From Verrucomicrobia bacterium UBA6176 (GTDB lineage Bacteria > Verrucomicrobiota > Verrucomicrobiia > Limisphaerales > UBA9464): a DNA stretch of 64,000 bases. The notes under the pieces are model-generated. The model did not search any database, was not told the DNA's origin, and saw nothing but the letters and a program-made list of their open reading frames with translations. Every line of letters starts with the position of its first letter. Positions within the stretch are counted from its first letter, which is position 1. The position numbers and the translations under genes were made by a program. The DNA is taken from NCBI GenBank assembly GCA_002422905.1, contig DITU01000107.1, forward strand, positions 134,633 through 198,632, read 5' to 3'. This document shows, piece after piece, positions 1 through 64,000 of this stretch.

Positions 1-617
1 CGTTGTGCGAACTCGGCGAGGTTGGCGTGGCTTCCCAGTTCGGCGCTGTAACGGAACATGGCCACCAGGCTTTCGTAGCTCGACGCGAGCTCCTCGCTCA
101 TTTCGCTGAGCGCCCGTTCGGCATCGGCCAGTTTGATTTCCAGATCCGCGGTGTGATCGAGTGGCAGCGGTTCGGAGGGCTGGAGCCGGGGACGTCGGAG
201 GCGCAGCACGTTGCCTTCGGGACCGCGCAGGTATTCGGAGGAGTCGGTGAGGGATTTGATCAGGAAGATTCCGCGGCCGCCTTCGGTCTCTTCATCGGGG
301 AGGTCCACTTCGGTGGGGAGGTCGAATCCGGCGGTATGATCGAAGACCCGGGCCTCGACGTGGAGTTCGCCGAGGAGGATTTCGATGCGGACGGGTTTCA
401 GGCGTGCGGGTCCGGCGGCGTACTCGACGGCATTGTTGGCGGCCTCGACGAGGGCGAGTTCCCAGGCGGTGGTTTCCGAGTCATCGATCCGCCACTGGTT
501 GAGCCATTCCCGGACGAGGCGTGCGGATTCCCGGACCGCGGGGAAGGAGCAATCCGACTCGACGCAGAAAGTCTGGCAGGGAACCGACCGGGCAGGAGGT
601 TGGGGCGTGGGATTCAA
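1..617 (-). CDS. RsbW/SpoIIAB-like HATPase (anti-sigma-factor-type Ser kinase) domain protein; its 3' end runs off the window
   Basis: Absent from the ORF track because it has no stop inside the window. My translation of the minus strand from about 617 to 1 is uninterrupted: ..FCVESDCSFPAVRESARLVREWLNQWRIDDSETTAWELALVEAANNAVEYAAG..VRIEILLGELHVEARVFDHTAGFDLP..EGGRGIFLIKSLTDSSEYLRGPEGNVLRLRR. A coiled-coil-like linker follows (LEIKLADAERALSEMSEELASSYESL). This is the N-box and G-box pattern of RsbW-type kinases. No ATG is available; the first start candidate after the STAS stop is TTG at 617-615. Confidence 0.6.
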   Translation of the reverse strand, partial: MNPTPQPPARSVPCQTFCVESDCSFPAVRESARLVREWLNQWRIDDSETTAWELALVEAANNAVEYAAGPARLKPVRIEILLGELHVEARVFDHTAGFDLPTEVDLPDEETEGGRGIFLIKSLTDSSEYLRGPEGNVLRLRRPRLQPSEPLPLDHTADLEIKLADAERALSEMSEELASSYESLVAMFRYSAELGSHANLAEFAQ

Positions 618-633
618 GGCGGCGTGGGGTTCA

Positions 634-936
634 TCAGGTGACGATGTCGAAGATGCGGTGGAGTCGGGTGAGTTCGAGCACCTGAAGGACGTTGGGAGTG
701 GGATTGTGAAGGCGGACCTGACCACCCCGCGAGCGGAGGGTCTTGTGCAGGGCGACGAGGACACCGAGACCGCTGCTGTCGAGGAAGGTCACGGTGGACA
801 GGTCGAGGTCGAGGACCTGGTGGGCGGGTTGGAGAGCGGCGCGGATCGCGTCCCGGATCTGTGCTGCATTGGCGGCGGTGATCTCGGTGAGGGCGGAGAC
901 TTTCAGGTTGTTGGTGTCAGTGTGTGTGATTTTCAT
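634..936 (-). CDS. STAS-domain anti-sigma-factor antagonist (SpoIIAA/RsbV-like)
   Basis: The track ORF 634..990 was trimmed to the ATG at 936 (MKITHTDTNNLKV..). It carries the canonical motif DLSTVTFLDSSGLGVLVALHK with the phosphorylatable Ser, and it is about 100 aa long. Confidence 0.85.
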   Translation of the reverse strand: MKITHTDTNNLKVSALTEITAANAAQIRDAIRAALQPAHQVLDLDLSTVTFLDSSGLGVLVALHKTLRSRGGQVRLHNPTPNVLQVLELTRLHRIFDIVT

Positions 937-956
937 GGGGAAAAAGGCTGGGGCGA

Positions 957-2183
957 TCACGGGGTGGGCGGGATGCGAAGGACGGCCCAACGCAGGATGG
1001 ACCGATCCACAGCCCGCGATCGGCGTGACGCATAGTAGCTGGAATGGGCGCGGGCCTCATCGTCGAACCGGTCCGCGCAACCGTGGGCATCGGCGAGTGA
1101 GACCAGTCCGACCGGAGCCGACAGCCAGAGTTGTTCGAACTCGGTTTCGAGGGTGGCGGCCTGTTCGCGGGTGATGGGGCGGTTGCCGACCCAGGTGAAC
1201 TCCCCCACGACGATCTTCCAGAGCTGGGGCCATCGTCGGGCGAGGCCGCGGAAGCCATTCAGTTCGTGGTAGGTTGATTCGCGGAGACCGGAGGTGGTGA
1301 TGGCGGAGGGAACGACGGCGCGGAGGCGGGACACGAGGGACTGGCGCGACCAGATCGCCAGTACGGCGGCGACGAGGGGAATGGGGAAGGTGAGGATCAG
1401 GAAGGCCAGGGCGGCGAGACGGCCGAGGGGAGAGGATTTCCGGTTGAACGCGGATTGTCCGCGGAGATCGCCGAGGAGGAAGGGATCGACGATTTCGGTG
1501 AACGATCCGGTTTCGTGGTTCAGGAGGCCATCGGCCCAGGCGAGGGAGCGGGTCACGGAGGTGAAGGAACCCACATAGGTGTTGGGACCGACCCATGATC
1601 CGGTGACTTCCGCTTCGGTATCGATCATTGCGGAGTCCTCGACATAGGCGTGGGGACCGACGACGGCGTCTGAGCCGATCCAGACGCTCTGCCCGATCCA
1701 GCATGGGGCATGAAGCCTGGCGGTGGGTGCGGTCCGCGAGTGGAGACCAACCCAGATTCCGGGGCTGAGTTCGCGGGAACCGACGCGTTGGGAATGGAGG
1801 GCGGGAGCGACGTGTCGGAGGGCGTCGAAGAACCCGGAGGGACGGTCGAACAGGGGCAGATCCGGATGTCCCGGCAGATGATCCATCAGGATGGCCCGGT
1901 CCACTCCGAACCGTGCCCGGGCCTTCTCCTGGGAAAGCTCCGAGGCTTCCGAGATCACCTGGATCCGCAGGCCCCATTCCTCGCCAGCGCCGACCGCGGT
2001 GCGGATGGAATCGGGGCGGTCGGAAGCGAGAATGATCACCTCGCGGAAACCGGAATCGGAGAGGTGCGCCAACCAGCGGGAGAGGAAGGTGCGACCGAGC
2101 ACGGGGACGAGGGCGAGGGGAGTCAACCTGCCGAGCATGCGTGCCTCGGGGCGTTGATCGGGGCAGATGACGACCGTTTTCAT
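957..2183 (-). CDS. Fusion protein: nucleotidyltransferase-like N-domain, left-handed beta-helix (hexapeptide) region, TM segment, and bacterial sugar-transferase-like C-terminal domain
   Basis: The N-terminus VVICPDQRPEARMLGRLTPLALVPVLGRTFL resembles NTP_transferase. The middle has hexapeptide-like repeats (IGSDAVVGPHAYVEDSAMIDTEAEVTGSWVGPNTYVG). A hydrophobic segment follows (LAALAFLILTFPIPLVAAVLAIW). The C-terminus RRWPQLWKIVVGEFTWVGNRPIT..VGLVSL matches the DELPQLxNVLxGxMSxVGPRP..GLTG core of Bac_transf. The ATG at 2183 overlaps the upstream stop (ATGA). Confidence 0.75.
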   Translation of the reverse strand: MKTVVICPDQRPEARMLGRLTPLALVPVLGRTFLSRWLAHLSDSGFREVIILASDRPDSIRTAVGAGEEWGLRIQVISEASELSQEKARARFGVDRAILMDHLPGHPDLPLFDRPSGFFDALRHVAPALHSQRVGSRELSPGIWVGLHSRTAPTARLHAPCWIGQSVWIGSDAVVGPHAYVEDSAMIDTEAEVTGSWVGPNTYVGSFTSVTRSLAWADGLLNHETGSFTEIVDPFLLGDLRGQSAFNRKSSPLGRLAALAFLILTFPIPLVAAVLAIWSRQSLVSRLRAVVPSAITTSGLRESTYHELNGFRGLARRWPQLWKIVVGEFTWVGNRPITREQAATLETEFEQLWLSAPVGLVSLADAHGCADRFDDEARAHSSYYASRRSRAVDRSILRWAVLRIPPTP

Positions 2184-2932
2184 GTGCCTTTGCCGAACAG
2201 GATGGCGGGGATGGTCTTGAGGAGGAGCCAGAGGTCCTTCCGGAAGGACTGGCTTTCGATGTAGCGGACGTCGAGGTCCACCTGTTCCTCGAAGTCGATG
2301 GCATTGCGGTCGCCGATTTCGAAGAGGCCGCCGTGACGTTCGCCGACCTGCCAGAGGCAGGTGATGCCGGGTTTCACATTGAAACGGCGGCGATGCCGTT
2401 GCTCGTACAACTCGACCTCACGACGGACGGGGGGACGTGGGCCGACGATGGACATCTCGCCGCGGAGCACGTTCCAGAACTGGGGCAGTTCATCGAGCGA
2501 AGTCTTGCGCAGGATGCGGCCGACCCGGGTGATGCGGGGATCGTCCTTCATCTTGAAGGTGATCCCTTCCTTCTTTTCGTTCAGCGCCAGCAGATCCTTG
2601 AGGCGGGCCTCGGCATCGACGCACATGGACCGGTACTTGAGCATCCTGAACTCGCGGCCATGGAGTCCGTAACGGGTCTGGCGGAAGAACACCGGCCCGC
2701 CATCGACCTTGACCAGCAGGGCGATCATGAGGAACAGCGGGGAGAGGACGATCAAGGCGGCGAGACTGATGACGACATCGAAGAGACGCTTGAGGAAATA
2801 GGCGAAGCCGGTGACACCATTCCAGGCGTACCGTTTCCACGTCACGTAGAGGTTCAGGCGGGCACGGCCGATCGGGGATCGGGCGGAAAGCAACCGGTTC
2901 GCCATCCGCTCCCGGATGTCGTCATCGTTCAT
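2180..2932 (-). CDS. Undecaprenyl-phosphate sugar phosphotransferase (bacterial sugar transferase, WbaP/EpsB-like small PGT)
   Basis: The track ORF was trimmed to the ATG at 2932 ([10 protein letters not shown]..). It has a TM helix ([22 protein letters not shown]) and the motifs [55 protein letters not shown] and [10 protein letters not shown]. The start overlaps the upstream stop (ATGA). Confidence 0.9.
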
Positions 2933-3570
2933 GGCAACGCCCTCCCCGGATGGGATTCGATCCCGGCCATCGACTTCAGGCGGCCTGCGATTTCCTGGAC
3001 CTTCGCCGCGGTGAGTGGAGCCTGGATGACCTCGGATGCGAGTCGGCGTTGAGGTTCGACATGGTCCCGGTGCATGGGTTGGACCTGGTGCAGGAACTGT
3101 CTTCGTACGGCCTCGGGCGATCTGCCGCGTTCCCGGGCATCGCGGGCGAGACGCCGTTCGAGGCGTTCGGCCTCCCCGCATTCCAGGAAGCAGCTCCAGT
3201 CGAAGCGGGACCGGATGTCCTCATGATGGAGCAGCCAAAGGCCGTCCCAGATCATCACGGGCTTGGGGATGAGCTGACGCGGGAGGGGATGGCGGGTGTG
3301 GGTGTGGAAGTCATAGGAGGGAACTTCGGCTGCCGCGCCTTTCCGGAGCCGGTCGAGCACCAGTCCCAATCTCGTCCAGTCAATGCTGGCCGGGTCATCG
3401 AAATTGACAGCATCCCGCTCGGCAGGAGGAAGCGCCGAAAGATCGCGGTAATAATCATCGAGACTGATCCGCGCTGACACCTGTGGGAGCGCTTCGAGCA
3501 GGTGGTCGGCGAGCCAGGATTTGCCGGATCCGCTGCCGCCGACGATGGCGATATGGAGATTCGGAGTCAT
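2929..3570 (-). CDS. Uridine kinase / phosphoribulokinase-family P-loop kinase
   Basis: It has a Walker A motif (IAIVGGSGSGKSWLA), then SLDDYYRD and FDDPASIDW, typical of the Udk/PRK family. It has ATGA overlaps at both ends. Confidence 0.7.
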   Translation of the reverse strand: MTPNLHIAIVGGSGSGKSWLADHLLEALPQVSARISLDDYYRDLSALPPAERDAVNFDDPASIDWTRLGLVLDRLRKGAAAEVPSYDFHTHTRHPLPRQLIPKPVMIWDGLWLLHHEDIRSRFDWSCFLECGEAERLERRLARDARERGRSPEAVRRQFLHQVQPMHRDHVEPQRRLASEVIQAPLTAAKVQEIAGRLKSMAGIESHPGRALP

Positions 3571-4769
3571 TGGTCGGAGCCGGTCCGTCCCAAGGCGGAC
3601 ACCCTTGAGAACATGGCTTCGAGGTCACTGATATAGGTCTCGAAATCGTAGCGCTCGCTCACCAGGCGCAACCCGGCCTCGCCCAGGGACCGGGCACGGT
3701 CCTTGTCCGCGAGCAATTCATCAATGCGGGCTGCGTAGGCATCGCGATCCATCCAGGGGACCAGATAGCCGTTGTGCCCGTCGATCAGCCAGTCGCGGAT
3801 GCCACCGGCATCGAAGGCGACGACGGGGAGGGCGTAGCGCATGACTTCCAGACCGATGGTGGCGATGGGTTCGGGCCAGACGGAGCTGAGGGCGACCACA
3901 GTGCATTCGCGGTAGTACTGGGTGAGTTCCTCCTGGGGAACGAATCCCTTGAAGGTGACGCGGCCTTCGAGTCCCAGTTGGCGGGACAGTTGTTCGCAAT
4001 GGGACTTGTGGTTGCCATCGCCGAGGATGATGCACTCGAAGGGTTGACGGACGCGGGCCAGAGCTTCGAGGAGGACATCGACGCCTTTGCCGCGGATGAT
4101 CTGGCCGGCGTAGAGGATGAGGTTCCGGTTGCTGAAGGAGCTGCGGAGGTTGGGATCGCCCATGCGTGGGACCGGGGCGTGGATCTCAATGCGGGCTGGA
4201 TCGAATCCATTCTGGAGGAGTTCATCCCGCATATAGGTGGTGACGACGATCATCCGGTGGAAGCGTCGGTTGAGTTCGATCTCGCGGCGTTTGTCGGAAT
4301 AGCTGACCCAGCGGAGGGGGAAGCCGGGCCCGGACTTCCTGACGGCGAAGGCGAGGCAGGGAACGAGGCAGGCGAGGGAGGCGGGGCGGGTGCAGATCTT
4401 GCGGGTGAAGTAATCGTACTTGTAGCTGCGCATGCAGTAGATGTCGTGGTCATGGACCATGCGTGCGAGGGGTTGACCGGATTCGACGAGTGCGCCGATG
4501 ACCGACAGGTCGGCCATCTTGTGCACATAGACGGCGTCGGGCTTGAAGGCGGCGAGGGCCTTTTGGACGGTGAGGTTGTTGTCGTGGTCACCGAGGGCTG
4601 CACGGAATGGGAAGGTGGAATCCCAGGCGGATTCGCTTCGACCGGTGGAAGGGCCATGAAGGATTCCGAGGGTGTGTCCGCGCCGTGCCAACTCGGTGGC
4701 GGTGATGAAGGCATTGGCCTCGGCGCCGGCGAGGGCACCATACCGTTCATGCACGTAAAGGATTCTCAT
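3567..4769 (-). CDS. Glycosyltransferase family 4 (GT-B, EX7E type)
   Basis: The sequence begins [21 protein letters not shown].. and ends with C-terminal SSVWPEPIATIGLEVMRYALPVVAFDAGGIRDWL, an E-x7-E-like motif. It has ATGA overlaps at both ends. Confidence 0.9.
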   Translation of the reverse strand: MRILYVHERYGALAGAEANAFITATELARRGHTLGILHGPSTGRSESAWDSTFPFRAALGDHDNNLTVQKALAAFKPDAVYVHKMADLSVIGALVESGQPLARMVHDHDIYCMRSYKYDYFTRKICTRPASLACLVPCLAFAVRKSGPGFPLRWVSYSDKRREIELNRRFHRMIVVTTYMRDELLQNGFDPARIEIHAPVPRMGDPNLRSSFSNRNLILYAGQIIRGKGVDVLLEALARVRQPFECIILGDGNHKSHCEQLSRQLGLEGRVTFKGFVPQEELTQYYRECTVVALSSVWPEPIATIGLEVMRYALPVVAFDAGGIRDWLIDGHNGYLVPWMDRDAYAARIDELLADKDRARSLGEAGLRLVSERYDFETYISDLEAMFSRVSALGRTGSDQ

Positions 4770-7429
4770 GGCAGGCAGGGGGTTGAGTCAGGGGAACCAT
4801 CGAGGTGGGTTGAAAGCCAGTCCGCGAGGAGGCACACCCCGGTTTCTGCCGCCTCCCGCAGCGGGGTCAATTGCTGATGGCACTCCTCCATCTGGTCCTT
4901 GGAAGCGAGGGTTTCCATTTCCTGGAATTGTTGGCCGAGCTCGGTGAGGCCGAAGGTGGCGGCGATGCCCTTCAGGGCGTGCGCAAAACGTTCGGCTTCC
5001 ACGGCGTCGCCCCGATGGATCGCCTCGGAAACTTGATGGAGGCGGTCGGGGAGTTCGGAGGCGAACTCGCGGACGATCCCGGAGACGGTTTCCAGGTCCA
5101 ACTCCTCGACCAACCGGTCGAGGGCGGGCAGGAGCGGAGTGGGGTGGGTGGGCGGGGTTTTGGTGGCCGAGGCAGGGCCGCCGTGCAGCTTCAGGGGCTT
5201 GAGCACCCGCAGCATGGTGGTGCGGAGGTTGGACAGGGTGAAGGGTTTGGCGATGTAGTCATCCATGCCGATGGAGAGGCAACGTTCGCGTTCGCCGATG
5301 AGGGCATTGGCGGTCAGGGCGATGATGGCAATGCGGCGTGGGGGCGGATTGGCGGCCTCGATCCGACGGATGGACTGGGTGGCCTGGTAGCCGTCCATTT
5401 CCGGCATGTTGCAATCCATCAGGATGAGGTCGTAGGGCGTCTTCTGGAGGCTGCTGAGGACTTCGAGACCGTTCTGGGCGACGTCGGCCTTGATCCCGAG
5501 TTCCTCGAGCATGAGGAGGCAGAGCTTGCGGTTGATGGGATGATCCTCCGCCAGCAGGACCCGAACGCCCTCGATGGGTTGGAGATCATCGGAGCGGCGT
5601 TCGACCGGGCGGGGGAAAGCGGGGATGGAGTGTTCGGGCGTGGTTCCGTCCTTGCCACCTTCGACGGCGGTCACCAGGGCATCGAACAGGTAGGATTGTT
5701 TGACGGGTTTCAGGAGGATGTTCTCAAAGACATCGAGGGTGGCCTCGTTGTGGGTGGCGGTGGTGGAGGGATGGGCGAGAAGGATGCAGTGACACCTGGT
5801 TTTACGCTCGATGAGGTAGTTGATGAGTTCCCGGCCACCGAGCGAGACGGTGGCATCGTCACAGATCACGAGAGGTTTGCGTCCGTCGGCGAGGGCTTCC
5901 CCGAGATGTAGCATGAGTTCCTGCGGGGAAGCCGACTCCCTGAAGGTGATGTTCCAGCTGTGGAATTGTTCGCGGAGGGATTCCGCCTGGATCATGGATT
6001 TGACGCAGAGGAGGACATTGGCACGCACGAGGGCGGGATGGCTTTCGTGTGCGGGTGGCGGTCGGAGTGATTTCAGGGGGATCTCGAACCAGAAAGTCGA
6101 GCCATGGCCAAGCTCACTTGTCACTCCGATCCGTCCGGACATGAGTTCGACGAGGCGCCTTGAGATGGCGAGGCCAAGTCCGGTTCCGCCGAACCGGCGT
6201 GACGAGGATTGATCCGCCTGGACAAACGGCTGGAACAGGCGTTTCAACTGGGGATTGGTCAGGCCGATCCCGGTATCCTGCACCTCGAATCGGATCCAGA
6301 TCCGGAATTCCTCCGCCCTGATGACCTGGACGCGGAGAGTGATCTGACCGTTCGGGGTGAACTTGACGGCGTTGCCCACCAGGTTGACGAGGATTTGCCG
6401 GAGCCGTTCCGGATCGCCGAGCACCCGGTCGGGAACGTCGTGCTGGACGATGGAGGCCATTTCGAGGGTTCGTTCCGAATCCCGGGTGGCGGCGACTTCC
6501 AGAACGGCATCGAGCACCGGACGGAGGAGGAATTCCCGGGGCAGGATTTCCAGTCGGCCTGCCTCGATCTTCGAGAAGTCGAGGATGTCATCGATGATGC
6601 GGAGGAGGGCGTGGGTACTCTGGGAGATGGAATCGGTGAACTCGCGTTGGCGTGCTGCGAGGGGTGTCTTGCCGAGCAGTTCGGTCATGCCGAGAACCCC
6701 GTTCATCGGGGTGCGGATCTCGTGGCTCATGGTCGCCAGGAAATCGCTCTTGGCGCGGCTTGCCGCCGCGGCTTCCTCGGCGAGGGCATTGGCGCGGTCC
6801 CGTTCCTTCTCCAGGCTGATCCGGGACTGGTCGAGGTCCTCGATCATGCTGAGCATCACCCGGCGGCTCTGTTCGAGTTCGGAGGCGCGCCGGACCAGAT
6901 CGTCCGAAGTCTGTTGGAGGCGTGACTCGGCCACCTTCTGTTCCGAGATGTCGGAGAGGATTCCGATGACTTCATTGCCCTGGCCCGGGCTGGGGACGGG
7001 TTGAAGGAGGACGCCGCAGATCATTCCCGTATCGAAAACCGGGAAATTGAACTGCTGGATCTCGCCATGGAGGGCCTTTTCGAATCGCGCCAGATGGGCC
7101 GGATCCGGAAACAGTGCCGACAACGGGCGATCCTCGAGATCTGCGGGGCGATGCCCCAGTCGGGCAAGGAGCGCGCCGCGGGCGAGGAGGATCCGGAAGC
7201 CGTCGTTGGTCCGGGAGCAACGGATGACGACGTTGGGCTGAAGCTCGAGGGTTTGCCGGAAGAATCCGTTGGCCGTGGCCGGCGTGGAGCCGTGGCCTGG
7301 CGGGGATTGTTCCCCGGTCCTGGGCTGGAAGGACTGTTCGATGGCATCGAGCAGATGATGCAGTTCCGGGATGTCCGGGATCCCGCTGGGGAAGTATTGG
7401 GCGATCAGTTTCCTGAGCGGATCATTCAC
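4766..7429 (-). CDS. Soluble hybrid sensor histidine kinase: PAS-like, HisKA, HATPase_c, degenerate receiver-like, REC and Hpt domains
   Basis: It has an H-box ([15 protein letters not shown]), an N/G1/G2 pattern ([23 protein letters not shown]), a REC domain ([28 protein letters not shown]) and an Hpt motif ([13 protein letters not shown]). I saw no TM helix. The start is GTG at 7429 and overlaps the upstream stop by 8 nt. Confidence 0.9.
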
Positions 7430-8513
7430 CGTGCGGTGGGGTCGGGGGTGGGGTCACGGGGACACGGTCTGAGGCAGCCGACGGATAGAGGGGCGTGCGT
7501 CCCATCTCGCGGCAGAGTTCGTTGACCTCGTGCTTGAGTTCGAGGACGCGGTGTTCGCGGTTCATCATCACCCGGTTGACGCGTTCCAGTTCGGACATGG
7601 CGTTCCGGATCCGATCCTCGTCTTCCTTGCGGGCGGTGATGTCCGATTGAATGGCCATGAAATGGGTGATTTCACCGGCGTCGTTGCGGATGGGTTTGGC
7701 CTCGATGGTGATCCAGTATTTCCGGCCGAGCCTGGATTGGTTGAGGATTTCCACGGAGAAACCGACTCCTTCGCGGACGCTGCGGCGCATCAGTTCGACG
7801 GTGGCGGCATTGGTCTCGGGTGCCTGCAGCAGGGAACCCGGGGTCTGGGCGCGGACCTCGGCAAGGGAGTAACCGGTGAGACGGGTGAACCCGTCATTGA
7901 CCCATTCGATGCGGCCCCGGGCGTCGGTGAGGACGACCGCATTGGTGGTGAGTGCGGCGATGAGTGCGAGTTTGCGCTGTTCGGCATCCTGATCGCGGAG
8001 GCGTTCATTGGCGGCGCGAAGTTCCGCGCGTTGGCCGGTCAGACGATTCGCCAACTCCTTGGAGTCAGCCAAGGCCTGGTGCTGGGCCTGGACGATATGC
8101 AAGAGGTCGAGTCCGGGATCGTGGATTGGAAAATCATTGATGTTGAGTCCGAACCGGGCGATGGCGTTGGCCTCTCCCAACCAGGGTGACACCAGGAAGA
8201 CGAGCACCCGACCGGAATCAACCGGAAGCAGTTGTCCGCGGAATCGCAGGCTGGAAGCGGGATGCAACAGGAGGAAAAGCTGTTGCTGATTCTCCATCAG
8301 GACCGCGTGGTCCAACGCCACATCCGGCCGGATGAGTTGGAAGACATCCTTGAACAGTGCACCCGGAGTTGCCTCGGGACAGTAACGGGCGAGCGATGCT
8401 CCCACCTGAACGATGCGCAGGTCGCTATCGACGGCGAAATGAAACGGAAAAACGGCATGGAACTGATCGGGCGCCAGTCCGATCTCCAGGGTCGGTATGG
8501 CCGACAGTTTCAT
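7422..8513 (-). CDS. HNOBA (heme-NO-binding-associated) plus PAS domain signalling protein with no recognisable output domain
   Basis: The N-terminal half (FHAVFPFHFAVDSDLRIVQVGASL..FQLIRP..LRFRGQLL..VFLVSPWL..GLNINDFPIHDPGLDLL) matches the HNOBA pattern of soluble guanylate cyclases. A coiled coil follows, then a PAS domain (GRIEWVNDGFTRLTGYSLAEV..HFMAIQSDITARK) and a C-terminal helix (NREHRVLELKHEVNELC). I chose the ATG at 8513 because it forms an ATGA overlap with the H-NOX stop; the track start is 8531. Confidence 0.8.
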   Translation of the reverse strand: MKLSAIPTLEIGLAPDQFHAVFPFHFAVDSDLRIVQVGASLARYCPEATPGALFKDVFQLIRPDVALDHAVLMENQQQLFLLLHPASSLRFRGQLLPVDSGRVLVFLVSPWLGEANAIARFGLNINDFPIHDPGLDLLHIVQAQHQALADSKELANRLTGQRAELRAANERLRDQDAEQRKLALIAALTTNAVVLTDARGRIEWVNDGFTRLTGYSLAEVRAQTPGSLLQAPETNAATVELMRRSVREGVGFSVEILNQSRLGRKYWITIEAKPIRNDAGEITHFMAIQSDITARKEDEDRIRNAMSELERVNRVMMNREHRVLELKHEVNELCREMGRTPLYPSAASDRVPVTPPPTPPHGE

Positions 8514-9079
8514 GCAACCGGAGATTTCCATTCCACCAGGAAGAGGTCGTGATCCGCGCCCTCCGCCTTGCTCTCGAGCACCGTTGCCGTGGCCTCGGTC
8601 CCGAACCGTTTACCGAGGCCTTGTATCAGACCGACGACGAAATGGGTCAGGCCGGCGCGGTGCGTACGGTAGTGGAGGTGCAGGGAGTTGGGGCCGACAT
8701 CGGTGCAGGCGAATCGGGGTGGTTGGAGGTTGGGAAACACCATGACGACCCGGGTGTGGAAGTTGGGGAGGTTCAAGAGGAATTCGGGGAGGCTGGAACC
8801 GCCGGCGCTCATCAATCCTCCATAGCCTTCCTCCGCGGTCCGCAGCACCCAATGTTCGCCAAAGGCCCGCAGCAAGGCGTCCTGCGGCGCGCCCAGTACC
8901 GAACTCGCCGCCGCCACGAGTTGAAAGGTCATTTCGTCGGCATACGCCTCATTGCTGATGAACATTTCGACATCAACGCCGGCCTCCCGCTTGATGCGTT
9001 CCCACACTTCGACGCCGTGGTGGAGAACAACCATCTGTTCGATGCCGCGATTCACCATGCCGTACATGTCGGCGGACAC
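8510..9079 (-). CDS. hnoX: H-NOX (heme nitric oxide/oxygen binding, HNOB) sensor protein
   Basis: The N-terminal MYGMVNRGIEQMVV is the classic H-NOX start. A proximal-His context is present (LLNLPNFHTRV), as is a conserved Pro region (FPNLQPPRF). The heme-propionate motif is HYRTHR, a YxTxR variant of YxSxR. The protein is about 185 aa. The true start may be the second Met, at 9067. Confidence 0.85.
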   Translation of the reverse strand: MSADMYGMVNRGIEQMVVLHHGVEVWERIKREAGVDVEMFISNEAYADEMTFQLVAAASSVLGAPQDALLRAFGEHWVLRTAEEGYGGLMSAGGSSLPEFLLNLPNFHTRVVMVFPNLQPPRFACTDVGPNSLHLHYRTHRAGLTHFVVGLIQGLGKRFGTEATATVLESKAEGADHDLFLVEWKSPVA

Positions 9080-9114
9080 TAAACCCGGGCCATTGAACTC
9101 TTCCAGCCTCTTGA

Positions 9115-9579
9115 TTGCGGTTCATGGGTCATGGATTGCCCATTGCACGGAATCGGATGTCGACATTGGGCAACAACAGCATTGCTATCGAACCGGTGAC
9201 TCCGGGCGAATCCATGGCCTGCAGGCGTTCCGGGATCTTGCTGGGCATGGCCAATCTCCCGGCCTGTTTGCTCGTCTTCATCGGGGCATTTCTGAGGGAG
9301 TCCGACCTGTTCTGGAGAAACGAGGGGGGATGGTCGATCTGGATGCGGAACCTGGTTGAATTCGCCTTCTATCCGGTGTTTGTCGTCCTGCTGGGATCGG
9401 TGACCCTTTCCGCCGGTTGGATAGTCATTGGCAAGCCAGCCCAATCGCCGTTGGGACTCCTGATCTGGGGCCTCGTGGTGGTTCAGGTCGCCTCCCTGTT
9501 TGGAATCGCCGGGGTGGTGCTGTTGAACAACGTTCTCAATGTCCTCGCCGGTCGCCCCGTCCACGATCACGGGTTCTGA
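9115..9579 (+). CDS. Hypothetical small membrane protein (start uncertain; internal Met codons at 9214 and 9247)
   Basis: This is the only plus-strand ORF in the gap between the two minus-strand operons. It has three or four hydrophobic helices (LPACLLVFIGAFL, FAFYPVFVVLLGSVTLSAGWIVI, LGLLIWGLVVVQVASLFGIAGVVLL). I recognise no family. Confidence 0.35.
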   Translation: MRFMGHGLPIARNRMSTLGNNSIAIEPVTPGESMACRRSGILLGMANLPACLLVFIGAFLRESDLFWRNEGGWSIWMRNLVEFAFYPVFVVLLGSVTLSAGWIVIGKPAQSPLGLLIWGLVVVQVASLFGIAGVVLLNNVLNVLAGRPVHDHGF

Positions 9580-9611
9580 GTTGGAACCATGCGGTCGGAT
9601 CGGTCGGGCGT

Positions 9612-10709
9612 TCAGGGTCCCACATTGACTCCGACACCGATGCGGTCGACGCCGCCGCCGGCGCGGATGCCTTCGTTGGCGGCGACGGTCCGGACGAAGG
9701 TGTTGACGATGAACTGGCCGGCGTTGCGGAGGGTGCCGAGAGGCTTTTCCGGGACGTAGACGATGTCCCGGGGTTGGAGGGGGACATCGGGGATGCGGCC
9801 CCGGACGATGTCGTGGAAATTGACGACGGCGCAGTGGGGATTGGATAGGGAACCGCGGACGATGACCACCTCACGGAGCCGGGCCTCGGGGAGGGTGCCC
9901 CTGGCTGCGGCGATGGCGGAACTCACGGTGACCTGATCCTTGAAGGAGACGGCACGGGGATCGAACACGGCTCCCAGCACATAGACGCCGGTCGAGAGTG
10001 CCGACGGGAGAAAGACGAAGTCGTCCGGGCGCAGATAGATGTTCTGGGAGAGGTCGCCGCCGTGGATGAGTGCCTTGAAATTGACCGGCAGGAATTCTCC
10101 CTCGCGCACGATGAAACTGTGTTGGAGGTCCGCCAGTTCCTCGGTCGTGCCGGTGAACCGGGCGGTGTAGAGGCCGCCGGCCTGGGTGATGGCGTCGATA
10201 AGGGTGGTGGGCCGTTGGATTGGATAGATGCCGGGGCGTTGGAGGCGGCCCAGAACCCAGACGCGCTGACTGACCACCTGACGCACGGACAAGGTGACCC
10301 GGGGATGACGGACATAGCGTGTCAGTTCCTTTTCGAGAGCCCGGCACGCCTCGGATTGGGTCATGCCCCACACATTGAGACCCGGAACCAGATGGAAATA
10401 GATGCGACCGTCCGGCCCGACGACGGTGTCGGTCGGCGGATCCCCGAACCCGATGAGTTCGATCTCGATCCGGTCGCCGGGACCGAGCCGGTATTCATCC
10501 GCGGGAGGCTGGAGCCATTCGGGGCGGATGGCATTCGTCATCGAAAGCGACTGGACGATGGTGGGATCTTTGGGATCGCTGGGATTGAACGCGGGACCGC
10601 GGTGGGGTGTGGAGCAACCGGATGAAAGTACGGCAGCCACCAGACCGATCGTGAGGAGAGGAGCGACGGGTCCTGAGGCGGTTCGGGCGAAGGAGTGCGT
10701 GTTGATCAT
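9612..10709 (-). CDS. Outer-membrane polysaccharide export lipoprotein (Wza-like OPX: Poly_export plus SLBB repeats)
   Basis: It has a lipobox (AAVLSSGCS), a Poly_export core (YRLGPGDRIEIEL..VGPDGRIYFHLVPGLNVWGMTQSEACRALEKEL) and SLBB-like repeats (VWVLGRLQRPGIYPI, VYVLGAVFDPRAVSF). The start forms an ATGA overlap with the upstream gene. Confidence 0.85.
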   Translation of the reverse strand: MINTHSFARTASGPVAPLLTIGLVAAVLSSGCSTPHRGPAFNPSDPKDPTIVQSLSMTNAIRPEWLQPPADEYRLGPGDRIEIELIGFGDPPTDTVVGPDGRIYFHLVPGLNVWGMTQSEACRALEKELTRYVRHPRVTLSVRQVVSQRVWVLGRLQRPGIYPIQRPTTLIDAITQAGGLYTARFTGTTEELADLQHSFIVREGEFLPVNFKALIHGGDLSQNIYLRPDDFVFLPSALSTGVYVLGAVFDPRAVSFKDQVTVSSAIAAARGTLPEARLREVVIVRGSLSNPHCAVVNFHDIVRGRIPDVPLQPRDIVYVPEKPLGTLRNAGQFIVNTFVRTVAANEGIRAGGGVDRIGVGVNVGP

Positions 10710-13700
10710 GGGATCCGGGGCAGGATGGCGCGCGGAGTGGCGGGGCGGACATTGAGTCCCACCCAGGTGGCGGTCACCGCCTGGACATAGGAACTGACGG
10801 CCAGTTCGAGGAGGTCCTCGGCGCGTTGCCAGGGTTTCTCTGCGACATAGATGAGGTCCTTGGGCTCGAGATCGAAGTCCCTGGCCCGGCCCGAGAGGAT
10901 GGCATCGACATCCACCACGAAGGTCTGGGGAGCCTGCAGGGAACCGCGGACGACGAGGACGCGTTTCTTGTAGGCGGTCGGGGCGAAACCGCCGCGGACG
11001 GTGAGGACGCCGATGAGGGTCCGTTCACCGGCGAGGCCGAGTGGACCGGGGCTGCGGACCCAACCCAGCACATAGACTTCATTGACAGTGCTGGATGGGA
11101 AATAGAGGTAGTCGCCGGGTTCTATGAGGATGTTCTGGGAGAGGTCGCCCTTGCTGAAGAGTTGTTCGAAATTGACGGGCAACCGTTTTTGATCCCGGAC
11201 GATGAAGGCGCGGGTCATGTCCGCCATTTCGATGGTGTTCTGCTGGTATAGTCCGGTGTCGACGCCGCGGGCGCGCGCGACGGCTTCGATGAGGGTGAGG
11301 GGACGGTCGAGGGTATAGGCGCCGCGATCCACCACGGCGCCCATGAGATAGTATTGTTTGGATCTCCATTCGACCGGCGTGACGATGGAGCGGGCGTGAC
11401 GATGGTATTTGGAGAGGACCTCATCCAGTTTGTCCCGCATCTCATCGACGGTAAGGCCGGCGACGGGGAGGGACTGGGCTTCGAGATAACTGATGCGTCC
11501 GTCCGGGCCGACCGGGACGGCGCTGCGGAGGGAGTCCTTGTTGCCGTAGATCTGGAGGTTGAAGACATCGCCGGCGCCGACGGTGAGGCGTTCCTGCCAT
11601 GGGGCGATGGTGGGTTGGGGTGCAGAGGCGGCGAGGCGTCCGGGCGGGACGGGCGATGGTGAGTCTTCGGCCAACACCGATGATCCGAGGAGGCAGATCA
11701 GTCCGAGCGGGGTTCCGGTCAGGCGTTGGAGGGCGGGCAGTTGCCAGGCTGAGGATGGTTCCCGGTTGAGGATGGCGCCGACGGGACGTATGTCGGCGGC
11801 GTCGAGGGTCTGGGTCATCTGGGACAGTTCATTGGCCTGTGACTGTCCGCTGTTGGTGATCCAGACCAGGGTGGGCATGAGTTCGGCGGCGAACACGGGG
11901 TTCAGGGAGGAGAGCGGAGGCAGTTCCACGAGGAGGACGAAGGGGGGCAATGATTCCCAGTGGCTGACCGCCCTGAGCCAGAGCGAGCGGTTCTCCAGGG
12001 TCCAGTTCCACGAAGCGTCGAAGGAGAGTTCGATCCGATGCGGCCCCGCGTCCCGCATGAAGTCCGAGAGCAGGCCAGGATCCTGAAGGATGGCGGCGAG
12101 CGGCATCGAGCGGATCGTGGCATCCGCGCAGGGTGCATTGACCACCGTGACCGTCGACATTCCGCGCTCGAATGCGGCATCGCGAAGGATCCGGATGACG
12201 GTGGTGCGACCTTCCCCGGCGTCGGCGGAGGCGAATGCGATGGTGAGCCGGGACGGATCCACGGGTTGGATCGAGCGCATGAGCTTCGCCCAGGTGCGGA
12301 ATCGCCACTGGGCCACCCCCTCGGCATCCGCGGTGAGGTTCGTTGGGAGTCGTGCGAGGACGGGGATGCGCAGGATCCGGGCGAGGTCACCGGCCGTCAT
12401 CACGCGGGTGTCGGCGATCTCCCGGATGCAGATGCCGAGCAGGGCGAGGAGAGCCCCGAGGAATCCGGCGGCGACGGTGACGAGAATGATCTTGCGCCAG
12501 CGGCTGCCGGTTTCGATGGAGGCGGGGGTGGCGGGTGCGAAGAGGCGATAGAAGCCGGGCGGAGTGTCGACGAAATTCTGGGCTTCGCGTTGGCGTCCCC
12601 CGAGCATGTCGCGGGTGGCGGAAAGGGATTGCTGACGGGCGACCATCTGGGCGAAGCGCTGGGCTTTCTCGGGGAGTTCGCGGAGGCGTGCCTTGACCCG
12701 GTCACGGAAGAGGGTCATCTGGCTGATCTGTTGGCGGGTGCCTTCCTGATCGCCGCGCATCTGGAGGACCTGGAGGTAGAGTTCGTTGGCGATGGTGTTT
12801 TCGCTGTAGCGGAAGGCGGGGTTGTTGGTGGCGGCGCCTGGCTCCGGGACATTGGTCTCGGCTTCGAGGGAGGCCAGTTGGGCGGCGGCATCCTGGACCT
12901 GGGGATTCTGGTCGGTGAATCGGGCGCGGAGGAGGCTGAGTTCTTCGCGGGCCTGGGAGACGCGGAGGCTGGCGGGGTTCTGGCGGGTCAATTCGCGTTC
13001 GGCGGCAGCGATGCGGAAGCCGAGGGTATTCTGGTTTGCGAGGGCTTCTTCCAGGCGGATTTCGATGTCACCCAATTCCCGCAGGTAGGCGTTGATCTCG
13101 CGATCTTCGCCGAGGAAATCGGAGCTGTTGGCGAACTCGAGCAATTCGGCTTCCACCACGGCCAGTTCGGTATCGATCCGAGTGATCTGGTCCTTGAGGA
13201 ATCCGTTGAGTTCGGTCGCTTCCTCGGCCTGCATGCGTGCGGAGAATTCGGCGGCCTTCCGCGCGAAGAGATTGAGGAGATCGGCAATGGCGCGCGGGCT
13301 GGAATGTCCCTTGAGGGAGATATGGATCAGGTCGGTGTCCCGTTCGGGCCGGACCAGGAGGGCACCGCGAAGGAAGGAGGAACTGACGGGTGGCTGGGCA
13401 TTGGTGCCGACCTCGTGAAGGAATCTGCCGGACTGCATCACACTGACGATGGTGGCGACATTGATCTGGCGGGGCTTGAAGGCTTCACCGGCCTGGGAAG
13501 CCTTCATGGAGTCGGTGACGTCCCGCCGGATGAGTTGGACTGACCCGGAGTAGGATGTGCTGAAACGGTTGAGACCGGCGAAGAAGGCGGGGGTCGCGAG
13601 CACCAAGGCGCCGAGCGGGATCCAGTACCAGCGGGCCAACAGCGCCGTGATCAGGCGGAACGGGTCGAACGGCAATGCGAACCCACCCGCCTTGCCCGGC

Positions 13701-13861
13701 ACACCCGGGCGGTCCGGATCGGCATCGGTTGGAGCTTCACCGGGGTGGGAATCGCGGGCGGAATAAGTGCCGGGGGCGGGCGTGGCCGGGGTGACCGGGT
13801 TGGTCTGTTCCCGTTTCTGGCGGAGATCGCGGACGCGAAAGGGTTCGGGGGTGTCACTCAT
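10706..13861 (-). CDS. Fusion of a Wzz/GumC-type polysaccharide co-polymerase, a degenerate BY-kinase-like P-loop domain and a C-terminal Wza-like OPX module
   Basis: The track ORF 10706..14047 was trimmed to the ATG at 13861 (MSDTPEPFRV), an 8-nt overlap with the upstream stop. TM1 is WYWIPLGALVLATPAFFAGL, followed by a long coiled-coil periplasmic region and TM2 (IILVTVAAGFLGALLALLGICI). A P-loop-like region follows, with GEGRTT in place of GxGKT. A third hydrophobic segment (GTPLGLICLLGSSVLA) precedes Poly_export/SLBB sequence (LTVGAGDVFNLQIY..VGPDGRISYLEAQSLPVAGLTVDEMRDKL..YYLMGAVVDRGAYTL). There is no in-frame stop between the modules. Confidence 0.85.
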   Translation of the reverse strand: MSDTPEPFRVRDLRQKREQTNPVTPATPAPGTYSARDSHPGEAPTDADPDRPGVPGKAGGFALPFDPFRLITALLARWYWIPLGALVLATPAFFAGLNRFSTSYSGSVQLIRRDVTDSMKASQAGEAFKPRQINVATIVSVMQSGRFLHEVGTNAQPPVSSSFLRGALLVRPERDTDLIHISLKGHSSPRAIADLLNLFARKAAEFSARMQAEEATELNGFLKDQITRIDTELAVVEAELLEFANSSDFLGEDREINAYLRELGDIEIRLEEALANQNTLGFRIAAAERELTRQNPASLRVSQAREELSLLRARFTDQNPQVQDAAAQLASLEAETNVPEPGAATNNPAFRYSENTIANELYLQVLQMRGDQEGTRQQISQMTLFRDRVKARLRELPEKAQRFAQMVARQQSLSATRDMLGGRQREAQNFVDTPPGFYRLFAPATPASIETGSRWRKIILVTVAAGFLGALLALLGICIREIADTRVMTAGDLARILRIPVLARLPTNLTADAEGVAQWRFRTWAKLMRSIQPVDPSRLTIAFASADAGEGRTTVIRILRDAAFERGMSTVTVVNAPCADATIRSMPLAAILQDPGLLSDFMRDAGPHRIELSFDASWNWTLENRSLWLRAVSHWESLPPFVLLVELPPLSSLNPVFAAELMPTLVWITNSGQSQANELSQMTQTLDAADIRPVGAILNREPSSAWQLPALQRLTGTPLGLICLLGSSVLAEDSPSPVPPGRLAASAPQPTIAPWQERLTVGAGDVFNLQIYGNKDSLRSAVPVGPDGRISYLEAQSLPVAGLTVDEMRDKLDEVLSKYHRHARSIVTPVEWRSKQYYLMGAVVDRGAYTLDRPLTLIEAVARARGVDTGLYQQNTIEMADMTRAFIVRDQKRLPVNFEQLFSKGDLSQNILIEPGDYLYFPSSTVNEVYVLGWVRSPGPLGLAGERTLIGVLTVRGGFAPTAYKKRVLVVRGSLQAPQTFVVDVDAILSGRARDFDLEPKDLIYVAEKPWQRAEDLLELAVSSYVQAVTATWVGLNVRPATPRAILPRIP

Positions 13862-14741
13862 GGCGTGGCGACTGGTGACGGCGCAGGTCGGCGGCGACCG
13901 TTTGGACATGGGTGGAGGCAACTTCGCGGGCGCCCTGGAGCCAGGCTTGTTCGAGGGCGAGTTTGGCGAGGCGATTGATGCGGCGTGGAATGCCCTGGGC
14001 CTCGGCGAACACGACTGAGGCGGCTTCCGATGCAAACACGCGGCCATCGGTGTGGCCGGCGGCGATCAGTCGGTGACGGAGGTAGGAACCCACCTCGTCT
14101 GCCGGGAGGGATTGAAGATGATACCGGAGACTGATGCGTTGCTCGATGGCCGGGCTGGCATCGACAAGCCGGCGGAGTTCGGGTTGCCCGACGAGTACGA
14201 GGGTGAGGAGATGGGTTCCCCCGCCATTCCAGTTGGTGAGCGAACGCAGTTCGTGGAGTGTTGCCGCAGTCATGTCCTGAGCTTCATCCAGGATGAGTAC
14301 CAGATGTCGGCCGCCGCGGGCGATCCGGCGGATCATGGCTTCCAGCATTTCGCATCGGGCGAGGGTCCCGGCCGGGGGCACCGGTGCGCCGGGATCCAGG
14401 CGGTGGATCAACGACGCGATCAATTCGGGGAAAGGGAATCCCGAGTTTTCCAGGGTCAACACCTGGAAGCGCGCGGGATGGATGGTGGCGGTGAACATGG
14501 CGCGGGTGAGGGTCTTGCCGCAGCCGATCTCGCCGGTGAGCAACCCGATGTTCATGCTGGTCTCGGTGACCAGGTAGAGCAGGCGATCCAGGGCTTCCCG
14601 ATGGTCGGGGCTGGCGTGGAAGAAGCGGGTATCCCAGGTGGCCTCGAACGGGCGTTCCCGGAGACCCCAGTGGGCCAGGAGTCCGGGGGCGGAAACCGGA
14701 TCCGGGAGGCCTGGGGAGGGCAATTCAACGGGCGCGGGCAT
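13854..14741 (-). CDS. ExeA-like AAA ATPase (the type associated with PEP-CTERM/EPS loci)
   Basis: It has a Walker A motif (LTGEIGCGKT) and a Walker B motif (HLVLILDEAQ), then LVLVGQPEL and C-terminal GIPRRINRLA, typical of the ExeA/GspA-like AAA_22 family. I chose the ATG at 14741 (MPAPVEL..); the track start is 14849. Confidence 0.8.
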   Translation of the reverse strand: MPAPVELPSPGLPDPVSAPGLLAHWGLRERPFEATWDTRFFHASPDHREALDRLLYLVTETSMNIGLLTGEIGCGKTLTRAMFTATIHPARFQVLTLENSGFPFPELIASLIHRLDPGAPVPPAGTLARCEMLEAMIRRIARGGRHLVLILDEAQDMTAATLHELRSLTNWNGGGTHLLTLVLVGQPELRRLVDASPAIEQRISLRYHLQSLPADEVGSYLRHRLIAAGHTDGRVFASEAASVVFAEAQGIPRRINRLAKLALEQAWLQGAREVASTHVQTVAADLRRHQSPRHE

Positions 14742-15873
14742 CAACAATCCTCCGGTAGATGGCCAACGTCTGCTCTGCATTGCTTCCCCAGTCGAATCGG
14801 CGGGCGTGCGCCAGTCCCCGTTCGGAGAGCAGGGAACGACGTTGCGCATCGGTCGTCAACCCGGTCATCACCGTGGCCATTCCGGCGACATCTTCAGGTT
14901 CGATCACGGCGGCGGCATCACCGATGACTTCCCGCAAGGATCCGCGGGTGGAACTGATGACGGGAACGCCGCAGGCCATGGCTTCGACCGGAGGGAAACC
15001 GAAGCCCTCGAACAGGGACGGGTAGATGAAGAGGCTGGAGGCGCGGTAGAGGTTGGGCAGGGCGGCGTCCTCGACGAATCCGAGAAAGCGGATATCCGCC
15101 GCGAAGGGCGAGGCGGCGGCGGTTTCATGGACGGTGGCGGCGCCATGCCAGTCACTGCCGCCGAGGGCCAGGACCCAGTCCGAGCCGGTGGCGGACTTGA
15201 ACTGGTTGAAGGCGTGGATCAGCCGCACATGGTTCTTGGCGGGGTGCTCGATGCGGGAAACGTAGAGGAAGAAGGGCTGGTTGAGACCCCATCTGGCAGC
15301 GGCTTCACGCCGGGCATGGTCGACGTTTCCCGGCTTGAACCGTTCATGATCCAGACCGTTCCAGACCACATCCACGCGTTGGCGTGGAATGCCGAAGAAA
15401 TGTTCGATGTCGCGCGCGGTGTTGTCGCTGACGGCGATGAGTGCGTCCTGACGCCGGGCGAGGTGTTTGACGAAGACCCGGCCGTACAACATCCGCTTCC
15501 AGTCATATTTGCCGCGGACATGGAAGGGCGCGAGGTCGTGGATGGTGCCGACGACGGCGCAGGGTTTCCGCCAGAGCAGGCGCCGATAGCTGGGGGAATG
15601 GAGGACGTCGAGTTGCAGTCGGCGGGCGAGGCCGGGCAGATGGCTGTGGTGCCAGGCGACATTGCGGGCGGCGGGACGGAATTGTTCGGATACCGGAACG
15701 ATGCGCATGCTGTCGGCGGCGAAGCCGAGCAGGGGAATATCCTCTTCGAGTGTGAACAGGTGGAACTCGTGTTGTGCCGTGGAGGGGAGGAAGGCGCGCA
15801 ACAGGGCAAACACGTACTGGGCGACTCCGGTCTTGCCGCGTTGAATCACCGAGGTGGAGATCCCGATCTTCAT
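14725..15873 (-). CDS. Glycosyltransferase family 4
   Basis: The real gene is the 3' part of track ORF 14725..16734 and starts at the ATG at 15873 (MKIGISTSVIQRGKTGVAQYV..). The C-terminus SLFEGFGFPPVEAMACGVPVISS is an EX7E motif. The start forms an ATGA overlap with the upstream stop. Confidence 0.9.
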   Translation of the reverse strand: MKIGISTSVIQRGKTGVAQYVFALLRAFLPSTAQHEFHLFTLEEDIPLLGFAADSMRIVPVSEQFRPAARNVAWHHSHLPGLARRLQLDVLHSPSYRRLLWRKPCAVVGTIHDLAPFHVRGKYDWKRMLYGRVFVKHLARRQDALIAVSDNTARDIEHFFGIPRQRVDVVWNGLDHERFKPGNVDHARREAAARWGLNQPFFLYVSRIEHPAKNHVRLIHAFNQFKSATGSDWVLALGGSDWHGAATVHETAAASPFAADIRFLGFVEDAALPNLYRASSLFIYPSLFEGFGFPPVEAMACGVPVISSTRGSLREVIGDAAAVIEPEDVAGMATVMTGLTTDAQRRSLLSERGLAHARRFDWGSNAEQTLAIYRRIVDARAR

Positions 15874-17384
15874 GGGGCGGGTGCGGGGGAATCGAGGAGG
15901 TAGCCTTCGAGGCGGGTGATGCGGAGGACGTTCCGGACTGGAGGACTGGGATTGGTATAGGTCAGCCGCTGATGGCGGCGCCCGGTCTCCCGCTTGAATC
16001 TCAGGAGCAATCCGACGCCGGTGCTGTCGATGAAATCGACCTGGGAAAGGTCGAAGTTCACCGGGGTTTCGCAGGAGATGGAAGAGATGCGGGACTGGAT
16101 GCTCTGGGCGAATTCGCCGGCGTTGGCGGCGGTGATTTCGCCCCGCCAGGAGACGGTCGGGGTTGAAGGGGGGCCGGCCAACTGGACAGGAGGTTGCTCG
16201 GGTCGCAGCGAGAGCATCTGGAGGGCTGTGGATTGATCCGGGGCGGAGGGAAAGAATTCGAGGAGCTTCATCCCCTGCAGGATGGAGGTGACGACGGCCG
16301 GAATCGAAATCAGGACCAGCCCGTGCTTCGATTCGCGCGCGGTCTTGCGGAGTCGGACCAGCAATCCGATCCCGGTGCTGTCGATGAACGTCACTTCCGA
16401 AAGGTCCATGACGACATCGGATCCACTCACCTTCTCCAGCCATTCCTTCTGCACGACGGTGGCCGACGCGGCGTCGATACGGGTCGGGGGAACGATCAGG
16501 ATATGGGGAGCGGATGCATGGTTCGGGGGTGGCCCGGACGGGATGGGGTCCGGCTGGATTGCGGCCGGGCGCGGGGAGCACTGGGCCGGATGCGGGGGGC
16601 GGCTGCGCATCTGCCACCATTGACGCAGGATGGCGGTGCTGAAAACCCGGAGGTCCTTGGAGTAGCGCCGGACCAGCCGGGACGGTTCCTGGCACATGCG
16701 GTAGATCCATTCGGTCCCCGTCTTCTGCATCCACATCGGGGCCCGATTGAAGGTGCCGGCGAGGAAATCAATGGTGGCGCCCACCCCGACACTGAACGGG
16801 ACTCCCGCCGCCTGGAGGTTCATCCAGATCCATTTCTCCTGCTTGGGGCATCCGAAGGCGACCAGAAGGATGTCCGGGGCGGCCTGCCGGATGCGCTCCA
16901 GGATGTCGGAATGGTTCATGTCCAGGAGGGGACTGAACGGCGGTGAGTAGGCACCGACCAACTGGAGGGCGGGATGGAGTTCCCGGGTGCGCGACGCGGC
17001 AGCGGCCACGCTCTGCTCGGTGCCTCCGAGGAAGAAGACCTTCCAACCCTCACGTTCGGCACGTTCGAGCAGGAGGGGGACCAGGCCGGACCCGGTGACG
17101 CGTTCAGGAAGGGGGTTCCCGAGGAAACGGGAGGCCCAGACGATCGGTTGGCCATCGGCCATCACCAGGTGGGCGTCGAAAAGGATGCGACGCAGTTCCA
17201 CGTCTTCGAGGGATTGGACGAGGAAATCCACGTTGGCTGTCGCGGCGTAGTGTGGTCGACGCGAACGGACCATCTCGGCGATGAGGTCGAGTGTCTCCTG
17301 GGTCGTTACGTTGTCGAACACCACTCCAAGAACAGCAACGGGGGGCTTGCAGGGCCGGATCGGCGATTGTCCTGCGGGGGGCAT
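15870..17384 (-). CDS. WecB/TagA/CpsF-family (GT26) glycosyltransferase fused to two C-terminal STAS domains
   Basis: The GT26 core is VLGVVFDNVTTQETLDLI..TANVDFLVQS..VMADGQPIVWASRF..VFFLGG..LLVAFGCPKQEKWI. A Pro-rich linker follows, then two STAS units, each with the FIDSTG(I/V)GLL motif (MDLSEVTFIDSTGIGLLVRLRK and FDLSQVDFIDSTGVGLLLRFKR). I chose the ATG at 17384; the track start at 17423 is a TTG. Confidence 0.85.
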   Translation of the reverse strand: MPPAGQSPIRPCKPPVAVLGVVFDNVTTQETLDLIAEMVRSRRPHYAATANVDFLVQSLEDVELRRILFDAHLVMADGQPIVWASRFLGNPLPERVTGSGLVPLLLERAEREGWKVFFLGGTEQSVAAAASRTRELHPALQLVGAYSPPFSPLLDMNHSDILERIRQAAPDILLVAFGCPKQEKWIWMNLQAAGVPFSVGVGATIDFLAGTFNRAPMWMQKTGTEWIYRMCQEPSRLVRRYSKDLRVFSTAILRQWWQMRSRPPHPAQCSPRPAAIQPDPIPSGPPPNHASAPHILIVPPTRIDAASATVVQKEWLEKVSGSDVVMDLSEVTFIDSTGIGLLVRLRKTARESKHGLVLISIPAVVTSILQGMKLLEFFPSAPDQSTALQMLSLRPEQPPVQLAGPPSTPTVSWRGEITAANAGEFAQSIQSRISSISCETPVNFDLSQVDFIDSTGVGLLLRFKRETGRRHQRLTYTNPSPPVRNVLRITRLEGYLLDSPAPAP

Positions 17385-17430
17385 GTCGGAGGAGTCACTA
17401 CCCAATTGAGGTTGGGATTCCAAGTGCCGG

Positions 17431-18843
17431 TTGCGTCGTCAGGTCGATTGGGCGTGTAATCTGACAGGCGCGTTGACGACGATTGACTTCATCAAGCTGG
17501 CGATTCTGGTGCCCTTTTTCATGGTGCTGGCGCCCTTGTGTGGGGTGGTCCTGAAGGGACGTCCCTCGTGGCAGCGGTTCGCATTCGCGATGCTGTGTTT
17601 CATGACCCTGAACGGCTTTCTCGGACCCGGGAACTGGGGGCTCACGCTGGGTTCGATCGAGGCGTACCGGGGCCACACCAAGGGCTTCCACTTCTACTTC
17701 AACCATGCCATCGCCATCGCCCTCATCAGTGCCCGATGGCTGGAAGATCGGCGCTCCTTCCGTTGGTTCCCGCCCGGCCTGGGATTGTATCTCCTCTACT
17801 GCGCCATCTCGCTGGTGTCGCTGGTCAACGCGCCATCGCCCGGCCTGGTCTGGATGGCCGCCCACAAGATGATCTTTGCGTCGGTCCTTTTGATCGCGGC
17901 GTTCAACCAGTTGAGGTCGGATGCGGACCTGCGGTTTTTCCTGCGGGTGATGGTCTGGGTGATGACCTGGGAGCTGCTGGTCTGCCTGAAGTTGAAGTAC
18001 CTGGACGGCATGTATCAGGTGCGCGGAACCTTCGAGCACCAGAATCCGCTCGCGATGTACTCGGTCCTCGTCGGGATGATCCTGCTCGCGGTCGGGTTGG
18101 GTCCGCCGCAACCGGAGAGCAGGTCCTACGTGTTCGGTTACCTGGTGTGCGCCGCGATCGTCCAGAGCACGCTGTCGCGGGGGGCGCTGGCGATGTTCGC
18201 CGTCGGGTCGGTCATGGTGGTCGTGGTCAGCCTGGCTGAGAAGCTTACCGTACGTCGGGTGGTCATGGTCGGGGTGTTGGGCCTGGTGGGCCTGATTGGA
18301 TTGGTTCTCGCGCTCGACAGCATCGTTTCCCGTTTCAATGATCGGGGAAATGCGGCCAGCGGTCAGTTGCGCGAAGTCATGAACCGGGCGTCCATGGAAA
18401 TGGTTCGGGATCATCCCCTGGGCATCGGATGGAACAACTTCGCGCTGGTGGTGAATCCGCCGCATCGCTACGCGGACATCTACTACGACTGGAATCGGGA
18501 AAGGGGAATGGCGGTGGATGAAACCAAGGCCAACGCGGTAGTGGAAAGCCACTACTACCTGTTGCTCGCCGAGACCGGATGGCTGGGGTTGGCCAGCTAT
18601 TGCCTGCTGATCGTCGCCGGTTTGTGGTGGAACCTGAAGTCGTTCCTGCTCCTGCCCCATTCCTTCAGGCGTACCCTCGCCCTGGGCATCGCCACCGGTT
18701 GCGCCCTCAACTACGCGCAGAGCAGTCTGGAACGGGTGCTTGTCCAGCCCCGCAACCTGATGCTGTGGCTCGTGGTCGCGGGTGTGACGGGGAGGCTGGA
18801 AGTCATGCGGCGCGACGCCGCCAAACGAAAGGCCGGCCAGTGA
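17431..18843 (+). CDS. O-antigen ligase / Wzy-like polymerase family membrane protein
   Basis: It has at least 10 hydrophobic helices and a loop with the motif ESHYYLLLAETGWLGLASYCLL, typical of Wzy_C. The start is uncertain: 17431 is a TTG, and alternatives are the TTG at 17473 and the ATG at 17521. Confidence 0.8.
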   Translation: MRRQVDWACNLTGALTTIDFIKLAILVPFFMVLAPLCGVVLKGRPSWQRFAFAMLCFMTLNGFLGPGNWGLTLGSIEAYRGHTKGFHFYFNHAIAIALISARWLEDRRSFRWFPPGLGLYLLYCAISLVSLVNAPSPGLVWMAAHKMIFASVLLIAAFNQLRSDADLRFFLRVMVWVMTWELLVCLKLKYLDGMYQVRGTFEHQNPLAMYSVLVGMILLAVGLGPPQPESRSYVFGYLVCAAIVQSTLSRGALAMFAVGSVMVVVVSLAEKLTVRRVVMVGVLGLVGLIGLVLALDSIVSRFNDRGNAASGQLREVMNRASMEMVRDHPLGIGWNNFALVVNPPHRYADIYYDWNRERGMAVDETKANAVVESHYYLLLAETGWLGLASYCLLIVAGLWWNLKSFLLLPHSFRRTLALGIATGCALNYAQSSLERVLVQPRNLMLWLVVAGVTGRLEVMRRDAAKRKAGQ

Positions 18844-19250
18844 AGCCAGCTCCTGTTGGTCGGGGACGTTCCTTCCCACTCGTGGCCGGATGGTTCCTCC
18901 TGTTGTGTCTCCTCGTTCTCGCGCCCTGGCTGGCCATTGTCCGATCCGACCGCTCGATCCTTGTCCTCTACAACGAGTCGGGAGCTTCCATTCCCGCCCT
19001 GCGCATCCAGGTGTGTGGCCAGGTGTTCCATCGGAATTCCATGCCGGACGACACCTCGTCGCGATGGGTGCTGGAGAAGGTCGGCAGCCCGTCGGAGATC
19101 CAGCTCGAGTTGGCGACGGAACCCGTCGTCCTCTGGTCCGGTGGCTTCATGGAACCGCGGGGAGGCCATCGGGTGGTGTTGCGGGTGCAATCGGACAATT
19201 CGGTGGAATCGGACAGCAGCCGCACGGTGTGGTCGCGGATCCTGGATTGA
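18840..19250 (+). CDS. Hypothetical membrane-anchored protein
   Basis: A GTG at 18840 overlaps the Wzy-like stop (GTGA). The N-terminal TM is FPLVAGWFLLLCLLVLAPWLAIV, followed by a beta-rich soluble part of about 100 aa. I recognise no family. Confidence 0.4.
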   Translation: MKPAPVGRGRSFPLVAGWFLLLCLLVLAPWLAIVRSDRSILVLYNESGASIPALRIQVCGQVFHRNSMPDDTSSRWVLEKVGSPSEIQLELATEPVVLWSGGFMEPRGGHRVVLRVQSDNSVESDSSRTVWSRILD

Positions 19251-19592
19251 ACCGGTGGGGGATGGGGTGTTGGGAAGCCGCCCAACTCTCCGGACGGATC
19301 CGAGGCGATGTCGATCCACGCCGGCCACAACCGCCTTGCGGTTGGAATTCATGGGGATGCTTTCCCCGGGGTAGGTCCTCGTTTCTCGGACCCACCCTGT
19401 GATCGTTTGCCTCAACGCCGTTGGCGTTCGTGGCCGGGGCGCATGCGCAATACCCGAAGGCGGAATATTTGAACCCGACCCCATTGGCTCCGCTGTCGGA
19501 GGGGGAGGGCTGAGTGACTCCGGCGACCGGACGTCGCCGCCCCGTGCCGGCGTTGACACCCGCGGGTGGTCTCCGGATGGTTGCCGTCCCCT

Positions 19593-21362
19593 ATGGCGGA
19601 ATCGAAACCGAATGAGTTGATGGAAAAGGTGGTGAGCCTCTGCAAACGCCGCGGATTTGTTTATCAATCCTCCGAGGTGTACGGCGGCATCAATGGGTTC
19701 TGGGATTACGGTCCCCTGGGCGCGGAGTTGAAGCGCAACGTGAAGGAGTTGTGGTGGACCTCGATGACTCGGATGCGCGATGACGTGGTGGGCCTGGAAG
19801 CCACCATCATCATGCATCCGCAGATCTGGCGTGCGTCCGGCCATGTCGACACGTTCACCGATCCCATGTGCGATTGCCTGCTGACGCGGAAGCGCCTGCG
19901 GTCGGACCAGATCGAGCCGCAATCGGGGACGGCGTATCACTACAGCGGGGCGAGCGATGCGGGGAGTGGGCGGGCGGTATCGGAGCCGTACTCGGTGCTG
20001 GTGCAGGCGGGGAAACCGGTGGAGAGCGCGCGGAAGATCGCCATCCAATTCTACCAGGCGCGCGGATTGGCGGCGGTGACGCTGGAAGGTGAGCGGGCGG
20101 AGAAGGTTGAGAATTCGCAGCGCTACAATCCGGACAACGGTTCGCTGCTGACCGAGCCGCGACCGTTCAACCTCATGTTCAAGACCCATGTGGGTCCGGT
20201 GCCGGACGAGGACAACGTGGCCTATCTGCGACCGGAGACGGCGCAGGCGATCTTCGCGCAGTTCAAGAATGTGCTGGAGACCTCGCGTCAGAAGGTGCCG
20301 TTCGGGATTGCGCAGACGGGGAAGGCATTCCGGAACGAGGTGACGCCGAGGAATTTCACGTTCCGCTCCCGCGAATTCGAGCAGATGGAACTCGAGTTCT
20401 TCATCCGGCCGGACGAAGTGGTGGAGGTGTTGACGGGGAGCGTGGCGACGCCGACGGCGCCGGGGCATCCGGGAGAGCCGGAGCGGAACTGGGGCTGGCA
20501 ATTGTGGCACCAGTACTGGGTGGAAGAACGCATCCGCTTCTATGAGGGAATTGGACTGCCGCGCACCTCGCTCGAAGAGTACTGGCAGAAACCGGATGAA
20601 CTGGCGCACTACGCGCGGGCGACGGTGGATCTCCTGTTCAAGTTCCCGTTCGGGACGCAGGAACTGGAAGGGATCGCGGCGCGAAGCGACTTCGACCTGA
20701 GCCAGCATGAGCGGAGTTCGGGGAAGTCGATGGGGGTATTTGACGAAGAGTTGCGGACGGCGTGGGGCAAGCTGGATGAAGCGACCCGAGAACGGATCGG
20801 AAGTTCGTACTTCGAGCATCGGCGGGGATACCTGGTGAAGGCCGGGGTGCCGGCTGAATTGGCGGAGAAGAAGGCGCGTGAGGATGTGGAGGGATTGGCC
20901 AAGGGACAGTACATCCCGCATGTGATCGAGCCTTCGGCGGGGGTGGACCGGTTGATCCTGGCGTTGTTGACCCATGCGTATTCGGAGGTGACGACCACGG
21001 ACGACAAGGGGAAGAGCGAGACCCGGGTGATCCTGCGGTTCCATCCGCGGGTGGCGCCGATCAAGGTGGGGGTGTTTCCGCTGTTGAAGAACAAGCCGGA
21101 ACTGGTGGCGAAGGCGCGAGAGGTGCATGCGTTGTTGCGCGGTCAGATGATGGCGTTCTACGACGACGGCGGGGCGATCGGGCGCCGTTATGCGCGACAG
21201 GACGAGGCGGGGACGCCGTTCTGTGTGACGATCGATTTCGATACGCTGGGAGAGACCCCTGAGTTGAAGGACACGGTCACCCTGCGGCATCGGGATGACG
21301 GCCGACAGGAACGGTTGCCCATGGGTGGGCTGCTGGAGTTCCTGCGGGAGAGGATCCATTGA
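19593..21362 (+). CDS. glyQS: Glycine--tRNA ligase (dimeric class II GlyQS type)
   Basis: The motifs are LMEKVVSLCKRRGFVYQSSEVYGGINGFWDYGPLGAELKRNV, YLRPETAQAIF, FRNEVTPRNFTFRSREFEQMELEFF and IEPSAGVDR. I chose the ATG at 19593 (MAESKPNE). Confidence 0.95.
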   Translation: MAESKPNELMEKVVSLCKRRGFVYQSSEVYGGINGFWDYGPLGAELKRNVKELWWTSMTRMRDDVVGLEATIIMHPQIWRASGHVDTFTDPMCDCLLTRKRLRSDQIEPQSGTAYHYSGASDAGSGRAVSEPYSVLVQAGKPVESARKIAIQFYQARGLAAVTLEGERAEKVENSQRYNPDNGSLLTEPRPFNLMFKTHVGPVPDEDNVAYLRPETAQAIFAQFKNVLETSRQKVPFGIAQTGKAFRNEVTPRNFTFRSREFEQMELEFFIRPDEVVEVLTGSVATPTAPGHPGEPERNWGWQLWHQYWVEERIRFYEGIGLPRTSLEEYWQKPDELAHYARATVDLLFKFPFGTQELEGIAARSDFDLSQHERSSGKSMGVFDEELRTAWGKLDEATRERIGSSYFEHRRGYLVKAGVPAELAEKKAREDVEGLAKGQYIPHVIEPSAGVDRLILALLTHAYSEVTTTDDKGKSETRVILRFHPRVAPIKVGVFPLLKNKPELVAKAREVHALLRGQMMAFYDDGGAIGRRYARQDEAGTPFCVTIDFDTLGETPELKDTVTLRHRDDGRQERLPMGGLLEFLRERIH

Positions 21363-21394
21363 ACTTCCCGGGAGGAATCCCCATTGCGGCGCGG

Positions 21395-22390
21395 ATGAGC
21401 CAGTCGAACCGCATCTCCTATGCCTTCATGGTGGGGCTGCTGCTGTTGGTGGCGTCGATGCACATGATGGTGCCGTTGATCACGGTGCTGTTCGCATTCT
21501 TCGCACTGAACCGTCTGAGTTTCGGGCGGCGCTGGGTGGGGGTGATCCTGTTCTGTGTGTTGTTGTTGGGGGTTTCCCAGGGGTTCTGGTTCTTTGCGAA
21601 ACAGGCGTTCGTGGCGTTGCCCAAGATCGCCAACGAATCCATTCCCCGGATCATCGACTACGCGGAGTCCCTCGGGTTCGAGCTCCCGTTCTCGGACATG
21701 AAAAGCCTGAGGGTCATGGTGATGACCCGGGTACAGGACCAGTTCGCCCAGTTGAACCAGTTGGCGGGCATCGGTCATTACCTGCGGATCGCCGCGGTGG
21801 AGACCGTCAGCATCCTGATTGGAATCGTGGTGGCGATCAGCCTGTTCCTGACGCGGAAACTGGATCTGGGCAGTTATCCGGGGGCTTCGGAAGACAACCT
21901 GTACACGGCGATCGGGCTGTCGATCGTGGAACGGTTCAAGACGTTCTATGACAGTTTCGCCACGGTGATGGGCGCCCAGCTGGTCATCTCACTGATCAAC
22001 ACCGCGCTCACCTCGATCTTCCTGTTGTGGAATGGCTATCCGCATCTGCTGGTGGTCGTGGTGCTGACCTTTGTCCTCGGGTTGTTGCCCATCCTGGGCA
22101 ATCTCCTCAGCAATGCGCTGATCATCGGGATCGGGTTCACGCTTTCCCATCAGACGGCGCTGTTCGCGCTGCTCTTCCTGATGGCGATCCACAAGCTCGA
22201 GTACTTCCTGAACTCGAAGATCATCGGGGACCGTATCCGCAATCCCATGTGGCTGACGTTGCTGGGATTGGTGTTGGGAGAACGTCTGATGGGGATTTCC
22301 GGGATGATCCTCGCGCCGGTCTTCCTGCATTACATCAAGGTCGAGACGTCGCGGTTGAAGGCTGAACAGGAACGCGCCGGGTCGGCTTGA
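21395..22390 (+). CDS. AI-2E family transporter (PerM/UPF0118)
   Basis: It is a multi-TM protein with the motif LLPILGNLLSNALIIGIGF..LFLMAIHKLEYFLNSKIIGDRIRNPMWLTLLGLVLGERLMGISGMILAP, which is characteristic of the family. I chose the ATG at 21395; the track start at 21359 is a TTG. Confidence 0.85.
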   Translation: MSQSNRISYAFMVGLLLLVASMHMMVPLITVLFAFFALNRLSFGRRWVGVILFCVLLLGVSQGFWFFAKQAFVALPKIANESIPRIIDYAESLGFELPFSDMKSLRVMVMTRVQDQFAQLNQLAGIGHYLRIAAVETVSILIGIVVAISLFLTRKLDLGSYPGASEDNLYTAIGLSIVERFKTFYDSFATVMGAQLVISLINTALTSIFLLWNGYPHLLVVVVLTFVLGLLPILGNLLSNALIIGIGFTLSHQTALFALLFLMAIHKLEYFLNSKIIGDRIRNPMWLTLLGLVLGERLMGISGMILAPVFLHYIKVETSRLKAEQERAGSA

Positions 22391-22738
22391 ACCCCCTTCC
22401 ACGGGCAGTGAAATCCACCAACTGCATCGATTCAGGCTGGGACCGCAGTTGGTATCCGCAGATGGGTGGTTCAAGAACCGGGGAGGGATCTCGACCACGA
22501 ACCTCACGAAAGGACACGGGATCCGAGCCCTCTCCCTGCGGCAGGATCGTTCCAGATCTTCTCCCGCAATGCCTTGGTGGAAGCGTGGACGTCTTTCGGA
22601 GGCAGGTGGGTCCGTCGTCATCGCATTCGGTGGCTGCCCTGTTTCTGGTTTGATGCAGTGGGATTGATGGGGGCTGAAGGCGCCGACGGCTTTCACCTTG
22701 CCAGACCGGATTGGGCGGGGGGTAACTGGTTGAGGAAG

Positions 22739-23521
22739 ATGAAGGAGCACAATCACAGGGATCTGAAAGGGGCGGGATCTGGGTTCACCTTGATCGAACT
22801 GCTGGTGGTGATAGCGATCATTGCGATCCTGGCGGGGATGCTGTTGCCGGCGTTGGCGAAGGCGCGCGAGAAGGCGGTTCGGCTGTCGTGCCTGAACAAC
22901 GTCAAGCAGATGGGATACGGCTGCATCATGTATGCGGATGACGATCGCGAGGGAAGGTTCACGCCTTTGCGCAGCTATCTCGATGACGACATCAACTTCC
23001 TGTTTCCGAAGTATATTCCGTCGCTGCGGACGTTCCTGTGTCCGGCGACCAAGAACAATGTCCGGACGAACCGGCAGGTGATCCCGAGCACGGGGGTGGC
23101 GAGCATGGTGGATCTGCGGGATGTGGCGCCGAGCAAATGGGCGAATGGCTACTCGTACGAGATCTACGGCCACATGCGGGTGATCGGGCCGGAGACATCG
23201 GGATCGATCCCCAAGACGATCACGAGCGTGCAGAACTATGAACGGGTGAACAGCGTGCCCAAGTTCGGGTTGTCTCGCGGGCAACGGATCGGCCCGTCGG
23301 ACATCTGGATTTTTGTCGATGCCGACGAAGGACCGACGCGTGGGCCGAACGGCGAGATTCTGGATCCGCCGGGAGTGAATGATTCACCGGACAAATGGGA
23401 CAACCACGGTGCGGCGGGAGTGAACGCGGTGTTCTGCGATGGTCACGCGGAGTGGGTTCAGGGGAGGCAGTTCGGAAAGCGCCTGGAGACTTCGCAGGAC
23501 ATTGGACGGACCCGTGATTAG
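22739..23521 (+). CDS. Prepilin-type N-terminal cleavage/methylation domain protein (pseudopilin-like, DUF1559/H-X9-DG-like C-terminus)
   Basis: The ATG is at 22739. The N-terminus is [34 protein letters not shown] and the C-terminus is [20 protein letters not shown]. Confidence 0.85.
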
Positions 23522-23533
23522 CATGGGGGCATC

Positions 23534-24556
23534 ATGATCATCGTATTGAAGCCGGGGACGAGTTCCCGGGATGAGAAGGCAGTGCTGACCGAGATCCGGC
23601 GGTTGGGGTACAAGCCGCACGTGATGCGTGGAGTGGCCCACGTGGTGATCGGGGCGATCGGGGATGAGCGGGTGAATCCGCCATTGGACACGTTGCGGGC
23701 GTGGGCCCAGGTGGAGTCGGTGACGCCGGTGCAGAAGCGGCACAAACTGGTGAGCCGGCAGGCGCATCCGGCCAACAGCACGATCCGGGTGGGGAACGTG
23801 GAAATTGGCGGGAGTGAAGTGGTGGTGATGGCGGGGCCGTGTTCGGTGGAGAGTGAGAAGCAGTTGATGGTGACGGCGGAAGCGGTGGCGCGGGCGGGGG
23901 CGAAGATATTGCGGGGCGGAGCCTTCAAGCCGCGAACCTCGCCCTATGAATTCCAGGGCCTGGGAGAGAAGGGATTGAAGCTGTTGTCGAAGGCGAAGAA
24001 GCGCACCGGATTGCCCATCATCACCGAGTTGTTGTCGGAAGATCACGTGGACCTGGTGGCGGAACACGCGGACATCCTGCAGATCGGGGCACGCAACGCG
24101 CAGAACTTCCAGTTGTTGATCGCGGCGGCGCGGACGGGGAAGGCGATCCTGCTGAAGCGCGGGTTGTCGATGAAGGTGGATGAATGGTTGTTGGCGGGGG
24201 AATACGTGTTGGCGAACGGCAACCGCAACGTGCTGTTCTGCGAACGCGGCATCCGCACCTTCGAGACCTACACCCGCAACACGCTGGATCTCGGGGCCAT
24301 CCCGATTGTGAAACAGGAGTCGCATCTGCCGGTGGTGATCGATCCCAGCCAGGGCGGTGGCCGGGCGGATCTGGTGGCCTCGTTCTGCAAGGGGGCGGTG
24401 GCGATGGGCGCGGATGCATTGCTGATCGAGGTGCATCCGAATCCGAAGGAGGCGCTGAGCGATGGAGCGCAGCAGTTGGATCTCGGAGGATTTGCGCGGT
24501 TGATGGACGAGTTGCGACCCCTGGCGAAGGCGGTGGGGCGATCGATGGCGGGATGA
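23534..24556 (+). CDS. aroF: 3-deoxy-7-phosphoheptulonate (DAHP) synthase, type I-beta with an N-terminal ferredoxin-like regulatory domain
   Basis: The motifs are MIIVLKPGTS..VIGAIGD, GPCSVES, LRGGAFKPRTSPYEFQGLG, ADILQIGARN, LLKRG and VIDPSQGGG. Confidence 0.9.
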   Translation: MIIVLKPGTSSRDEKAVLTEIRRLGYKPHVMRGVAHVVIGAIGDERVNPPLDTLRAWAQVESVTPVQKRHKLVSRQAHPANSTIRVGNVEIGGSEVVVMAGPCSVESEKQLMVTAEAVARAGAKILRGGAFKPRTSPYEFQGLGEKGLKLLSKAKKRTGLPIITELLSEDHVDLVAEHADILQIGARNAQNFQLLIAAARTGKAILLKRGLSMKVDEWLLAGEYVLANGNRNVLFCERGIRTFETYTRNTLDLGAIPIVKQESHLPVVIDPSQGGGRADLVASFCKGAVAMGADALLIEVHPNPKEALSDGAQQLDLGGFARLMDELRPLAKAVGRSMAG

Positions 24557-24591
24557 GGCGGGGGCGGGGATAAGTAGGGGGGACACGCCGT

Positions 24592-24943
24592 GTGCCGATC
24601 AGTTCGTGCTCGCCCCCGTCATCGTACTCGTACTCGGTCCCAGAACCTCCCCGAGCCGGTCCCCTCGGATAGGACGGATTGGTACCTGTTTACCACAGGG
24701 GACACAGAGGACACAGAGGGTTGAAGAGCCGGACGTGGGATCAATCGATCCCTTGGGTTCCCGACTCTGTGTGCTCTGTGCTCTCTGTGGTGAAACAACA
24801 GCCCCGGTTCCCCGGAGCGTGTCCTTGAGCACTTTGACAAAAGGGTTTCACGCGAAGGCGCCAAGAACGCGAAGAATACAGGGGGCGGTGACCGGTGCGT
24901 TCCGAAATCCTTGCGAGGACGTGTACGAGGCGCCGCAACCCTT
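24592..24943 (+). repeat. Palindromic repeat element, copy A (full-length unit of about 350 nt; hairpin arms at 24693-24719 and 24765-24790)
   Basis: The arms are built from tandem CACAGAGGA-type 9-mers: CCACAGGGGACACAGAGGACACAGAGG pairs with the inverted CTCTGTGTGCTCTGTGCTCTCTGTGG. The whole unit, including both flanks, recurs at 24944-25225 and, inverted, at about 46070-46450. Confidence 0.8.
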
Positions 24944-25225
24944 ATGCCGATGATTTCGTACTCGTACCCGCCCCCGTCATCGTACTCGTACCCGGTTCCA
25001 GAACGCCCTGAGCCTTTCCCCTCGGATAGGACGGATTGGTACCTGTTTACCACAGAGGACACAGAGGACACAGAGGGTTGAGGAGCCGGACGTGGGATCA
25101 ACCAATCACTCCGGGTTCCCGACTCTGTGTGCTCTGTGCTCTCTGTGGTGAAACAGCCCCGGTTCCCCGGAGCCTGTCCCTCACCACGTTGATGAGTTCG
25201 TCTTCGTACTGTCATCGCCCCATTC
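24944..25225 (+). repeat. Palindromic repeat element, copy B (tandem to A; hairpin arms at 25050-25076 and 25123-25148; about 100 nt of the 3' flank is deleted)
   Basis: It is near-identical to copy A from TGCCGAT..GTCATCGTACTCGTAC through the hairpin to CCCCGGTTCCCCGGAGC. It then jumps directly to the TTCGT.CT.CGTAC..GTCATCG motif that begins a unit. Confidence 0.8.
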
Positions 25226-25359
25226 CCGACCCAGGAATTTCGGGATGCACGGCGGGGAAGTTGAAGTGGAATCCCGGGGATTGACTCCGGGATTGGGGAG
25301 GAGCGTCCTGATGAAAATTCCCGGTCTGGTCAATGGGGTCCAGTCCCGAGGTTACCCCC

Positions 25360-28300
25360 ATGAATTCCTCTGTGCTCCGCCCGTGGTGCTGGTTGTCCGT
25401 CCTGCTGCTCGCCCAGATTGCCGTCGCCCAGGAATGTGTTCCTGGGCCACGGGGAATGATGGGGTGGTGGCGGGGCGAAGGAACTCCGGCCTCCCTGTTC
25501 GACCTCAATCCACCGGCCACCACGGGAGTGGGCTACGCCGCGGGGCGGGTGGGGCAGGGAATGCTCCTGGGCGGCGCGGGTGCGGGTGTGGATCTCGGGT
25601 CGCCCCCGTTTCTCGACGTCCAGAACTTCACGGTCCAGGCCTGGGTACGACGTTCTTCGACGGACGCGGTGGCATCGGATGGCTCGGCGACCGGTTGGAT
25701 CGTGGCCCGGGGTGCGGGTGGATTCGGATTCGGGATCGGGCAGGATGGTCGGTTGCAGTTCGAGGCGGTGGGAATGGCGGCACCGGTGTTCTCGACGGCT
25801 GCCATTACGGACACGGAGTTTCATCATGTGGCAGTGGTCCGATCCGAAGTGACGGTGACCTTCCACCTGGACGGCGTGGTGGTGGGGGCGCAGGCGTTTC
25901 CGACCGTGCTGGGTTACGGGGGAAAGGCGGCGATCGGGAGGCGTGGGGATACCGGGACGGGTTCCTTTGCGGGGATGCTGGATGAGATCGTGTTCTTCGA
26001 CCGGGCCTTGTCGGCGGCTGAAGTGGCGGGAATCCACGGGGCGGCGGGGGCGGGAATCTGTCTCCCACCGGTGGACGTGGCCAATGACATTCCGGTGGCA
26101 ACCGAGCGCCTGGTGCAGGGCAGTGGGGCGGTCGGGAATCTGACAGCGACCTCGGACGGATTTGGCATCGACGGCTTGCTGCGCATTGAGTCGGCGGGGG
26201 GCGGTTATCTGTCGGCGGTGGCGATCACTTCGGGAGCGGTGACCAATCATGCGGGTGGAGTGATCTCGATCCGGCAGGGAACGCAGGGACCCAGAAGTTT
26301 CGATGGTCCACTGATCAACCGGGGCTTGTTCGAAGCCACCTGGCCGATGACGTACACGGCGTCGGTGGGCAGTTGGATGAATTACGGTGAGTTGAACCTG
26401 ACCGGGAGCGGGAGCGTGAGTCTGCGGGGGGCAACGCGGTTGGATCTGGTGGACGGTGCGGTGACGGGTGGGTCGGCGCTGGACGGCAACGGGGTGGACG
26501 TGCGGTTCCTGGGTGGGACGCTTTCGGGGACACCGTCCCTGCTCAATTCCCGGCTGGAGTTTGATCCGCGCAACACCCATGCGGGATCGTTCCTGTTGAT
26601 GGGATCGGGTTCGGTGTTGGTGGGTGGGTTGCGTCCGGGACAGATGGTGACGATTGCGGGGAGTGGAGCGGCCGGGAACACGTCGTTGAGGGCGCCGCAT
26701 GGCTTGCGTTCAGCGGGGCAGGTGCGGTTGGAGTCGAGGGACGGAGGGTATCTTTCGCAGATCAACGTGACGGGTGGGCCGTTGGTGAACGAGGCGGGAG
26801 GGATTCTGGAATCGACCCGGGGTGCGGCAGGGCCCCGGGCGATTTCGGGCAACCTGGAGAACGAGGGAATGTTTCGGATCGACTGGCCGCTGTCGTTGAT
26901 TGCCAGCGAAGGCACCCATGTGAACCGCGGTGAGATCATGGTGTCGTCGGGGATGACGCTGGGATTGAGCGGGGCGAACCAGACGTTCCGACAGGTGGCG
27001 GGTTCGATCCGGGCGGACGGAGTATTCGACCTGTCGGGGATGCGGTTCGATTACGAAGGCGGGGAGATTTCGGGCACGGCCTATCTGGATGGAGTCGATC
27101 TGCGATTGCATCCGACCGGGACTGATCCGGTGTCGTTGATCCTGGCGCGGAGCAGCAGTCGGGTGACGGGACGATTGAACGCCAACCAGTCGCTGTGGGT
27201 ACGGGGCGATGGTCGGGTGGGAAACACGATGATTCCGTTCCTGGGCGGATTCATCAATGAAGGCTCGTTGCGGATCGAATCGGCCGATGGCGGCTATGTA
27301 AGCGGCATTTCGGTGGAGGGTGGGCCGTTCGAGAATCGGGCGGGCGGGACCTTGCTGATCCGTAGGGGTGCGGCTGGCCCGAGAACCTTGGCGGCGGAGT
27401 TGGTGAATGACGGGGTGGTGAGCGTCCAGTGGCCGGCCACGTTTGGAAGGGCGGGTGCGATCCACCGCAATCGAGCCAACCTCACCATTTTCCCCGGTAT
27501 CACCCTCAGCGCGGCTGGGGGGGGACAGGAGTTCCGGCAGGAGGCTGGCCTGTTGGACATCCAGGGCGGGCTGGATCTCAGCGACCTGCGGTTTGTCTTC
27601 GAGGGCGGCGAGATTGTTGGAGTGCCGTATCTGGACGGTGTCCGGCTCCGGGTCGGCACGGCCACCGGACCGGGCGAGTTCAACCTGACGCGGAGCAGCA
27701 GCACGGTGGAGGGGACGCTGCGGGCGGGGCAGGTGTTGAACATCCGGGGTGACGGGCGTGGGAGCCACACGGCGGTGACGGCGCCGGCGGGATTGGAGAA
27801 CGAGGGGACGATCCGGTTGATGTCGGCCAACGGGGGATATCATTCGGAGTTGAGGGTGTTGACGGGTCCGATGCGGAACCGCGCGGGAGGTCTGCTGCAT
27901 GTCCAACGCGGGGCGGAGGGCTCGCGGTTGCTGACAGCAGCGCTGGAGAACGAGGGGACGCTGCGGATCTCTTGGCCGATGACCCTGGGGCAGGCCGATG
28001 CCGTGCATGTGAATCGGGGACGGATCGAAGTGGACACCGGGATGTCGCTGGTGATTGCCGGGGCCAATCAGACGTTTCGACAGGAAGCAGGGGTGTTGGA
28101 TGGCCAGGGCGGGGTCGACTTTTCCAACATCCGCCTGGATTACCTGGCGGGAGACATCACGGGACAACCCTATCTCGACAACGTGCGCCTCTTCATCGGG
28201 GAGGATGCGGTGCGGCCCGTGAATTTCATCCTGGGCCGGACCGGCAGTCAGGTGCGCGGCAAGGTGCACGTGGGACAGAGCTTGTGGATCCGCGGGGACG

Positions 28301-31300
28301 GACGCGTAAGCCATACGGCGGTCGAGGCGCCGGATGGCCTGGCGATTGGTGGGTTGGTCCGGCTTGAATCGGTAAATGGCGGGTATCATGTGGAATTGGG
28401 ATCGGGCGCGGGGCTCCACACGTTGCCGGGCGGCCGGATCCAGGTGGGGCGCGGGGCGGACGGTGCGCGAGTGATTTCGGCTCCGTTGTTGAACGAGGGT
28501 GCGTTGGAAGTGAAATGGCCCTTGTCGTTGGGCGGCGCGGGATTGGTCCACGTCAACCGGGGCGACATCACGGTGGATCCCGGCATGGAATTGACGCTTG
28601 GGGGAGCAGGCCAACGGCTGGTGCAGGAGGGGGGAACGTTGCGGGTGAACGGGGCAATGCTGCTGGATGACGACACCTTCCGGTATGCCGGCGGGGTGGT
28701 GGAGGGAACGGTGCGGATCCGGAATTCCCGGCTCGAGCTTCCGCCGTCGGCCGGACCGGGCGGGCTTTTCGAGGCGTTGGGCATCACCACTGTCACTGGA
28801 TCCATTCCGGCGGCGGTGACGGTGACGGTGGAAGGGAACGGAGAAGGGTCGCATGCGACGGCGAACCTACCCGGGGGACTTTTCAATTCCGGCGTGTTGC
28901 GGGTGACCACCCGGAATGGCGGGTACTCGGTGTTGGTCAGTTCGCCCAATGCTCCCGTGGTCAATGAACCGTCCGGGACATTTGAAGTGCTGCGCGGTAC
29001 GGACGGGGCGCGTCGCATCGATGCCGCGGTGGTGAATCGCGGATATCTCGATCTTCAATGGCCGGTGCGGATCGGTCGCGGAACGGCAGGCGTGGTTTCC
29101 GAGGGGCGGGTGCGGATTGCGCCGGGAGTGGGGGTTGTGCTGGACGGACCGATGCAGCTCACCCGCGGACGATTGGATGGCGCGGGGATGGTGACGGGCC
29201 ATGTGGTGTCGGAGGCACTGGTCGCGCCGGGTTCAGGACTCGCGACGTTGCGGGTCGAAGGGAGTTATCGGCAGGGGGCGCGGGGGATCCTGGAGTTGGA
29301 ATTGGACGGGGCGGCCCACGACCAGTTGGTGGTTACCGGCGGAGCGAGTCTTGGAGGGTTGGTCCGGGTGGTGACGGCGGCGGGTTTCGTGCCCGAGGTG
29401 GGTCGGAGCTTTGCGGTGATGACGGGGTCATTGGATGGCAACCGACCGCGGTTGGAATTGCCGACGCTTCCGGAAGGGCGGGTGTGGCGGGTGGATTACA
29501 CGGGGGGAATCACGCTGCGGGTGATGGCCGAACCGGGCACGACTCCGGCTGGATCCATCGCCGGGACGATCACGGATCCGGAAGGACAACCGGTGCCGGA
29601 TCTCCCGGTGTTGTTGAACGTGGGCCAGACCCGTGGATTGCTGGCCGAGTATTGGCCGGGCACCACGCCAACCGGAGCGGCGACACTTCGTCGGGTTGAG
29701 CCCACCTTGAACAATCGGTGGGGCAATGGCTCGCCGGGAGCGGGCATCGGGGATGTGTTCTTCTCGCGGTGGACGGGTGAGTTGGTGGCGCCAATGACCG
29801 AGACATTCCAGATCTACACCATCAGCGACGATGGCATCCGGGTGTGGATCGGGGACACGCAGGTGATCAATGATTGGACCTCGCATCCCGACGTCGAGAA
29901 CTCGGGCACGATCGAACTGGAGGCCGGGCGGGTCTACCCGTTGCGGGTGGAACATTACGATGGCGGCGGGGGAGCGACGGCTGTGCTTCAGTGGTCGAGT
30001 CCGTCGGTGGCCCGGGAGGTGATTCCGTCGTCGGCGTTGATCCCACCGCCTTCTGCACCGGCCCTGATCCTGGATCAGTTCGCCACCGTGACCGATGCGG
30101 ACGGACGCTATGACCTCGCGGTGGGCGCGGGTGTATGGACGGTGGATGTCGGGGGATTGGAAGCGCTCGGGTTCGAGCCGGTCACACCGGTGCAGGTCGA
30201 GGTGGAGGAGGCGTTGGTGACGGTGGATTTCCAGTTGGCCCTGGCCTTGGGCGACCGTTTACCGGACCTGGTGGCGTCGGCACCGACGGCTTCGGCGACC
30301 GGTGTTGCCGGGCAGACAATGGAAGTGGGTTGGACGACGTCGAACACGGGTGAGAACACGGCGAAGAAGCCCTGGCGTGAAAGCGTGCTGCTGGGGCGGC
30401 AACCGTCGGGCTTCGATGCCGTCGAGATCGGGCGCTTCGAGTCGGACGAGGATCTGGCGCCGGGCACCGGCATGGCGCGCACCCTGATCGCCCAACTGCC
30501 CGCCGGTCTCAGTGGAACCTGGTACCTGTTCATCCGGGTGGATACGGGATTGGCCGTCGATGAAGGGGCGGGCGAGGTCAACAACCTGAGTGCTCCACGC
30601 GCCATCCAGTTGTTCATCGGGGATCTGGTGGTGGACGAGGTCCTGGCGCCGGGGACGTTGGCGTGGGGCGATTCGGTGGAAATCAGCTGGGTGGTCCGCA
30701 ATGCCGGCGGAAGTCCGGTGGCATCGCCCTGGACCGATTCCGTCTATTTTTCACAAACGGCATCCGGCGGAATGTTGCTGGGTGAAGTCAGTCCGGCGCG
30801 GACGACGCCGTTGGCACCGGGCGAGACCCATACCAACACGCTCCGGGTCACCATTCCGTTGAACTCGCAGAACACCCCGGGCAGCTACCTGTTCCTCGTG
30901 CGAACCGACCGCACCGGGGTCCAACCCGAGGCCAACGACGGCAACAATCTCGGGGTGTCGACGCCGGTGGCCTTCACCCGTCCTTCGCCTCCGGACCTGG
31001 CGGTCACGGCGATTGAAGTGCCGGCTTCGGTCCAGGCCGGACGCCCGGTCGAGGTGCGGTGGACGGTGATGAACCTGGGCAACACGGTGGCGGTGGGGCC
31101 GTGGCGCGATGTCATCGCGTTGGCGGCCACGCCGGAGGGTGTGGAGCCGGTGACCCTGGTGACGGCGGAGTTCAACGACCCCATTGAACCGGGCGGCACG
31201 CGGGTGCGGTCGCGGCAGATCCTCTTCCCGGCAAACCGGGCTGGGATCCATGCGCTGGTGGTGACGACGGATTCAGCGGATCAGGTTTTTGAGGGGGGAG

Positions 31301-34300
31301 ATCCCTTGAACAACACGCGGGTCCATCCGGTTCCCCTGGAGATTGCGGCGCCGGACCTGGTGCCGCTCGTGGTGGAGACAATGGATGGACGGTTGGGTGA
31401 AGCGCTGCCGGTCTCGTGGGTGATCCGCAACGCGGGCAATGCAGCGGGTGAAGGCGAATGGATCGACCGCCTGATCCTGGTCGGGATTTCAGGTGAACGC
31501 GTGTTGGGCCAGTGGACCCGGCCCGGTGCGGAAGGGTTCATTGCCGGGACCACCTATACCCAATCAGTGAACGTGACCGTGCCGTTGGCGGCGGGACTGG
31601 CCCCGGGCGCCTTCACCCTGCGATTGCAGAGCGATGCACGCGCGGACCTGTTGGAGTCGGACGAGGGGAACAACACGACGGCTTCGGCCCCGTTCCAACT
31701 CAGCCTTCCTCCGTTGCCGGACCTGCGCGTGGCGACGGTCACCGGACCGCCCACAGCCTTGCCCGGGGAGACGGCGAATGTGGTGTGGAAGCTGTTGAAC
31801 GGTGGGGTGGCTGAAATCCCTGCCGGAGTGGTGGTGCGCATTGATCTCGTTCCTCCGGCCCCGGCGCCGATCCAGTTCCTGTCGTCGGTGCGGTTGGAGA
31901 CTCCGTTGGCCGCGGGTGCCGAAGGCGAATGGATGACCCCGGTCCGGATCCCGGCTTCGGCTGCGGGCGCGATCGTGTTCCGGGTGACGGCCGATGTGGC
32001 GAACGAGGTGTTTGAGTCGGATGAAGGCAACAACGCGGGCGAGAGCGCGGTGGCGACCTTGGTGGCCCGTCAACTGGGCTTGGTGCTGCCGGTCGGATCG
32101 ATTGCGGAGAACGCCACTCCGCCGACGGTTCGCGCCCGGGTGAGCCGGTCGGGTCCGGTGACGGAACTGCTGGCGGTGAACGTGTCGGGTTCGGACACCA
32201 ACGAGTTGGTGATGCCGGCGGTGGTGGAGATCGCGGCGGGATCGACCTTCGCGGAGTTCGACCTGACCGTGGTGGCCGATGGCCGGGTGGATGGGCCCAA
32301 GGTGGTGCAGATCACGGCGGCGGCGGACGGGTTCAACCCGGGGTTGGCCAACCTGACGGTGTTGGATGTCGACCGGGCAACCCTTTCGCTGTTGGTGGAG
32401 ACGAACCGGATCCGGGAAGGATTGACGCTGCCGGTGATCCTCCGGCGATCGGAGGCCGCGTTGGAGCCGATCCAGATCGATGTCGGGAGTTCCTCGGCGG
32501 ATCTGCTTCCACCGGCGACGGTGACCCTGCCGGCGGGTGAGGTGGAGGTGGCCTTCGCGTTGTTGGCGGCTGACAATGATCGGCTCGAAGGTTCGCGGGC
32601 GGTTCAACTGGAGGTGTCGGCGCCCGGTGATGTGGCGGCGTTGTTGGATCTGGAGGTGATCGATGATGATGATCCGGGGCTGACCCTGCGGATTGATCCG
32701 GCGCAGATCGGTGAAGCAGACGGACCCATGGCGGCGACGGCGACCTTGCGTCGGGCGCGTGGGTTGGCCCGGGCGCAACGGGTGCGGGTGGCGGTGGATG
32801 ATCCGGCCCGGGTGGTGGTGCCGTTGGAAGTGATTTTCGGGGCGGGCCGCGATGAGGTGAGCTTTGCGGTGGGAGCGGTGAACAACCGGGACAACGATGG
32901 GGCTGCGGTGGCGCGGGTGACGGCATCCATTGTGGAAACGTTGTCAGGCCGGGTGCTGGCGGTTTCCGAACCGGTGACGGTGACGGTGCAGGACGACGAC
33001 AGCGCGGCGTTGCGGTTGTCCTTGGGTGGAGGTGTGGCGCGCGAGGGGTTGGCACCGGCGTTCAACGGGGTGATCACGCGCAATTCAGACACGGCACTGG
33101 CGTTGACGGTGCGGCTTTCCAGTTCGGATGTCGGGGAGGCGACCGTGCCGGAGACGGTGGTGATTCCTGCGGGCCAGACTTCGGCGCCATTCCCGGTGAC
33201 GACACTGGAAGATGGGGCGGTGGACGGGAACCAGCGGTTGACGTTGACGGCGGCGGCGGATGGCCACGCACCGGCGAGTGCGAGTCTGACGGTCACGGAT
33301 GGAGACCTTCCGGATCTGGTGTTCACGACGCTGACGGTTGCGGCGACCGGGATCACCGGGGGTGATGCGATGTTTGTGTACCGGGTATTGAACCAGGGTT
33401 TCTCCGATGCCGCAGGACCGTTCATCCAGCGGGTGTACCTGTCGCGCGACGGGTTCCTGGGTGCGGACGATGTGCTGATCGATGAAGCGACCCATACCGG
33501 GATGTTGCCACCGGGCGGCTCTTTCCAGCGGGACCTTTCGCGACGTCTCCCGGGTCAGGCGGGGGATTGGCATGTGATCGCGGTGGTGGATGCGACGGGT
33601 GCGGTGGGCGAGGTGTTGGAGGACAACAACCGCGCGGTGGGAGCGACGTTGATCCGGATCGAGCCGGCCTATACGGCGACGGTGGAGACGGAGGTCAATG
33701 CGGCCCCGGCCGGGACACCGGTCCCGTTGCGGGGGCGGGCAGTTCGACCCGGTGGAGCGGCGGCCGGTGGGGAATGGGTGGACATCCAGGTGCGGGTGCA
33801 CGGAACGCAACGGATCCTGAAGGCGTTGACCGATGCCGAGGGACGATTCGAGACGGTGTTCCAGCCCTTGGCGGGCGAATACGGCCGGTATGAAGTGGCT
33901 GCGGGGCATCCTGGAGCGGTGGGACCGGCGACGCAGGACGAATTCGAATTGCTCGGGCTCAGGCCGGAACCGGATCTTCAATTCACGCGGATCGTTCCGG
34001 GTCGGACCAACACCATCCTGGTGGACTTGCGCAATCCCAACGAACGGTCGCTGACCGGGATCCAGTTCGAGGGCAGCATGGTGGAGGATCTCGGGATGCA
34101 CATCGTCGGCCCGACCCAGCTGGAGGCGGGAGGCGCGGCGCCCGTCACGGTCCAGGTGTGGTCGAAGGAGGAGCGCGATGCGGTGGGCCGTTTCGTGGTG
34201 CGGGCGACCAGTGCGGAGGGAGCGTTCATCACGTTCTCAGTGGATTACACGGTCGAATTGCCCCAACCACGGTTGGTGGCACGGCCGGCGCGGATCGATG

Positions 34301-37300
34301 CCGGCATGGTCCGCGGTCAACAGGGGGTGATCGAGTTCGAGATCGCCAACATCGGCGGAGCAGGTTCGGGACCGTTGGACGTCACGTTGCCGGATCTTCC
34401 GTGGCTGCGTCCCGCTTCCACCCCGCCGCTTCCGGGGATTGAACCGGGCGGAACGGTGCGCATCACGTTGCTGACCACCCCGGACGAGACGGTCCCGCTC
34501 GGCGTGCATGACGGACGATTGGCGGTCGGGAATGACACCGGCCGTGTTTCGGTGCCGTTCTCGATCCGACATGTGTCGGATGCCCTGGGCGACCTGGAGG
34601 TGACGGCCCATGACGAAAACACCTATTACGGGAACGGGGCGCTGGTGGCGGGGGCGGCGGTGACGTTGCGGGATGTGTTCGACAACCGGGCACTGCACAC
34701 CGCGGTCACCGATACGAATGGAACGGTCCGGTTGGCTGGCTTGCCCGAGGGTACCTACAACCTCGAAGTGTCGGCCCCGCGCCACGACTCCTTCCTCAAG
34801 ACGATCACCATCGCACCGGGGGTGTTGAACCCGGTCGTGGCTTTCCTGCGCACGCAACTGGTCCGATACAACTGGCGGGTGGAGGAAGTGGACTTCCAGG
34901 AGACGGCGACGATCCGCCTGGAGACCCTGTTTGAGACCGCCGTGCCGATTCCGGTCGTGACCATCGAACCCGCCGCCATCGACCTCACCGGGGTGGAGGG
35001 GGATGAACACACCGTCGAGATGCGCATCACCAACCAGGGATTGATCGCCGTGCAGTCGGTGGACCTGCGGTTTGAAGATGGATCGACCTGGCGGGTGATT
35101 CCGCTGGCGACGGATCTCGGGGCCATCCCGCCCAGGAGTTCGATCACGGTGCCGGTTACCTTTGTCCGCATTCAGGAACAGGTTGCCCGTGGGAACCGCC
35201 TCGCGGGACCGGCTGCGGGTTTCGTGGCGCCCTTGTCGGCGACCGATTGCCGGACCCCGAGCCTGGGTGTCGGATGGGAACTTCTCTGCGGCCAGTTTGG
35301 CGTGGCCTACTGGTCGCCGGTATTTGTCCTCGACCACAGCCTGTGTCCGCCGCCGCCACTGGTCATCGCCCGGGATCCACTCGGGTTTCTCGATTACATC
35401 CCGCATTACCCGTATGTGCCGCCGCCCAATGGGGGTGCGCCCCACGCACGGCGCGGGTTCCCCATCGACGTGGGTTGGGGCCCGCGGGGTTTCGTGAGCC
35501 ATTCCGGGACGAATGATTGCAACTGTCTGAAGGATGGCTTCGCCGAGAACTGCCTCTCGGCCGAGGCCGGGTTCAAGGCGGATGCATCGGCGGCGGCGCA
35601 GGCGGTGCTGACGGCGGTGTTGGGGCCGATCAAATGGATTTCGGTCCAGGGATTCGAGGTGAAGTTTTCGGGATCTGCCAAGCTGTGCACCTGTTGCGAG
35701 GAGGTCGATGGACAGGGTGTCACCGGTTTGAAGGCCGAGGGCGATGTCGGTGGATCGATCGAGGCCAAGATCTTTGCCGGACCGCAACTCCAGATCAGTC
35801 CACCCGGGATCAATGTGCCTGGTCTGAACGATGCCGAAGTGGAGTTCTTCGTCGGGGCCGGTGTCGAACTGACCGCCAATGGTTCGATCAAACTCAGCGC
35901 GAAGACGGAGTGTTTTCTTGAGAAGCCCCAGGTGTTTGTCGATGCCCGGGTCCAGCTTCGCACTCCGATCGGACTGAAGGGCAAGGGCAAGGTGAAGGGG
36001 TTCGATCCCACGCTCGGTCGCGTGGTGGAGTATGAGGGGGAAGCCTTCGCCGGCATCGATATGGGCGCCTACGCCTATTACTCGGGCTTCATCGTGGGTG
36101 GTACGGGTGAACCGACCATCGACGGATGCGTGGATGCCATTGTGTTGAAGGCCGAACTCAAGACCACCCTCAGCGTTTCAGCCCAGCAGGAAATTTCGCC
36201 CAAGGTCTGCCTCAGTGATTCCGGGGCCAACGCCGTGCTGGCTTCCTTGCCGCGTCATACCGAGGCCGAAGCGGTCAGCCGGATCCTCGGATTCGAGAGT
36301 CCGGATGCGCTGGTGGTTGGGGTGACGCATCGGGAAGAGGCCGCCGCCGCATTGCCGGCGGATCCGACGTCCCGCGAATTGTCGGATGCCTTGGTCCGGC
36401 AGTTGGGACTGAAGCCGGTGGGGACGGCAGGTGTGGCCGGGGTGCCGGTGTTCACCCAGAGCATGGCCTCGGCGCAGTCGCAGGACGAAGCCCGTCAGTC
36501 CGCGTCGGAATTGCGGCGCTCGGCCCGTTCGGCCCGCCCGGCCGCCGGCAATGATGGCGTGTGTGCCCAGGTGAAACTGGAGATTGAACAGCAGGCTGTC
36601 GTCACGCGAAAAGGCATCGGGACCACCCTGGAAATCATCAATGAATCCATCGACACCCCCCTCACCGAGATCGGTGTATCGATCCAGATCTACGACCGCG
36701 CGGGCAACGTGGTGAACGACCGGTTCGTCATCCTGCCGCCCGAGCTGACCCGCCTGGCTCCCATGGGCCAGGCTCCCACCAACCGACTGCTGTTGGGTGG
36801 CCTCGCCCTTACCTTGCCGCCCGACACCACCGGTTCAGCCCGCTGGCTCATTGTTCCCAAGGACACTGCCGCGCCCGAGGAACCCACGGACTACTTCGTC
36901 GGCGGGCATCTCGCGTATCGCTCGGGGGACATCACCAAGACCGCTGAACTGTCCCCGGGTCAGGTGACGGTCTATCCGAACGCCCGGCTTCATCTGAAGT
37001 ATTTCCACCAGCGCGACGTGTTCGCGGATGACCCGTTCACTGATGAGATCGAACCTTCACTCCCGTTCGTGCTCGGGGTGATGGTGGAGAATCGCGGCCG
37101 GGGTACGGCCCGGAATTTCTCCATCACCTCGGCCCAACCGCGGATTGTGGACAACGCGAAGGGGTTGTTGATCCATTTCGACATTGTGGCCACCGAGGTC
37201 GCCGGAAACGCGGTTTCACCCTCGCTGACCGCCGGGTTTGGCGACATTGATCCGGGCGATATCGCCATCGGTCGTTGGCTGCTGAAATCCAGTCTCCAAG

Positions 37301-39219
37301 GATTGTTCATCGACTACGAGGCCACCCTCGAACATGAGGATCGTTTTGGTGAACGGGGCGCCTCCGTCTTTGAAGGCGTCGAGATCCATGAACTCATCCA
37401 TCAGGTCGAGGCCGACCGAACCCTCTCCGACGGCAAACCCGATTTCCTCGTCAACGACGTGAAGGATCCGGATGACCTTCCGGACACGCTCCACCTGAGC
37501 GATGGCTCGATCCATCCGGTCACGGTGATTCGCGAGGGTGCGGCGGATGGCGCGCCCACCGCCGACGATCTCGAAGTGGAGATCACGCTGCCGGCACCCA
37601 ACGGTTGGGTCTATCTCCGGATCCCGGATCCCGCCCGAGGCCAATTCCAATTGGATCGGGTGCGGCGTCCCGACGGATCCAGTTTCCTCGCCCCGACCAA
37701 TGCGTGGGTGACGGACCGTACCTTCATAGGTCTGGGACGACGTCCGATCCTGGAACACACGCTGCACCTGCTCGACCACAATTCCCCCGGACGCTACACG
37801 CTGGTGTATCGGCGGGATGAATCCGTGCCGGACACGGTGGCGCCGACGAGTCGGGTGGCGGTGTTGCCGGGCACCAGTCCGGCCTTGATCCCGGTGCGTT
37901 GGACCGGCGCGGATGATGCCCTGGGGTCAGGCGTGGATTCCTACGACATCTTCGTGTCGATCAATGACGGACCCTTCCAGCGCTGGCTCACCGGGACCCG
38001 CAACCAGTCGGCCTTCTATCAGGCGGCGGCCGGTCGTCGGTACTCCTTCTATTCCCTCGCCCGCGACATCGCCGGCAATGTCGAATCGGCGCCGTCCACC
38101 CCCGACGCGTTCACCATCGCCACCGGCAATTCCGCGCCGGAACTGGAGCCGGTGGCGGATGTGACAGTCGACGAAGGGCAACGTGCCGAGACCCAGTTGC
38201 GGGCAACCGACCTGGATCTTCCCGGCGACACCTTGAGATATGAATTGGTGTCCGGCCCGGCCGGGGCGGCGGTGAATGCGGAGACGGGCCGGTTCACCTG
38301 GCTGACCGGTGAGGCCGATGGCCCGTTCAACCATCTGATCCGGGTCCGCGTCAGTGATGACGGGGAGCCGCCGGCATCGGTCGAACGTTCCTTCCAGGTG
38401 ATCGTGCGCGAGGTCAATCAGCCGGTGTCGCTGCAGCCGGTCGCCGCGTCCTACACAGTCGCTGAAGGCACCCCATTCCGGCTTCAACTGGTCGCCCAGG
38501 ATCCGGATCTCCCGGCCAATCCGCTGCGCTATTCCCTGTTGGCCGGGTCACCCGATGGCGCCGTCATCGGGGTCACGTCCGGTGAGATCGTCTGGGTGCC
38601 GTCGGAAGAGCAGGGCGGAAGTAGTCACACCTTTGAAGTGGAGGTCTCCGACCAAGGCTCGCCAGCGAGCACGGCCCGGTTGGGATTCCGGGTGGATGTC
38701 AGCAAGGTGAACTCGCCTCCGCAATTGGTGGCGATCCCAGGTGGAACGGTCTGGGAAGGGGACCTGGTCGAACGCCAGGCGTTGGGGACCGATCCGGATC
38801 TGCCGGTGCAGGCGTTGGGATACGAACTGGGCACCGGGGCTGCATCCGGTGCGGCGCTGGATCCGGGCACAGGCCGGTTCACCTGGGAACCGTTGGAGGA
38901 ACATGCCTCGTTGATCCATCCGTTCACGGTGATCGTTCGCGATTCGGGTGACCCGATCCTGGCGGCAGAACGGACCTTCAGCATCGAGGTGCGACCGCTG
39001 AAGGCGGGATTGAACACGCCGGACCGGGCGTTGAACGGGGATGTCTCCTTCCGGTTCAAGGGAGACGTGGGCGTCCGCAACCGGTTGGAAGGATCCATCG
39101 ACCTGATCGACTGGTTGCCGTTGTTCGAGTTCACCCCGACCAAACCGGTGATCCCGCTGACCGACCGGTCCTCCGCAGCCTTTCCGTGGCGGTACTATCG
39201 GGTGGTCCCCCGGGAATGA
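25360..39219 (+). CDS. Giant secreted multidomain surface or adhesin-like protein (about 4620 aa): signal peptide, LamG, six 181-aa repeats, PA14, CARDB array, Calx-beta-like array, CarboxypepD_reg-like units, unassigned Cys-rich core, FN3, three cadherin/He_PIG-like units and a conserved C-terminal tail
   Basis: It is a single uninterrupted frame from 25333 to 39219. I chose the ATG at 25360 because it gives a standard signal peptide (MNSSVLRPWCWLSVLLLAQIAVAQE). The LamG-like region ends in FAGMLDEIVFFDRALSAAEV. The PA14 region reads GLLAEYWPG..FSRWTGELVAP..YTISDDGIRVWIGD..YPLRVEHYDGGGGA. The CARDB units repeatedly begin with PDL..V. The cadherin-like units begin with NSAPELEPVADVTVDEG, NQPVSLQPVAASYTVAEG and NSPPQLVAIPGGTVWEG. 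Confidence 0.9.
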   Translation: MNSSVLRPWCWLSVLLLAQIAVAQECVPGPRGMMGWWRGEGTPASLFDLNPPATTGVGYAAGRVGQGMLLGGAGAGVDLGSPPFLDVQNFTVQAWVRRSSTDAVASDGSATGWIVARGAGGFGFGIGQDGRLQFEAVGMAAPVFSTAAITDTEFHHVAVVRSEVTVTFHLDGVVVGAQAFPTVLGYGGKAAIGRRGDTGTGSFAGMLDEIVFFDRALSAAEVAGIHGAAGAGICLPPVDVANDIPVATERLVQGSGAVGNLTATSDGFGIDGLLRIESAGGGYLSAVAITSGAVTNHAGGVISIRQGTQGPRSFDGPLINRGLFEATWPMTYTASVGSWMNYGELNLTGSGSVSLRGATRLDLVDGAVTGGSALDGNGVDVRFLGGTLSGTPSLLNSRLEFDPRNTHAGSFLLMGSGSVLVGGLRPGQMVTIAGSGAAGNTSLRAPHGLRSAGQVRLESRDGGYLSQINVTGGPLVNEAGGILESTRGAAGPRAISGNLENEGMFRIDWPLSLIASEGTHVNRGEIMVSSGMTLGLSGANQTFRQVAGSIRADGVFDLSGMRFDYEGGEISGTAYLDGVDLRLHPTGTDPVSLILARSSSRVTGRLNANQSLWVRGDGRVGNTMIPFLGGFINEGSLRIESADGGYVSGISVEGGPFENRAGGTLLIRRGAAGPRTLAAELVNDGVVSVQWPATFGRAGAIHRNRANLTIFPGITLSAAGGGQEFRQEAGLLDIQGGLDLSDLRFVFEGGEIVGVPYLDGVRLRVGTATGPGEFNLTRSSSTVEGTLRAGQVLNIRGDGRGSHTAVTAPAGLENEGTIRLMSANGGYHSELRVLTGPMRNRAGGLLHVQRGAEGSRLLTAALENEGTLRISWPMTLGQADAVHVNRGRIEVDTGMSLVIAGANQTFRQEAGVLDGQGGVDFSNIRLDYLAGDITGQPYLDNVRLFIGEDAVRPVNFILGRTGSQVRGKVHVGQSLWIRGDGRVSHTAVEAPDGLAIGGLVRLESVNGGYHVELGSGAGLHTLPGGRIQVGRGADGARVISAPLLNEGALEVKWPLSLGGAGLVHVNRGDITVDPGMELTLGGAGQRLVQEGGTLRVNGAMLLDDDTFRYAGGVVEGTVRIRNSRLELPPSAGPGGLFEALGITTVTGSIPAAVTVTVEGNGEGSHATANLPGGLFNSGVLRVTTRNGGYSVLVSSPNAPVVNEPSGTFEVLRGTDGARRIDAAVVNRGYLDLQWPVRIGRGTAGVVSEGRVRIAPGVGVVLDGPMQLTRGRLDGAGMVTGHVVSEALVAPGSGLATLRVEGSYRQGARGILELELDGAAHDQLVVTGGASLGGLVRVVTAAGFVPEVGRSFAVMTGSLDGNRPRLELPTLPEGRVWRVDYTGGITLRVMAEPGTTPAGSIAGTITDPEGQPVPDLPVLLNVGQTRGLLAEYWPGTTPTGAATLRRVEPTLNNRWGNGSPGAGIGDVFFSRWTGELVAPMTETFQIYTISDDGIRVWIGDTQVINDWTSHPDVENSGTIELEAGRVYPLRVEHYDGGGGATAVLQWSSPSVAREVIPSSALIPPPSAPALILDQFATVTDADGRYDLAVGAGVWTVDVGGLEALGFEPVTPVQVEVEEALVTVDFQLALALGDRLPDLVASAPTASATGVAGQTMEVGWTTSNTGENTAKKPWRESVLLGRQPSGFDAVEIGRFESDEDLAPGTGMARTLIAQLPAGLSGTWYLFIRVDTGLAVDEGAGEVNNLSAPRAIQLFIGDLVVDEVLAPGTLAWGDSVEISWVVRNAGGSPVASPWTDSVYFSQTASGGMLLGEVSPARTTPLAPGETHTNTLRVTIPLNSQNTPGSYLFLVRTDRTGVQPEANDGNNLGVSTPVAFTRPSPPDLAVTAIEVPASVQAGRPVEVRWTVMNLGNTVAVGPWRDVIALAATPEGVEPVTLVTAEFNDPIEPGGTRVRSRQILFPANRAGIHALVVTTDSADQVFEGGDPLNNTRVHPVPLEIAAPDLVPLVVETMDGRLGEALPVSWVIRNAGNAAGEGEWIDRLILVGISGERVLGQWTRPGAEGFIAGTTYTQSVNVTVPLAAGLAPGAFTLRLQSDARADLLESDEGNNTTASAPFQLSLPPLPDLRVATVTGPPTALPGETANVVWKLLNGGVAEIPAGVVVRIDLVPPAPAPIQFLSSVRLETPLAAGAEGEWMTPVRIPASAAGAIVFRVTADVANEVFESDEGNNAGESAVATLVARQLGLVLPVGSIAENATPPTVRARVSRSGPVTELLAVNVSGSDTNELVMPAVVEIAAGSTFAEFDLTVVADGRVDGPKVVQITAAADGFNPGLANLTVLDVDRATLSLLVETNRIREGLTLPVILRRSEAALEPIQIDVGSSSADLLPPATVTLPAGEVEVAFALLAADNDRLEGSRAVQLEVSAPGDVAALLDLEVIDDDDPGLTLRIDPAQIGEADGPMAATATLRRARGLARAQRVRVAVDDPARVVVPLEVIFGAGRDEVSFAVGAVNNRDNDGAAVARVTASIVETLSGRVLAVSEPVTVTVQDDDSAALRLSLGGGVAREGLAPAFNGVITRNSDTALALTVRLSSSDVGEATVPETVVIPAGQTSAPFPVTTLEDGAVDGNQRLTLTAAADGHAPASASLTVTDGDLPDLVFTTLTVAATGITGGDAMFVYRVLNQGFSDAAGPFIQRVYLSRDGFLGADDVLIDEATHTGMLPPGGSFQRDLSRRLPGQAGDWHVIAVVDATGAVGEVLEDNNRAVGATLIRIEPAYTATVETEVNAAPAGTPVPLRGRAVRPGGAAAGGEWVDIQVRVHGTQRILKALTDAEGRFETVFQPLAGEYGRYEVAAGHPGAVGPATQDEFELLGLRPEPDLQFTRIVPGRTNTILVDLRNPNERSLTGIQFEGSMVEDLGMHIVGPTQLEAGGAAPVTVQVWSKEERDAVGRFVVRATSAEGAFITFSVDYTVELPQPRLVARPARIDAGMVRGQQGVIEFEIANIGGAGSGPLDVTLPDLPWLRPASTPPLPGIEPGGTVRITLLTTPDETVPLGVHDGRLAVGNDTGRVSVPFSIRHVSDALGDLEVTAHDENTYYGNGALVAGAAVTLRDVFDNRALHTAVTDTNGTVRLAGLPEGTYNLEVSAPRHDSFLKTITIAPGVLNPVVAFLRTQLVRYNWRVEEVDFQETATIRLETLFETAVPIPVVTIEPAAIDLTGVEGDEHTVEMRITNQGLIAVQSVDLRFEDGSTWRVIPLATDLGAIPPRSSITVPVTFVRIQEQVARGNRLAGPAAGFVAPLSATDCRTPSLGVGWELLCGQFGVAYWSPVFVLDHSLCPPPPLVIARDPLGFLDYIPHYPYVPPPNGGAPHARRGFPIDVGWGPRGFVSHSGTNDCNCLKDGFAENCLSAEAGFKADASAAAQAVLTAVLGPIKWISVQGFEVKFSGSAKLCTCCEEVDGQGVTGLKAEGDVGGSIEAKIFAGPQLQISPPGINVPGLNDAEVEFFVGAGVELTANGSIKLSAKTECFLEKPQVFVDARVQLRTPIGLKGKGKVKGFDPTLGRVVEYEGEAFAGIDMGAYAYYSGFIVGGTGEPTIDGCVDAIVLKAELKTTLSVSAQQEISPKVCLSDSGANAVLASLPRHTEAEAVSRILGFESPDALVVGVTHREEAAAALPADPTSRELSDALVRQLGLKPVGTAGVAGVPVFTQSMASAQSQDEARQSASELRRSARSARPAAGNDGVCAQVKLEIEQQAVVTRKGIGTTLEIINESIDTPLTEIGVSIQIYDRAGNVVNDRFVILPPELTRLAPMGQAPTNRLLLGGLALTLPPDTTGSARWLIVPKDTAAPEEPTDYFVGGHLAYRSGDITKTAELSPGQVTVYPNARLHLKYFHQRDVFADDPFTDEIEPSLPFVLGVMVENRGRGTARNFSITSAQPRIVDNAKGLLIHFDIVATEVAGNAVSPSLTAGFGDIDPGDIAIGRWLLKSSLQGLFIDYEATLEHEDRFGERGASVFEGVEIHELIHQVEADRTLSDGKPDFLVNDVKDPDDLPDTLHLSDGSIHPVTVIREGAADGAPTADDLEVEITLPAPNGWVYLRIPDPARGQFQLDRVRRPDGSSFLAPTNAWVTDRTFIGLGRRPILEHTLHLLDHNSPGRYTLVYRRDESVPDTVAPTSRVAVLPGTSPALIPVRWTGADDALGSGVDSYDIFVSINDGPFQRWLTGTRNQSAFYQAAAGRRYSFYSLARDIAGNVESAPSTPDAFTIATGNSAPELEPVADVTVDEGQRAETQLRATDLDLPGDTLRYELVSGPAGAAVNAETGRFTWLTGEADGPFNHLIRVRVSDDGEPPASVERSFQVIVREVNQPVSLQPVAASYTVAEGTPFRLQLVAQDPDLPANPLRYSLLAGSPDGAVIGVTSGEIVWVPSEEQGGSSHTFEVEVSDQGSPASTARLGFRVDVSKVNSPPQLVAIPGGTVWEGDLVERQALGTDPDLPVQALGYELGTGAASGAALDPGTGRFTWEPLEEHASLIHPFTVIVRDSGDPILAAERTFSIEVRPLKAGLNTPDRALNGDVSFRFKGDVGVRNRLEGSIDLIDWLPLFEFTPTKPVIPLTDRSSAAFPWRYYRVVPRE
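26100..29250 (+). repeat. Six in-frame tandem coding repeats of 180-182 codons inside the giant gene
   Basis: The Tyr codon of the conserved (D/N)GGY motif sits at 26206, 26749, 27295, 27838, 28384 and 28924, a spacing of 540-546 nt. Each unit also repeats ..AGG.L...RGA.GPR......NEG.....WP. Confidence 0.85.
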
Positions 39220-39230
39220 ATCCGGGAACG

Positions 39231-39254
39231 GGGGCGGGGAGACCCGCTCCTTTC
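39231..39254 (+). terminator. Possible intrinsic terminator after the giant gene
   Basis: GGGGCGGG (39231-39238), a GAGA loop and CCCGCTCC (39243-39250) form an 8-bp stem with one G-U pair, followed by TTTCAG. The U-tract is weak. Confidence 0.3.
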
Positions 39255-39311
39255 AGCTGGATCCGGGTTGTTTGCGGCGGGGTCGGTATCGGTCGTCGCC
39301 TGGACCGCTGT

Positions 39312-39674
39312 TCATTGGGATCGGGACCGTTCGATCAATTCCAGGTCGGCCCTGGCCCGGGCATCGCCGGCGGCGGCGCGCCGGAGGAGTTCGGCGGTGA
39401 GCGCCTGGGAAGCCTGTTCCACCGACTGCAATTGCTGGGCGGACAGGCCTTCGGTCCGTTTCACGTCCTGCAAGGCCACCACACCCACGCCGAGGTCATT
39501 GGTCCGGGCGGCGGCGAGGGCGAGGGCGAGGGCTGGATTGCCGGAGGTCTCGGGGAACGCGGATTGAAGCTCCTGAAGCCCGGCTTCGGGAGTGGGTTCG
39601 CTGTTGGTGCACCCGCACAGGGCACCGATCAGGAGCAGGATCAAAGGCGCATGGGAACGGTTGGGAAGGTTCAT
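39312..39674 (-). CDS. Small lipoprotein, hypothetical
   Basis: It has a lipobox (LLLIGALCGCT) followed by an Ala/Leu-rich helical part. It starts 4 nt after the stop of the upstream pseudopilin-like gene. Confidence 0.55.
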   Translation of the reverse strand: MNLPNRSHAPLILLLIGALCGCTNSEPTPEAGLQELQSAFPETSGNPALALALAAARTNDLGVGVVALQDVKRTEGLSAQQLQSVEQASQALTAELLRRAAAGDARARADLELIERSRSQ

Positions 39675-39677
39675 GGC

Positions 39678-40430
39678 TCAGCGTCCGTTCCGGGAGTTGG
39701 GGAAGCACCAGAGACTGTTGCGGGAGTTTTCCGCCAACAATTGGTAGTAGCGCTGCCACTTGAGGTACTCGACGTGTCCCCCGATCAGCCCGACCACGGC
39801 CCCGGTGTTGTGCCGGCGCGAAAAGCCTTCTGAAGGACTGGAGGAACCGTCGTTGAAATAGCCCGGATCCTTTTCATCGGTCTCCCAGAAGATCATGTCG
39901 GTGGGCTGGAAACTGCTGACCTTGAAGGTCCGACCCTGGGCTCCGGCGGACCAGTCGAAGCTCGAAGGACTGTTGATCACCACGCCGCTCATCAGGTAGC
40001 TGGTGAATTTGATGGTGCTGGAACGCCAGGCCAGCGTGTTGGTCTTGTGGCTGGGACACAGGTACATCTTGCGGCTCTGCAGGGTCCGATAGAACAGCCC
40101 GTTCACGGGCCCGGGAAAGTTGGTGGAGACCGCCAGGGCCGCTCCCGGCTTGTAGAGCCAGCCCGCCGGCAGCGCCGGGTTCGCCGCGCCCGCCGCACCG
40201 CCACAGTTCGGTGGGGCGATGTGATCGTTGTTGTCCCCGACATACATCATGTGGGCCAACAGGATCTGTTTCTGGTTGTTGATGCACTGGGTGCGCAGCG
40301 CCTGCTCCTTCGCCTTCGCCAGCGCGGGCAACAACATGCCAGCCAGGATGGCGATGATGGCGATCACCACCAGCAACTCGATCAACGTGAAGGCTCGGAT
40401 GGGAGGAGAAGGGATGCGGTGGGGGCTCAT
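39678..40430 (-). CDS. Prepilin-type N-terminal cleavage/methylation domain protein (second pseudopilin-like paralogue)
   Basis: The ATG is at 40430 ([44 protein letters not shown]). The C-terminus is [19 protein letters not shown]. Confidence 0.85.
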
Positions 40431-40535
40431 GCGCGACTTCCATTGCCCGGACCCCATCCGATGCGGCCACGTTTCAACCGCTGTTCAGCAAGGCTTCCGG
40501 TGATGGTCGACAGCCTAGAAATCGACTCCCGCCCG

Positions 40536-41390
40536 TCAAGCCTGCTGGCAGTGCTCCTGCGCCAGGTAGGTCAACCGGCCCGACACCGCCTCGATGGTCT
40601 CGTCCGGGGTGGATGTCCCCGCCGTCAAACCCACGATGTCGTCGGGTTTGAACCATCCGGGATCCAGGTCGTCCGGGCCTTCCACCTGATGCACCCGGGC
40701 ACAGCCGCGTGCGCAGGTGGCGGAGAGTTGGCGGGTGTTGTTGCTGTGCCGTCCACCCACCACCACCACCACCGAGCATTGTCGGGCCAGGTTCTCCGCC
40801 GCCTGTTGCCGGTCCTTGGTCGGCTGACAGACCGTGTCCCGAAACCGGACTTCGGATTGCGGGAAACGTCGCTTCAAACAATCCACCAGGTGCCGGACCC
40901 GGTCGATCGGTTGCGTGGTCTGGCTCACCACGCCGAACAGCGGACGAGGTTCCAGGGCGTCGATCTCCGATTCCGTCAGCACGATGTCGCATCCGGGATG
41001 ATCCTCGGCGAGGCCGCGGACCTCGACGTGGTGGGCCTGGCCGATGATCACCGGGTGACAACCCTGGTTGACCAGGGTGTCGAGCGCGGCGTGGGCGCGA
41101 TGGACCAGGGGACAGGTGGTTTCGGTGACTTCGAGTCCCATGGCTTCCAGCGACGCGATGCGGCGTCGCGAGGCGCCATGGGCGGTGATGAGCACCCGGC
41201 GGGTGGGGACATCGGATGGATCCGACCGGGTGAGGACGCCGCGGGAGCGGAGGGACTCGATGACGGTGGGGTTGTGGACGAGTTCACCGAGGACGGTGAC
41301 GGGTCCGGAGGTGGCGGCGAGGGTGGCGTCGCGGACGGCATCACGAACACCGAAACACCAGCCGAGATGGGAGGCGCGAAGGATCTTCAT
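40536..41390 (-). CDS. ispH: 4-hydroxy-3-methylbut-2-enyl diphosphate reductase
   Basis: The motifs are GWCFGVRDAV, ELVHNP, ITAHG, TCPLVHRAH, IIGQAHHVEV, VSQTT, DTVCQPT and VVVVGGRHSNNTRQL. Confidence 0.95.
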   Translation of the reverse strand: MKILRASHLGWCFGVRDAVRDATLAATSGPVTVLGELVHNPTVIESLRSRGVLTRSDPSDVPTRRVLITAHGASRRRIASLEAMGLEVTETTCPLVHRAHAALDTLVNQGCHPVIIGQAHHVEVRGLAEDHPGCDIVLTESEIDALEPRPLFGVVSQTTQPIDRVRHLVDCLKRRFPQSEVRFRDTVCQPTKDRQQAAENLARQCSVVVVVGGRHSNNTRQLSATCARGCARVHQVEGPDDLDPGWFKPDDIVGLTAGTSTPDETIEAVSGRLTYLAQEHCQQA

Positions 41391-41454
41391 GAGAAGCTTT
41401 GCATTACAAAGTTTGTGGACCTGGACTGGAAAGGCTTGTTCAAGAAAGGAAGGG

Positions 41455-41766
41455 TCAGAGTGCGGAACGGGCCTCGTGGACGACCTGTTCGAGATGATGC
41501 AGGTAATCGGCGAAGGCCTTGCGGCCGGCGGAGGTGAGGGAGCAGGTGGTGAGGGGGCGGGAATCCTGGTAGGCCTTGGTCACGGCGAGGTATCCGGCCT
41601 CCTGCAACGTGCGGATATGACTGGTGAGATTGCCGTCGGTCAGCTGGAGGGTTTCGCGCAGCTCGGTGAAGGAGAGTTCAGGAGTGGCGGCCAGCATCGA
41701 CATGATGGCGAGCCGCACCTTTTCGTGGATCACCCGGTCGAGCTGTAGCAGGTGGACGGGGTTCAC
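41455..41766 (-). CDS. Winged-helix transcriptional regulator (HTH_34-like, about 100 aa)
   Basis: A GTG at 41766 overlaps the upstream stop (GTGA). The sequence LLQLDRVIHEKVRLAIMSMLAATPELSFTELRETLQLTDGNLTSHIRTLQEAGYLAVTK..LTSAGRKAFADYLHHLEQVV matches this small wHTH family. Confidence 0.75.
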   Translation of the reverse strand: MNPVHLLQLDRVIHEKVRLAIMSMLAATPELSFTELRETLQLTDGNLTSHIRTLQEAGYLAVTKAYQDSRPLTTCSLTSAGRKAFADYLHHLEQVVHEARSAL

Positions 41767-42398
41767 GACGTGCTCCGACGTTCGGTCCAGTGCAGGTAGA
41801 TTCCGTAGGCCAGATGGCCCAGGCCGAAACCCAGTCCCATGGCCAGGTGCGCATGGTTCACAGGCGGAAACTGGTTGAGCGGGCAGGTCCACCAGAGCAG
41901 CAGGGCTGCGCCGGCAAGGAGATAACTCCAGCCAAGCAACCGGATCCCGCGTCGCATGAAGAACCCGGCGGCATGCAGCGCACAGCCATACAGGATCATC
42001 CAGAGCGCAGGCAGCAACCACACCACCCGACGCGCCCAGTCTTCACCCAGAAGGAACGGAACCGACAACAGGGCCCCGGCGGTGAGGGGCGGCAGGAAGG
42101 CGGTGCATACCCGACGCGTGGGCGGTGACCAGAAGGGTTCGCCCTCCCGGATCGCCTGGCGCCGGGCGATGATCAACGCGGCGCCGAACCCGGCGAACGC
42201 AGTGCCGAGCCACCAACCGGCGAACTGGATCGAGGAGTCCATGCCGGTGAAGACGGCTCCCAGCGCGGCGATGCTCCCGAGGCTGCCGGCCGCCAGGCAG
42301 ATGGGCCCGAGCGCTCGCCGGTAAAGGGCGGATCGCTCCATGAGAATCCGGATGGTCTCCAACTGCTCCAGCGCTGAACGCGGGTCCATTGGGGTCAT
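41763..42398 (-). CDS. Hypothetical integral membrane protein (about 6 TM)
   Basis: The ATG is at 42398 (MTPMDPRSALEQLETIRILMERS..). It has several hydrophobic helices and is translationally coupled to the downstream wHTH gene. Confidence 0.6.
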   Translation of the reverse strand: MTPMDPRSALEQLETIRILMERSALYRRALGPICLAAGSLGSIAALGAVFTGMDSSIQFAGWWLGTAFAGFGAALIIARRQAIREGEPFWSPPTRRVCTAFLPPLTAGALLSVPFLLGEDWARRVVWLLPALWMILYGCALHAAGFFMRRGIRLLGWSYLLAGAALLLWWTCPLNQFPPVNHAHLAMGLGFGLGHLAYGIYLHWTERRSTS

Positions 42399-42713
42399 CT
42401 TTGCCGCGCAAAGTGACCTTCTGCAATTCGGAAAATGCCGGACATGGAAGTCTGTCGGCGCGGACGCAGCCGAGGGTCCGCAAGGTCTTGGAGTGCGCCA
42501 GTCTTCTGATGCCTTGAGTCGATGGTTTGCCCGCACCCTGAACCAGATCGTGCGCAGGACGCTTCGCGTCCGTAGGGGCATGGAGGCGTCTGGATGCAGC
42601 CGTCCTGCTGGTCACGCGCTACCGGCGACCCAACGTCGTCGCTCCGGACTGGATGCATGACTTGCGGAGCGGACCGCTTTCAGCCCAGCCTCCCGGGCCC
42701 GCTACGGGCGGAA

Positions 42714-44084
42714 ATGGAAACACATCCAAGCCACGACTTTCTGGGCGGAGTCATCGAGGGTTTCTACGGCCAACCCTGGACCCGGGCCGAACGGTTCCAG
42801 TTGTTCGACTGGATGCAGGTTTGGGGGCTGAACACCTACCTCTACGCGCCCAAGGACGATCCCCATCACCGGTCGATCTGGCGTGAACCGTACGGTCCGG
42901 CGCTGCGCGCCGAGTTGGAGGAGCTGATCCGTTCCTGTGCGGATCGCGGGATCCGTTTCATCCATGCCGTCGGTCCCGGACTCAACATCCGTTATTCGGA
43001 TCCGGCGGATCTGGCGGCGTTGCAGGGACGCTTCGGGCAACTGTTGGAAATGGGTTGCCGCGATTTCTGCCTGCTCTTCGATGACATCCCGGATCGGATG
43101 CGCCCGGAGGATCGGGAACGGTGGGGCAGTTTTGCATCGGCGCAGTGCGGGGTGACCAATGCGGTCCGGGAATGGTTGGTGGCGCGGGGTGGCGCGGGAC
43201 GATTCCTGTTCTGTCCGACGCCGTATTGCGGGCGGATGGCGGCGGGAGGGTTGGGCGGGGAAGGGTATCTCGCGGCGGTGGGGAAGGAGCTTGATCCGGC
43301 GATTGATGTGTTCTGGACCGGGCCGGAGATCATTTCCCGCGAGATCACGGTCGGGCATGTGGAGGAGTTGACGGCGTTGCTGCGACGCCCGCCGTTGATC
43401 TGGGACAATCTTCACGCCAACGACTACGACGGTCGCCGGTTTTATTGCGGGCCGTACTCGGGGCGGTCCCTGGAGTTGAAGGCCCGGATCCGCGGCGTGT
43501 TGACCAATCCAAACAATGAACTCCCACTGAACCATGTTCCGTTGCGCACCCTGGGGGCGTGGGTGAATGGGGCAGATAAGTGGGATCCGCGGGCGGCTTA
43601 TCTTGAGGCTTTGGAGGGATGGGTGGAGCACTTCAAGACGCCGGAACAACCGATCCAACTGGAGGAATTGGTGCGGTTCACGGACTGCCATTACCTGCCC
43701 TACGAAGAGGGCGCCACGGCGGAGGCCCTTTTGCAGGCGATGGCCGCTGTGTTTGCCACCGAGCCGAGCCAGTGGGATTCACGGGTGGAATCGGTGCGTC
43801 TCGAAGCGGTGCGGTTGAGGGACCTGTGCGTGCGGATCAGCACGGTGACCGAGCGTCCCCTGTTTTATGCCCTGCTCAGGCGCCTCTGGGAATTGCGCGA
43901 GGAACTCGACCTGTTCGACCGCTACGTGACGTTCCATCGGGATCCGGCGAACCAGGGCCGGTCGTTCCGCTCGGATTATCACCTGCCCGGGACCTATCGG
44001 GGCGGTTGGGTGCCGCGCCTGCAATCATTACTGGTGTTGGACCCGGACGGATCACTGCATCCCGCTGCGCGGGCGCCTAGGTGA
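42714..44084 (+). CDS. GH84 beta-N-acetylglucosaminidase (O-GlcNAcase-like)
   Basis: The ATG is at 42714. The sequence GGVIEGFYGQPWTRAERFQLFDWMQVWGLNTYLYAPKDDP..FCLLFDDIPD (catalytic Asp-Asp pair)..FCPTPYCG..WTGPEIIS..IWDNLHANDY follows the GH84/NAGidase pattern. Confidence 0.85.
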   Translation: METHPSHDFLGGVIEGFYGQPWTRAERFQLFDWMQVWGLNTYLYAPKDDPHHRSIWREPYGPALRAELEELIRSCADRGIRFIHAVGPGLNIRYSDPADLAALQGRFGQLLEMGCRDFCLLFDDIPDRMRPEDRERWGSFASAQCGVTNAVREWLVARGGAGRFLFCPTPYCGRMAAGGLGGEGYLAAVGKELDPAIDVFWTGPEIISREITVGHVEELTALLRRPPLIWDNLHANDYDGRRFYCGPYSGRSLELKARIRGVLTNPNNELPLNHVPLRTLGAWVNGADKWDPRAAYLEALEGWVEHFKTPEQPIQLEELVRFTDCHYLPYEEGATAEALLQAMAAVFATEPSQWDSRVESVRLEAVRLRDLCVRISTVTERPLFYALLRRLWELREELDLFDRYVTFHRDPANQGRSFRSDYHLPGTYRGGWVPRLQSLLVLDPDGSLHPAARAPR

Positions 44085-44113
44085 ATCGGGATCGAACGAC
44101 ACGGAATCAAGAT

Positions 44114-44770
44114 ATGGAATCGGGCATGGAAGGATTCGGGATCCGAAGGGCACGACCGGGTGACCAGGCCGGGGCGTACCACGTGTGCCTCAAGACCGGG
44201 AACTTCGGCCAGGACGGTGAGCCGTATTATCGTGAGGATCCGGATGCGTTGGGTCGGGTGTTCGTGGGACCTTACCTGGAGTACGAACCCGAACTGGCGT
44301 TGATCCTGGAAGACGCTGCGGGGATCTGTGGGTATGCGTTGGGAGCCATGGATTCGAAGCGGTTTTATCAACGATACGACCGGGAATGGCGCCCCCGCCT
44401 GTGCGAACAGTTCCCGGATCCGACGGGGGATCCTTCGGGTTGGAGCCGGGTGCAGCAGGTGCATCACGGGTATCATTGTCCCGACTATTACTGTCCGGAA
44501 CCGTATGGATCCTATCCGTCCCACCTGCACATCGACCTGTTGGATCGCGCGCAGGGAAAGGGGTTGGGTCGAACGATGCTGGAGCAGGTGATGACGTTGT
44601 TGGCGCGGCGTGGTTCGCCGGGAGCACATCTCGGAGTGAGTCTGGTGAATGTGCCGGCCCAGGGTTTTTATCGGAAACTGGGTTTTGAGGAGTTGATCCG
44701 GGTGGGGGAGGGGATGGACGGCTGCATTTACATGGGCAAACGACTGGGGACCGGGCGTACGGCGGGATGA
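44114..44770 (+). CDS. GNAT-family acetyltransferase
   Basis: The sequence begins GIRRARPGDQAGAYHVCLKTG and continues with LHIDLLDRAQGKGLGRTMLEQVM..GFYRKLGFEE, an intact Q/RxxGxG/A acetyl-CoA motif. I chose the ATG at 44114; a GTG at 44081 would overlap the GH84 stop. Confidence 0.8.
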   Translation: MESGMEGFGIRRARPGDQAGAYHVCLKTGNFGQDGEPYYREDPDALGRVFVGPYLEYEPELALILEDAAGICGYALGAMDSKRFYQRYDREWRPRLCEQFPDPTGDPSGWSRVQQVHHGYHCPDYYCPEPYGSYPSHLHIDLLDRAQGKGLGRTMLEQVMTLLARRGSPGAHLGVSLVNVPAQGFYRKLGFEELIRVGEGMDGCIYMGKRLGTGRTAG

Positions 44771-44780
44771 AAGGACTGAC

Positions 44781-46028
44781 ATGCAGGCCAAGGCAGGATT
44801 CCTGAACCGGGTGCTGATGCCGTTGCTCACGGCGTTGAGCGACAACATCTACATGTCGGCCATCCGCTCAGGGATGGTGTCGGTGGTGCCCCTGACGATC
44901 ATCGGGGGATTGTTCATGGTGATCGCGAACCTGCCGGTGCCGGGGTGGGAAGAGCGGATCAAGGATTACCTGCCGCTGTTGAACGTGCCGATCACGGCGA
45001 CGTTCGGGTTGCTGGCCGTGTTTGCCTGTTTCGGGATCGCCTACGACCTCGGGAAGCGGTTCGGGCAGGAGGCGTTCATCAGTGCTTCGATGGCGACGTT
45101 GGTGTTCCTGATGATCCAGATCGACATGGAGGAGCAGGTGATCCAGATGGATCGCCTGGGATCCCAGGGACTTTTCACGGCCGTGTTGGTGGCGTTGGTC
45201 TCGGTCCGGGTGCAGAAGTTGATGACCGATTTCAATATGGTGGTGCGGATGCCGGACGGGGTACCGGAAGCAGTGCGGGAATCGTTCCTATCCCTGACCC
45301 CGATGGTCACGCTGGTCGGGATCTTCTGGCTGGTACGGTTCGTCTTCGGGTTCGACATCAATGAGCGGGTGCAACATGCGTTCGAGCCGTTGCTGTTCGC
45401 CCTGAGCACGCTTCCGGGGATCCTGGTGTATGCGCTGCTGGTGACCCTGCTGTGGTCCATGGGGATCAACGGCGACAACGCGCTGGATGCCATTGTCCTG
45501 CCGTTCTTCCTGCAATATCTGGCGGCGAATGTGGAGGCGGCTGCGGCCGGGCAACCGTTGCCGTACATCACCGCCAACGGTTTCTTCACCACGTTCGTGA
45601 ACGTGGGCGGGACGGGGGCGACGATTGGGTTGGCGCTGGTCCTCTTCAATTCACGGGATGTGGGCCTGCGCAAGGTGAGTCGGATGTCGCTTCCCACCCA
45701 GGTGTTCCAGATCAACGAACCCATCTTTTACGGCCTGCCCATCGTATTGAATCCCGTGTTCATGATCCCTTACGTGATCAATGCACTGATCCTGACCACG
45801 GGATCCTATCTGTTGATGGACTGGGGTTGGATCCGGAAACCGTTCATCAACGTTCCCTGGACCACTCCGCCGGTGATCGGGCATTACCTCGCAACGGGCG
45901 GTGATTGGCGGGCGGCGGTCTGGGGGGTGGCTTCGATCGTGATCGCGATGGTGGTTTATTACCCGTTCGCACGGGTGGCCGAGAGACGTCGGTTGGAAGC
46001 GCCCAAGGCGGATCTGCCGATGCCGTGA
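44781..46028 (+). CDS. PTS EIIC component, lactose/cellobiose (chitobiose) family
   Basis: The sequence MPLLTALSDNIYMSAIRSGMVSVVPLTIIGGLFMVIANLP..GINGDNAL..INEPIFYGLPIVLNPVFMIPYVI matches the ChbC/CelB-type EIIC pattern. No EIIA, EIIB, HPr or EI gene is present in the window. Confidence 0.85.
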   Translation: MQAKAGFLNRVLMPLLTALSDNIYMSAIRSGMVSVVPLTIIGGLFMVIANLPVPGWEERIKDYLPLLNVPITATFGLLAVFACFGIAYDLGKRFGQEAFISASMATLVFLMIQIDMEEQVIQMDRLGSQGLFTAVLVALVSVRVQKLMTDFNMVVRMPDGVPEAVRESFLSLTPMVTLVGIFWLVRFVFGFDINERVQHAFEPLLFALSTLPGILVYALLVTLLWSMGINGDNALDAIVLPFFLQYLAANVEAAAAGQPLPYITANGFFTTFVNVGGTGATIGLALVLFNSRDVGLRKVSRMSLPTQVFQINEPIFYGLPIVLNPVFMIPYVINALILTTGSYLLMDWGWIRKPFINVPWTTPPVIGHYLATGGDWRAAVWGVASIVIAMVVYYPFARVAERRRLEAPKADLPMP

Positions 46029-46069
46029 GGGAGTGGGGGAGGGGCGGGGTGAACAACCAAGGGCGAAGG

Positions 46070-46450
46070 GACGAAGGGTCGGGATTGGGGAGTACGAGTA
46101 GAACTCATTGGCACACGAGGTCCGCCCCCTTGTGCTCGTCAACGACTTCGGGATGCACCGCTCCCGCCCCCTGTCTTCTTCGCGTTCCTGGCGGCTTCCC
46201 GTGAAATCCTTCCCGTCAACGTGCTGAGGGACAGGCCCCGGGGAACCGGGCTTTGATTTTACCACAGAGGGCACAGGGAGCACAGAGTCGGGAACCCAGA
46301 GGGATGGATTGATCTCACCTCCGACCTTCAACCCTCTGTGTTCTCTGTGTCCTCTGTGGTGAACAGGTACCAACCCGTCTTTATCCGAGGGGTGAGGCTC
46401 GGGGGATTCCTCTCACACGAAGTCACGAAGCCACGAAGGAGGGAGGGGTC
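46070..46450 (-). repeat. Palindromic repeat element, copy C (full-length, inverted relative to copy A; hairpin arms at 46262-46287 and 46333-46359)
   Basis: The reverse complement aligns with copy A through the hairpin and through both flanks, for example CCCGGTTCCCCGGGGCCTGTCCCTCAGCACGTTGAC..GGAACGCGAAGAAGACAGGGGGCGG. Confidence 0.75.
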
Positions 46451-46560
46451 CCAATCGGGACAGGCTTCCGGGTGCCGACCCGTGCATCCCGGAGTCGTAG
46501 GTGCGGGCAACCTCAGGGACGAAGGGAAGGGTTGGGAGGGAGTTGGGGGACTGGGAAGAA

Positions 46561-46645
46561 TGGTGCGCGCGACAGGACTTGAACCTGTACGAGTTTCCCC
46601 ACTAGAACCTGAATCTAGCGCGTCTGCCAATTCCGCCACGCGCGC
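46561..46645 (-). tRNA. tRNA-Leu (anticodon CAG)
   Basis: The reverse complement is GCGCGCGTGGCGGAATTGGCAGACGCGCTAGATTCAGGTTCTAGTGGGGAAACTCGTACAGGTTCAAGTCCTGTCGCGCGCACCA. It has a 7-bp acceptor stem, an anticodon stem CTAGA/TCTAG with loop TTCAGGT, a long variable arm, a T-arm ACAGG-TTCAAGT-CCTGT and an encoded CCA. Confidence 0.9.
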
Positions 46646-46784
46646 ACTGAGGTGCGAGAAAATGGGGATGTCGCGGTTTGTGCTCAAGACTTTTCCTGAG
46701 GCTTTTTGGCCCCCGCGCCCGGCAGAATGGCTGGGACTTTCCGCTTCCGTTTTCCGGGATCGCCCCCCTGAATGACTCCGCTCC

Positions 46785-48254
46785 GTGCAAGACACCCACC
46801 CTCGACATTACTGTGGCGTCTTCGGCGTCTACGGGCATCCGAATGCCGCCGAACTGACGTATTATGGACTCTACGCCCTCCAGCATCGTGGCCAGGAAAG
46901 CGCCGGCATCGCGGCCACCGATGGCAAGAACAGCTTCCTGGCCCATCGTGGCATGGGGTTGGTTCCCCAGGTTTTCACCCCGGAGACCCTTCACCGGCTG
47001 ATCGGCAATGCCGCCATCGGGCACACCCGATATTCCACCACCGGTTCCTCCAACATCATCAATGCCCAACCCCTGGTGGTCGATTGCGCCAAGGGGCACA
47101 TCGCCATCGGTCACAATGGCAACCTGACCAACGCGGCCCAGTTGCGGGAGGAACTCGAGGCGCGCGGTTCCATCTTCCAGACCACGGTCGACAGCGAGAT
47201 CATCCTCCATCTGCTCGCCCAGCCGGCGCGCGGCGGACACGAAAGCTCCCTCGTCGAGACCATGCGCCGCATCGAAGGCGCCTATTCCCTCGTGATCCTG
47301 ACCGGGACCGAATTGATCGGGGTCCGGGATCCCCACGGATTCCGTCCTTTGAGCCTGGGTCGGATGGCCAGCGGCGCGTGGGTTCTGGCATCTGAAACGT
47401 GCGCCTTCGACCTGATCGAGGCTGAATTCGTCCGGGACATCGAGCCCGGCGAGATCGTCATCATCAATGAGCATGGCGTACGGAGCGTGCAGGCTTTCCC
47501 GGACCATCAACGCCGGGCGTTCTGCGTGTTCGAATACGTCTATTTCGCACGGCCGGATTCCACCATCGCCAACCGGAACGTCTACAAGGTGCGCGTGGAC
47601 ATGGGACGCCAGCTCGCCCGTGAACATCCCATCGAAGCGGATATCGTTGTCCCGGTACCGGACTCGGGTAACTGCGCGGCCCTGGGCTATTCATTGCAGA
47701 GTGGGATTCCCTTCGAGATGGCGTTCGTCCGGAATCACTATGTCGGGCGTTCCTTCCTTCAACCCTCCCAATTCATCCGGGACTTCGCGGTCCGGGTTAA
47801 GTTGAACCTGATCGGGGAGTTGGTGCGCGGGAAACGGGTGGTGATTGTTGACGATTCCATCGTGCGCGGCACCACCAGTCGGGCGCGGGTCACCAGCCTG
47901 AAGGAGGCGGGAGCCAAGGAGGTTCACGTCCTCATCTCATGTCCGCCCCACAGGAACCCCTGTGTCTATGGCATCGACTTTCCCGAACGTTCCAAGCTCA
48001 TGGCGGCCAACTATTCGGCGGATGAGATCCGACAATATCTGGCTGCCGATTCACTCGGCTACCTCTCCGAGGAAGGCATGGTGGCGGCCACCGGACAGGA
48101 TCGGAACTCGTTCTGCCTCGCGTGTTACAACGGGGAATACCCCGTGAAATACGACCCGCTCACCGACAAACATATCATCGAGCGCCGACGCCAACGGGGG
48201 AACAGCCTGCTGTCGGAAATCGAGGCGGAGGTCCGGCACCAACGTCTGCTGTGA
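46785..48254 (+). CDS. purF: Amidophosphoribosyltransferase
   Basis: The motifs are YCGVFGVYGHPNAAELTYYGLYALQHRGQESAGI (N-terminal nucleophile Cys), GHTRYSTTG, GHNGNL, DSEI and VIVDDSIVRGTT, plus a C-terminal Cys cluster. Confidence 0.95.
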   Translation: MQDTHPRHYCGVFGVYGHPNAAELTYYGLYALQHRGQESAGIAATDGKNSFLAHRGMGLVPQVFTPETLHRLIGNAAIGHTRYSTTGSSNIINAQPLVVDCAKGHIAIGHNGNLTNAAQLREELEARGSIFQTTVDSEIILHLLAQPARGGHESSLVETMRRIEGAYSLVILTGTELIGVRDPHGFRPLSLGRMASGAWVLASETCAFDLIEAEFVRDIEPGEIVIINEHGVRSVQAFPDHQRRAFCVFEYVYFARPDSTIANRNVYKVRVDMGRQLAREHPIEADIVVPVPDSGNCAALGYSLQSGIPFEMAFVRNHYVGRSFLQPSQFIRDFAVRVKLNLIGELVRGKRVVIVDDSIVRGTTSRARVTSLKEAGAKEVHVLISCPPHRNPCVYGIDFPERSKLMAANYSADEIRQYLAADSLGYLSEEGMVAATGQDRNSFCLACYNGEYPVKYDPLTDKHIIERRRQRGNSLLSEIEAEVRHQRLL

Positions 48255-48374
48255 CAACCTGAAGCGGCAGGTCGACCGGTGTGGGAGGGGAAGCACCCCG
48301 ATTTGAAGTGTCACCGGCGCCTGCACCAGTCCGGGGAAGTTGGGTTGGTACAGGCACGTTCATCGCGGGAGGAT

Positions 48375-48446
48375 TTCACTACAGAGGGCACAGAGGGGGA
48401 GAGGGCGCCGGGCTTGCTCGGTGAATCGAATGCCCACTGTGGTGAG
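48375..48446. repeat. Degenerate copy D of the palindromic element
   Basis: The left arm is TTCACTACAGAGGGCACAGAGG (48375-48396) and the right-arm remnant is CCACTGTGGTGAG (48434-48446). The upstream GGGTTGGTACAGGCAC resembles the GGTACCTGTT flank of the other copies. Confidence 0.45.
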
Positions 48447-48596
48447 TTGCTCGATTGGGGGGGTAGGCAGCCTGGTGAATGGGGTGGGAAAATGGACCAA
48501 GTCCCTGACCGTGTGTGGTGCGGCGCCAGGGCGACGAGCTCGCCCGGGTAAGTCAAACTTGAAAAGCCGACTCCATTGTCTCCTCTCTGTTGCCCC

Positions 48597-49916
48597 ATGG
48601 ATCAGATCATCAGTCTCGCCATTCTCGGTTCAAGTGACTTGGGTTTTGACTTGGTCGATCGCCATACCCTCGGGGCGTCGCAATGTCCCAATTGCCGCGG
48701 TCGCACCACTTACACTGCGCCACGCCCCCAGTGGATTTCCCGCCGGCTGGGAAAGGATGTGGGATTCACCTGTGATCGCTTTGATCTGGTGAGTAGCCGG
48801 TTTGTGGCCTGGATCGAGCAGGAGGAAATTGCCGGAGCCATATTGACGCAGGTTGGGAAGGACAGCTTTTTCCTGGATGCGGTTGAGATTGAAATGGATG
48901 AGAAGGGCTCGGGCCTGGTGCGGGGCCCCAAGGTCTGTCCGGTTTGCGGTTTGGAGGACTACGCGGTCTTTAGGTCTCTCGACGGGGGCGACGGGGTAAG
49001 ACCTCCAATTCAAGTTCACTGGCCGTTCGGCAATTCCCTCGTCATCGCGAGAACCCGACAGTTGGTGGGCAGCGTGCCGTTTCAGTTCCCCTGTTTCGCA
49101 TGTCCGACCAGCGTGATGGCCAGTTGGAAGAAACACGGGATCAAATGTCGACGACCAGATCGAGCCATCGGCATTCCCATTGAAGGCCGTAAGGCTCCAC
49201 GTTCAGTTGTGGTCTATCGCGCCCTGGCCGGTGCCTTGCCCGCGACGGGGGCATCGGACGGGGCCAAAGCTCTGGATCCTCTCAAGGCGCTGCTTTCGCA
49301 TCGCTCACCGGCGTTCATCTGCCGAAATGCGGATGGTCGACAACCGTCAGGTCCCATCCGGATCCGACACTCGGCGCAGCCTCCGGCGAGTCAGTCCGAA
49401 ATGGCACTCGGACAATCGATGCTGAGCGGCAAAAGTGCGGGAATCCTGAGGTTGTTCGCTGCCTACAACGGGGTGCGGCTCTATGAGGAGCCCTTGCATG
49501 ACCAACCGGGAATCTGGTTGGCGCCGATACACGATTGGCCTGCACTGACAACCCAGTGTCGGGAACGACTGCCGCCCGCAGGGGCTGTGGACGGGTTCAA
49601 GTCGACGTCGAAGTTTGTGGTCTTCGGGGAGATTGTGTCAGCGGGGAGCTTCCTGGTGGTCATGACGGCCGGCAAGCAGGCCGGGCAGGTGAAGCTGGTA
49701 ATGCCCACGGAGTGGTCGGTGAGCGTGTTCGCTGAGAGCCTGGGAGAGCTGATCTCCCAGTTGTGTGATGATCCCGTATCCCTCTTTGATCAGAGCCTGG
49801 GCTGCCTGCTGCGATACTCGGATGGGATCCGTCATGGGGAATATTTTCCGGTGAAATACCTGTCGGACTCGGAGGATGCCGAACCATCCGCGTCGCTTCC
49901 GGCACCCGTCCCTTGA
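48597..49916 (+). CDS. Hypothetical protein: N-terminal domain with two CxxC motifs and a C-terminal SMI1/KNR4 (SUKH)-like domain
   Basis: The ATG is at 48597 (MDQIISLAI..). It has CPNCRG and CPVCG motifs about 90 residues apart. The C-terminal part (ILRLFAAYNGVRLYEE..IWLAPIHDW..FVVFGEIVSAGSFLVVM) resembles SUKH-1 immunity-type domains. This assignment is by eye only. Confidence 0.55.
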   Translation: MDQIISLAILGSSDLGFDLVDRHTLGASQCPNCRGRTTYTAPRPQWISRRLGKDVGFTCDRFDLVSSRFVAWIEQEEIAGAILTQVGKDSFFLDAVEIEMDEKGSGLVRGPKVCPVCGLEDYAVFRSLDGGDGVRPPIQVHWPFGNSLVIARTRQLVGSVPFQFPCFACPTSVMASWKKHGIKCRRPDRAIGIPIEGRKAPRSVVVYRALAGALPATGASDGAKALDPLKALLSHRSPAFICRNADGRQPSGPIRIRHSAQPPASQSEMALGQSMLSGKSAGILRLFAAYNGVRLYEEPLHDQPGIWLAPIHDWPALTTQCRERLPPAGAVDGFKSTSKFVVFGEIVSAGSFLVVMTAGKQAGQVKLVMPTEWSVSVFAESLGELISQLCDDPVSLFDQSLGCLLRYSDGIRHGEYFPVKYLSDSEDAEPSASLPAPVP

Positions 49917-50069
49917 CCAATCGCAGTTCCTGCCGGCGCCATGGTCGCCGAAACGGCTATGAACGGTCGTCTCAACATTACCCAAGGTCGTGACACCGCC
50001 GGCACCCGGATCGATCGGATCAACCATGCATGGGCTGAACTCGGGCAATTGGGGTTGGCGCAGAAGGGG

Positions 50070-50232
50070 TTCACCACAGAGGACACAGAGAACACAGAGG
50101 GGGAGAGGAAGGTTGATGTCTTCATCTGGCTCGTGCTTGAGATTGCCTTGATCTCCCGGATGGTCAGCAGAGGACCCGGGCCGACGCAATTGGCCGCATT
50201 TACTCTGTGAACTCTGTGTCCTCTGTGGTGAA
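50070..50232. repeat. Palindromic element copy E (hairpin only, with a different loop)
   Basis: TTCACCACAGAGGACACAGAGAACACAGAGG (50070-50100) is inverted as CTCTGTGAACTCTGTGTCCTCTGTGGTGAA (50203-50232). The loop is about 100 nt and unrelated to the loops of copies A, B and C. Confidence 0.75.
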
Positions 50233-50301
50233 CCCATCGATTGATCAGTCGGTCAGTCGATGGAATGATGGCCTATCGGAGGCAGAAGACAGGATCATGG
50301 A

Positions 50302-50916
50302 ATGAAACTGCTTGGACACTGTCTGATTCAGGCCGGTTTTATATGGGCTTCAATAGTGCTGGGGGCTGCGGCTCGAAGTCCTGCGCCCGCCTCCGTAAAA
50401 TGGACTGAAGTCCTCATTCTGGGTACGTTTACATCCCTTGTTGCCCTGGGTCTCCTCGTCCTCCCGTGGTTGATAATCGGAGTCTTTACTCCAAGGAAAT
50501 TCTGGGGTTGGAGAGCAGGCGCAACATGGCTGGCTTCGATTTCGTTGGTCCTGGTCCACGAGGCGGAAGAGATCACCAGTGCTCGTGCTCGACTGATGCA
50601 TTGGAAAGCGGAGCTAAGCGAGGATATGGCATGCTCACAGGTGCTCGAGTGCAAGATCAGAAGCTATTCATTGATTGAACCCACTCTTGAATTGGTGGTG
50701 ATTCGTGCCTGCGATGACGATCTTGAAATGCTTCGTCGCAATTTCTTATCCGGAGACCACGAGGAGATCGCGTTCCGATACAAATCCCGGAGTTGGTTTG
50801 ACTATGCGATCCCGGAATCCGTCCCGATCCGGCTGTACCGCCGCCCTGGCACCGAGAGGGGACTATTTGCTGTCATTGGTGGTGGTCCGACAGTCTTGTA
50901 TGCTGACACGTGGTAG
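50302..50916 (+). CDS. Hypothetical membrane protein (3 TM plus a soluble C-terminal domain) in an A/T-richer patch
   Basis: The ATG is at 50302, preceded by AGGA about 8 nt upstream. The hydrophobic helices are GFIWASIVLGAAA, LILGTFTSLVALGLLVLPWLIIGVF and ATWLASISLVLV. Its composition is visibly less GC-rich than its neighbours. I recognise no family. Confidence 0.5.
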   Translation: MKLLGHCLIQAGFIWASIVLGAAARSPAPASVKWTEVLILGTFTSLVALGLLVLPWLIIGVFTPRKFWGWRAGATWLASISLVLVHEAEEITSARARLMHWKAELSEDMACSQVLECKIRSYSLIEPTLELVVIRACDDDLEMLRRNFLSGDHEEIAFRYKSRSWFDYAIPESVPIRLYRRPGTERGLFAVIGGGPTVLYADTW

Positions 50917-51091
50917 AAGCGTTTTGACGGGGGCACGTCCAAATCAACATTTGAGGTAATTGAAATCGCTGTCGCCTCATCCCGGCGTTCCTTCATCGCA
51001 CCGCTGTTGCGATCCCCGGCTTCAGCTCCCCCTGCAATTGGCTACCCCGGACCACTGGGGTCCCGTCATGAGATCGGCGTTTACCCTTCGA

Positions 51092-51128
51092 TTGACCGGG
51101 CGATGGGTTGGTGATAGAAAATCTATCA
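51092..51128 (+). promoter_or_regulatory. Putative sigma-70-like promoter and palindromic operator of the vapBC-like operon
   Basis: TTGACC (51092-51097) is followed by a 17-nt spacer and TAGAAA (51115-51120). The perfect inverted repeat TGATAGA-AAA-TCTATCA (51112-51128) overlaps the -10 element and ends 2 nt before the antitoxin ATG. Confidence 0.45.
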
Positions 51129-51130
51129 CG

Positions 51131-51373
51131 ATGAAGACCGCGACTGTGGCAGACCTTCGGAATGATTTTGCGACTCTCTCGAAGTGGATCCACGAAGGTG
51201 AGGCGATCACAATCACCAAGCGTGGCCGTCCATTTGCCATTCTCGCGCCGGCGCGAAGGAGGAAGACACTGCCTTCGGTCAACCGGATGGCCCGCCTTCA
51301 CAAGATCTTCCCTGGCGGTCCAATCGCGACGGATTCACGCGCAGTGGTGGACTATGATCGGGGCGACCGATGA
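51131..51373 (+). CDS. Type II antitoxin (Phd/YefM-like N-terminus, VapB role)
   Basis: The sequence is MKTATVADLRNDFATLSKWIHEGEAITITKRGRPFAILAP. The protein is about 80 aa and its stop overlaps the toxin start (ATGA). Confidence 0.85.
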   Translation: MKTATVADLRNDFATLSKWIHEGEAITITKRGRPFAILAPARRRKTLPSVNRMARLHKIFPGGPIATDSRAVVDYDRGDR

Positions 51374-51822
51374 CCACCTACGTTGACACAGCCCTTTTTG
51401 TGAAAGCCTTCGTACTGGAGGTGGATTCAGCGGAAGCCATCAAGCTGCTTGAGCGCATCGGCGAACCGTTCGCCTACTCCCATCTCCATGGGATCGAGGT
51501 TCCCAATGCCATTCGTCTGAAGCGCTTTCGTGGAGAAATCACACGGGCTCAAGAAGCGGCTGCGATCCGGATGTTCAAGGCCGATGTCGATGCCGGTCGA
51601 TTCGAGCGCATTTCCTATGATTTGTCTGCCGTGTTCATCCGTGCCGAGCAGCTTTCCGGGCGGTTCTCCGGCGTGATGGGAACCCGCAGTCTGGATCTGT
51701 GGCATGTCGCCGCCGCGCTGGAGGCCGGTTGTCAGGCATTTGCCTCGTGCGATTCCCGGCAACGAAAGGCGGCCGCAGAATGTGGACTTGAGCTGATCCC
51801 CGCAGTGGTTGGGATCGTGTAG
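51370..51822 (+). CDS. vapC: PIN-domain ribonuclease toxin (VapC-like)
   Basis: It has YVDTALFVKAF (first acidic residue), later acidic positions in GIEVPNA, SLDLWHVAAAL and ASCDSRQ, and is about 150 aa. Confidence 0.85.
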   Translation: MTTYVDTALFVKAFVLEVDSAEAIKLLERIGEPFAYSHLHGIEVPNAIRLKRFRGEITRAQEAAAIRMFKADVDAGRFERISYDLSAVFIRAEQLSGRFSGVMGTRSLDLWHVAAALEAGCQAFASCDSRQRKAAAECGLELIPAVVGIV

Positions 51823-52034
51823 ACAGTCCAAGTCCCGAAGGCGCGATGGAGTTCAGTCTTGTGACCTCGCCTTCGATGGGGGTGGAAGTCGACGTGAGGA
51901 GACTCCAATGCTTCGTCCCATCCTGGGGTGTAGGTGGGATCTCGGGGGCGGGGCAGGGGAGGATGGAGTCTCGTTACCTCGCCTACTACATTACTCGGCC
52001 CGCGTCCGGTGCGTGATGATATCCCAACCCCCGA

Positions 52035-53360
52035 TCATGGCGTGGCCTCTGCGGCGGTCTGGGCGGCGCGATAGATGTCCTTGAGCGGGACACCGGCCTG
52101 GGCGGCGATGGAGCGGCAAGATTCGTATTCGGGCGAGATCTGGACGATGCGGTCTCCCAGGCGTCCGAGTTTCACCTGCACCTTCCCGAACGGAGTGCCC
52201 ACCTCAATGACTTCGCGGCGCAGTTTGCATCGGTCGGCCTGGGTGCGGCGGATGCCGAAGGCGCTGGTCTCGGTCAGGAGGAATTCGGTGAGGCTGTCGG
52301 CGTCGGTGGGTTCGCACAGCACGGTAAGAAGGATGCCCGGCCGTTGCTTCTTCATCTGGACCGGCGTGTGGAAGGCGTCGAGGGCGCCCAGGCGCAACGC
52401 CTTCTCCAGGACATGGCCCAGGATCTCCGGGTTGAGATCGTCGATGTTGGTCTCCAGCACCGTCACGCGGTCGGTCTCCCATTCGGTTGCAGCGCTTGAT
52501 CCGGCCGCTTCCCACAGGATCGCGCGCAGCACGTTCGGACGGGTCCGGTGATCGCGCGTGCCGAGGCCGTATCCGACCCGGGCGCCGACCACGCCCTGCA
52601 TGGGGCCGAAGGATTCGGCGAACTCCGCGAGCAGGGCGGCGCCGGTGGGCGTGACCATTTCGTGGGTCTCTTCGCATTGGGTAATCGGGATGCCGCGCGC
52701 ACCCAGGATCTCGAGCGTGGCGGCGGCCGGAAGCGGGAAACGGCCATGGGCGCATCGGACAAAACCCGTACCCTCGACCATGGTGCCTGCCGTGACGCGG
52801 GGGCGGCCGAGGAGATCGAGTCCGATGCAGGCCCCGACGATGTCCACGATGGAATCGACGGCACCGACCTCGTGGAAATGGACGTGGTCGGGTGAGACCC
52901 CGTGGATCTTGCCTTCGGCGACGGCGATGCGTTGGAAGACGGAGAGGGCGCGGGACCGGACCCAGTCATTGAGCCCGCTGCCCTGGATCAGGGCACGGAT
53001 GGCGGCGTGATCCCGGGTGTGGGCGTGATCGTGATCGTGATCATGTCCGTGGTCGTGGCCATGCGTGTGTTCATGCGCGTGGCCGTGTTCCTGTTCATGC
53101 CCGTGGGAGTGCGTATGTCCATCTCCGTGCCCGTGGTCGTGGCCCGGTTCATTGCAGGGGGCGCCTTCGAGGTGGACATCGAACTTCACGCCCTGGATGG
53201 CGGACTTGAATCGGCGGGCGGTGTGAAGGTGATAACCTTGGACGGGAAGCAGGCGGAGTTGGCGTTCGAGTTCGCGGGGATCGACGCCGAGATCGATGAG
53301 GGCGCCGACGAACATGTCGCCGGAGGCGCCGGCGGAGGTATCGAAGTGGAGGGCTTTCAT
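52035..53360 (-). CDS. larC: Nickel-pincer cofactor biosynthesis protein LarC (nickel insertion, DUF111 family)
   Basis: The N-terminus is MKALHFDTSAGASGDMFVGALIDLG. It has a His-rich tract, then HFHEVGAVDSIVDIVG, TPTGAALL and LETNIDD. Confidence 0.9.
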   Translation of the reverse strand: MKALHFDTSAGASGDMFVGALIDLGVDPRELERQLRLLPVQGYHLHTARRFKSAIQGVKFDVHLEGAPCNEPGHDHGHGDGHTHSHGHEQEHGHAHEHTHGHDHGHDHDHDHAHTRDHAAIRALIQGSGLNDWVRSRALSVFQRIAVAEGKIHGVSPDHVHFHEVGAVDSIVDIVGACIGLDLLGRPRVTAGTMVEGTGFVRCAHGRFPLPAAATLEILGARGIPITQCEETHEMVTPTGAALLAEFAESFGPMQGVVGARVGYGLGTRDHRTRPNVLRAILWEAAGSSAATEWETDRVTVLETNIDDLNPEILGHVLEKALRLGALDAFHTPVQMKKQRPGILLTVLCEPTDADSLTEFLLTETSAFGIRRTQADRCKLRREVIEVGTPFGKVQVKLGRLGDRIVQISPEYESCRSIAAQAGVPLKDIYRAAQTAAEATP

Positions 53361-54133
53361 GAGGGGGAACGGGACCCGGATTCGTGGGCGAGGGTGTTGA
53401 TGGAGCTGGCGGCGTAACCGGCGCCGAAGCCGTTGTCGATGTTCACGACGGTGAGGCCGCTGGCGCAGGAATTGAGCATGCCGAGCAGGGCGGTGAGACC
53501 GTTGAAATGGGAGCCGTAACCCACGCTGGTGGGGACGCCGATGATCGGGCGTCCGACCAGTCCGCCAATGACGGAGGGCAGGGCGGCTTCCATGCCGGCG
53601 ACCACGATCACGACGGAAGCGTCCTGGAGATCGGGGAGGCGACGGAGCAGACGATGCAGGCCGGCGACCCCGACGTCGTAGATGCGTTGGACGTGGTTGC
53701 CCATGAAGTCGGCGGTGAGGGCGGCTTCCTCGGCGACGGGAAGATCGGTGGTGCCGGCGGCGACGACGGCGATGGTCCCGGGGCGTTTGGCAAGGGGAGC
53801 GTTTTCTACGGTGAGACAGCGGGCTGTAGTGTGATGGATGGCGTGGGGGAAACGGGCGAGGAGGGCGTCGGCATGGGCCTGGGTGACGCGGGTGGCGAGG
53901 ACGCGGGGATCGGCGGCAAGGATCCGTTCGGCGATGGCGACGAGCTGTTCGGGGGTCTTGCCGGCGCCGAAGATGACCTCGGGGAAACCCTTGCGAAGGG
54001 TGCGATGGGTGTCGACGACGGCGAAGCCGAGATCTGAAACGGGCGCCGCCTGGAAGGCGTGCAGGACCTGGTCGCGCGGAATCTCACCGCGTTGGAAGCG
54101 GTCGAGGAGCAGGGCGGCATCAGCAGGTGTCAT
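53357..54133 (-). CDS. larB: Nickel-pincer cofactor biosynthesis protein LarB (AIR-carboxylase-like)
   Basis: The motifs are GFPEVIFGAGKT, IAVVAAGTTDLPVAEEA, VIVVAGMEAALPSVIGGLV..IGVPTSVGYG and NIDNGFGAG. The stop overlaps the larC start (ATGA). Confidence 0.9.
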   Translation of the reverse strand: MTPADAALLLDRFQRGEIPRDQVLHAFQAAPVSDLGFAVVDTHRTLRKGFPEVIFGAGKTPEQLVAIAERILAADPRVLATRVTQAHADALLARFPHAIHHTTARCLTVENAPLAKRPGTIAVVAAGTTDLPVAEEAALTADFMGNHVQRIYDVGVAGLHRLLRRLPDLQDASVVIVVAGMEAALPSVIGGLVGRPIIGVPTSVGYGSHFNGLTALLGMLNSCASGLTVVNIDNGFGAGYAASSINTLAHESGSRSPS

Positions 54134-54146
54134 GTTGGGATTGATC

Positions 54147-55412
54147 CTATCGGTCTCCCAGGATCCGGGCTAGGCCGCGGTCGGAATCGCGGGGTGAAAC
54201 CAACGCAAGCGTCCGGTGGGGTGGGGTAAGGAAATCGCGTGCGACACGATGGATGGCGGCCGGGGTGACGGCGGCGATCCGGTCGCGGATGGTGACGGGC
54301 GGGGTGAAGGAATCGTGGTTCAGCCATTGTTCACCCAGCCACATCATGTGGTTCTCCGTGCTTTCAAGGCTGAGATCGAACTGGCCCAGGATGTAGTCGC
54401 GGGCGCGTCGGACTTCGGCCAACCCGGGCGGACGCGCGGCCAACCGGTCGAACTCACCGATGACCAGGCGCAGGGTCCGTTCCAGCTCGGAGGAATCGAG
54501 TCCGGCGGACACCACGATGTCGCCGGTATCGGCCCAGGTGGAGAGGCTGGACTGGATGTTGTAGGTGAGGCCGTGGGTCTCGCGGATCACTTGGAACAGG
54601 CGCGAACTCATGTTCTCGCCAAGGACAACATTCAGCAGGCGCAGGGCGTGACGCCGGGGATCATGTCGGGAGGCCGTGCGGACCCCGAGCCCGAGATGGG
54701 TCTGCTCGGTGGCCTTGGTGTGGAGCCGGACTCGGGGACCGGCGGGTGGACGGTCGAAGGGTTCAAACGCCGGTCGCGACCCGGACCGGAAGGCCGGGGC
54801 CAGTTCGGTCACGTAACGGAGGAGATCGGCATGGGCGATGTTGCCGGCGGCGGCGATGAGGGTGGCGCCGGTGGTGTAATGCGAACCCAGGTAAGAGATG
54901 AAGTCGGACCGGTGCAGACGCCGGAGGGACGCGCGGGTACCGATGACCGGCCGACCAAGGGGATGTTCGGGGAACTGGGCTTCGTTGAGGAGATCGTGGA
55001 CCAGTTCACCGGGTTGATCCCGGTACATGGCGAGTTCCTCCAGGATGACGGCGCGTTCCTTCCGGATCTCATCGGGATCGAGTCGGGAGTTGAGGAACAT
55101 GTCGGCGAGGACATCGAGAAGTCCGGGCCATCGGTCGCCGTGGGCCCGGGCATAGAAGCAGGTGTGTTCCTCGTCGGTGAAGGCATTGAGATAACCGCCG
55201 ATCCCTTCCACCGCCTCGGAGATGCGGGCGGCGGAACGTCGTTTGGTGCCCTTGAAAAGCAGGTGCTCGATGAAGTGCGAGATTCCGTTGAGGCGCGCGG
55301 GTTCGTGGCGGCCACCGACGCCGACCCAGATTCCGATGGCGACGGAGGCCATGTGGGGCATTTCGGCGGTGACGACGCGGAGGCCATTGGGCAGGAGGGT
55401 TTCGTGATGCAT
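54147..55412 (-). CDS. M16-family (pitrilysin/insulinase-like) zinc peptidase
   Basis: It has GISHFIEHLLFKGT (the inverted HxxEH zinc motif) with the downstream Glu region VILEE. Confidence 0.9.
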   Translation of the reverse strand: MHHETLLPNGLRVVTAEMPHMASVAIGIWVGVGGRHEPARLNGISHFIEHLLFKGTKRRSAARISEAVEGIGGYLNAFTDEEHTCFYARAHGDRWPGLLDVLADMFLNSRLDPDEIRKERAVILEELAMYRDQPGELVHDLLNEAQFPEHPLGRPVIGTRASLRRLHRSDFISYLGSHYTTGATLIAAAGNIAHADLLRYVTELAPAFRSGSRPAFEPFDRPPAGPRVRLHTKATEQTHLGLGVRTASRHDPRRHALRLLNVVLGENMSSRLFQVIRETHGLTYNIQSSLSTWADTGDIVVSAGLDSSELERTLRLVIGEFDRLAARPPGLAEVRRARDYILGQFDLSLESTENHMMWLGEQWLNHDSFTPPVTIRDRIAAVTPAAIHRVARDFLTPPHRTLALVSPRDSDRGLARILGDR

Positions 55413-55452
55413 TCAGCGGGGGGGAACGGGCGGGTCGAAGGGGTGGCCGGGA

Positions 55453-56613
55453 TCAGCGACGGTTCCGGGCAGGGCGGACGACGGGAGGTTGGGCGAGGGT
55501 GGGAACAAGACGACGATGGGCGGCGGTGAGGGCGAGTGCAGCCAGTTCGGCGGAATTGACCCAGAGCAGATCGCCGGCGGGCAGGGTGGGTCCGGGCGGG
55601 GCGACGGTCTTGAACAGGTGCTGGGTGAAGCGGTAACGGGTGATGGAATGGTGCAGGGTTCCGGCGGGAACAAGGGCGTCGGGGGGAAGCCGCAACCAGG
55701 TCACCAACGCCGACGCGGGATCCTGATTCGGACTGCATTCGATGTTGGGGAACTCCCAGAAGCCGCCGTTGACAGCATCGTCGGGGCGGCGTCGGACCAG
55801 CCATCGGCCGCGATCATTCCAGAGGAGGGTGGCGAGGGTGCGCCGGGTGATGACCGGGCGGGCGGGCAGTTCAGGGAACCGGGCGATTTCTCCGGATTGT
55901 CGGGCCAGGCAATGGGAGGCGACGGGGCATTCGGGACAACGCGGATTGCGCGGCGTGCAGACGGTGGCGCCGAGTTCCATGAGGGCCTGGTTGAGCTGGG
56001 AACAGGATCCGGCCAGACGCAGGGGGGCGCGGGGTTTCGGAACCTGACGCACCGGGATGGAATCGGCGGCGACGACGAGATCGGTGGCGAGATTCCACAG
56101 GCGGTTGTTCAGGTCCTTGCTGCGGGGATCACCGGCCAAGGCGTGAAGACGGGTGAGGACGCGGATGACATTGCCGTCGAGGATGGGTGCGGGTTCGTTG
56201 AACGCGGTGGAGGCGATGGCGCCGGCGGTGTAACGGCCGATGCCGGGAAGATCGACGAGTTCGGCGGCGGTGCGTGGGAATTCCCCGTGGGCACTGGCGA
56301 GGATCTGGCGGGCGGCTTCCTGGAGATGGCGGGCGCGCGAATAATAGCCGAGCCCTTCCCAGAGCTTGAGGACGTCGTCGGTGGCGGCTGCGGCCAGGTT
56401 GGCGATGTCTGGAAACGCCTTCATCCAACGTTCCCAATACGGGATCACGGTGGCCACCTGGGTCTGTTGCAACATGATCTCCGCCACCCACAACGCGTAG
56501 GGATCCGTGGTGTGGCGCCAGGGAAGATCACGGGCTTCCCGGGCGAACCAATGCAGCAACGGCCCGACCAATGGATCGGGATCCGGCCGTGGCCTGGGAA
56601 GGGATCGCTTCAT
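55453..56613 (-). CDS. mutY: A/G-specific adenine DNA glycosylase
   Basis: The motifs are LPWRHTTDPYALWVAEIMLQQTQV, GLGYYSRAR, LPGIGRYTAGAI and a 4Fe-4S Cys cluster (CTPRNPRCPECPVASHC), plus a C-terminal NUDIX-like domain. Confidence 0.9.
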   Translation of the reverse strand: MKRSLPRPRPDPDPLVGPLLHWFAREARDLPWRHTTDPYALWVAEIMLQQTQVATVIPYWERWMKAFPDIANLAAAATDDVLKLWEGLGYYSRARHLQEAARQILASAHGEFPRTAAELVDLPGIGRYTAGAIASTAFNEPAPILDGNVIRVLTRLHALAGDPRSKDLNNRLWNLATDLVVAADSIPVRQVPKPRAPLRLAGSCSQLNQALMELGATVCTPRNPRCPECPVASHCLARQSGEIARFPELPARPVITRRTLATLLWNDRGRWLVRRRPDDAVNGGFWEFPNIECSPNQDPASALVTWLRLPPDALVPAGTLHHSITRYRFTQHLFKTVAPPGPTLPAGDLLWVNSAELAALALTAAHRRLVPTLAQPPVVRPARNRR

Positions 56614-56647
56614 GGCGATGGACGCGAGGACCGAGTGCGGCGTGAGT

Positions 56648-57748
56648 TCAACGCCCGATCACCTCGGGGAATGGCTTGGCGGCCTTGGGCGAGGCGGCGT
56701 TGAAATCCTTGCCAAAGAACCCGGCGACCGTGGCGGCGATCTGCGCCTGGAGGACCAGGGGGGTGTCGCTGCGTTCACCCAGCGGGGCGGTGTCGGGCCC
56801 GATCACCGCGAACCAGAGCCAGGCGGAATCGGCGATCTCGCGACCGTGACTTTTCCAGGCGATGGGAGCGGGGCCACGACCGTGGTCGGTGGAGATGAGG
56901 AAGGTGGTGGAATCGCGGTACTCGGGCATGGACTGGCAGAGTTGCCAGAGGCTGGAGAGGAAGCGGTCGAACTGGTGGGCGGACCACAGGTAACGGGCAT
57001 AGGCACCGTCATGGGCCCAGTCATCGGTCTCACCGAGCGAGACGTAGAGGGCGCGGGGTTTGAACTCGCGGACGGCATGTCGCGCGGCGTAGCCGGTGAA
57101 GGTGTCGAGCAGGACCGAGGACCAGATGGTGTGGCTGTAGTCGGTCATCTCGTTGAGGGCTTCGGGAACGGGCAGGCGACGGGTGCCCTGAGGGACATCG
57201 AAGGCGCTCCAGACGGGGAACCCGGCGCGCGGTGCGTTCAGGATCCAGGGGAGGACATCCCAGTTGACGGTGGCGGCGACGCGGCCGTTGAAGCCGGGTT
57301 GGCCATGGAGCCATTCAAAGACGTTGGTGTTGACGTTGAGGTTCTTGTCGTTCGAATCGATGGCCGGATCAGGGAAGCCGGTGAGGAACTCGTTGTAGCC
57401 GGGATAGGAGAAGTGCCGGGAATTGCCGAGGCGGACCGAACTGTTCTTGTCGCGGTTCCCCCAGAGTTGGCCCTGTTTGCCAACGGTGCCCCAGAGGAAG
57501 GGGAACAGCGCGGCCCGGCTTTCTTCCGGGGTGTCGCGCAGGAACTGGGCGCGCAGGGCGTTGGTATCGGAGACATTGCCGTACTGGCGGTTGACCAGTT
57601 CCAGATCGATTCCGCGGAAGATCTCCTCCCAACGGAGACCGTCGGTGGTGATGAGGATGACGTTGCGCGTCTTGAGTCCGGACTGCGCGAGGGCGGTCGG
57701 GGCGGTGACGACGGCGAGCAGCAGGAACAGGCGCCAGAGGGATTTCAT
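56648..57748 (-). CDS. Secreted alkaline-phosphatase-superfamily metalloenzyme (phosphodiesterase/NPP-like)
   Basis: The ATG is at 57748, giving the signal peptide MKSLWRLFLLLAVVTAPTALA. The sequence VILITTDGLRWEE is the typical metal-ligand Asp/nucleophile context, followed later by LGETDDWAH and STDHG. Confidence 0.7.
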   Translation of the reverse strand: MKSLWRLFLLLAVVTAPTALAQSGLKTRNVILITTDGLRWEEIFRGIDLELVNRQYGNVSDTNALRAQFLRDTPEESRAALFPFLWGTVGKQGQLWGNRDKNSSVRLGNSRHFSYPGYNEFLTGFPDPAIDSNDKNLNVNTNVFEWLHGQPGFNGRVAATVNWDVLPWILNAPRAGFPVWSAFDVPQGTRRLPVPEALNEMTDYSHTIWSSVLLDTFTGYAARHAVREFKPRALYVSLGETDDWAHDGAYARYLWSAHQFDRFLSSLWQLCQSMPEYRDSTTFLISTDHGRGPAPIAWKSHGREIADSAWLWFAVIGPDTAPLGERSDTPLVLQAQIAATVAGFFGKDFNAASPKAAKPFPEVIGR

Positions 57749-57756
57749 GAGGGGAA

Positions 57757-60303
57757 CTAGGATTCGCGACGCAGGATTTCGAGAGGGGGATGGGAACTGA
57801 TTCCGCGGCTGGCGGCGAGCCCGACGATGACGGTGAGGAGTGGGACGGCGGCGAGGGTGAGGAGGAGGTCGGCGGGCGGGATGTGGAAGGGGATGTTGAA
57901 GAGGAAATGGGCGAGGGCCCAACCGGAGCCGAGGGCGAGCAGGGATCCGGTGAGGGCGGCGAGCAGGCCGAGACCGGCGTATTCGGCGATGAGGATGCGC
58001 CGGATCTGGGCCTGGGAAGCGCCGAGGGTGCGGAGCAGGATGGCTTCCTGCATCCGTTGCCAGCGACCGGTGACGACGGCGCCGGCGAGCACGATGATGC
58101 CGGTGCCGATGGTGAAGAGGGCCATGAACCGGATCGCGAGGGAGATCTTGGAGATCACGCCTTCCACCGTGGAAAGGACGAGGGTGAGGTCGATGACCGA
58201 CACGTTGGGGAATTCGCGGACGATCTCACGCTGGAGGGTGGCGGACTCGGTGGCGTTGGAGATGGAGGTGGCCAGGATGTGCATCGATGGCGCGGCTTCG
58301 AGTGCGCCTTCGGGAAACACCACGAAGAAGTTGGGTCGCACCTGTCGCCATTCCACCTCACGGATCGAACCCACCACGCAATCCAGGGGCACACCCTGGA
58401 CATCGAAGGTCAACCGGTCGCCGAGATCGATGCCGAGATCGTCCGCGATGCCGGATTCAACCGAGACCGGGATGGGAGTGGTGTCGGGAGTGACCTGGGG
58501 CGAGAGGGTGCCGCGCAGGAGACGTTCGGATTCGACGAGATTGCTGCGCCAGGTGGAACGGTATTCGCGGCGCAATACCCAGCCCGGGACACCGTCGTTG
58601 GAGTTGGTCAGCCATTCCGATACCGGCCGATCCTTCAGGCTCGCCAACCGCATGGTGACGATCGGGGCGCCATCCAGGAGCGGGAGGTTGAGGCGTTGGA
58701 GGATGCTGCCCACGCCGTCGACCTGGTCGGATTGGACATCGAAGAGGATGGCGTTGGCGCGCTTTTCACCGGGTGGTGTGGACAGGGATTGAAGGAGGGA
58801 AGCGCGGGTGAGTTGGAGGGACAGGATGAGGAACGTGCCGAGCCCAAGCGACACGAGGAGTGTGCCAGTCCGGTTCTGGGGGCGATGCAGGCTGGCGAGA
58901 CCCTGGCGCCAGGCGAACGGGAGCCAGGCCGGAACCAGGCGACGGCTGAGGATCACCAGGAGACGCGCGGCACCCGTCAGCAGCAGGAAGGCGGCGGCAA
59001 GACCCCCGGCGAATCCGAGTCCGTGCCGCACCTCACGGGTCTGGAGCAGGGCGAAGGTGACGACGGCCCCGGCTATCGCCGCAATGACCATCCAACGGGC
59101 CGGGTCACGCGCGGAGCGTTTGGTATCGAAGGCGACCCGGATGGCGGCCAAGGGCGAGACGCGTCGGACTTCCAACAGCGGCAGCAGCGCGAAGGTGGAC
59201 GAGACCACCAAACCGGCCACGGCAGCCTGGACAGCGGCGGACAGGGAGAATCGGACGTCGATGGGAAACGGGATGAGGGAGGCGAAGGCGGCGGGCACAG
59301 CGCGTTGGACCAGGGCGCCCAGCAGGATGCCGGTGATGACACCGACGGCACCGAGTGCGACCGCCTGGATGAGATAGACGGCGAAGGTGGCAGCCATGGG
59401 GGCGCCGAGGCAGCGCAGGACGGCGACCTGGGGCAGGCGTTGGCGGACATGGACCTGGACGGCGCTGGCCACGCCGACCGCACCGAGGAGCAGGGCGATG
59501 AAGGCGACCAGATTGAGGAAGCCGTTCAAATTGGAGGCAGCGCGACCCAGGTTCTCCCGCCGCTTTTCCGCCGTATCGATGTCGAGGCGCAGCTCCTTGA
59601 GGGGATCGCTGAGTTCGTCGATGAGTTGCTTGCCCGCCGGATCGTCCGGCAACCGGAACAGGGAACGGTATCGGACCAGCGATCCGCGCCCGAGCAGTTC
59701 CGTGGAGTCGAGTCGGTCGAACGCCATGTAGACCCGGGGTGCCAAGGTGGCGAACGCGAAGGAATCGCCAGGCACACTGCGCAGGAGTCCGACGATGCGT
59801 GTGTTCCATTCGCCGAGTTTCACCGGGTCGCCGACCTGGGCATTGAACTGGCGGGCCACTCCTTCCTCAACCAGGAGACCTTCGCCGTTGCGGAAGGCTT
59901 CAACCGAGGAAGGGGGATCGGCCTCGAACGAGCCGTACCAGGGAAAGGGACCGCGCAGGGCGCGGACATTGATGAGACGGGTGCCACCGGCCTCGGGGAA
60001 CGAGAGCATGGAAGCAAAACTGATTTCATCGCTGCGCTCCGTGCCGAGGCGTTGGAGCAGGGCTTCTTCCGGTTCACCAAACGGTTGACGGGAACTGACG
60101 ACGATGTCGGCGCCGAGCAGGGCCTTGGATTGCTGGTCGACGGCGCGTTGGAGGGATTGTCCGAGGGATCCCACGGCCACCAGCGCGGCGATGCCGAGCG
60201 AGATGCTCAGGGAATAGAGGAAGAGCCGGCGGCGAGAGGAACGCGAATCCCGCCACGCCAGCCGCCAGGTCCAGGGCTGGAGCAGGGCTTGGTACAGGTT
60301 CAT
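57757..60303 (-). CDS. ABC transporter permease, FtsX-family, duplicated (YbbP-like)
   Basis: It is about 848 aa with two FtsX-type 4-TM bundles separated by large extracytoplasmic loops. The N-terminus is WRLAWRDSRSSRRRLFLYSLSISLGIAALVAV. Confidence 0.85.
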   Translation of the reverse strand: MNLYQALLQPWTWRLAWRDSRSSRRRLFLYSLSISLGIAALVAVGSLGQSLQRAVDQQSKALLGADIVVSSRQPFGEPEEALLQRLGTERSDEISFASMLSFPEAGGTRLINVRALRGPFPWYGSFEADPPSSVEAFRNGEGLLVEEGVARQFNAQVGDPVKLGEWNTRIVGLLRSVPGDSFAFATLAPRVYMAFDRLDSTELLGRGSLVRYRSLFRLPDDPAGKQLIDELSDPLKELRLDIDTAEKRRENLGRAASNLNGFLNLVAFIALLLGAVGVASAVQVHVRQRLPQVAVLRCLGAPMAATFAVYLIQAVALGAVGVITGILLGALVQRAVPAAFASLIPFPIDVRFSLSAAVQAAVAGLVVSSTFALLPLLEVRRVSPLAAIRVAFDTKRSARDPARWMVIAAIAGAVVTFALLQTREVRHGLGFAGGLAAAFLLLTGAARLLVILSRRLVPAWLPFAWRQGLASLHRPQNRTGTLLVSLGLGTFLILSLQLTRASLLQSLSTPPGEKRANAILFDVQSDQVDGVGSILQRLNLPLLDGAPIVTMRLASLKDRPVSEWLTNSNDGVPGWVLRREYRSTWRSNLVESERLLRGTLSPQVTPDTTPIPVSVESGIADDLGIDLGDRLTFDVQGVPLDCVVGSIREVEWRQVRPNFFVVFPEGALEAAPSMHILATSISNATESATLQREIVREFPNVSVIDLTLVLSTVEGVISKISLAIRFMALFTIGTGIIVLAGAVVTGRWQRMQEAILLRTLGASQAQIRRILIAEYAGLGLLAALTGSLLALGSGWALAHFLFNIPFHIPPADLLLTLAAVPLLTVIVGLAASRGISSHPPLEILRRES

Positions 60304-61019
60304 GGCTGGACGCGTCGACCGTTGCGGAGTCGGAGCACCTGCTGACAGCGGGCGGCGAGGTCCGGGTCGTGGGTCACCAGGACCAACGCCGTGCCGGCAT
60401 CGCGATTGAGTTCAAAAAGCATGTCGACGATGAGCCGGGCGGTGTCGCCGTCGAGGTTCCCCGTGGGTTCATCGGCGAAGAGGAGTTGCGGACGGTTGAT
60501 GAAGGCGCGGGCGATGGCGACGCGCTGCTGTTCGCCGCCGGAAAGTTGGATGGGATAATGATCGAGCCGTTCTCCCAGGCCGACGCGCTTGAGCAATCCG
60601 ACGGCCGCCTCGCGATCCGGGGTGGTCCCGCGCAGTTCGAGCGGCACGAGGACGTTCTCGATGGCGGTGAGGGTCGGGAGCAATTGGAAGTTCTGGAAGA
60701 CGAAGCCGACGTGCCGGTTGCGGATCCGTGCCCGGGCATCTTCGTCGAGCGGCCCAAGATCTTCACCCGCCAACCGCACTGAACCCGAGGTGGCGGTGTC
60801 GAGTCCGGCCGCGAGCCCCAGCAGGGTGGTCTTGCCGGAACCCGACGGACCCACGACGGCGCAGGTCTCGCCCGGCAGAACCGCGAGCGACACCTCATGA
60901 AGCACGGTCAGGTCATGAGTGCCGCTCCGGTAAACCTTCGTGAGGTTGTCGACGGCAAGGAGTGGTTGCACCCCCGGTCTGTTCCATGCGTGCCGGGTCG
61001 AGTCAAGGCGCCGGGTCAA
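60300..61019 (-). CDS. ABC transporter ATP-binding protein (YbbA/LolD-like)
   Basis: It has Walker A ([11 protein letters not shown]), the signature [14 protein letters not shown] and Walker B ([12 protein letters not shown]). The track start at 61019 is a TTG; a GTG at 60971 ([10 protein letters not shown]) is an equally good start. Confidence 0.9.
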
Positions 61020-61132
61020 ATGGGGGGGAGAATCCCCACCGGTCTATCCCGCACCATGCACCCGGGTGAGCGCCGGAATCCCTTCGTGTGAGACCCTTCT
61101 CCGCCGGGCCTGCGCCCCAGCGACCCGCCTTC

Positions 61133-61993
61133 CTACTTTCCGCGGTCGATCCGGCCCTCATCCTTGGCCGCCGGACGCGGCCCGTTCAGCGACCAGTCGT
61201 AGTCGTTGAACTTCACCTTCACCGCCTTTCCCAGCAGGTATTCCCGATCCCGCTCCTCCATCCATTGGCCCACCACTTCCGACAACGGTTTGTCGCCATC
61301 CGTGAAGTCCTTCCCGAACCAGTCGAAGATCGCGCTCAGATGAAGGATTCCCGTCTCGCGATCCAACCGGTTCTTCGTCGGATCCCCCATGAAACGGCGC
61401 GCCTCCGCGTCGAGATCCGCCTCCAGCGTCGCTCCCATCCACGCCGTCGCCCTCAACGCCGGACAACTCCGCGCCGCACACACCAACGCGAAGTGGATCC
61501 GCGGCTCCGGCAGGTCCCGTCGCAGATGGATGTGTTCAATATCATCCAGGGTAAGGGTCGAACCCCAGACCCGGACCACCGCCAGTTTCCAGGGTGAGGA
61601 AAACAGTCCGCCAATCTTGCGGATGCTCGTCACCGGATGGTGATCCCGCACCAGGCGCAAAGTGGCGGCATTGTAGAGATTGATCAGGAAGGCGGTCCGA
61701 TCCTCGCGCGACCATCGGTCGAATTCAGCCCGGGAAACCGCCGCCAACCGGTCGAGGTAGGCGTCGAGCGGAGCCGGTTCCCGCACCAGGGCCGGATAAT
61801 CGACCCAACCTTGATCGACATGACGCTGCAACAGCGCCGTCCATGCCGGGTGCCGCAGGTCGAAGTCCGCATCCGCAGCCTCAACCCGGCCCGGCAACAG
61901 ACCCGTCACGACCGCCAACAACAAAAGGAACAACCCTTGGCGAAAGCCGGGGCCGGGCGCGGGTCGAACGAAGTGGCAGGGTGCGGATGTCAT
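61133..61993 (-). CDS. DUF547 domain protein with a signal peptide
   Basis: The ATG is at 61993. It has FLINLYNAATLRLV, IHFALVCAARSCPAL and a C-terminal YDWSLN, typical of DUF547. Confidence 0.8.
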   Translation of the reverse strand: MTSAPCHFVRPAPGPGFRQGLFLLLLAVVTGLLPGRVEAADADFDLRHPAWTALLQRHVDQGWVDYPALVREPAPLDAYLDRLAAVSRAEFDRWSREDRTAFLINLYNAATLRLVRDHHPVTSIRKIGGLFSSPWKLAVVRVWGSTLTLDDIEHIHLRRDLPEPRIHFALVCAARSCPALRATAWMGATLEADLDAEARRFMGDPTKNRLDRETGILHLSAIFDWFGKDFTDGDKPLSEVVGQWMEERDREYLLGKAVKVKFNDYDWSLNGPRPAAKDEGRIDRGK

Positions 61994-62036
61994 GCGTCTC
62001 GAAACCTGTTCAGCATGGGAGTCGATGGATTGTCTT

Positions 62037-63299
62037 CTATTCCCCACCCGGATTCCTGCACCGGGCATACAGGGCCTTCAGATACCGGGCTTCAGGGAAA
62101 CTGGCCGGATGATCCGGTGCATGGCCTTCAATCCCGATCTCTTCCCATGACCGGCCCGAGGCGGACAAGGTGCTTCGGACCGCACTGAAGAACTCCGATT
62201 CCGTCACGTGTGCCGAACAGGACGCCGCCAGGAGATATCCGCCGGACCGGACCCGGTCGGCGCCAAGCCGGGCGAGACGTTGATACGCCTGGATGGCTCC
62301 CGGTCGGTCAGCCTCGCGTCGGGCGAGGGAAGGGGGGTCAAGGATGACGATGTCATGGCTTTCCCCGGGCGCCTGGGCCAGCCATTCAAAGGCATCGGCC
62401 TGGATCTGGTGATGCCGCGTGGCGGCGAATCCGGGGAGGTCGATGTTCAGGCTGAAATTGCGACGGGCCGACGCCAGTGCGTGCGGACTGATGTCGAGAT
62501 CGGTCACGGAACGTGCCCCACCTCGGGCGGCGTGGACGGAGAATCCGCCGGAGAAACTGAACACGTTGAGGACATCGGCGCCCCGCGCCATGTCGGCGAT
62601 CCGACGCCGATTCTCGCGTTGATCCAGGTAGAACCCGGTCTTTTGGCCGAGGACAACATCGGCTTCGAGCCGGAGCCCGGATTCGCGGAAGAGCACGGAG
62701 GGTGCGGAGTCGGATCCGAACAGGTTCTGCCCGTCGTGAAAGCCGGCCTTGCGGGCGGCATCGGCGATGTTGCGGCTGAATCGGAGAACGATTCGGGCCG
62801 GGTTCAGCGTCTGCTGGAGCAATGGAACGAGTTGGAGACCGGGCAGGGCGGGGGTGGAGGAATCCGCCGGGACCCGCAGGCTGCCAAGCCAGGCCGGCGT
62901 GTAGAGCTTGAGCACCAGGCAATCCGCATACCGATCCAGCACCAATCCAGGCCAGCCATCGCTCTCTCCGTTGATCAGGCGGTATCCGTCCGTGTCGGCA
63001 CTGAAGTACTCGCGCCGCCGTTCCAGTGCCATTTCGAGATGCGCCTTCCACCACGCGGGATCCAGCGTGACCGGTGCGCCCCGGTGCAGGATCCGGACCG
63101 CCAGTGCCGAATCCGGATCGTAAATCCCCAACGCAAGGAATCGGTCCGAACGATCGTAGATCACCGCGAGTTCACCGGCGCGTCCGGTGCGGTTGGATTC
63201 GCGGATCTTTTCCGAATACACCCACGGATGCCCGGAACGGACTGCTGTCTCAGCCGCGGCGGTGAGTCGGAGACGAAGGCGTGGAACAGGAGTGGGCAC
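62037..63299 (-). CDS. Class I SAM-dependent RNA methyltransferase with an N-terminal PUA-like domain (RlmI-like)
   Basis: The motifs are [63 protein letters not shown] and ASCS. Confidence 0.85.
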
Positions 63300-63311
63300 C
63301 GGGATGAAGGT

Positions 63312-64000
63312 TCAGGACTGGAGTGACGCGAGGACTTCGGGATCGCGGACATCGACCCAGCGACCTTCGATGCGCAGGCCGGCGATGACGTGGCCGGCGT
63401 CGACCAGGGCGGAGATGGCGTCGGTGAGTTCATACTCGCCGCGGGGCGACTTCTGGAGGCGCGCGGTGAAGTCGAAGAGCAGGGGTTTGAAGAGATAGAT
63501 CCCGGCGTTGTACCAGGCGGGTTGACCGGGCTTGAGCCAGCCCTGGGCACGCAGTTCGGCGAGTTGTTCAGACGACGGCTTTTCCACCAGTCGCGTCAGT
63601 TCGAATCGGTCGTTGAAGAAATTGAGTCCACCCTTCGATACATCCTCGCCCGCCGTGACCGTCAGCAATCCGGCGTACCCACCTTCCTTCCATCGGTCCA
63701 GCATGTGGCCATAGGTCTCGGGTCGCACCAGGATGTCCCCGTAGGTCAGCAGGAAATCGTCCGTACCCACGAAATCCCGCGCGACCTCCGGCGCCTTGCC
63801 TGTCCCGTCCTGGACAACCTGCCGCCGATACTCGATCCGGGCCGACCAGGCTGAACCGTCGGTGAAATGGTCCTCGACCACTTCCGCATGCCAACCCGTG
63901 ACAATGCAGATGTCGGGGATGCCATGGGCGACGAGGCCCTGGACGATGTGTTCGAGGATGGGACGTCCCTGGACCCGGAGCATGGGTTTGGGGAGTTCCT
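63312..64000 (-). CDS. Sugar-phosphate nucleotidyltransferase (NTP_transferase family); its 5' end lies beyond the window
   Basis: The frame stays open upstream of the track Met (..[19 protein letters not shown]), which is the LPKPML motif that sits about 20 aa into such enzymes. It also has YGDILV and a C-terminal [10 protein letters not shown]. Confidence 0.8.

Follow-up and report, generated by a model that had tools for sequence, protein, structure and literature searches.

Can a biosynthetic glycosyltransferase be switched directly, at the level of the protein? Exopolysaccharide and biofilm output is usually ascribed to transcriptional or c-di-GMP control. The question is raised by a gene in a 64,000-nucleotide stretch of DNA from Verrucomicrobia bacterium UBA6176 (contig DITU01000107.1; hereafter the window), whose product, GT26-STAS-STAS, joins a GT26 enzyme to two C-terminal STAS domains.

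Architecture of the GT26-STAS-STAS protein

15870-17384, minus strand: GT26-STAS-STAS gene, 504 aa, stop codon at 15870-15872
16599-17342, minus strand: GT26 (TagA-like) catalytic domain and C-terminal appendage, residues ~15-262
16506-16598, minus strand: Pro-rich linker between GT26 and STAS1, residues ~263-293, low pLDDT
16206-16505, minus strand: STAS domain 1, residues ~294-393, FIDSTG with Ser336 (codon 16377-16379)
15888-16160, minus strand: STAS domain 2, residues ~409-499, FIDSTG with Ser454 (codon 16023-16025)

The preliminary description of this DNA had proposed a GT26 enzyme with a complete catalytic region, a Pro-rich linker and two STAS units, and the profile searches it suggested, together with the AlphaFold2 (AF2) fold, bear this out. 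The 504-residue protein matched Pfam Glyco_tran_WecG (PF03808) with an E-value of 1e-60 (204.7 bits, cut-off 27.4), and Pfam STAS (PF01740) and STAS_2 (PF13466) in two stretches each (E-values of 3e-26 to 4e-27). The NCBIfam models wecG_tagA_cpsF (TIGR00696; 133.9 bits, cut-off 69) and ant_ant_sig (TIGR00377; 85.8 bits, cut-off 53.45) also scored above their cut-offs, and the EPS_EpsA equivalog (181.6 bits) stayed below its cut-off of 500. The AF2 model had a pLDDT of 85 and a pTM of 0.81. Both FIDSTG(I/V)GLL motifs announced for the STAS units are present, but they lie 1-4 nt from where they had been placed, FIDSTGIGLL at 16359-16388 and FIDSTGVGLL at 16005-16034. A TTG start at 17423, which would give a 517-residue open reading frame (15870-17423, minus strand), was set aside since gene callers and the N-termini of homologues prefer the ATG at 17384.

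That the fusion is a frameshift or an assembly join of a GT26 gene with STAS genes, a danger named in the preliminary description, is of negligible probability and was ruled out: the identical protein is recorded on three contigs, of which the two places listed come from separate sources (ENA and Logan), the architecture recurs in over 120 full-length homologues from several phyla, and one continuous reading frame yields a confident AF2 model.

An intact TagA-type catalytic domain

In Foldseek comparisons the AF2 model matched TagA (7mpk, 5wb4 and 5wfg) with target-normalised TM-scores of 0.91-0.94 and rmsd of 1.6-2.0. By alignment, T49, N51, D77, R95, Q182, E183, R229 and R236 correspond to TagA T37, N39, D65, R83, Q167, E168, R214 and R221, and each of these equivalents of active-site residues and appendage arginines is kept in 119-120 of 120 homologues. 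On this evidence GT26-STAS-STAS is probably, though by no means certainly, an active TagA-type GT26 transferase. The C-terminal appendage of TagA/TarA and WecG supplies the last part of the active site and attaches to the membrane; in TagA it switches the enzyme back and forth between a soluble oligomer that is inactive and a monomer that is active at the membrane (PMC6493773, PMC8784642).

The STAS pair and its motif serines

All 120 close homologues have both Ser336 and Ser454; among 40 diverse representatives (50% identity), 36 retain Ser336 and 38 have Ser or Thr at position 454. Both serines stand where we take SpoIIAA Ser58 to align. As the DS(T/S)G motif also serves a structural purpose, opening a STAS helix, its conservation alone is not proof of phosphorylation. 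Exceptions occur: in a few Opitutaceae DA or DG replaces the motif serine in STAS1, and in the Chloroflexus proteins the STAS2 motif reads ASAG. In Foldseek searches the STAS units matched TM1442, RsbV and SpoIIAA with TM-scores of ~0.7-0.8 (target-length-normalised), with RsbS also among the fold matches. By both sequence and fold, the closest matches of the pair belong to the phosphorylatable SpoIIAA/RsbV/TM1442 class and not to transporter STAS domains; in profile searches STAS1 also gave a weak match to MlaB. Each fused STAS is closer to the free STAS encoded in the same cluster (see below) than STAS1 and STAS2 are to one another.

The best 120 database matches all span the full length of the protein and share its three Pfam families. 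When the taxonomic spread of the architecture was checked, as had been suggested, hundreds of full-length homologues with GT26, linker and two STAS domains (GT26-STAS2) were found in Verrucomicrobiota, in Chloroflexaceae of the Chloroflexota and in Desulfobacteraceae of the Desulfobacterota. An exhaustive search placed the tandem-STAS tail essentially on GT26 proteins only. Apparent cases of tandem STAS on other enzymes were discarded, as each of these outliers either has a GT26 domain after all or is a fragment that extends into the GT4 gene downstream. Acidobacterial GT26 enzymes keep a STAS-like tail that has lost the serine, with no kinase/phosphatase module nearby. A literature search for a GT26+STAS fusion found no description of one. 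One carrier of the family, Prosthecobacter fluviatilis KACC 12649 (locus L031), is in culture, which makes the family testable.

A partner-switching-like module in the same exopolysaccharide cluster

1-617, minus strand: HATPase_c_2 kinase domain and first section of GAF, the N-terminal part of a 594-aa protein that continues past the window edge
634-936, minus strand: free single-domain STAS, 100 aa, ATG at 936, FLDSSG motif with Ser54
957-2183, minus strand: 408-aa protein with Hexapep repeat and partial Bac_transf-like domain, immediately 5' of the free STAS gene, a conserved position
2180-2932, minus strand: Bac_transf priming phosphoglycosyl transferase, 250 aa
4766-7429, minus strand: hybrid histidine kinase, HisKA-HATPase_c-REC-Hpt
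7422-8513, minus strand: HNOBA-PAS protein
8510-9067, minus strand: H-NOX haem NO/O2-binding protein
9612-10709, minus strand: Poly_export/SLBB outer-membrane export protein
10706-13861, minus strand: chain-length determinant and Poly_export fusion, 1051 aa
13854-14741, minus strand: AAA_22 ATPase, best match XrtA/PEP-CTERM system-associated ATPase, below cut-off
14725-15873, minus strand: GT4 glycosyltransferase, start overlapping the GT26 stop (ATGA), a conserved immediate downstream partner
17473-18843, plus strand: Wzy_C (polymerase/O-antigen-ligase-like) membrane protein, divergent from GT26-STAS-STAS

The GT26-STAS-STAS gene and a kinase/phosphatase module lie on the same strand of one exopolysaccharide cluster of ~35 kb. 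In the divergent 88-bp intergenic region (17385-17472) a promoter/terminator scan found nothing. As the preliminary description had it, beyond the GT26 fusion the window has genes of this type only at 634-936 (the free STAS) and 1-617 (the HATPase_c_2 reading frame). The kinase domain assigned to 1-617 is real, but it is not the whole protein: the full version seen in locus L003 is a 594-residue kinase-GAF-SpoIIE(PP2C) fusion, followed by a lone receiver (REC) gene of 128 aa, with the PP2C domain and the REC falling just past the window edge. The order of the module is thus free STAS, kinase-GAF-PP2C, lone REC. The G1 box of the putative kinase reads DHTAGF, not DxGxG. Nor do kinase and free STAS simply sit at the end of an H-NOX operon, as had been thought, but form a conserved block of exopolysaccharide clusters, mostly without H-NOX. 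With a free STAS, a HATPase_c_2 kinase and a PP2C phosphatase encoded together, the gene set of a partner-switching system is present in the cluster. No sigma-factor Pfam family was found on the called cluster genes (locus tables), and none of these genes thus stands out as a sigma or anti-sigma factor serving as the switched partner; we therefore call the module 'partner-switching-like', as for All4160 and SypA (discussed below).

The module recurs beside the enzyme in relatives. Orthologous modules adjoin GT26-STAS2 immediately in six loci (L006, L102, L103, L110, L123 and L163) and lie within 10 kb in five more (L011, L012, L024, L030 and L031). Chloroflexus loci, in a second phylum, have GT26-STAS2 and after it genes for a Bac_transf-like protein, a free STAS, a GAF-PP2C protein, a separate HATPase_c_2 kinase and a REC. 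Counts of hybrid histidine kinases at the loci were left out of account, since cross-hits of REC domains inflated them. All eight GT26 reading frames found beside a kinase/phosphatase carry STAS. The module occurred at none of 9 STAS-less GT26 loci versus about 11 of 53 STAS-bearing ones, a contrast that is suggestive but, given the small control set, not statistically significant alone. At many two-STAS loci the ±10 kb in view contains no module, and in the window itself the module lies ~15 kb from the GT26-STAS-STAS gene. Altogether, the adjacency, seen both among relatives and in a second phylum, lends real comparative support to the proposal, already made in the preliminary description, that an RsbW-type kinase may have the enzyme as its partner or substrate.

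Proposed switching of the enzyme and its alternatives

On balance we favour, as judged from the sequences, a reading in which GT26-STAS-STAS would be the direct output of the partner-switching-like module, controlled by phosphorylation of its STAS domains; it is probably phospho-switched because the STAS domains are fused to it and a matching kinase/phosphatase adjoins in two phyla. The enzyme would act on the lipid-linked intermediate delivered by the priming Bac_transf in a Wzx/Wzy-type exopolysaccharide pathway. The module would consist of the free STAS, the bifunctional RsbW-like kinase-GAF-PP2C phosphatase and the lone receiver encoded in the same cluster, the receiver probably being fed by the hybrid histidine kinase of the cluster, through its Hpt domain, and also by H-NOX in this organism. 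The kinase domain would phosphorylate Ser336 and/or Ser454, or bind the STAS domains in their unphosphorylated form. Its action on the fused STAS would be undone by the PP2C domain, and the free STAS would compete for the same kinase and phosphatase. The state of the STAS pair may in turn control the adjoining appendage, that is, completion of the active site and a toggle between oligomer and membrane-bound monomer as in TagA. By analogy with All4160, the phosphorylated form would be the inactive one.

It is rather unlikely, though worth weighing first, that the fused STAS domains stay unphosphorylated and serve as docking or decoy partners in the same module, either as pseudo-substrates that bind the kinase or by pairing with the free SypA-like STAS, which would be the true phospho-substrate and regulate the enzyme in trans. 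The gene linkage would be the same as under phosphorylation of the enzyme, and the closeness of each fused STAS to the free STAS and the loss of serine from one of the two STAS domains in some lineages fit such docking, as does the action of unphosphorylated SypA of V. fischeri on an unknown target in an exopolysaccharide locus (PMC8256260). Near-invariance of both serines would, however, be unexpected if docking alone mattered, and the fused STAS of All4160 is itself phosphorylated.

We consider it unlikely that the pair works independently of any kinase, by binding a ligand (nucleotide, lipid or anion), by oligomerisation or by membrane localisation, as in SulP/SLC26 or MlaB, with the partner-switching genes regulating something else, e.g. 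transcription or the Bac_transf enzymes. Transporter STAS domains and MlaB are reported to work without phosphorylation, and the weak MlaB match of STAS1, the many loci that lack a kinase in the surrounding 10 kb and the serine-less STAS-like tail of acidobacterial GT26 enzymes all point the same way. Against this stand the affinity of the pair to the phosphorylatable class and not to transporter STAS, the near-invariant acceptor serines, and a module that, in two phyla, is a same-strand neighbour.

It is highly improbable that the STAS domains tie GT26 to the AAA_22 (PEP-CTERM-type) ATPase of its operon or to export proteins. At many Verrucomicrobiota loci AAA_22 is the second gene after GT26 in the operon, and MlaB is reported to bind the MlaF ATPase (PMC7367683), but AAA_22 is missing from numerous two-STAS loci, L007, L008, L009 and L012 among them, and from the Chloroflexus loci, and it has no similarity to MlaF.

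The preferred phosphorylation of the enzyme could be extended to the whole cluster, in a joint proposal that is doubtful when taken with all its parts: a three-STAS partner switch with the enzyme as the switched partner, two consecutive early steps of exopolysaccharide synthesis under one post-translational switch, an origin independent of that in cyanobacteria, and a spread over at least three phyla. Here the kinase-GAF-PP2C protein would partition between the free STAS and the two STAS domains borne by GT26, and would be set by the lone receiver, itself fed by the hybrid kinase/Hpt relay and, in this organism, by the H-NOX gas sensor. STAS phosphorylation would gate the TagA-type appendage and membrane toggle, and so the step after priming. 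The Bac_transf-like protein encoded directly upstream of the free STAS might be controlled in trans by the latter, a pair that would mirror the cyanobacterial STAS-Bac_transf fusion.

Comparison with known systems

GT26-STAS-STAS shares with TagA/TarA and WecG the fold, the catalytic Thr, the Asp base, the Gln/Glu pair, the appendage arginines and the C-terminal appendage itself. Unlike these enzymes, which end after the appendage, it runs on into the Pro-rich linker and two STAS domains, and its context is a Wzx/Wzy exopolysaccharide cluster as opposed to teichoic acid or enterobacterial common antigen (ECA) synthesis. Because the STAS pair stands directly behind the TagA-type appendage, GT26-STAS2 may offer a natural system for studying membrane switching of GT26 enzymes.

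With SpoIIAA/SpoIIAB/SpoIIE and RsbV/RsbW/RsbU the cluster has in common STAS domains with the DS(S/T)G serine, a HATPase_c_2 kinase and a PP2C phosphatase; it differs in that STAS is fused to an enzyme, the kinase is fused to the phosphatase, and there is no called sigma-factor gene. Closer in setting is the syp locus of V. fischeri, where a free STAS (SypA) and an RsbW-kinase/PP2C fusion (SypE) likewise lie inside an exopolysaccharide locus, where a receiver domain and a hybrid histidine kinase exert control and where the output is not known to be a sigma factor. SypE has a central REC, whereas the fusion in the window has a central GAF, with REC as a separate gene of 128 aa. A STAS-fused glycosyltransferase was not described in the syp literature searched, and GT26-STAS2 could give a concrete idea of the kind of target of SypA-type STAS proteins in exopolysaccharide loci, a long-standing question.

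The nearest precedent is All4160 of Anabaena sp. PCC 7120, a STAS domain fused to Bac_transf, in which STAS Ser74 is phosphorylated by RsbW-like kinases and the enzyme is reactivated by the PP2C HenR, a strategy described as lineage-specific to cyanobacteria (Harada, Matsuoka and Ehira 2026, PMC13555669). A STAS-enzyme fusion controlled by kinase and PP2C in polysaccharide synthesis is thus not unprecedented. As in All4160/HenR/Alr3423, and also in Synechocystis XssP, a STAS with the SpoIIAA-type serine is here fused to an enzyme of polysaccharide synthesis. In the All4160 system direct control of that enzyme, with no sigma factor in between, lies with an RsbW-like kinase and a SpoIIE/PP2C phosphatase, as we propose for GT26-STAS-STAS, and a receiver domain is the input to the phosphatase, to which the receiver of our cluster may correspond. 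All4160, however, carries one STAS at the N-terminus of a Bac_transf priming enzyme, whereas here two C-terminal STAS domains follow a GT26 that would act after priming, and the Bac_transf is a separate gene (2180-2932). Moreover, here the kinase and phosphatase are fused with GAF, REC is separate, there is an extra free STAS, and the carriers are Verrucomicrobiota, Chloroflexota and Desulfobacterota in place of cyanobacteria. Direct phospho-switching of a biosynthetic glycosyltransferase was shown in 2026 for one cyanobacterial priming enzyme (PMC13555669). That the GT26-STAS2 family appears to follow the same logic on another enzyme class, with tandem STAS and in three further phyla, suggests that enzyme-level partner switching is a general, repeatedly evolved gate on surface-glycan synthesis.

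Domain architecture and authenticity of the GT26–STAS protein

The minus-strand ORF spanning 15870..17423 was assigned a start at the ATG at 17384, from gene callers and homologue alignment, giving a 504-aa protein (GT26-STAS2; gene 15870..17384). In Pfam it matches Glyco_tran_WecG at E 1e-60, and STAS and STAS_2 over two stretches each (E 3e-26 to 4e-27); its NCBIfam scores are 133.9 bits for wecG_tagA_cpsF (cut-off 69) and 85.8 bits for ant_ant_sig (cut-off 53.45). A Pro-rich segment (residues ~263-293, low model confidence) links GT26 to STAS1. These matches, with the motifs located in the translated sequence, bear out the preliminary description of a GT26 enzyme with two C-terminal STAS domains that keep their motif serines, and its motif coordinates were therefore only 1-4 nt off:

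16359-16388, minus strand: FIDSTGIGLL motif of STAS1
16005-16034, minus strand: FIDSTGVGLL motif of STAS2

The fusion is not an artefact. A frameshift or assembly join had been considered, but three recorded contigs encode the identical protein, two places being shown from separate sources (ENA, Logan), and the best 120 matches in a 5.8-billion-protein collection are all 463-576 aa long and all carry PF03808, PF01740 and PF13466.

Alignment to Thermoanaerobacter italicus TagA (7mpk, 5wb4; E 1e-38) equates TagA T37, N39, D65, R83, Q167, E168, R214 and R221 with T49, N51, D77, R95, Q182, E183, R229 and R236, each kept in 119-120 of 120 close homologues. In TagA the functional residues comprise a Thr that orients ManNAc, an Asp acting as catalytic base, residues of the pocket, and arginines with which the appendage completes the active site; the C-terminal appendage, the source of Arg221, drives conversion of an inactive soluble oligomer to an active membrane-bound monomer (PMC6493773). 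Judged by sequence, the GT26 part looks active. An AlphaFold2 model built from a 33-sequence alignment (mean pLDDT 85.4) superposes on TagA in its GT26 part with TM 0.91-0.94 (normalised by target) and on TM1442, RsbV, SpoIIAA and RsbS in its STAS parts with TM ~0.7-0.8, and its pTM of 0.81, for a chain of three domains, suggests that these are packed in a defined arrangement.

Conservation of the STAS serines

Ser336 (STAS1) and Ser454 (STAS2) occupy what we take to be the position of SpoIIAA Ser58 and RsbV Ser56. D335, S336 and G338 of STAS1 and D453 and S454 of STAS2 are invariant in the 33-sequence alignment, and both serines are present in 120/120 close homologues. Among 40 diverse 50 %-identity representatives, 36 have Ser336 (the rest being 2 Ala and 2 Gly) and 38 have Ser or Thr at position 454. 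Exceptions are a few Opitutaceae with DATG/DGTG in STAS1, Chloroflexus, where STAS2 reads ASAG (Ser present, Asp gone), one Desulfobacteraceae STAS2 reading DGSG, and acidobacterial tails that lack the Ser entirely (IGADA).

Distribution and specificity of the tandem STAS module

The architecture was searched for in databases, with a species-representative genome set for the taxon survey. Two-STAS GT26 proteins occur across Verrucomicrobiota (subdivision 3/Pedosphaera/Limisphaerales, Verrucomicrobiales, Opitutaceae and Chthoniobacterales), among them a cultured bacterium, Prosthecobacter fluviatilis KACC 12649 (Verrucomicrobiales), and in Chloroflexus/Chloroflexaceae (37-38 % identity) and Desulfobacteraceae (32-34 % identity). 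GT26 proteins of Acidobacteriaceae/Terracidiphilus have one degenerate STAS-like tail; in L073-L082, loci of this group, the tail is ~207 aa, its first half being the degenerate STAS and its second half having no recognisable STAS, and up to 10 kb from these genes neither a kinase nor a phosphatase was found.

An exhaustive phmmer search of 1.84 billion representatives with the tandem-STAS tail alone returned only 211 matches at E <= 1e-10, and all ten outliers checked (odd length or position) contain GT26 or are GT26 fragments, the variants being GT26x2, PPTase-GT26, GT4-GT26 and one read-through into a downstream GT4. On these sequence grounds, the tandem STAS module is an appendage specific to GT26. 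Database proteins P0159, P0164 and P0263 (GT26x2 + STAS2; 4'-phosphopantetheinyl transferase + GT26 + STAS2; GT4 + GT26 + STAS2) are candidate fusions or gene-calling merges.

Gene context in the window

GT26-STAS2 is the first gene of a translationally coupled operon, its stop overlapping the next start as ATGA, and is followed by genes for a GT4, an AAA_22 ATPase, a 1051-aa chain-length-determinant/Poly_export fusion and a Poly_export protein; a divergent Wzy_C gene lies upstream. The 1051-aa protein (10706-13861, minus strand) joins a chain-length-determinant (PCP) region (~170-514), of inner-membrane type, to a Poly_export/SLBB region (~760-1035) of outer-membrane export, and the two are separate genes in L012, L018, L022, L023 and L060. 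Further on the same strand are H-NOX, HNOBA-PAS and hybrid histidine kinase (HisKA-HATPase_c-REC-Hpt) genes, this operon (4766-9067, minus strand) having one half of the EPS cluster on each side, and genes for a GT4, a PRK-family kinase, a Bac_transf priming enzyme and a 408-aa Hexapep/Bac_transf-like protein. A 151-aa gene without Pfam match (9115-9579, plus strand) separates the export and H-NOX operons. Elsewhere, a giant ORF (25333-39219, plus strand; 4628 aa) with Laminin_G_3, PA14 and CarboxypepD_reg matches, and weaker or faint GLEYA, Big_9 and CARDB matches, probably encodes a surface adhesin-like protein. Past the window start, the contig end in L003 (19731-20303) holds a gene of NRPS type (1290 aa) with Condensation, AMP-binding, PP-binding and Thioesterase domains, which is convergent to the EPS cluster.

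A window scan confirmed that the only STAS-bearing ORFs are the GT26 fusion and one free STAS, and that there is a single RsbW-like domain:

634..936, minus strand: free STAS protein, 100 aa, FLDSSG
1..617, minus strand: HATPase_c_2 ORF, truncated at the window edge

The ORF at 1-617, previously described as the kinase, does contain the RsbW-like domain but is just the N-terminal piece of a 594-aa protein, as seen on a same-organism contig reaching past the edge: HATPase_c_2 (RsbW-like kinase), GAF and SpoIIE (PP2C). The PP2C metal-binding motifs GGDFYD, ADVMGKG, TDG and DDxT are invariant in four orthologues. The gene is followed by those for a 128-aa lone receiver (REC), a Phosphodiest-family protein, a GT4, a flippase of the Wzx type and two further GTs. 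No sigma-factor Pfam family was found among the called genes of the cluster locus tables.

The 408-aa protein (957-2183, minus strand; weak nucleotidyltransferase match, Hexapep repeat, partial Bac_transf-like domain) is always encoded directly upstream of the free STAS, and its Chloroflexus version (L062, 11514-13235) is a 574-aa NTP_transferase-Hexapep-Bac_transf protein. Bac_transf and Bac_transf-like genes immediately precede the free STAS both in the window and in Chloroflexus, so placed as separate neighbours, whereas in cyanobacteria STAS and Bac_transf are fused. The 408-aa protein is a possible further target for the module.

Linkage to the kinase/phosphatase module

Window proteins were searched against the ORFs of all six frames at 80 GT26 loci, taken from species-representative genomes, with flanks of at most 10 kb, a test outside which the window's own 15-kb spacing lies. 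In L006, genes for HNOBA-PAS, hybrid HK, HK, free STAS, kinase-GAF-PP2C, REC, GT26-STAS2, GT4, AAA_22 and export proteins follow one another on one strand, with 191 bp from the REC end to the GT26 ORF. The triad of free STAS, kinase-GAF-PP2C and REC lies 6.5 kb upstream of GT26-STAS2 in L030; where the fetched flank ends, at 9 kb, PP2C and REC are found in L011, L012, L024 and L031 (P. fluviatilis) and a lone REC in L023, L032 and L046. Chloroflexus/Chloroflexaceae loci (L054, L062, L064; L063 and L067 are incomplete) have GT26-STAS2, the 574-aa protein, free STAS, GAF-SpoIIE, HATPase_c_2 and REC, with the kinase as a separate gene (147-161 aa); this independent arrangement is the strongest single argument for the linkage. 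Kinase, PP2C or free STAS was found in 0/9 loci with a STAS-less GT26 orthologue, a small control set with flanks of at most 10 kb.

For the reverse search, metagenome contigs were queried with an alignment of kinase-GAF-PP2C proteins, and 80 loci were retrieved (39-58 % identity). A block of Bac_transf, one or two free STAS genes, kinase-GAF-PP2C and REC recurs among the 35 loci that reach 8 kb or more, and in five of them (L102, L103, L110, L123, L163) GT26-STAS comes straight after REC; counting shorter contigs, all eight GT26 ORFs carry STAS with the DS motif and none is STAS-less. As the loci are phylogenetically related, the counts of both searches do not represent independent events. 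Two tandem free STAS genes precede kinase-GAF-PP2C in L086, L089, L090, L094, L113, L127, L129 and L163, compared to one in the window. The kinase and free STAS, earlier placed at the end of the H-NOX operon, do share its strand, but among the 35 reverse loci that reach 8 kb H-NOX occurs in only one, hybrid HKs accompanying the block in many relatives; on this pattern, H-NOX seems to be a lineage-specific input.

Proposed mechanism

Control of the GT26 enzyme by an RsbW-like kinase, as the preliminary description proposed, is thus far partly supported, with strong comparative evidence. The kinase domain would phosphorylate, or bind, the STAS domains of the fusion, an action that the PP2C domain would reverse, with REC setting the kinase/PP2C balance, probably on receiving phosphate from the Hpt domain of the hybrid HK; in this organism H-NOX would act as an accessory input, and free STAS would compete for the same kinase/phosphatase. 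The STAS pair starts ~30 residues past the TagA-type appendage, and in the simplest physical model STAS state would govern how the appendage docks or how the membrane is bound. If All4160 is taken as the analogue, phosphorylation would leave the protein inactive.

Comparison with known systems

We found no mention in the literature of STAS fused to WecG/TagA/GT26, and homologues are labelled only as WecB/TagA/CpsF glycosyltransferase, one JGI entry adding 'anti-anti-sigma factor'. A switch of this kind on polysaccharide synthesis nevertheless has a precedent: Anabaena All4160, an N-terminal STAS fused to Bac_transf, is phosphorylated in vitro at Ser74 by Alr3423 and All2284, two RsbW-like kinases, and function requires the PP2C HenR (REC-SpoIIE), whose loss is bypassed by an S74A variant or alr3423 deletion (PMC13555669). 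According to the authors, few STAS+Bac_transf proteins exist beyond the cyanobacteria, and they called the strategy lineage-specific (2026, PMC13555669). By analogy, GT26-STAS2 most likely works like All4160, which would carry a newly discovered regulatory principle over to a further class of enzyme and three more phyla and contradict the 'lineage-specific' view. In the EPS locus of Vibrio fischeri, the STAS-only SypA is paired with a kinase/phosphatase fusion, SypE, and the SypA target is unknown (PMC8256260); our proposal offers a tractable hypothesis for the wiring of GT26 enzymes and SypA-type modules. GT26-STAS2 is not a member of the All4160 family, since enzyme, STAS position, STAS number and kinase/phosphatase organisation all differ: enzyme-level STAS control is a published concept (2026), of which GT26 with tandem STAS would be a different case.
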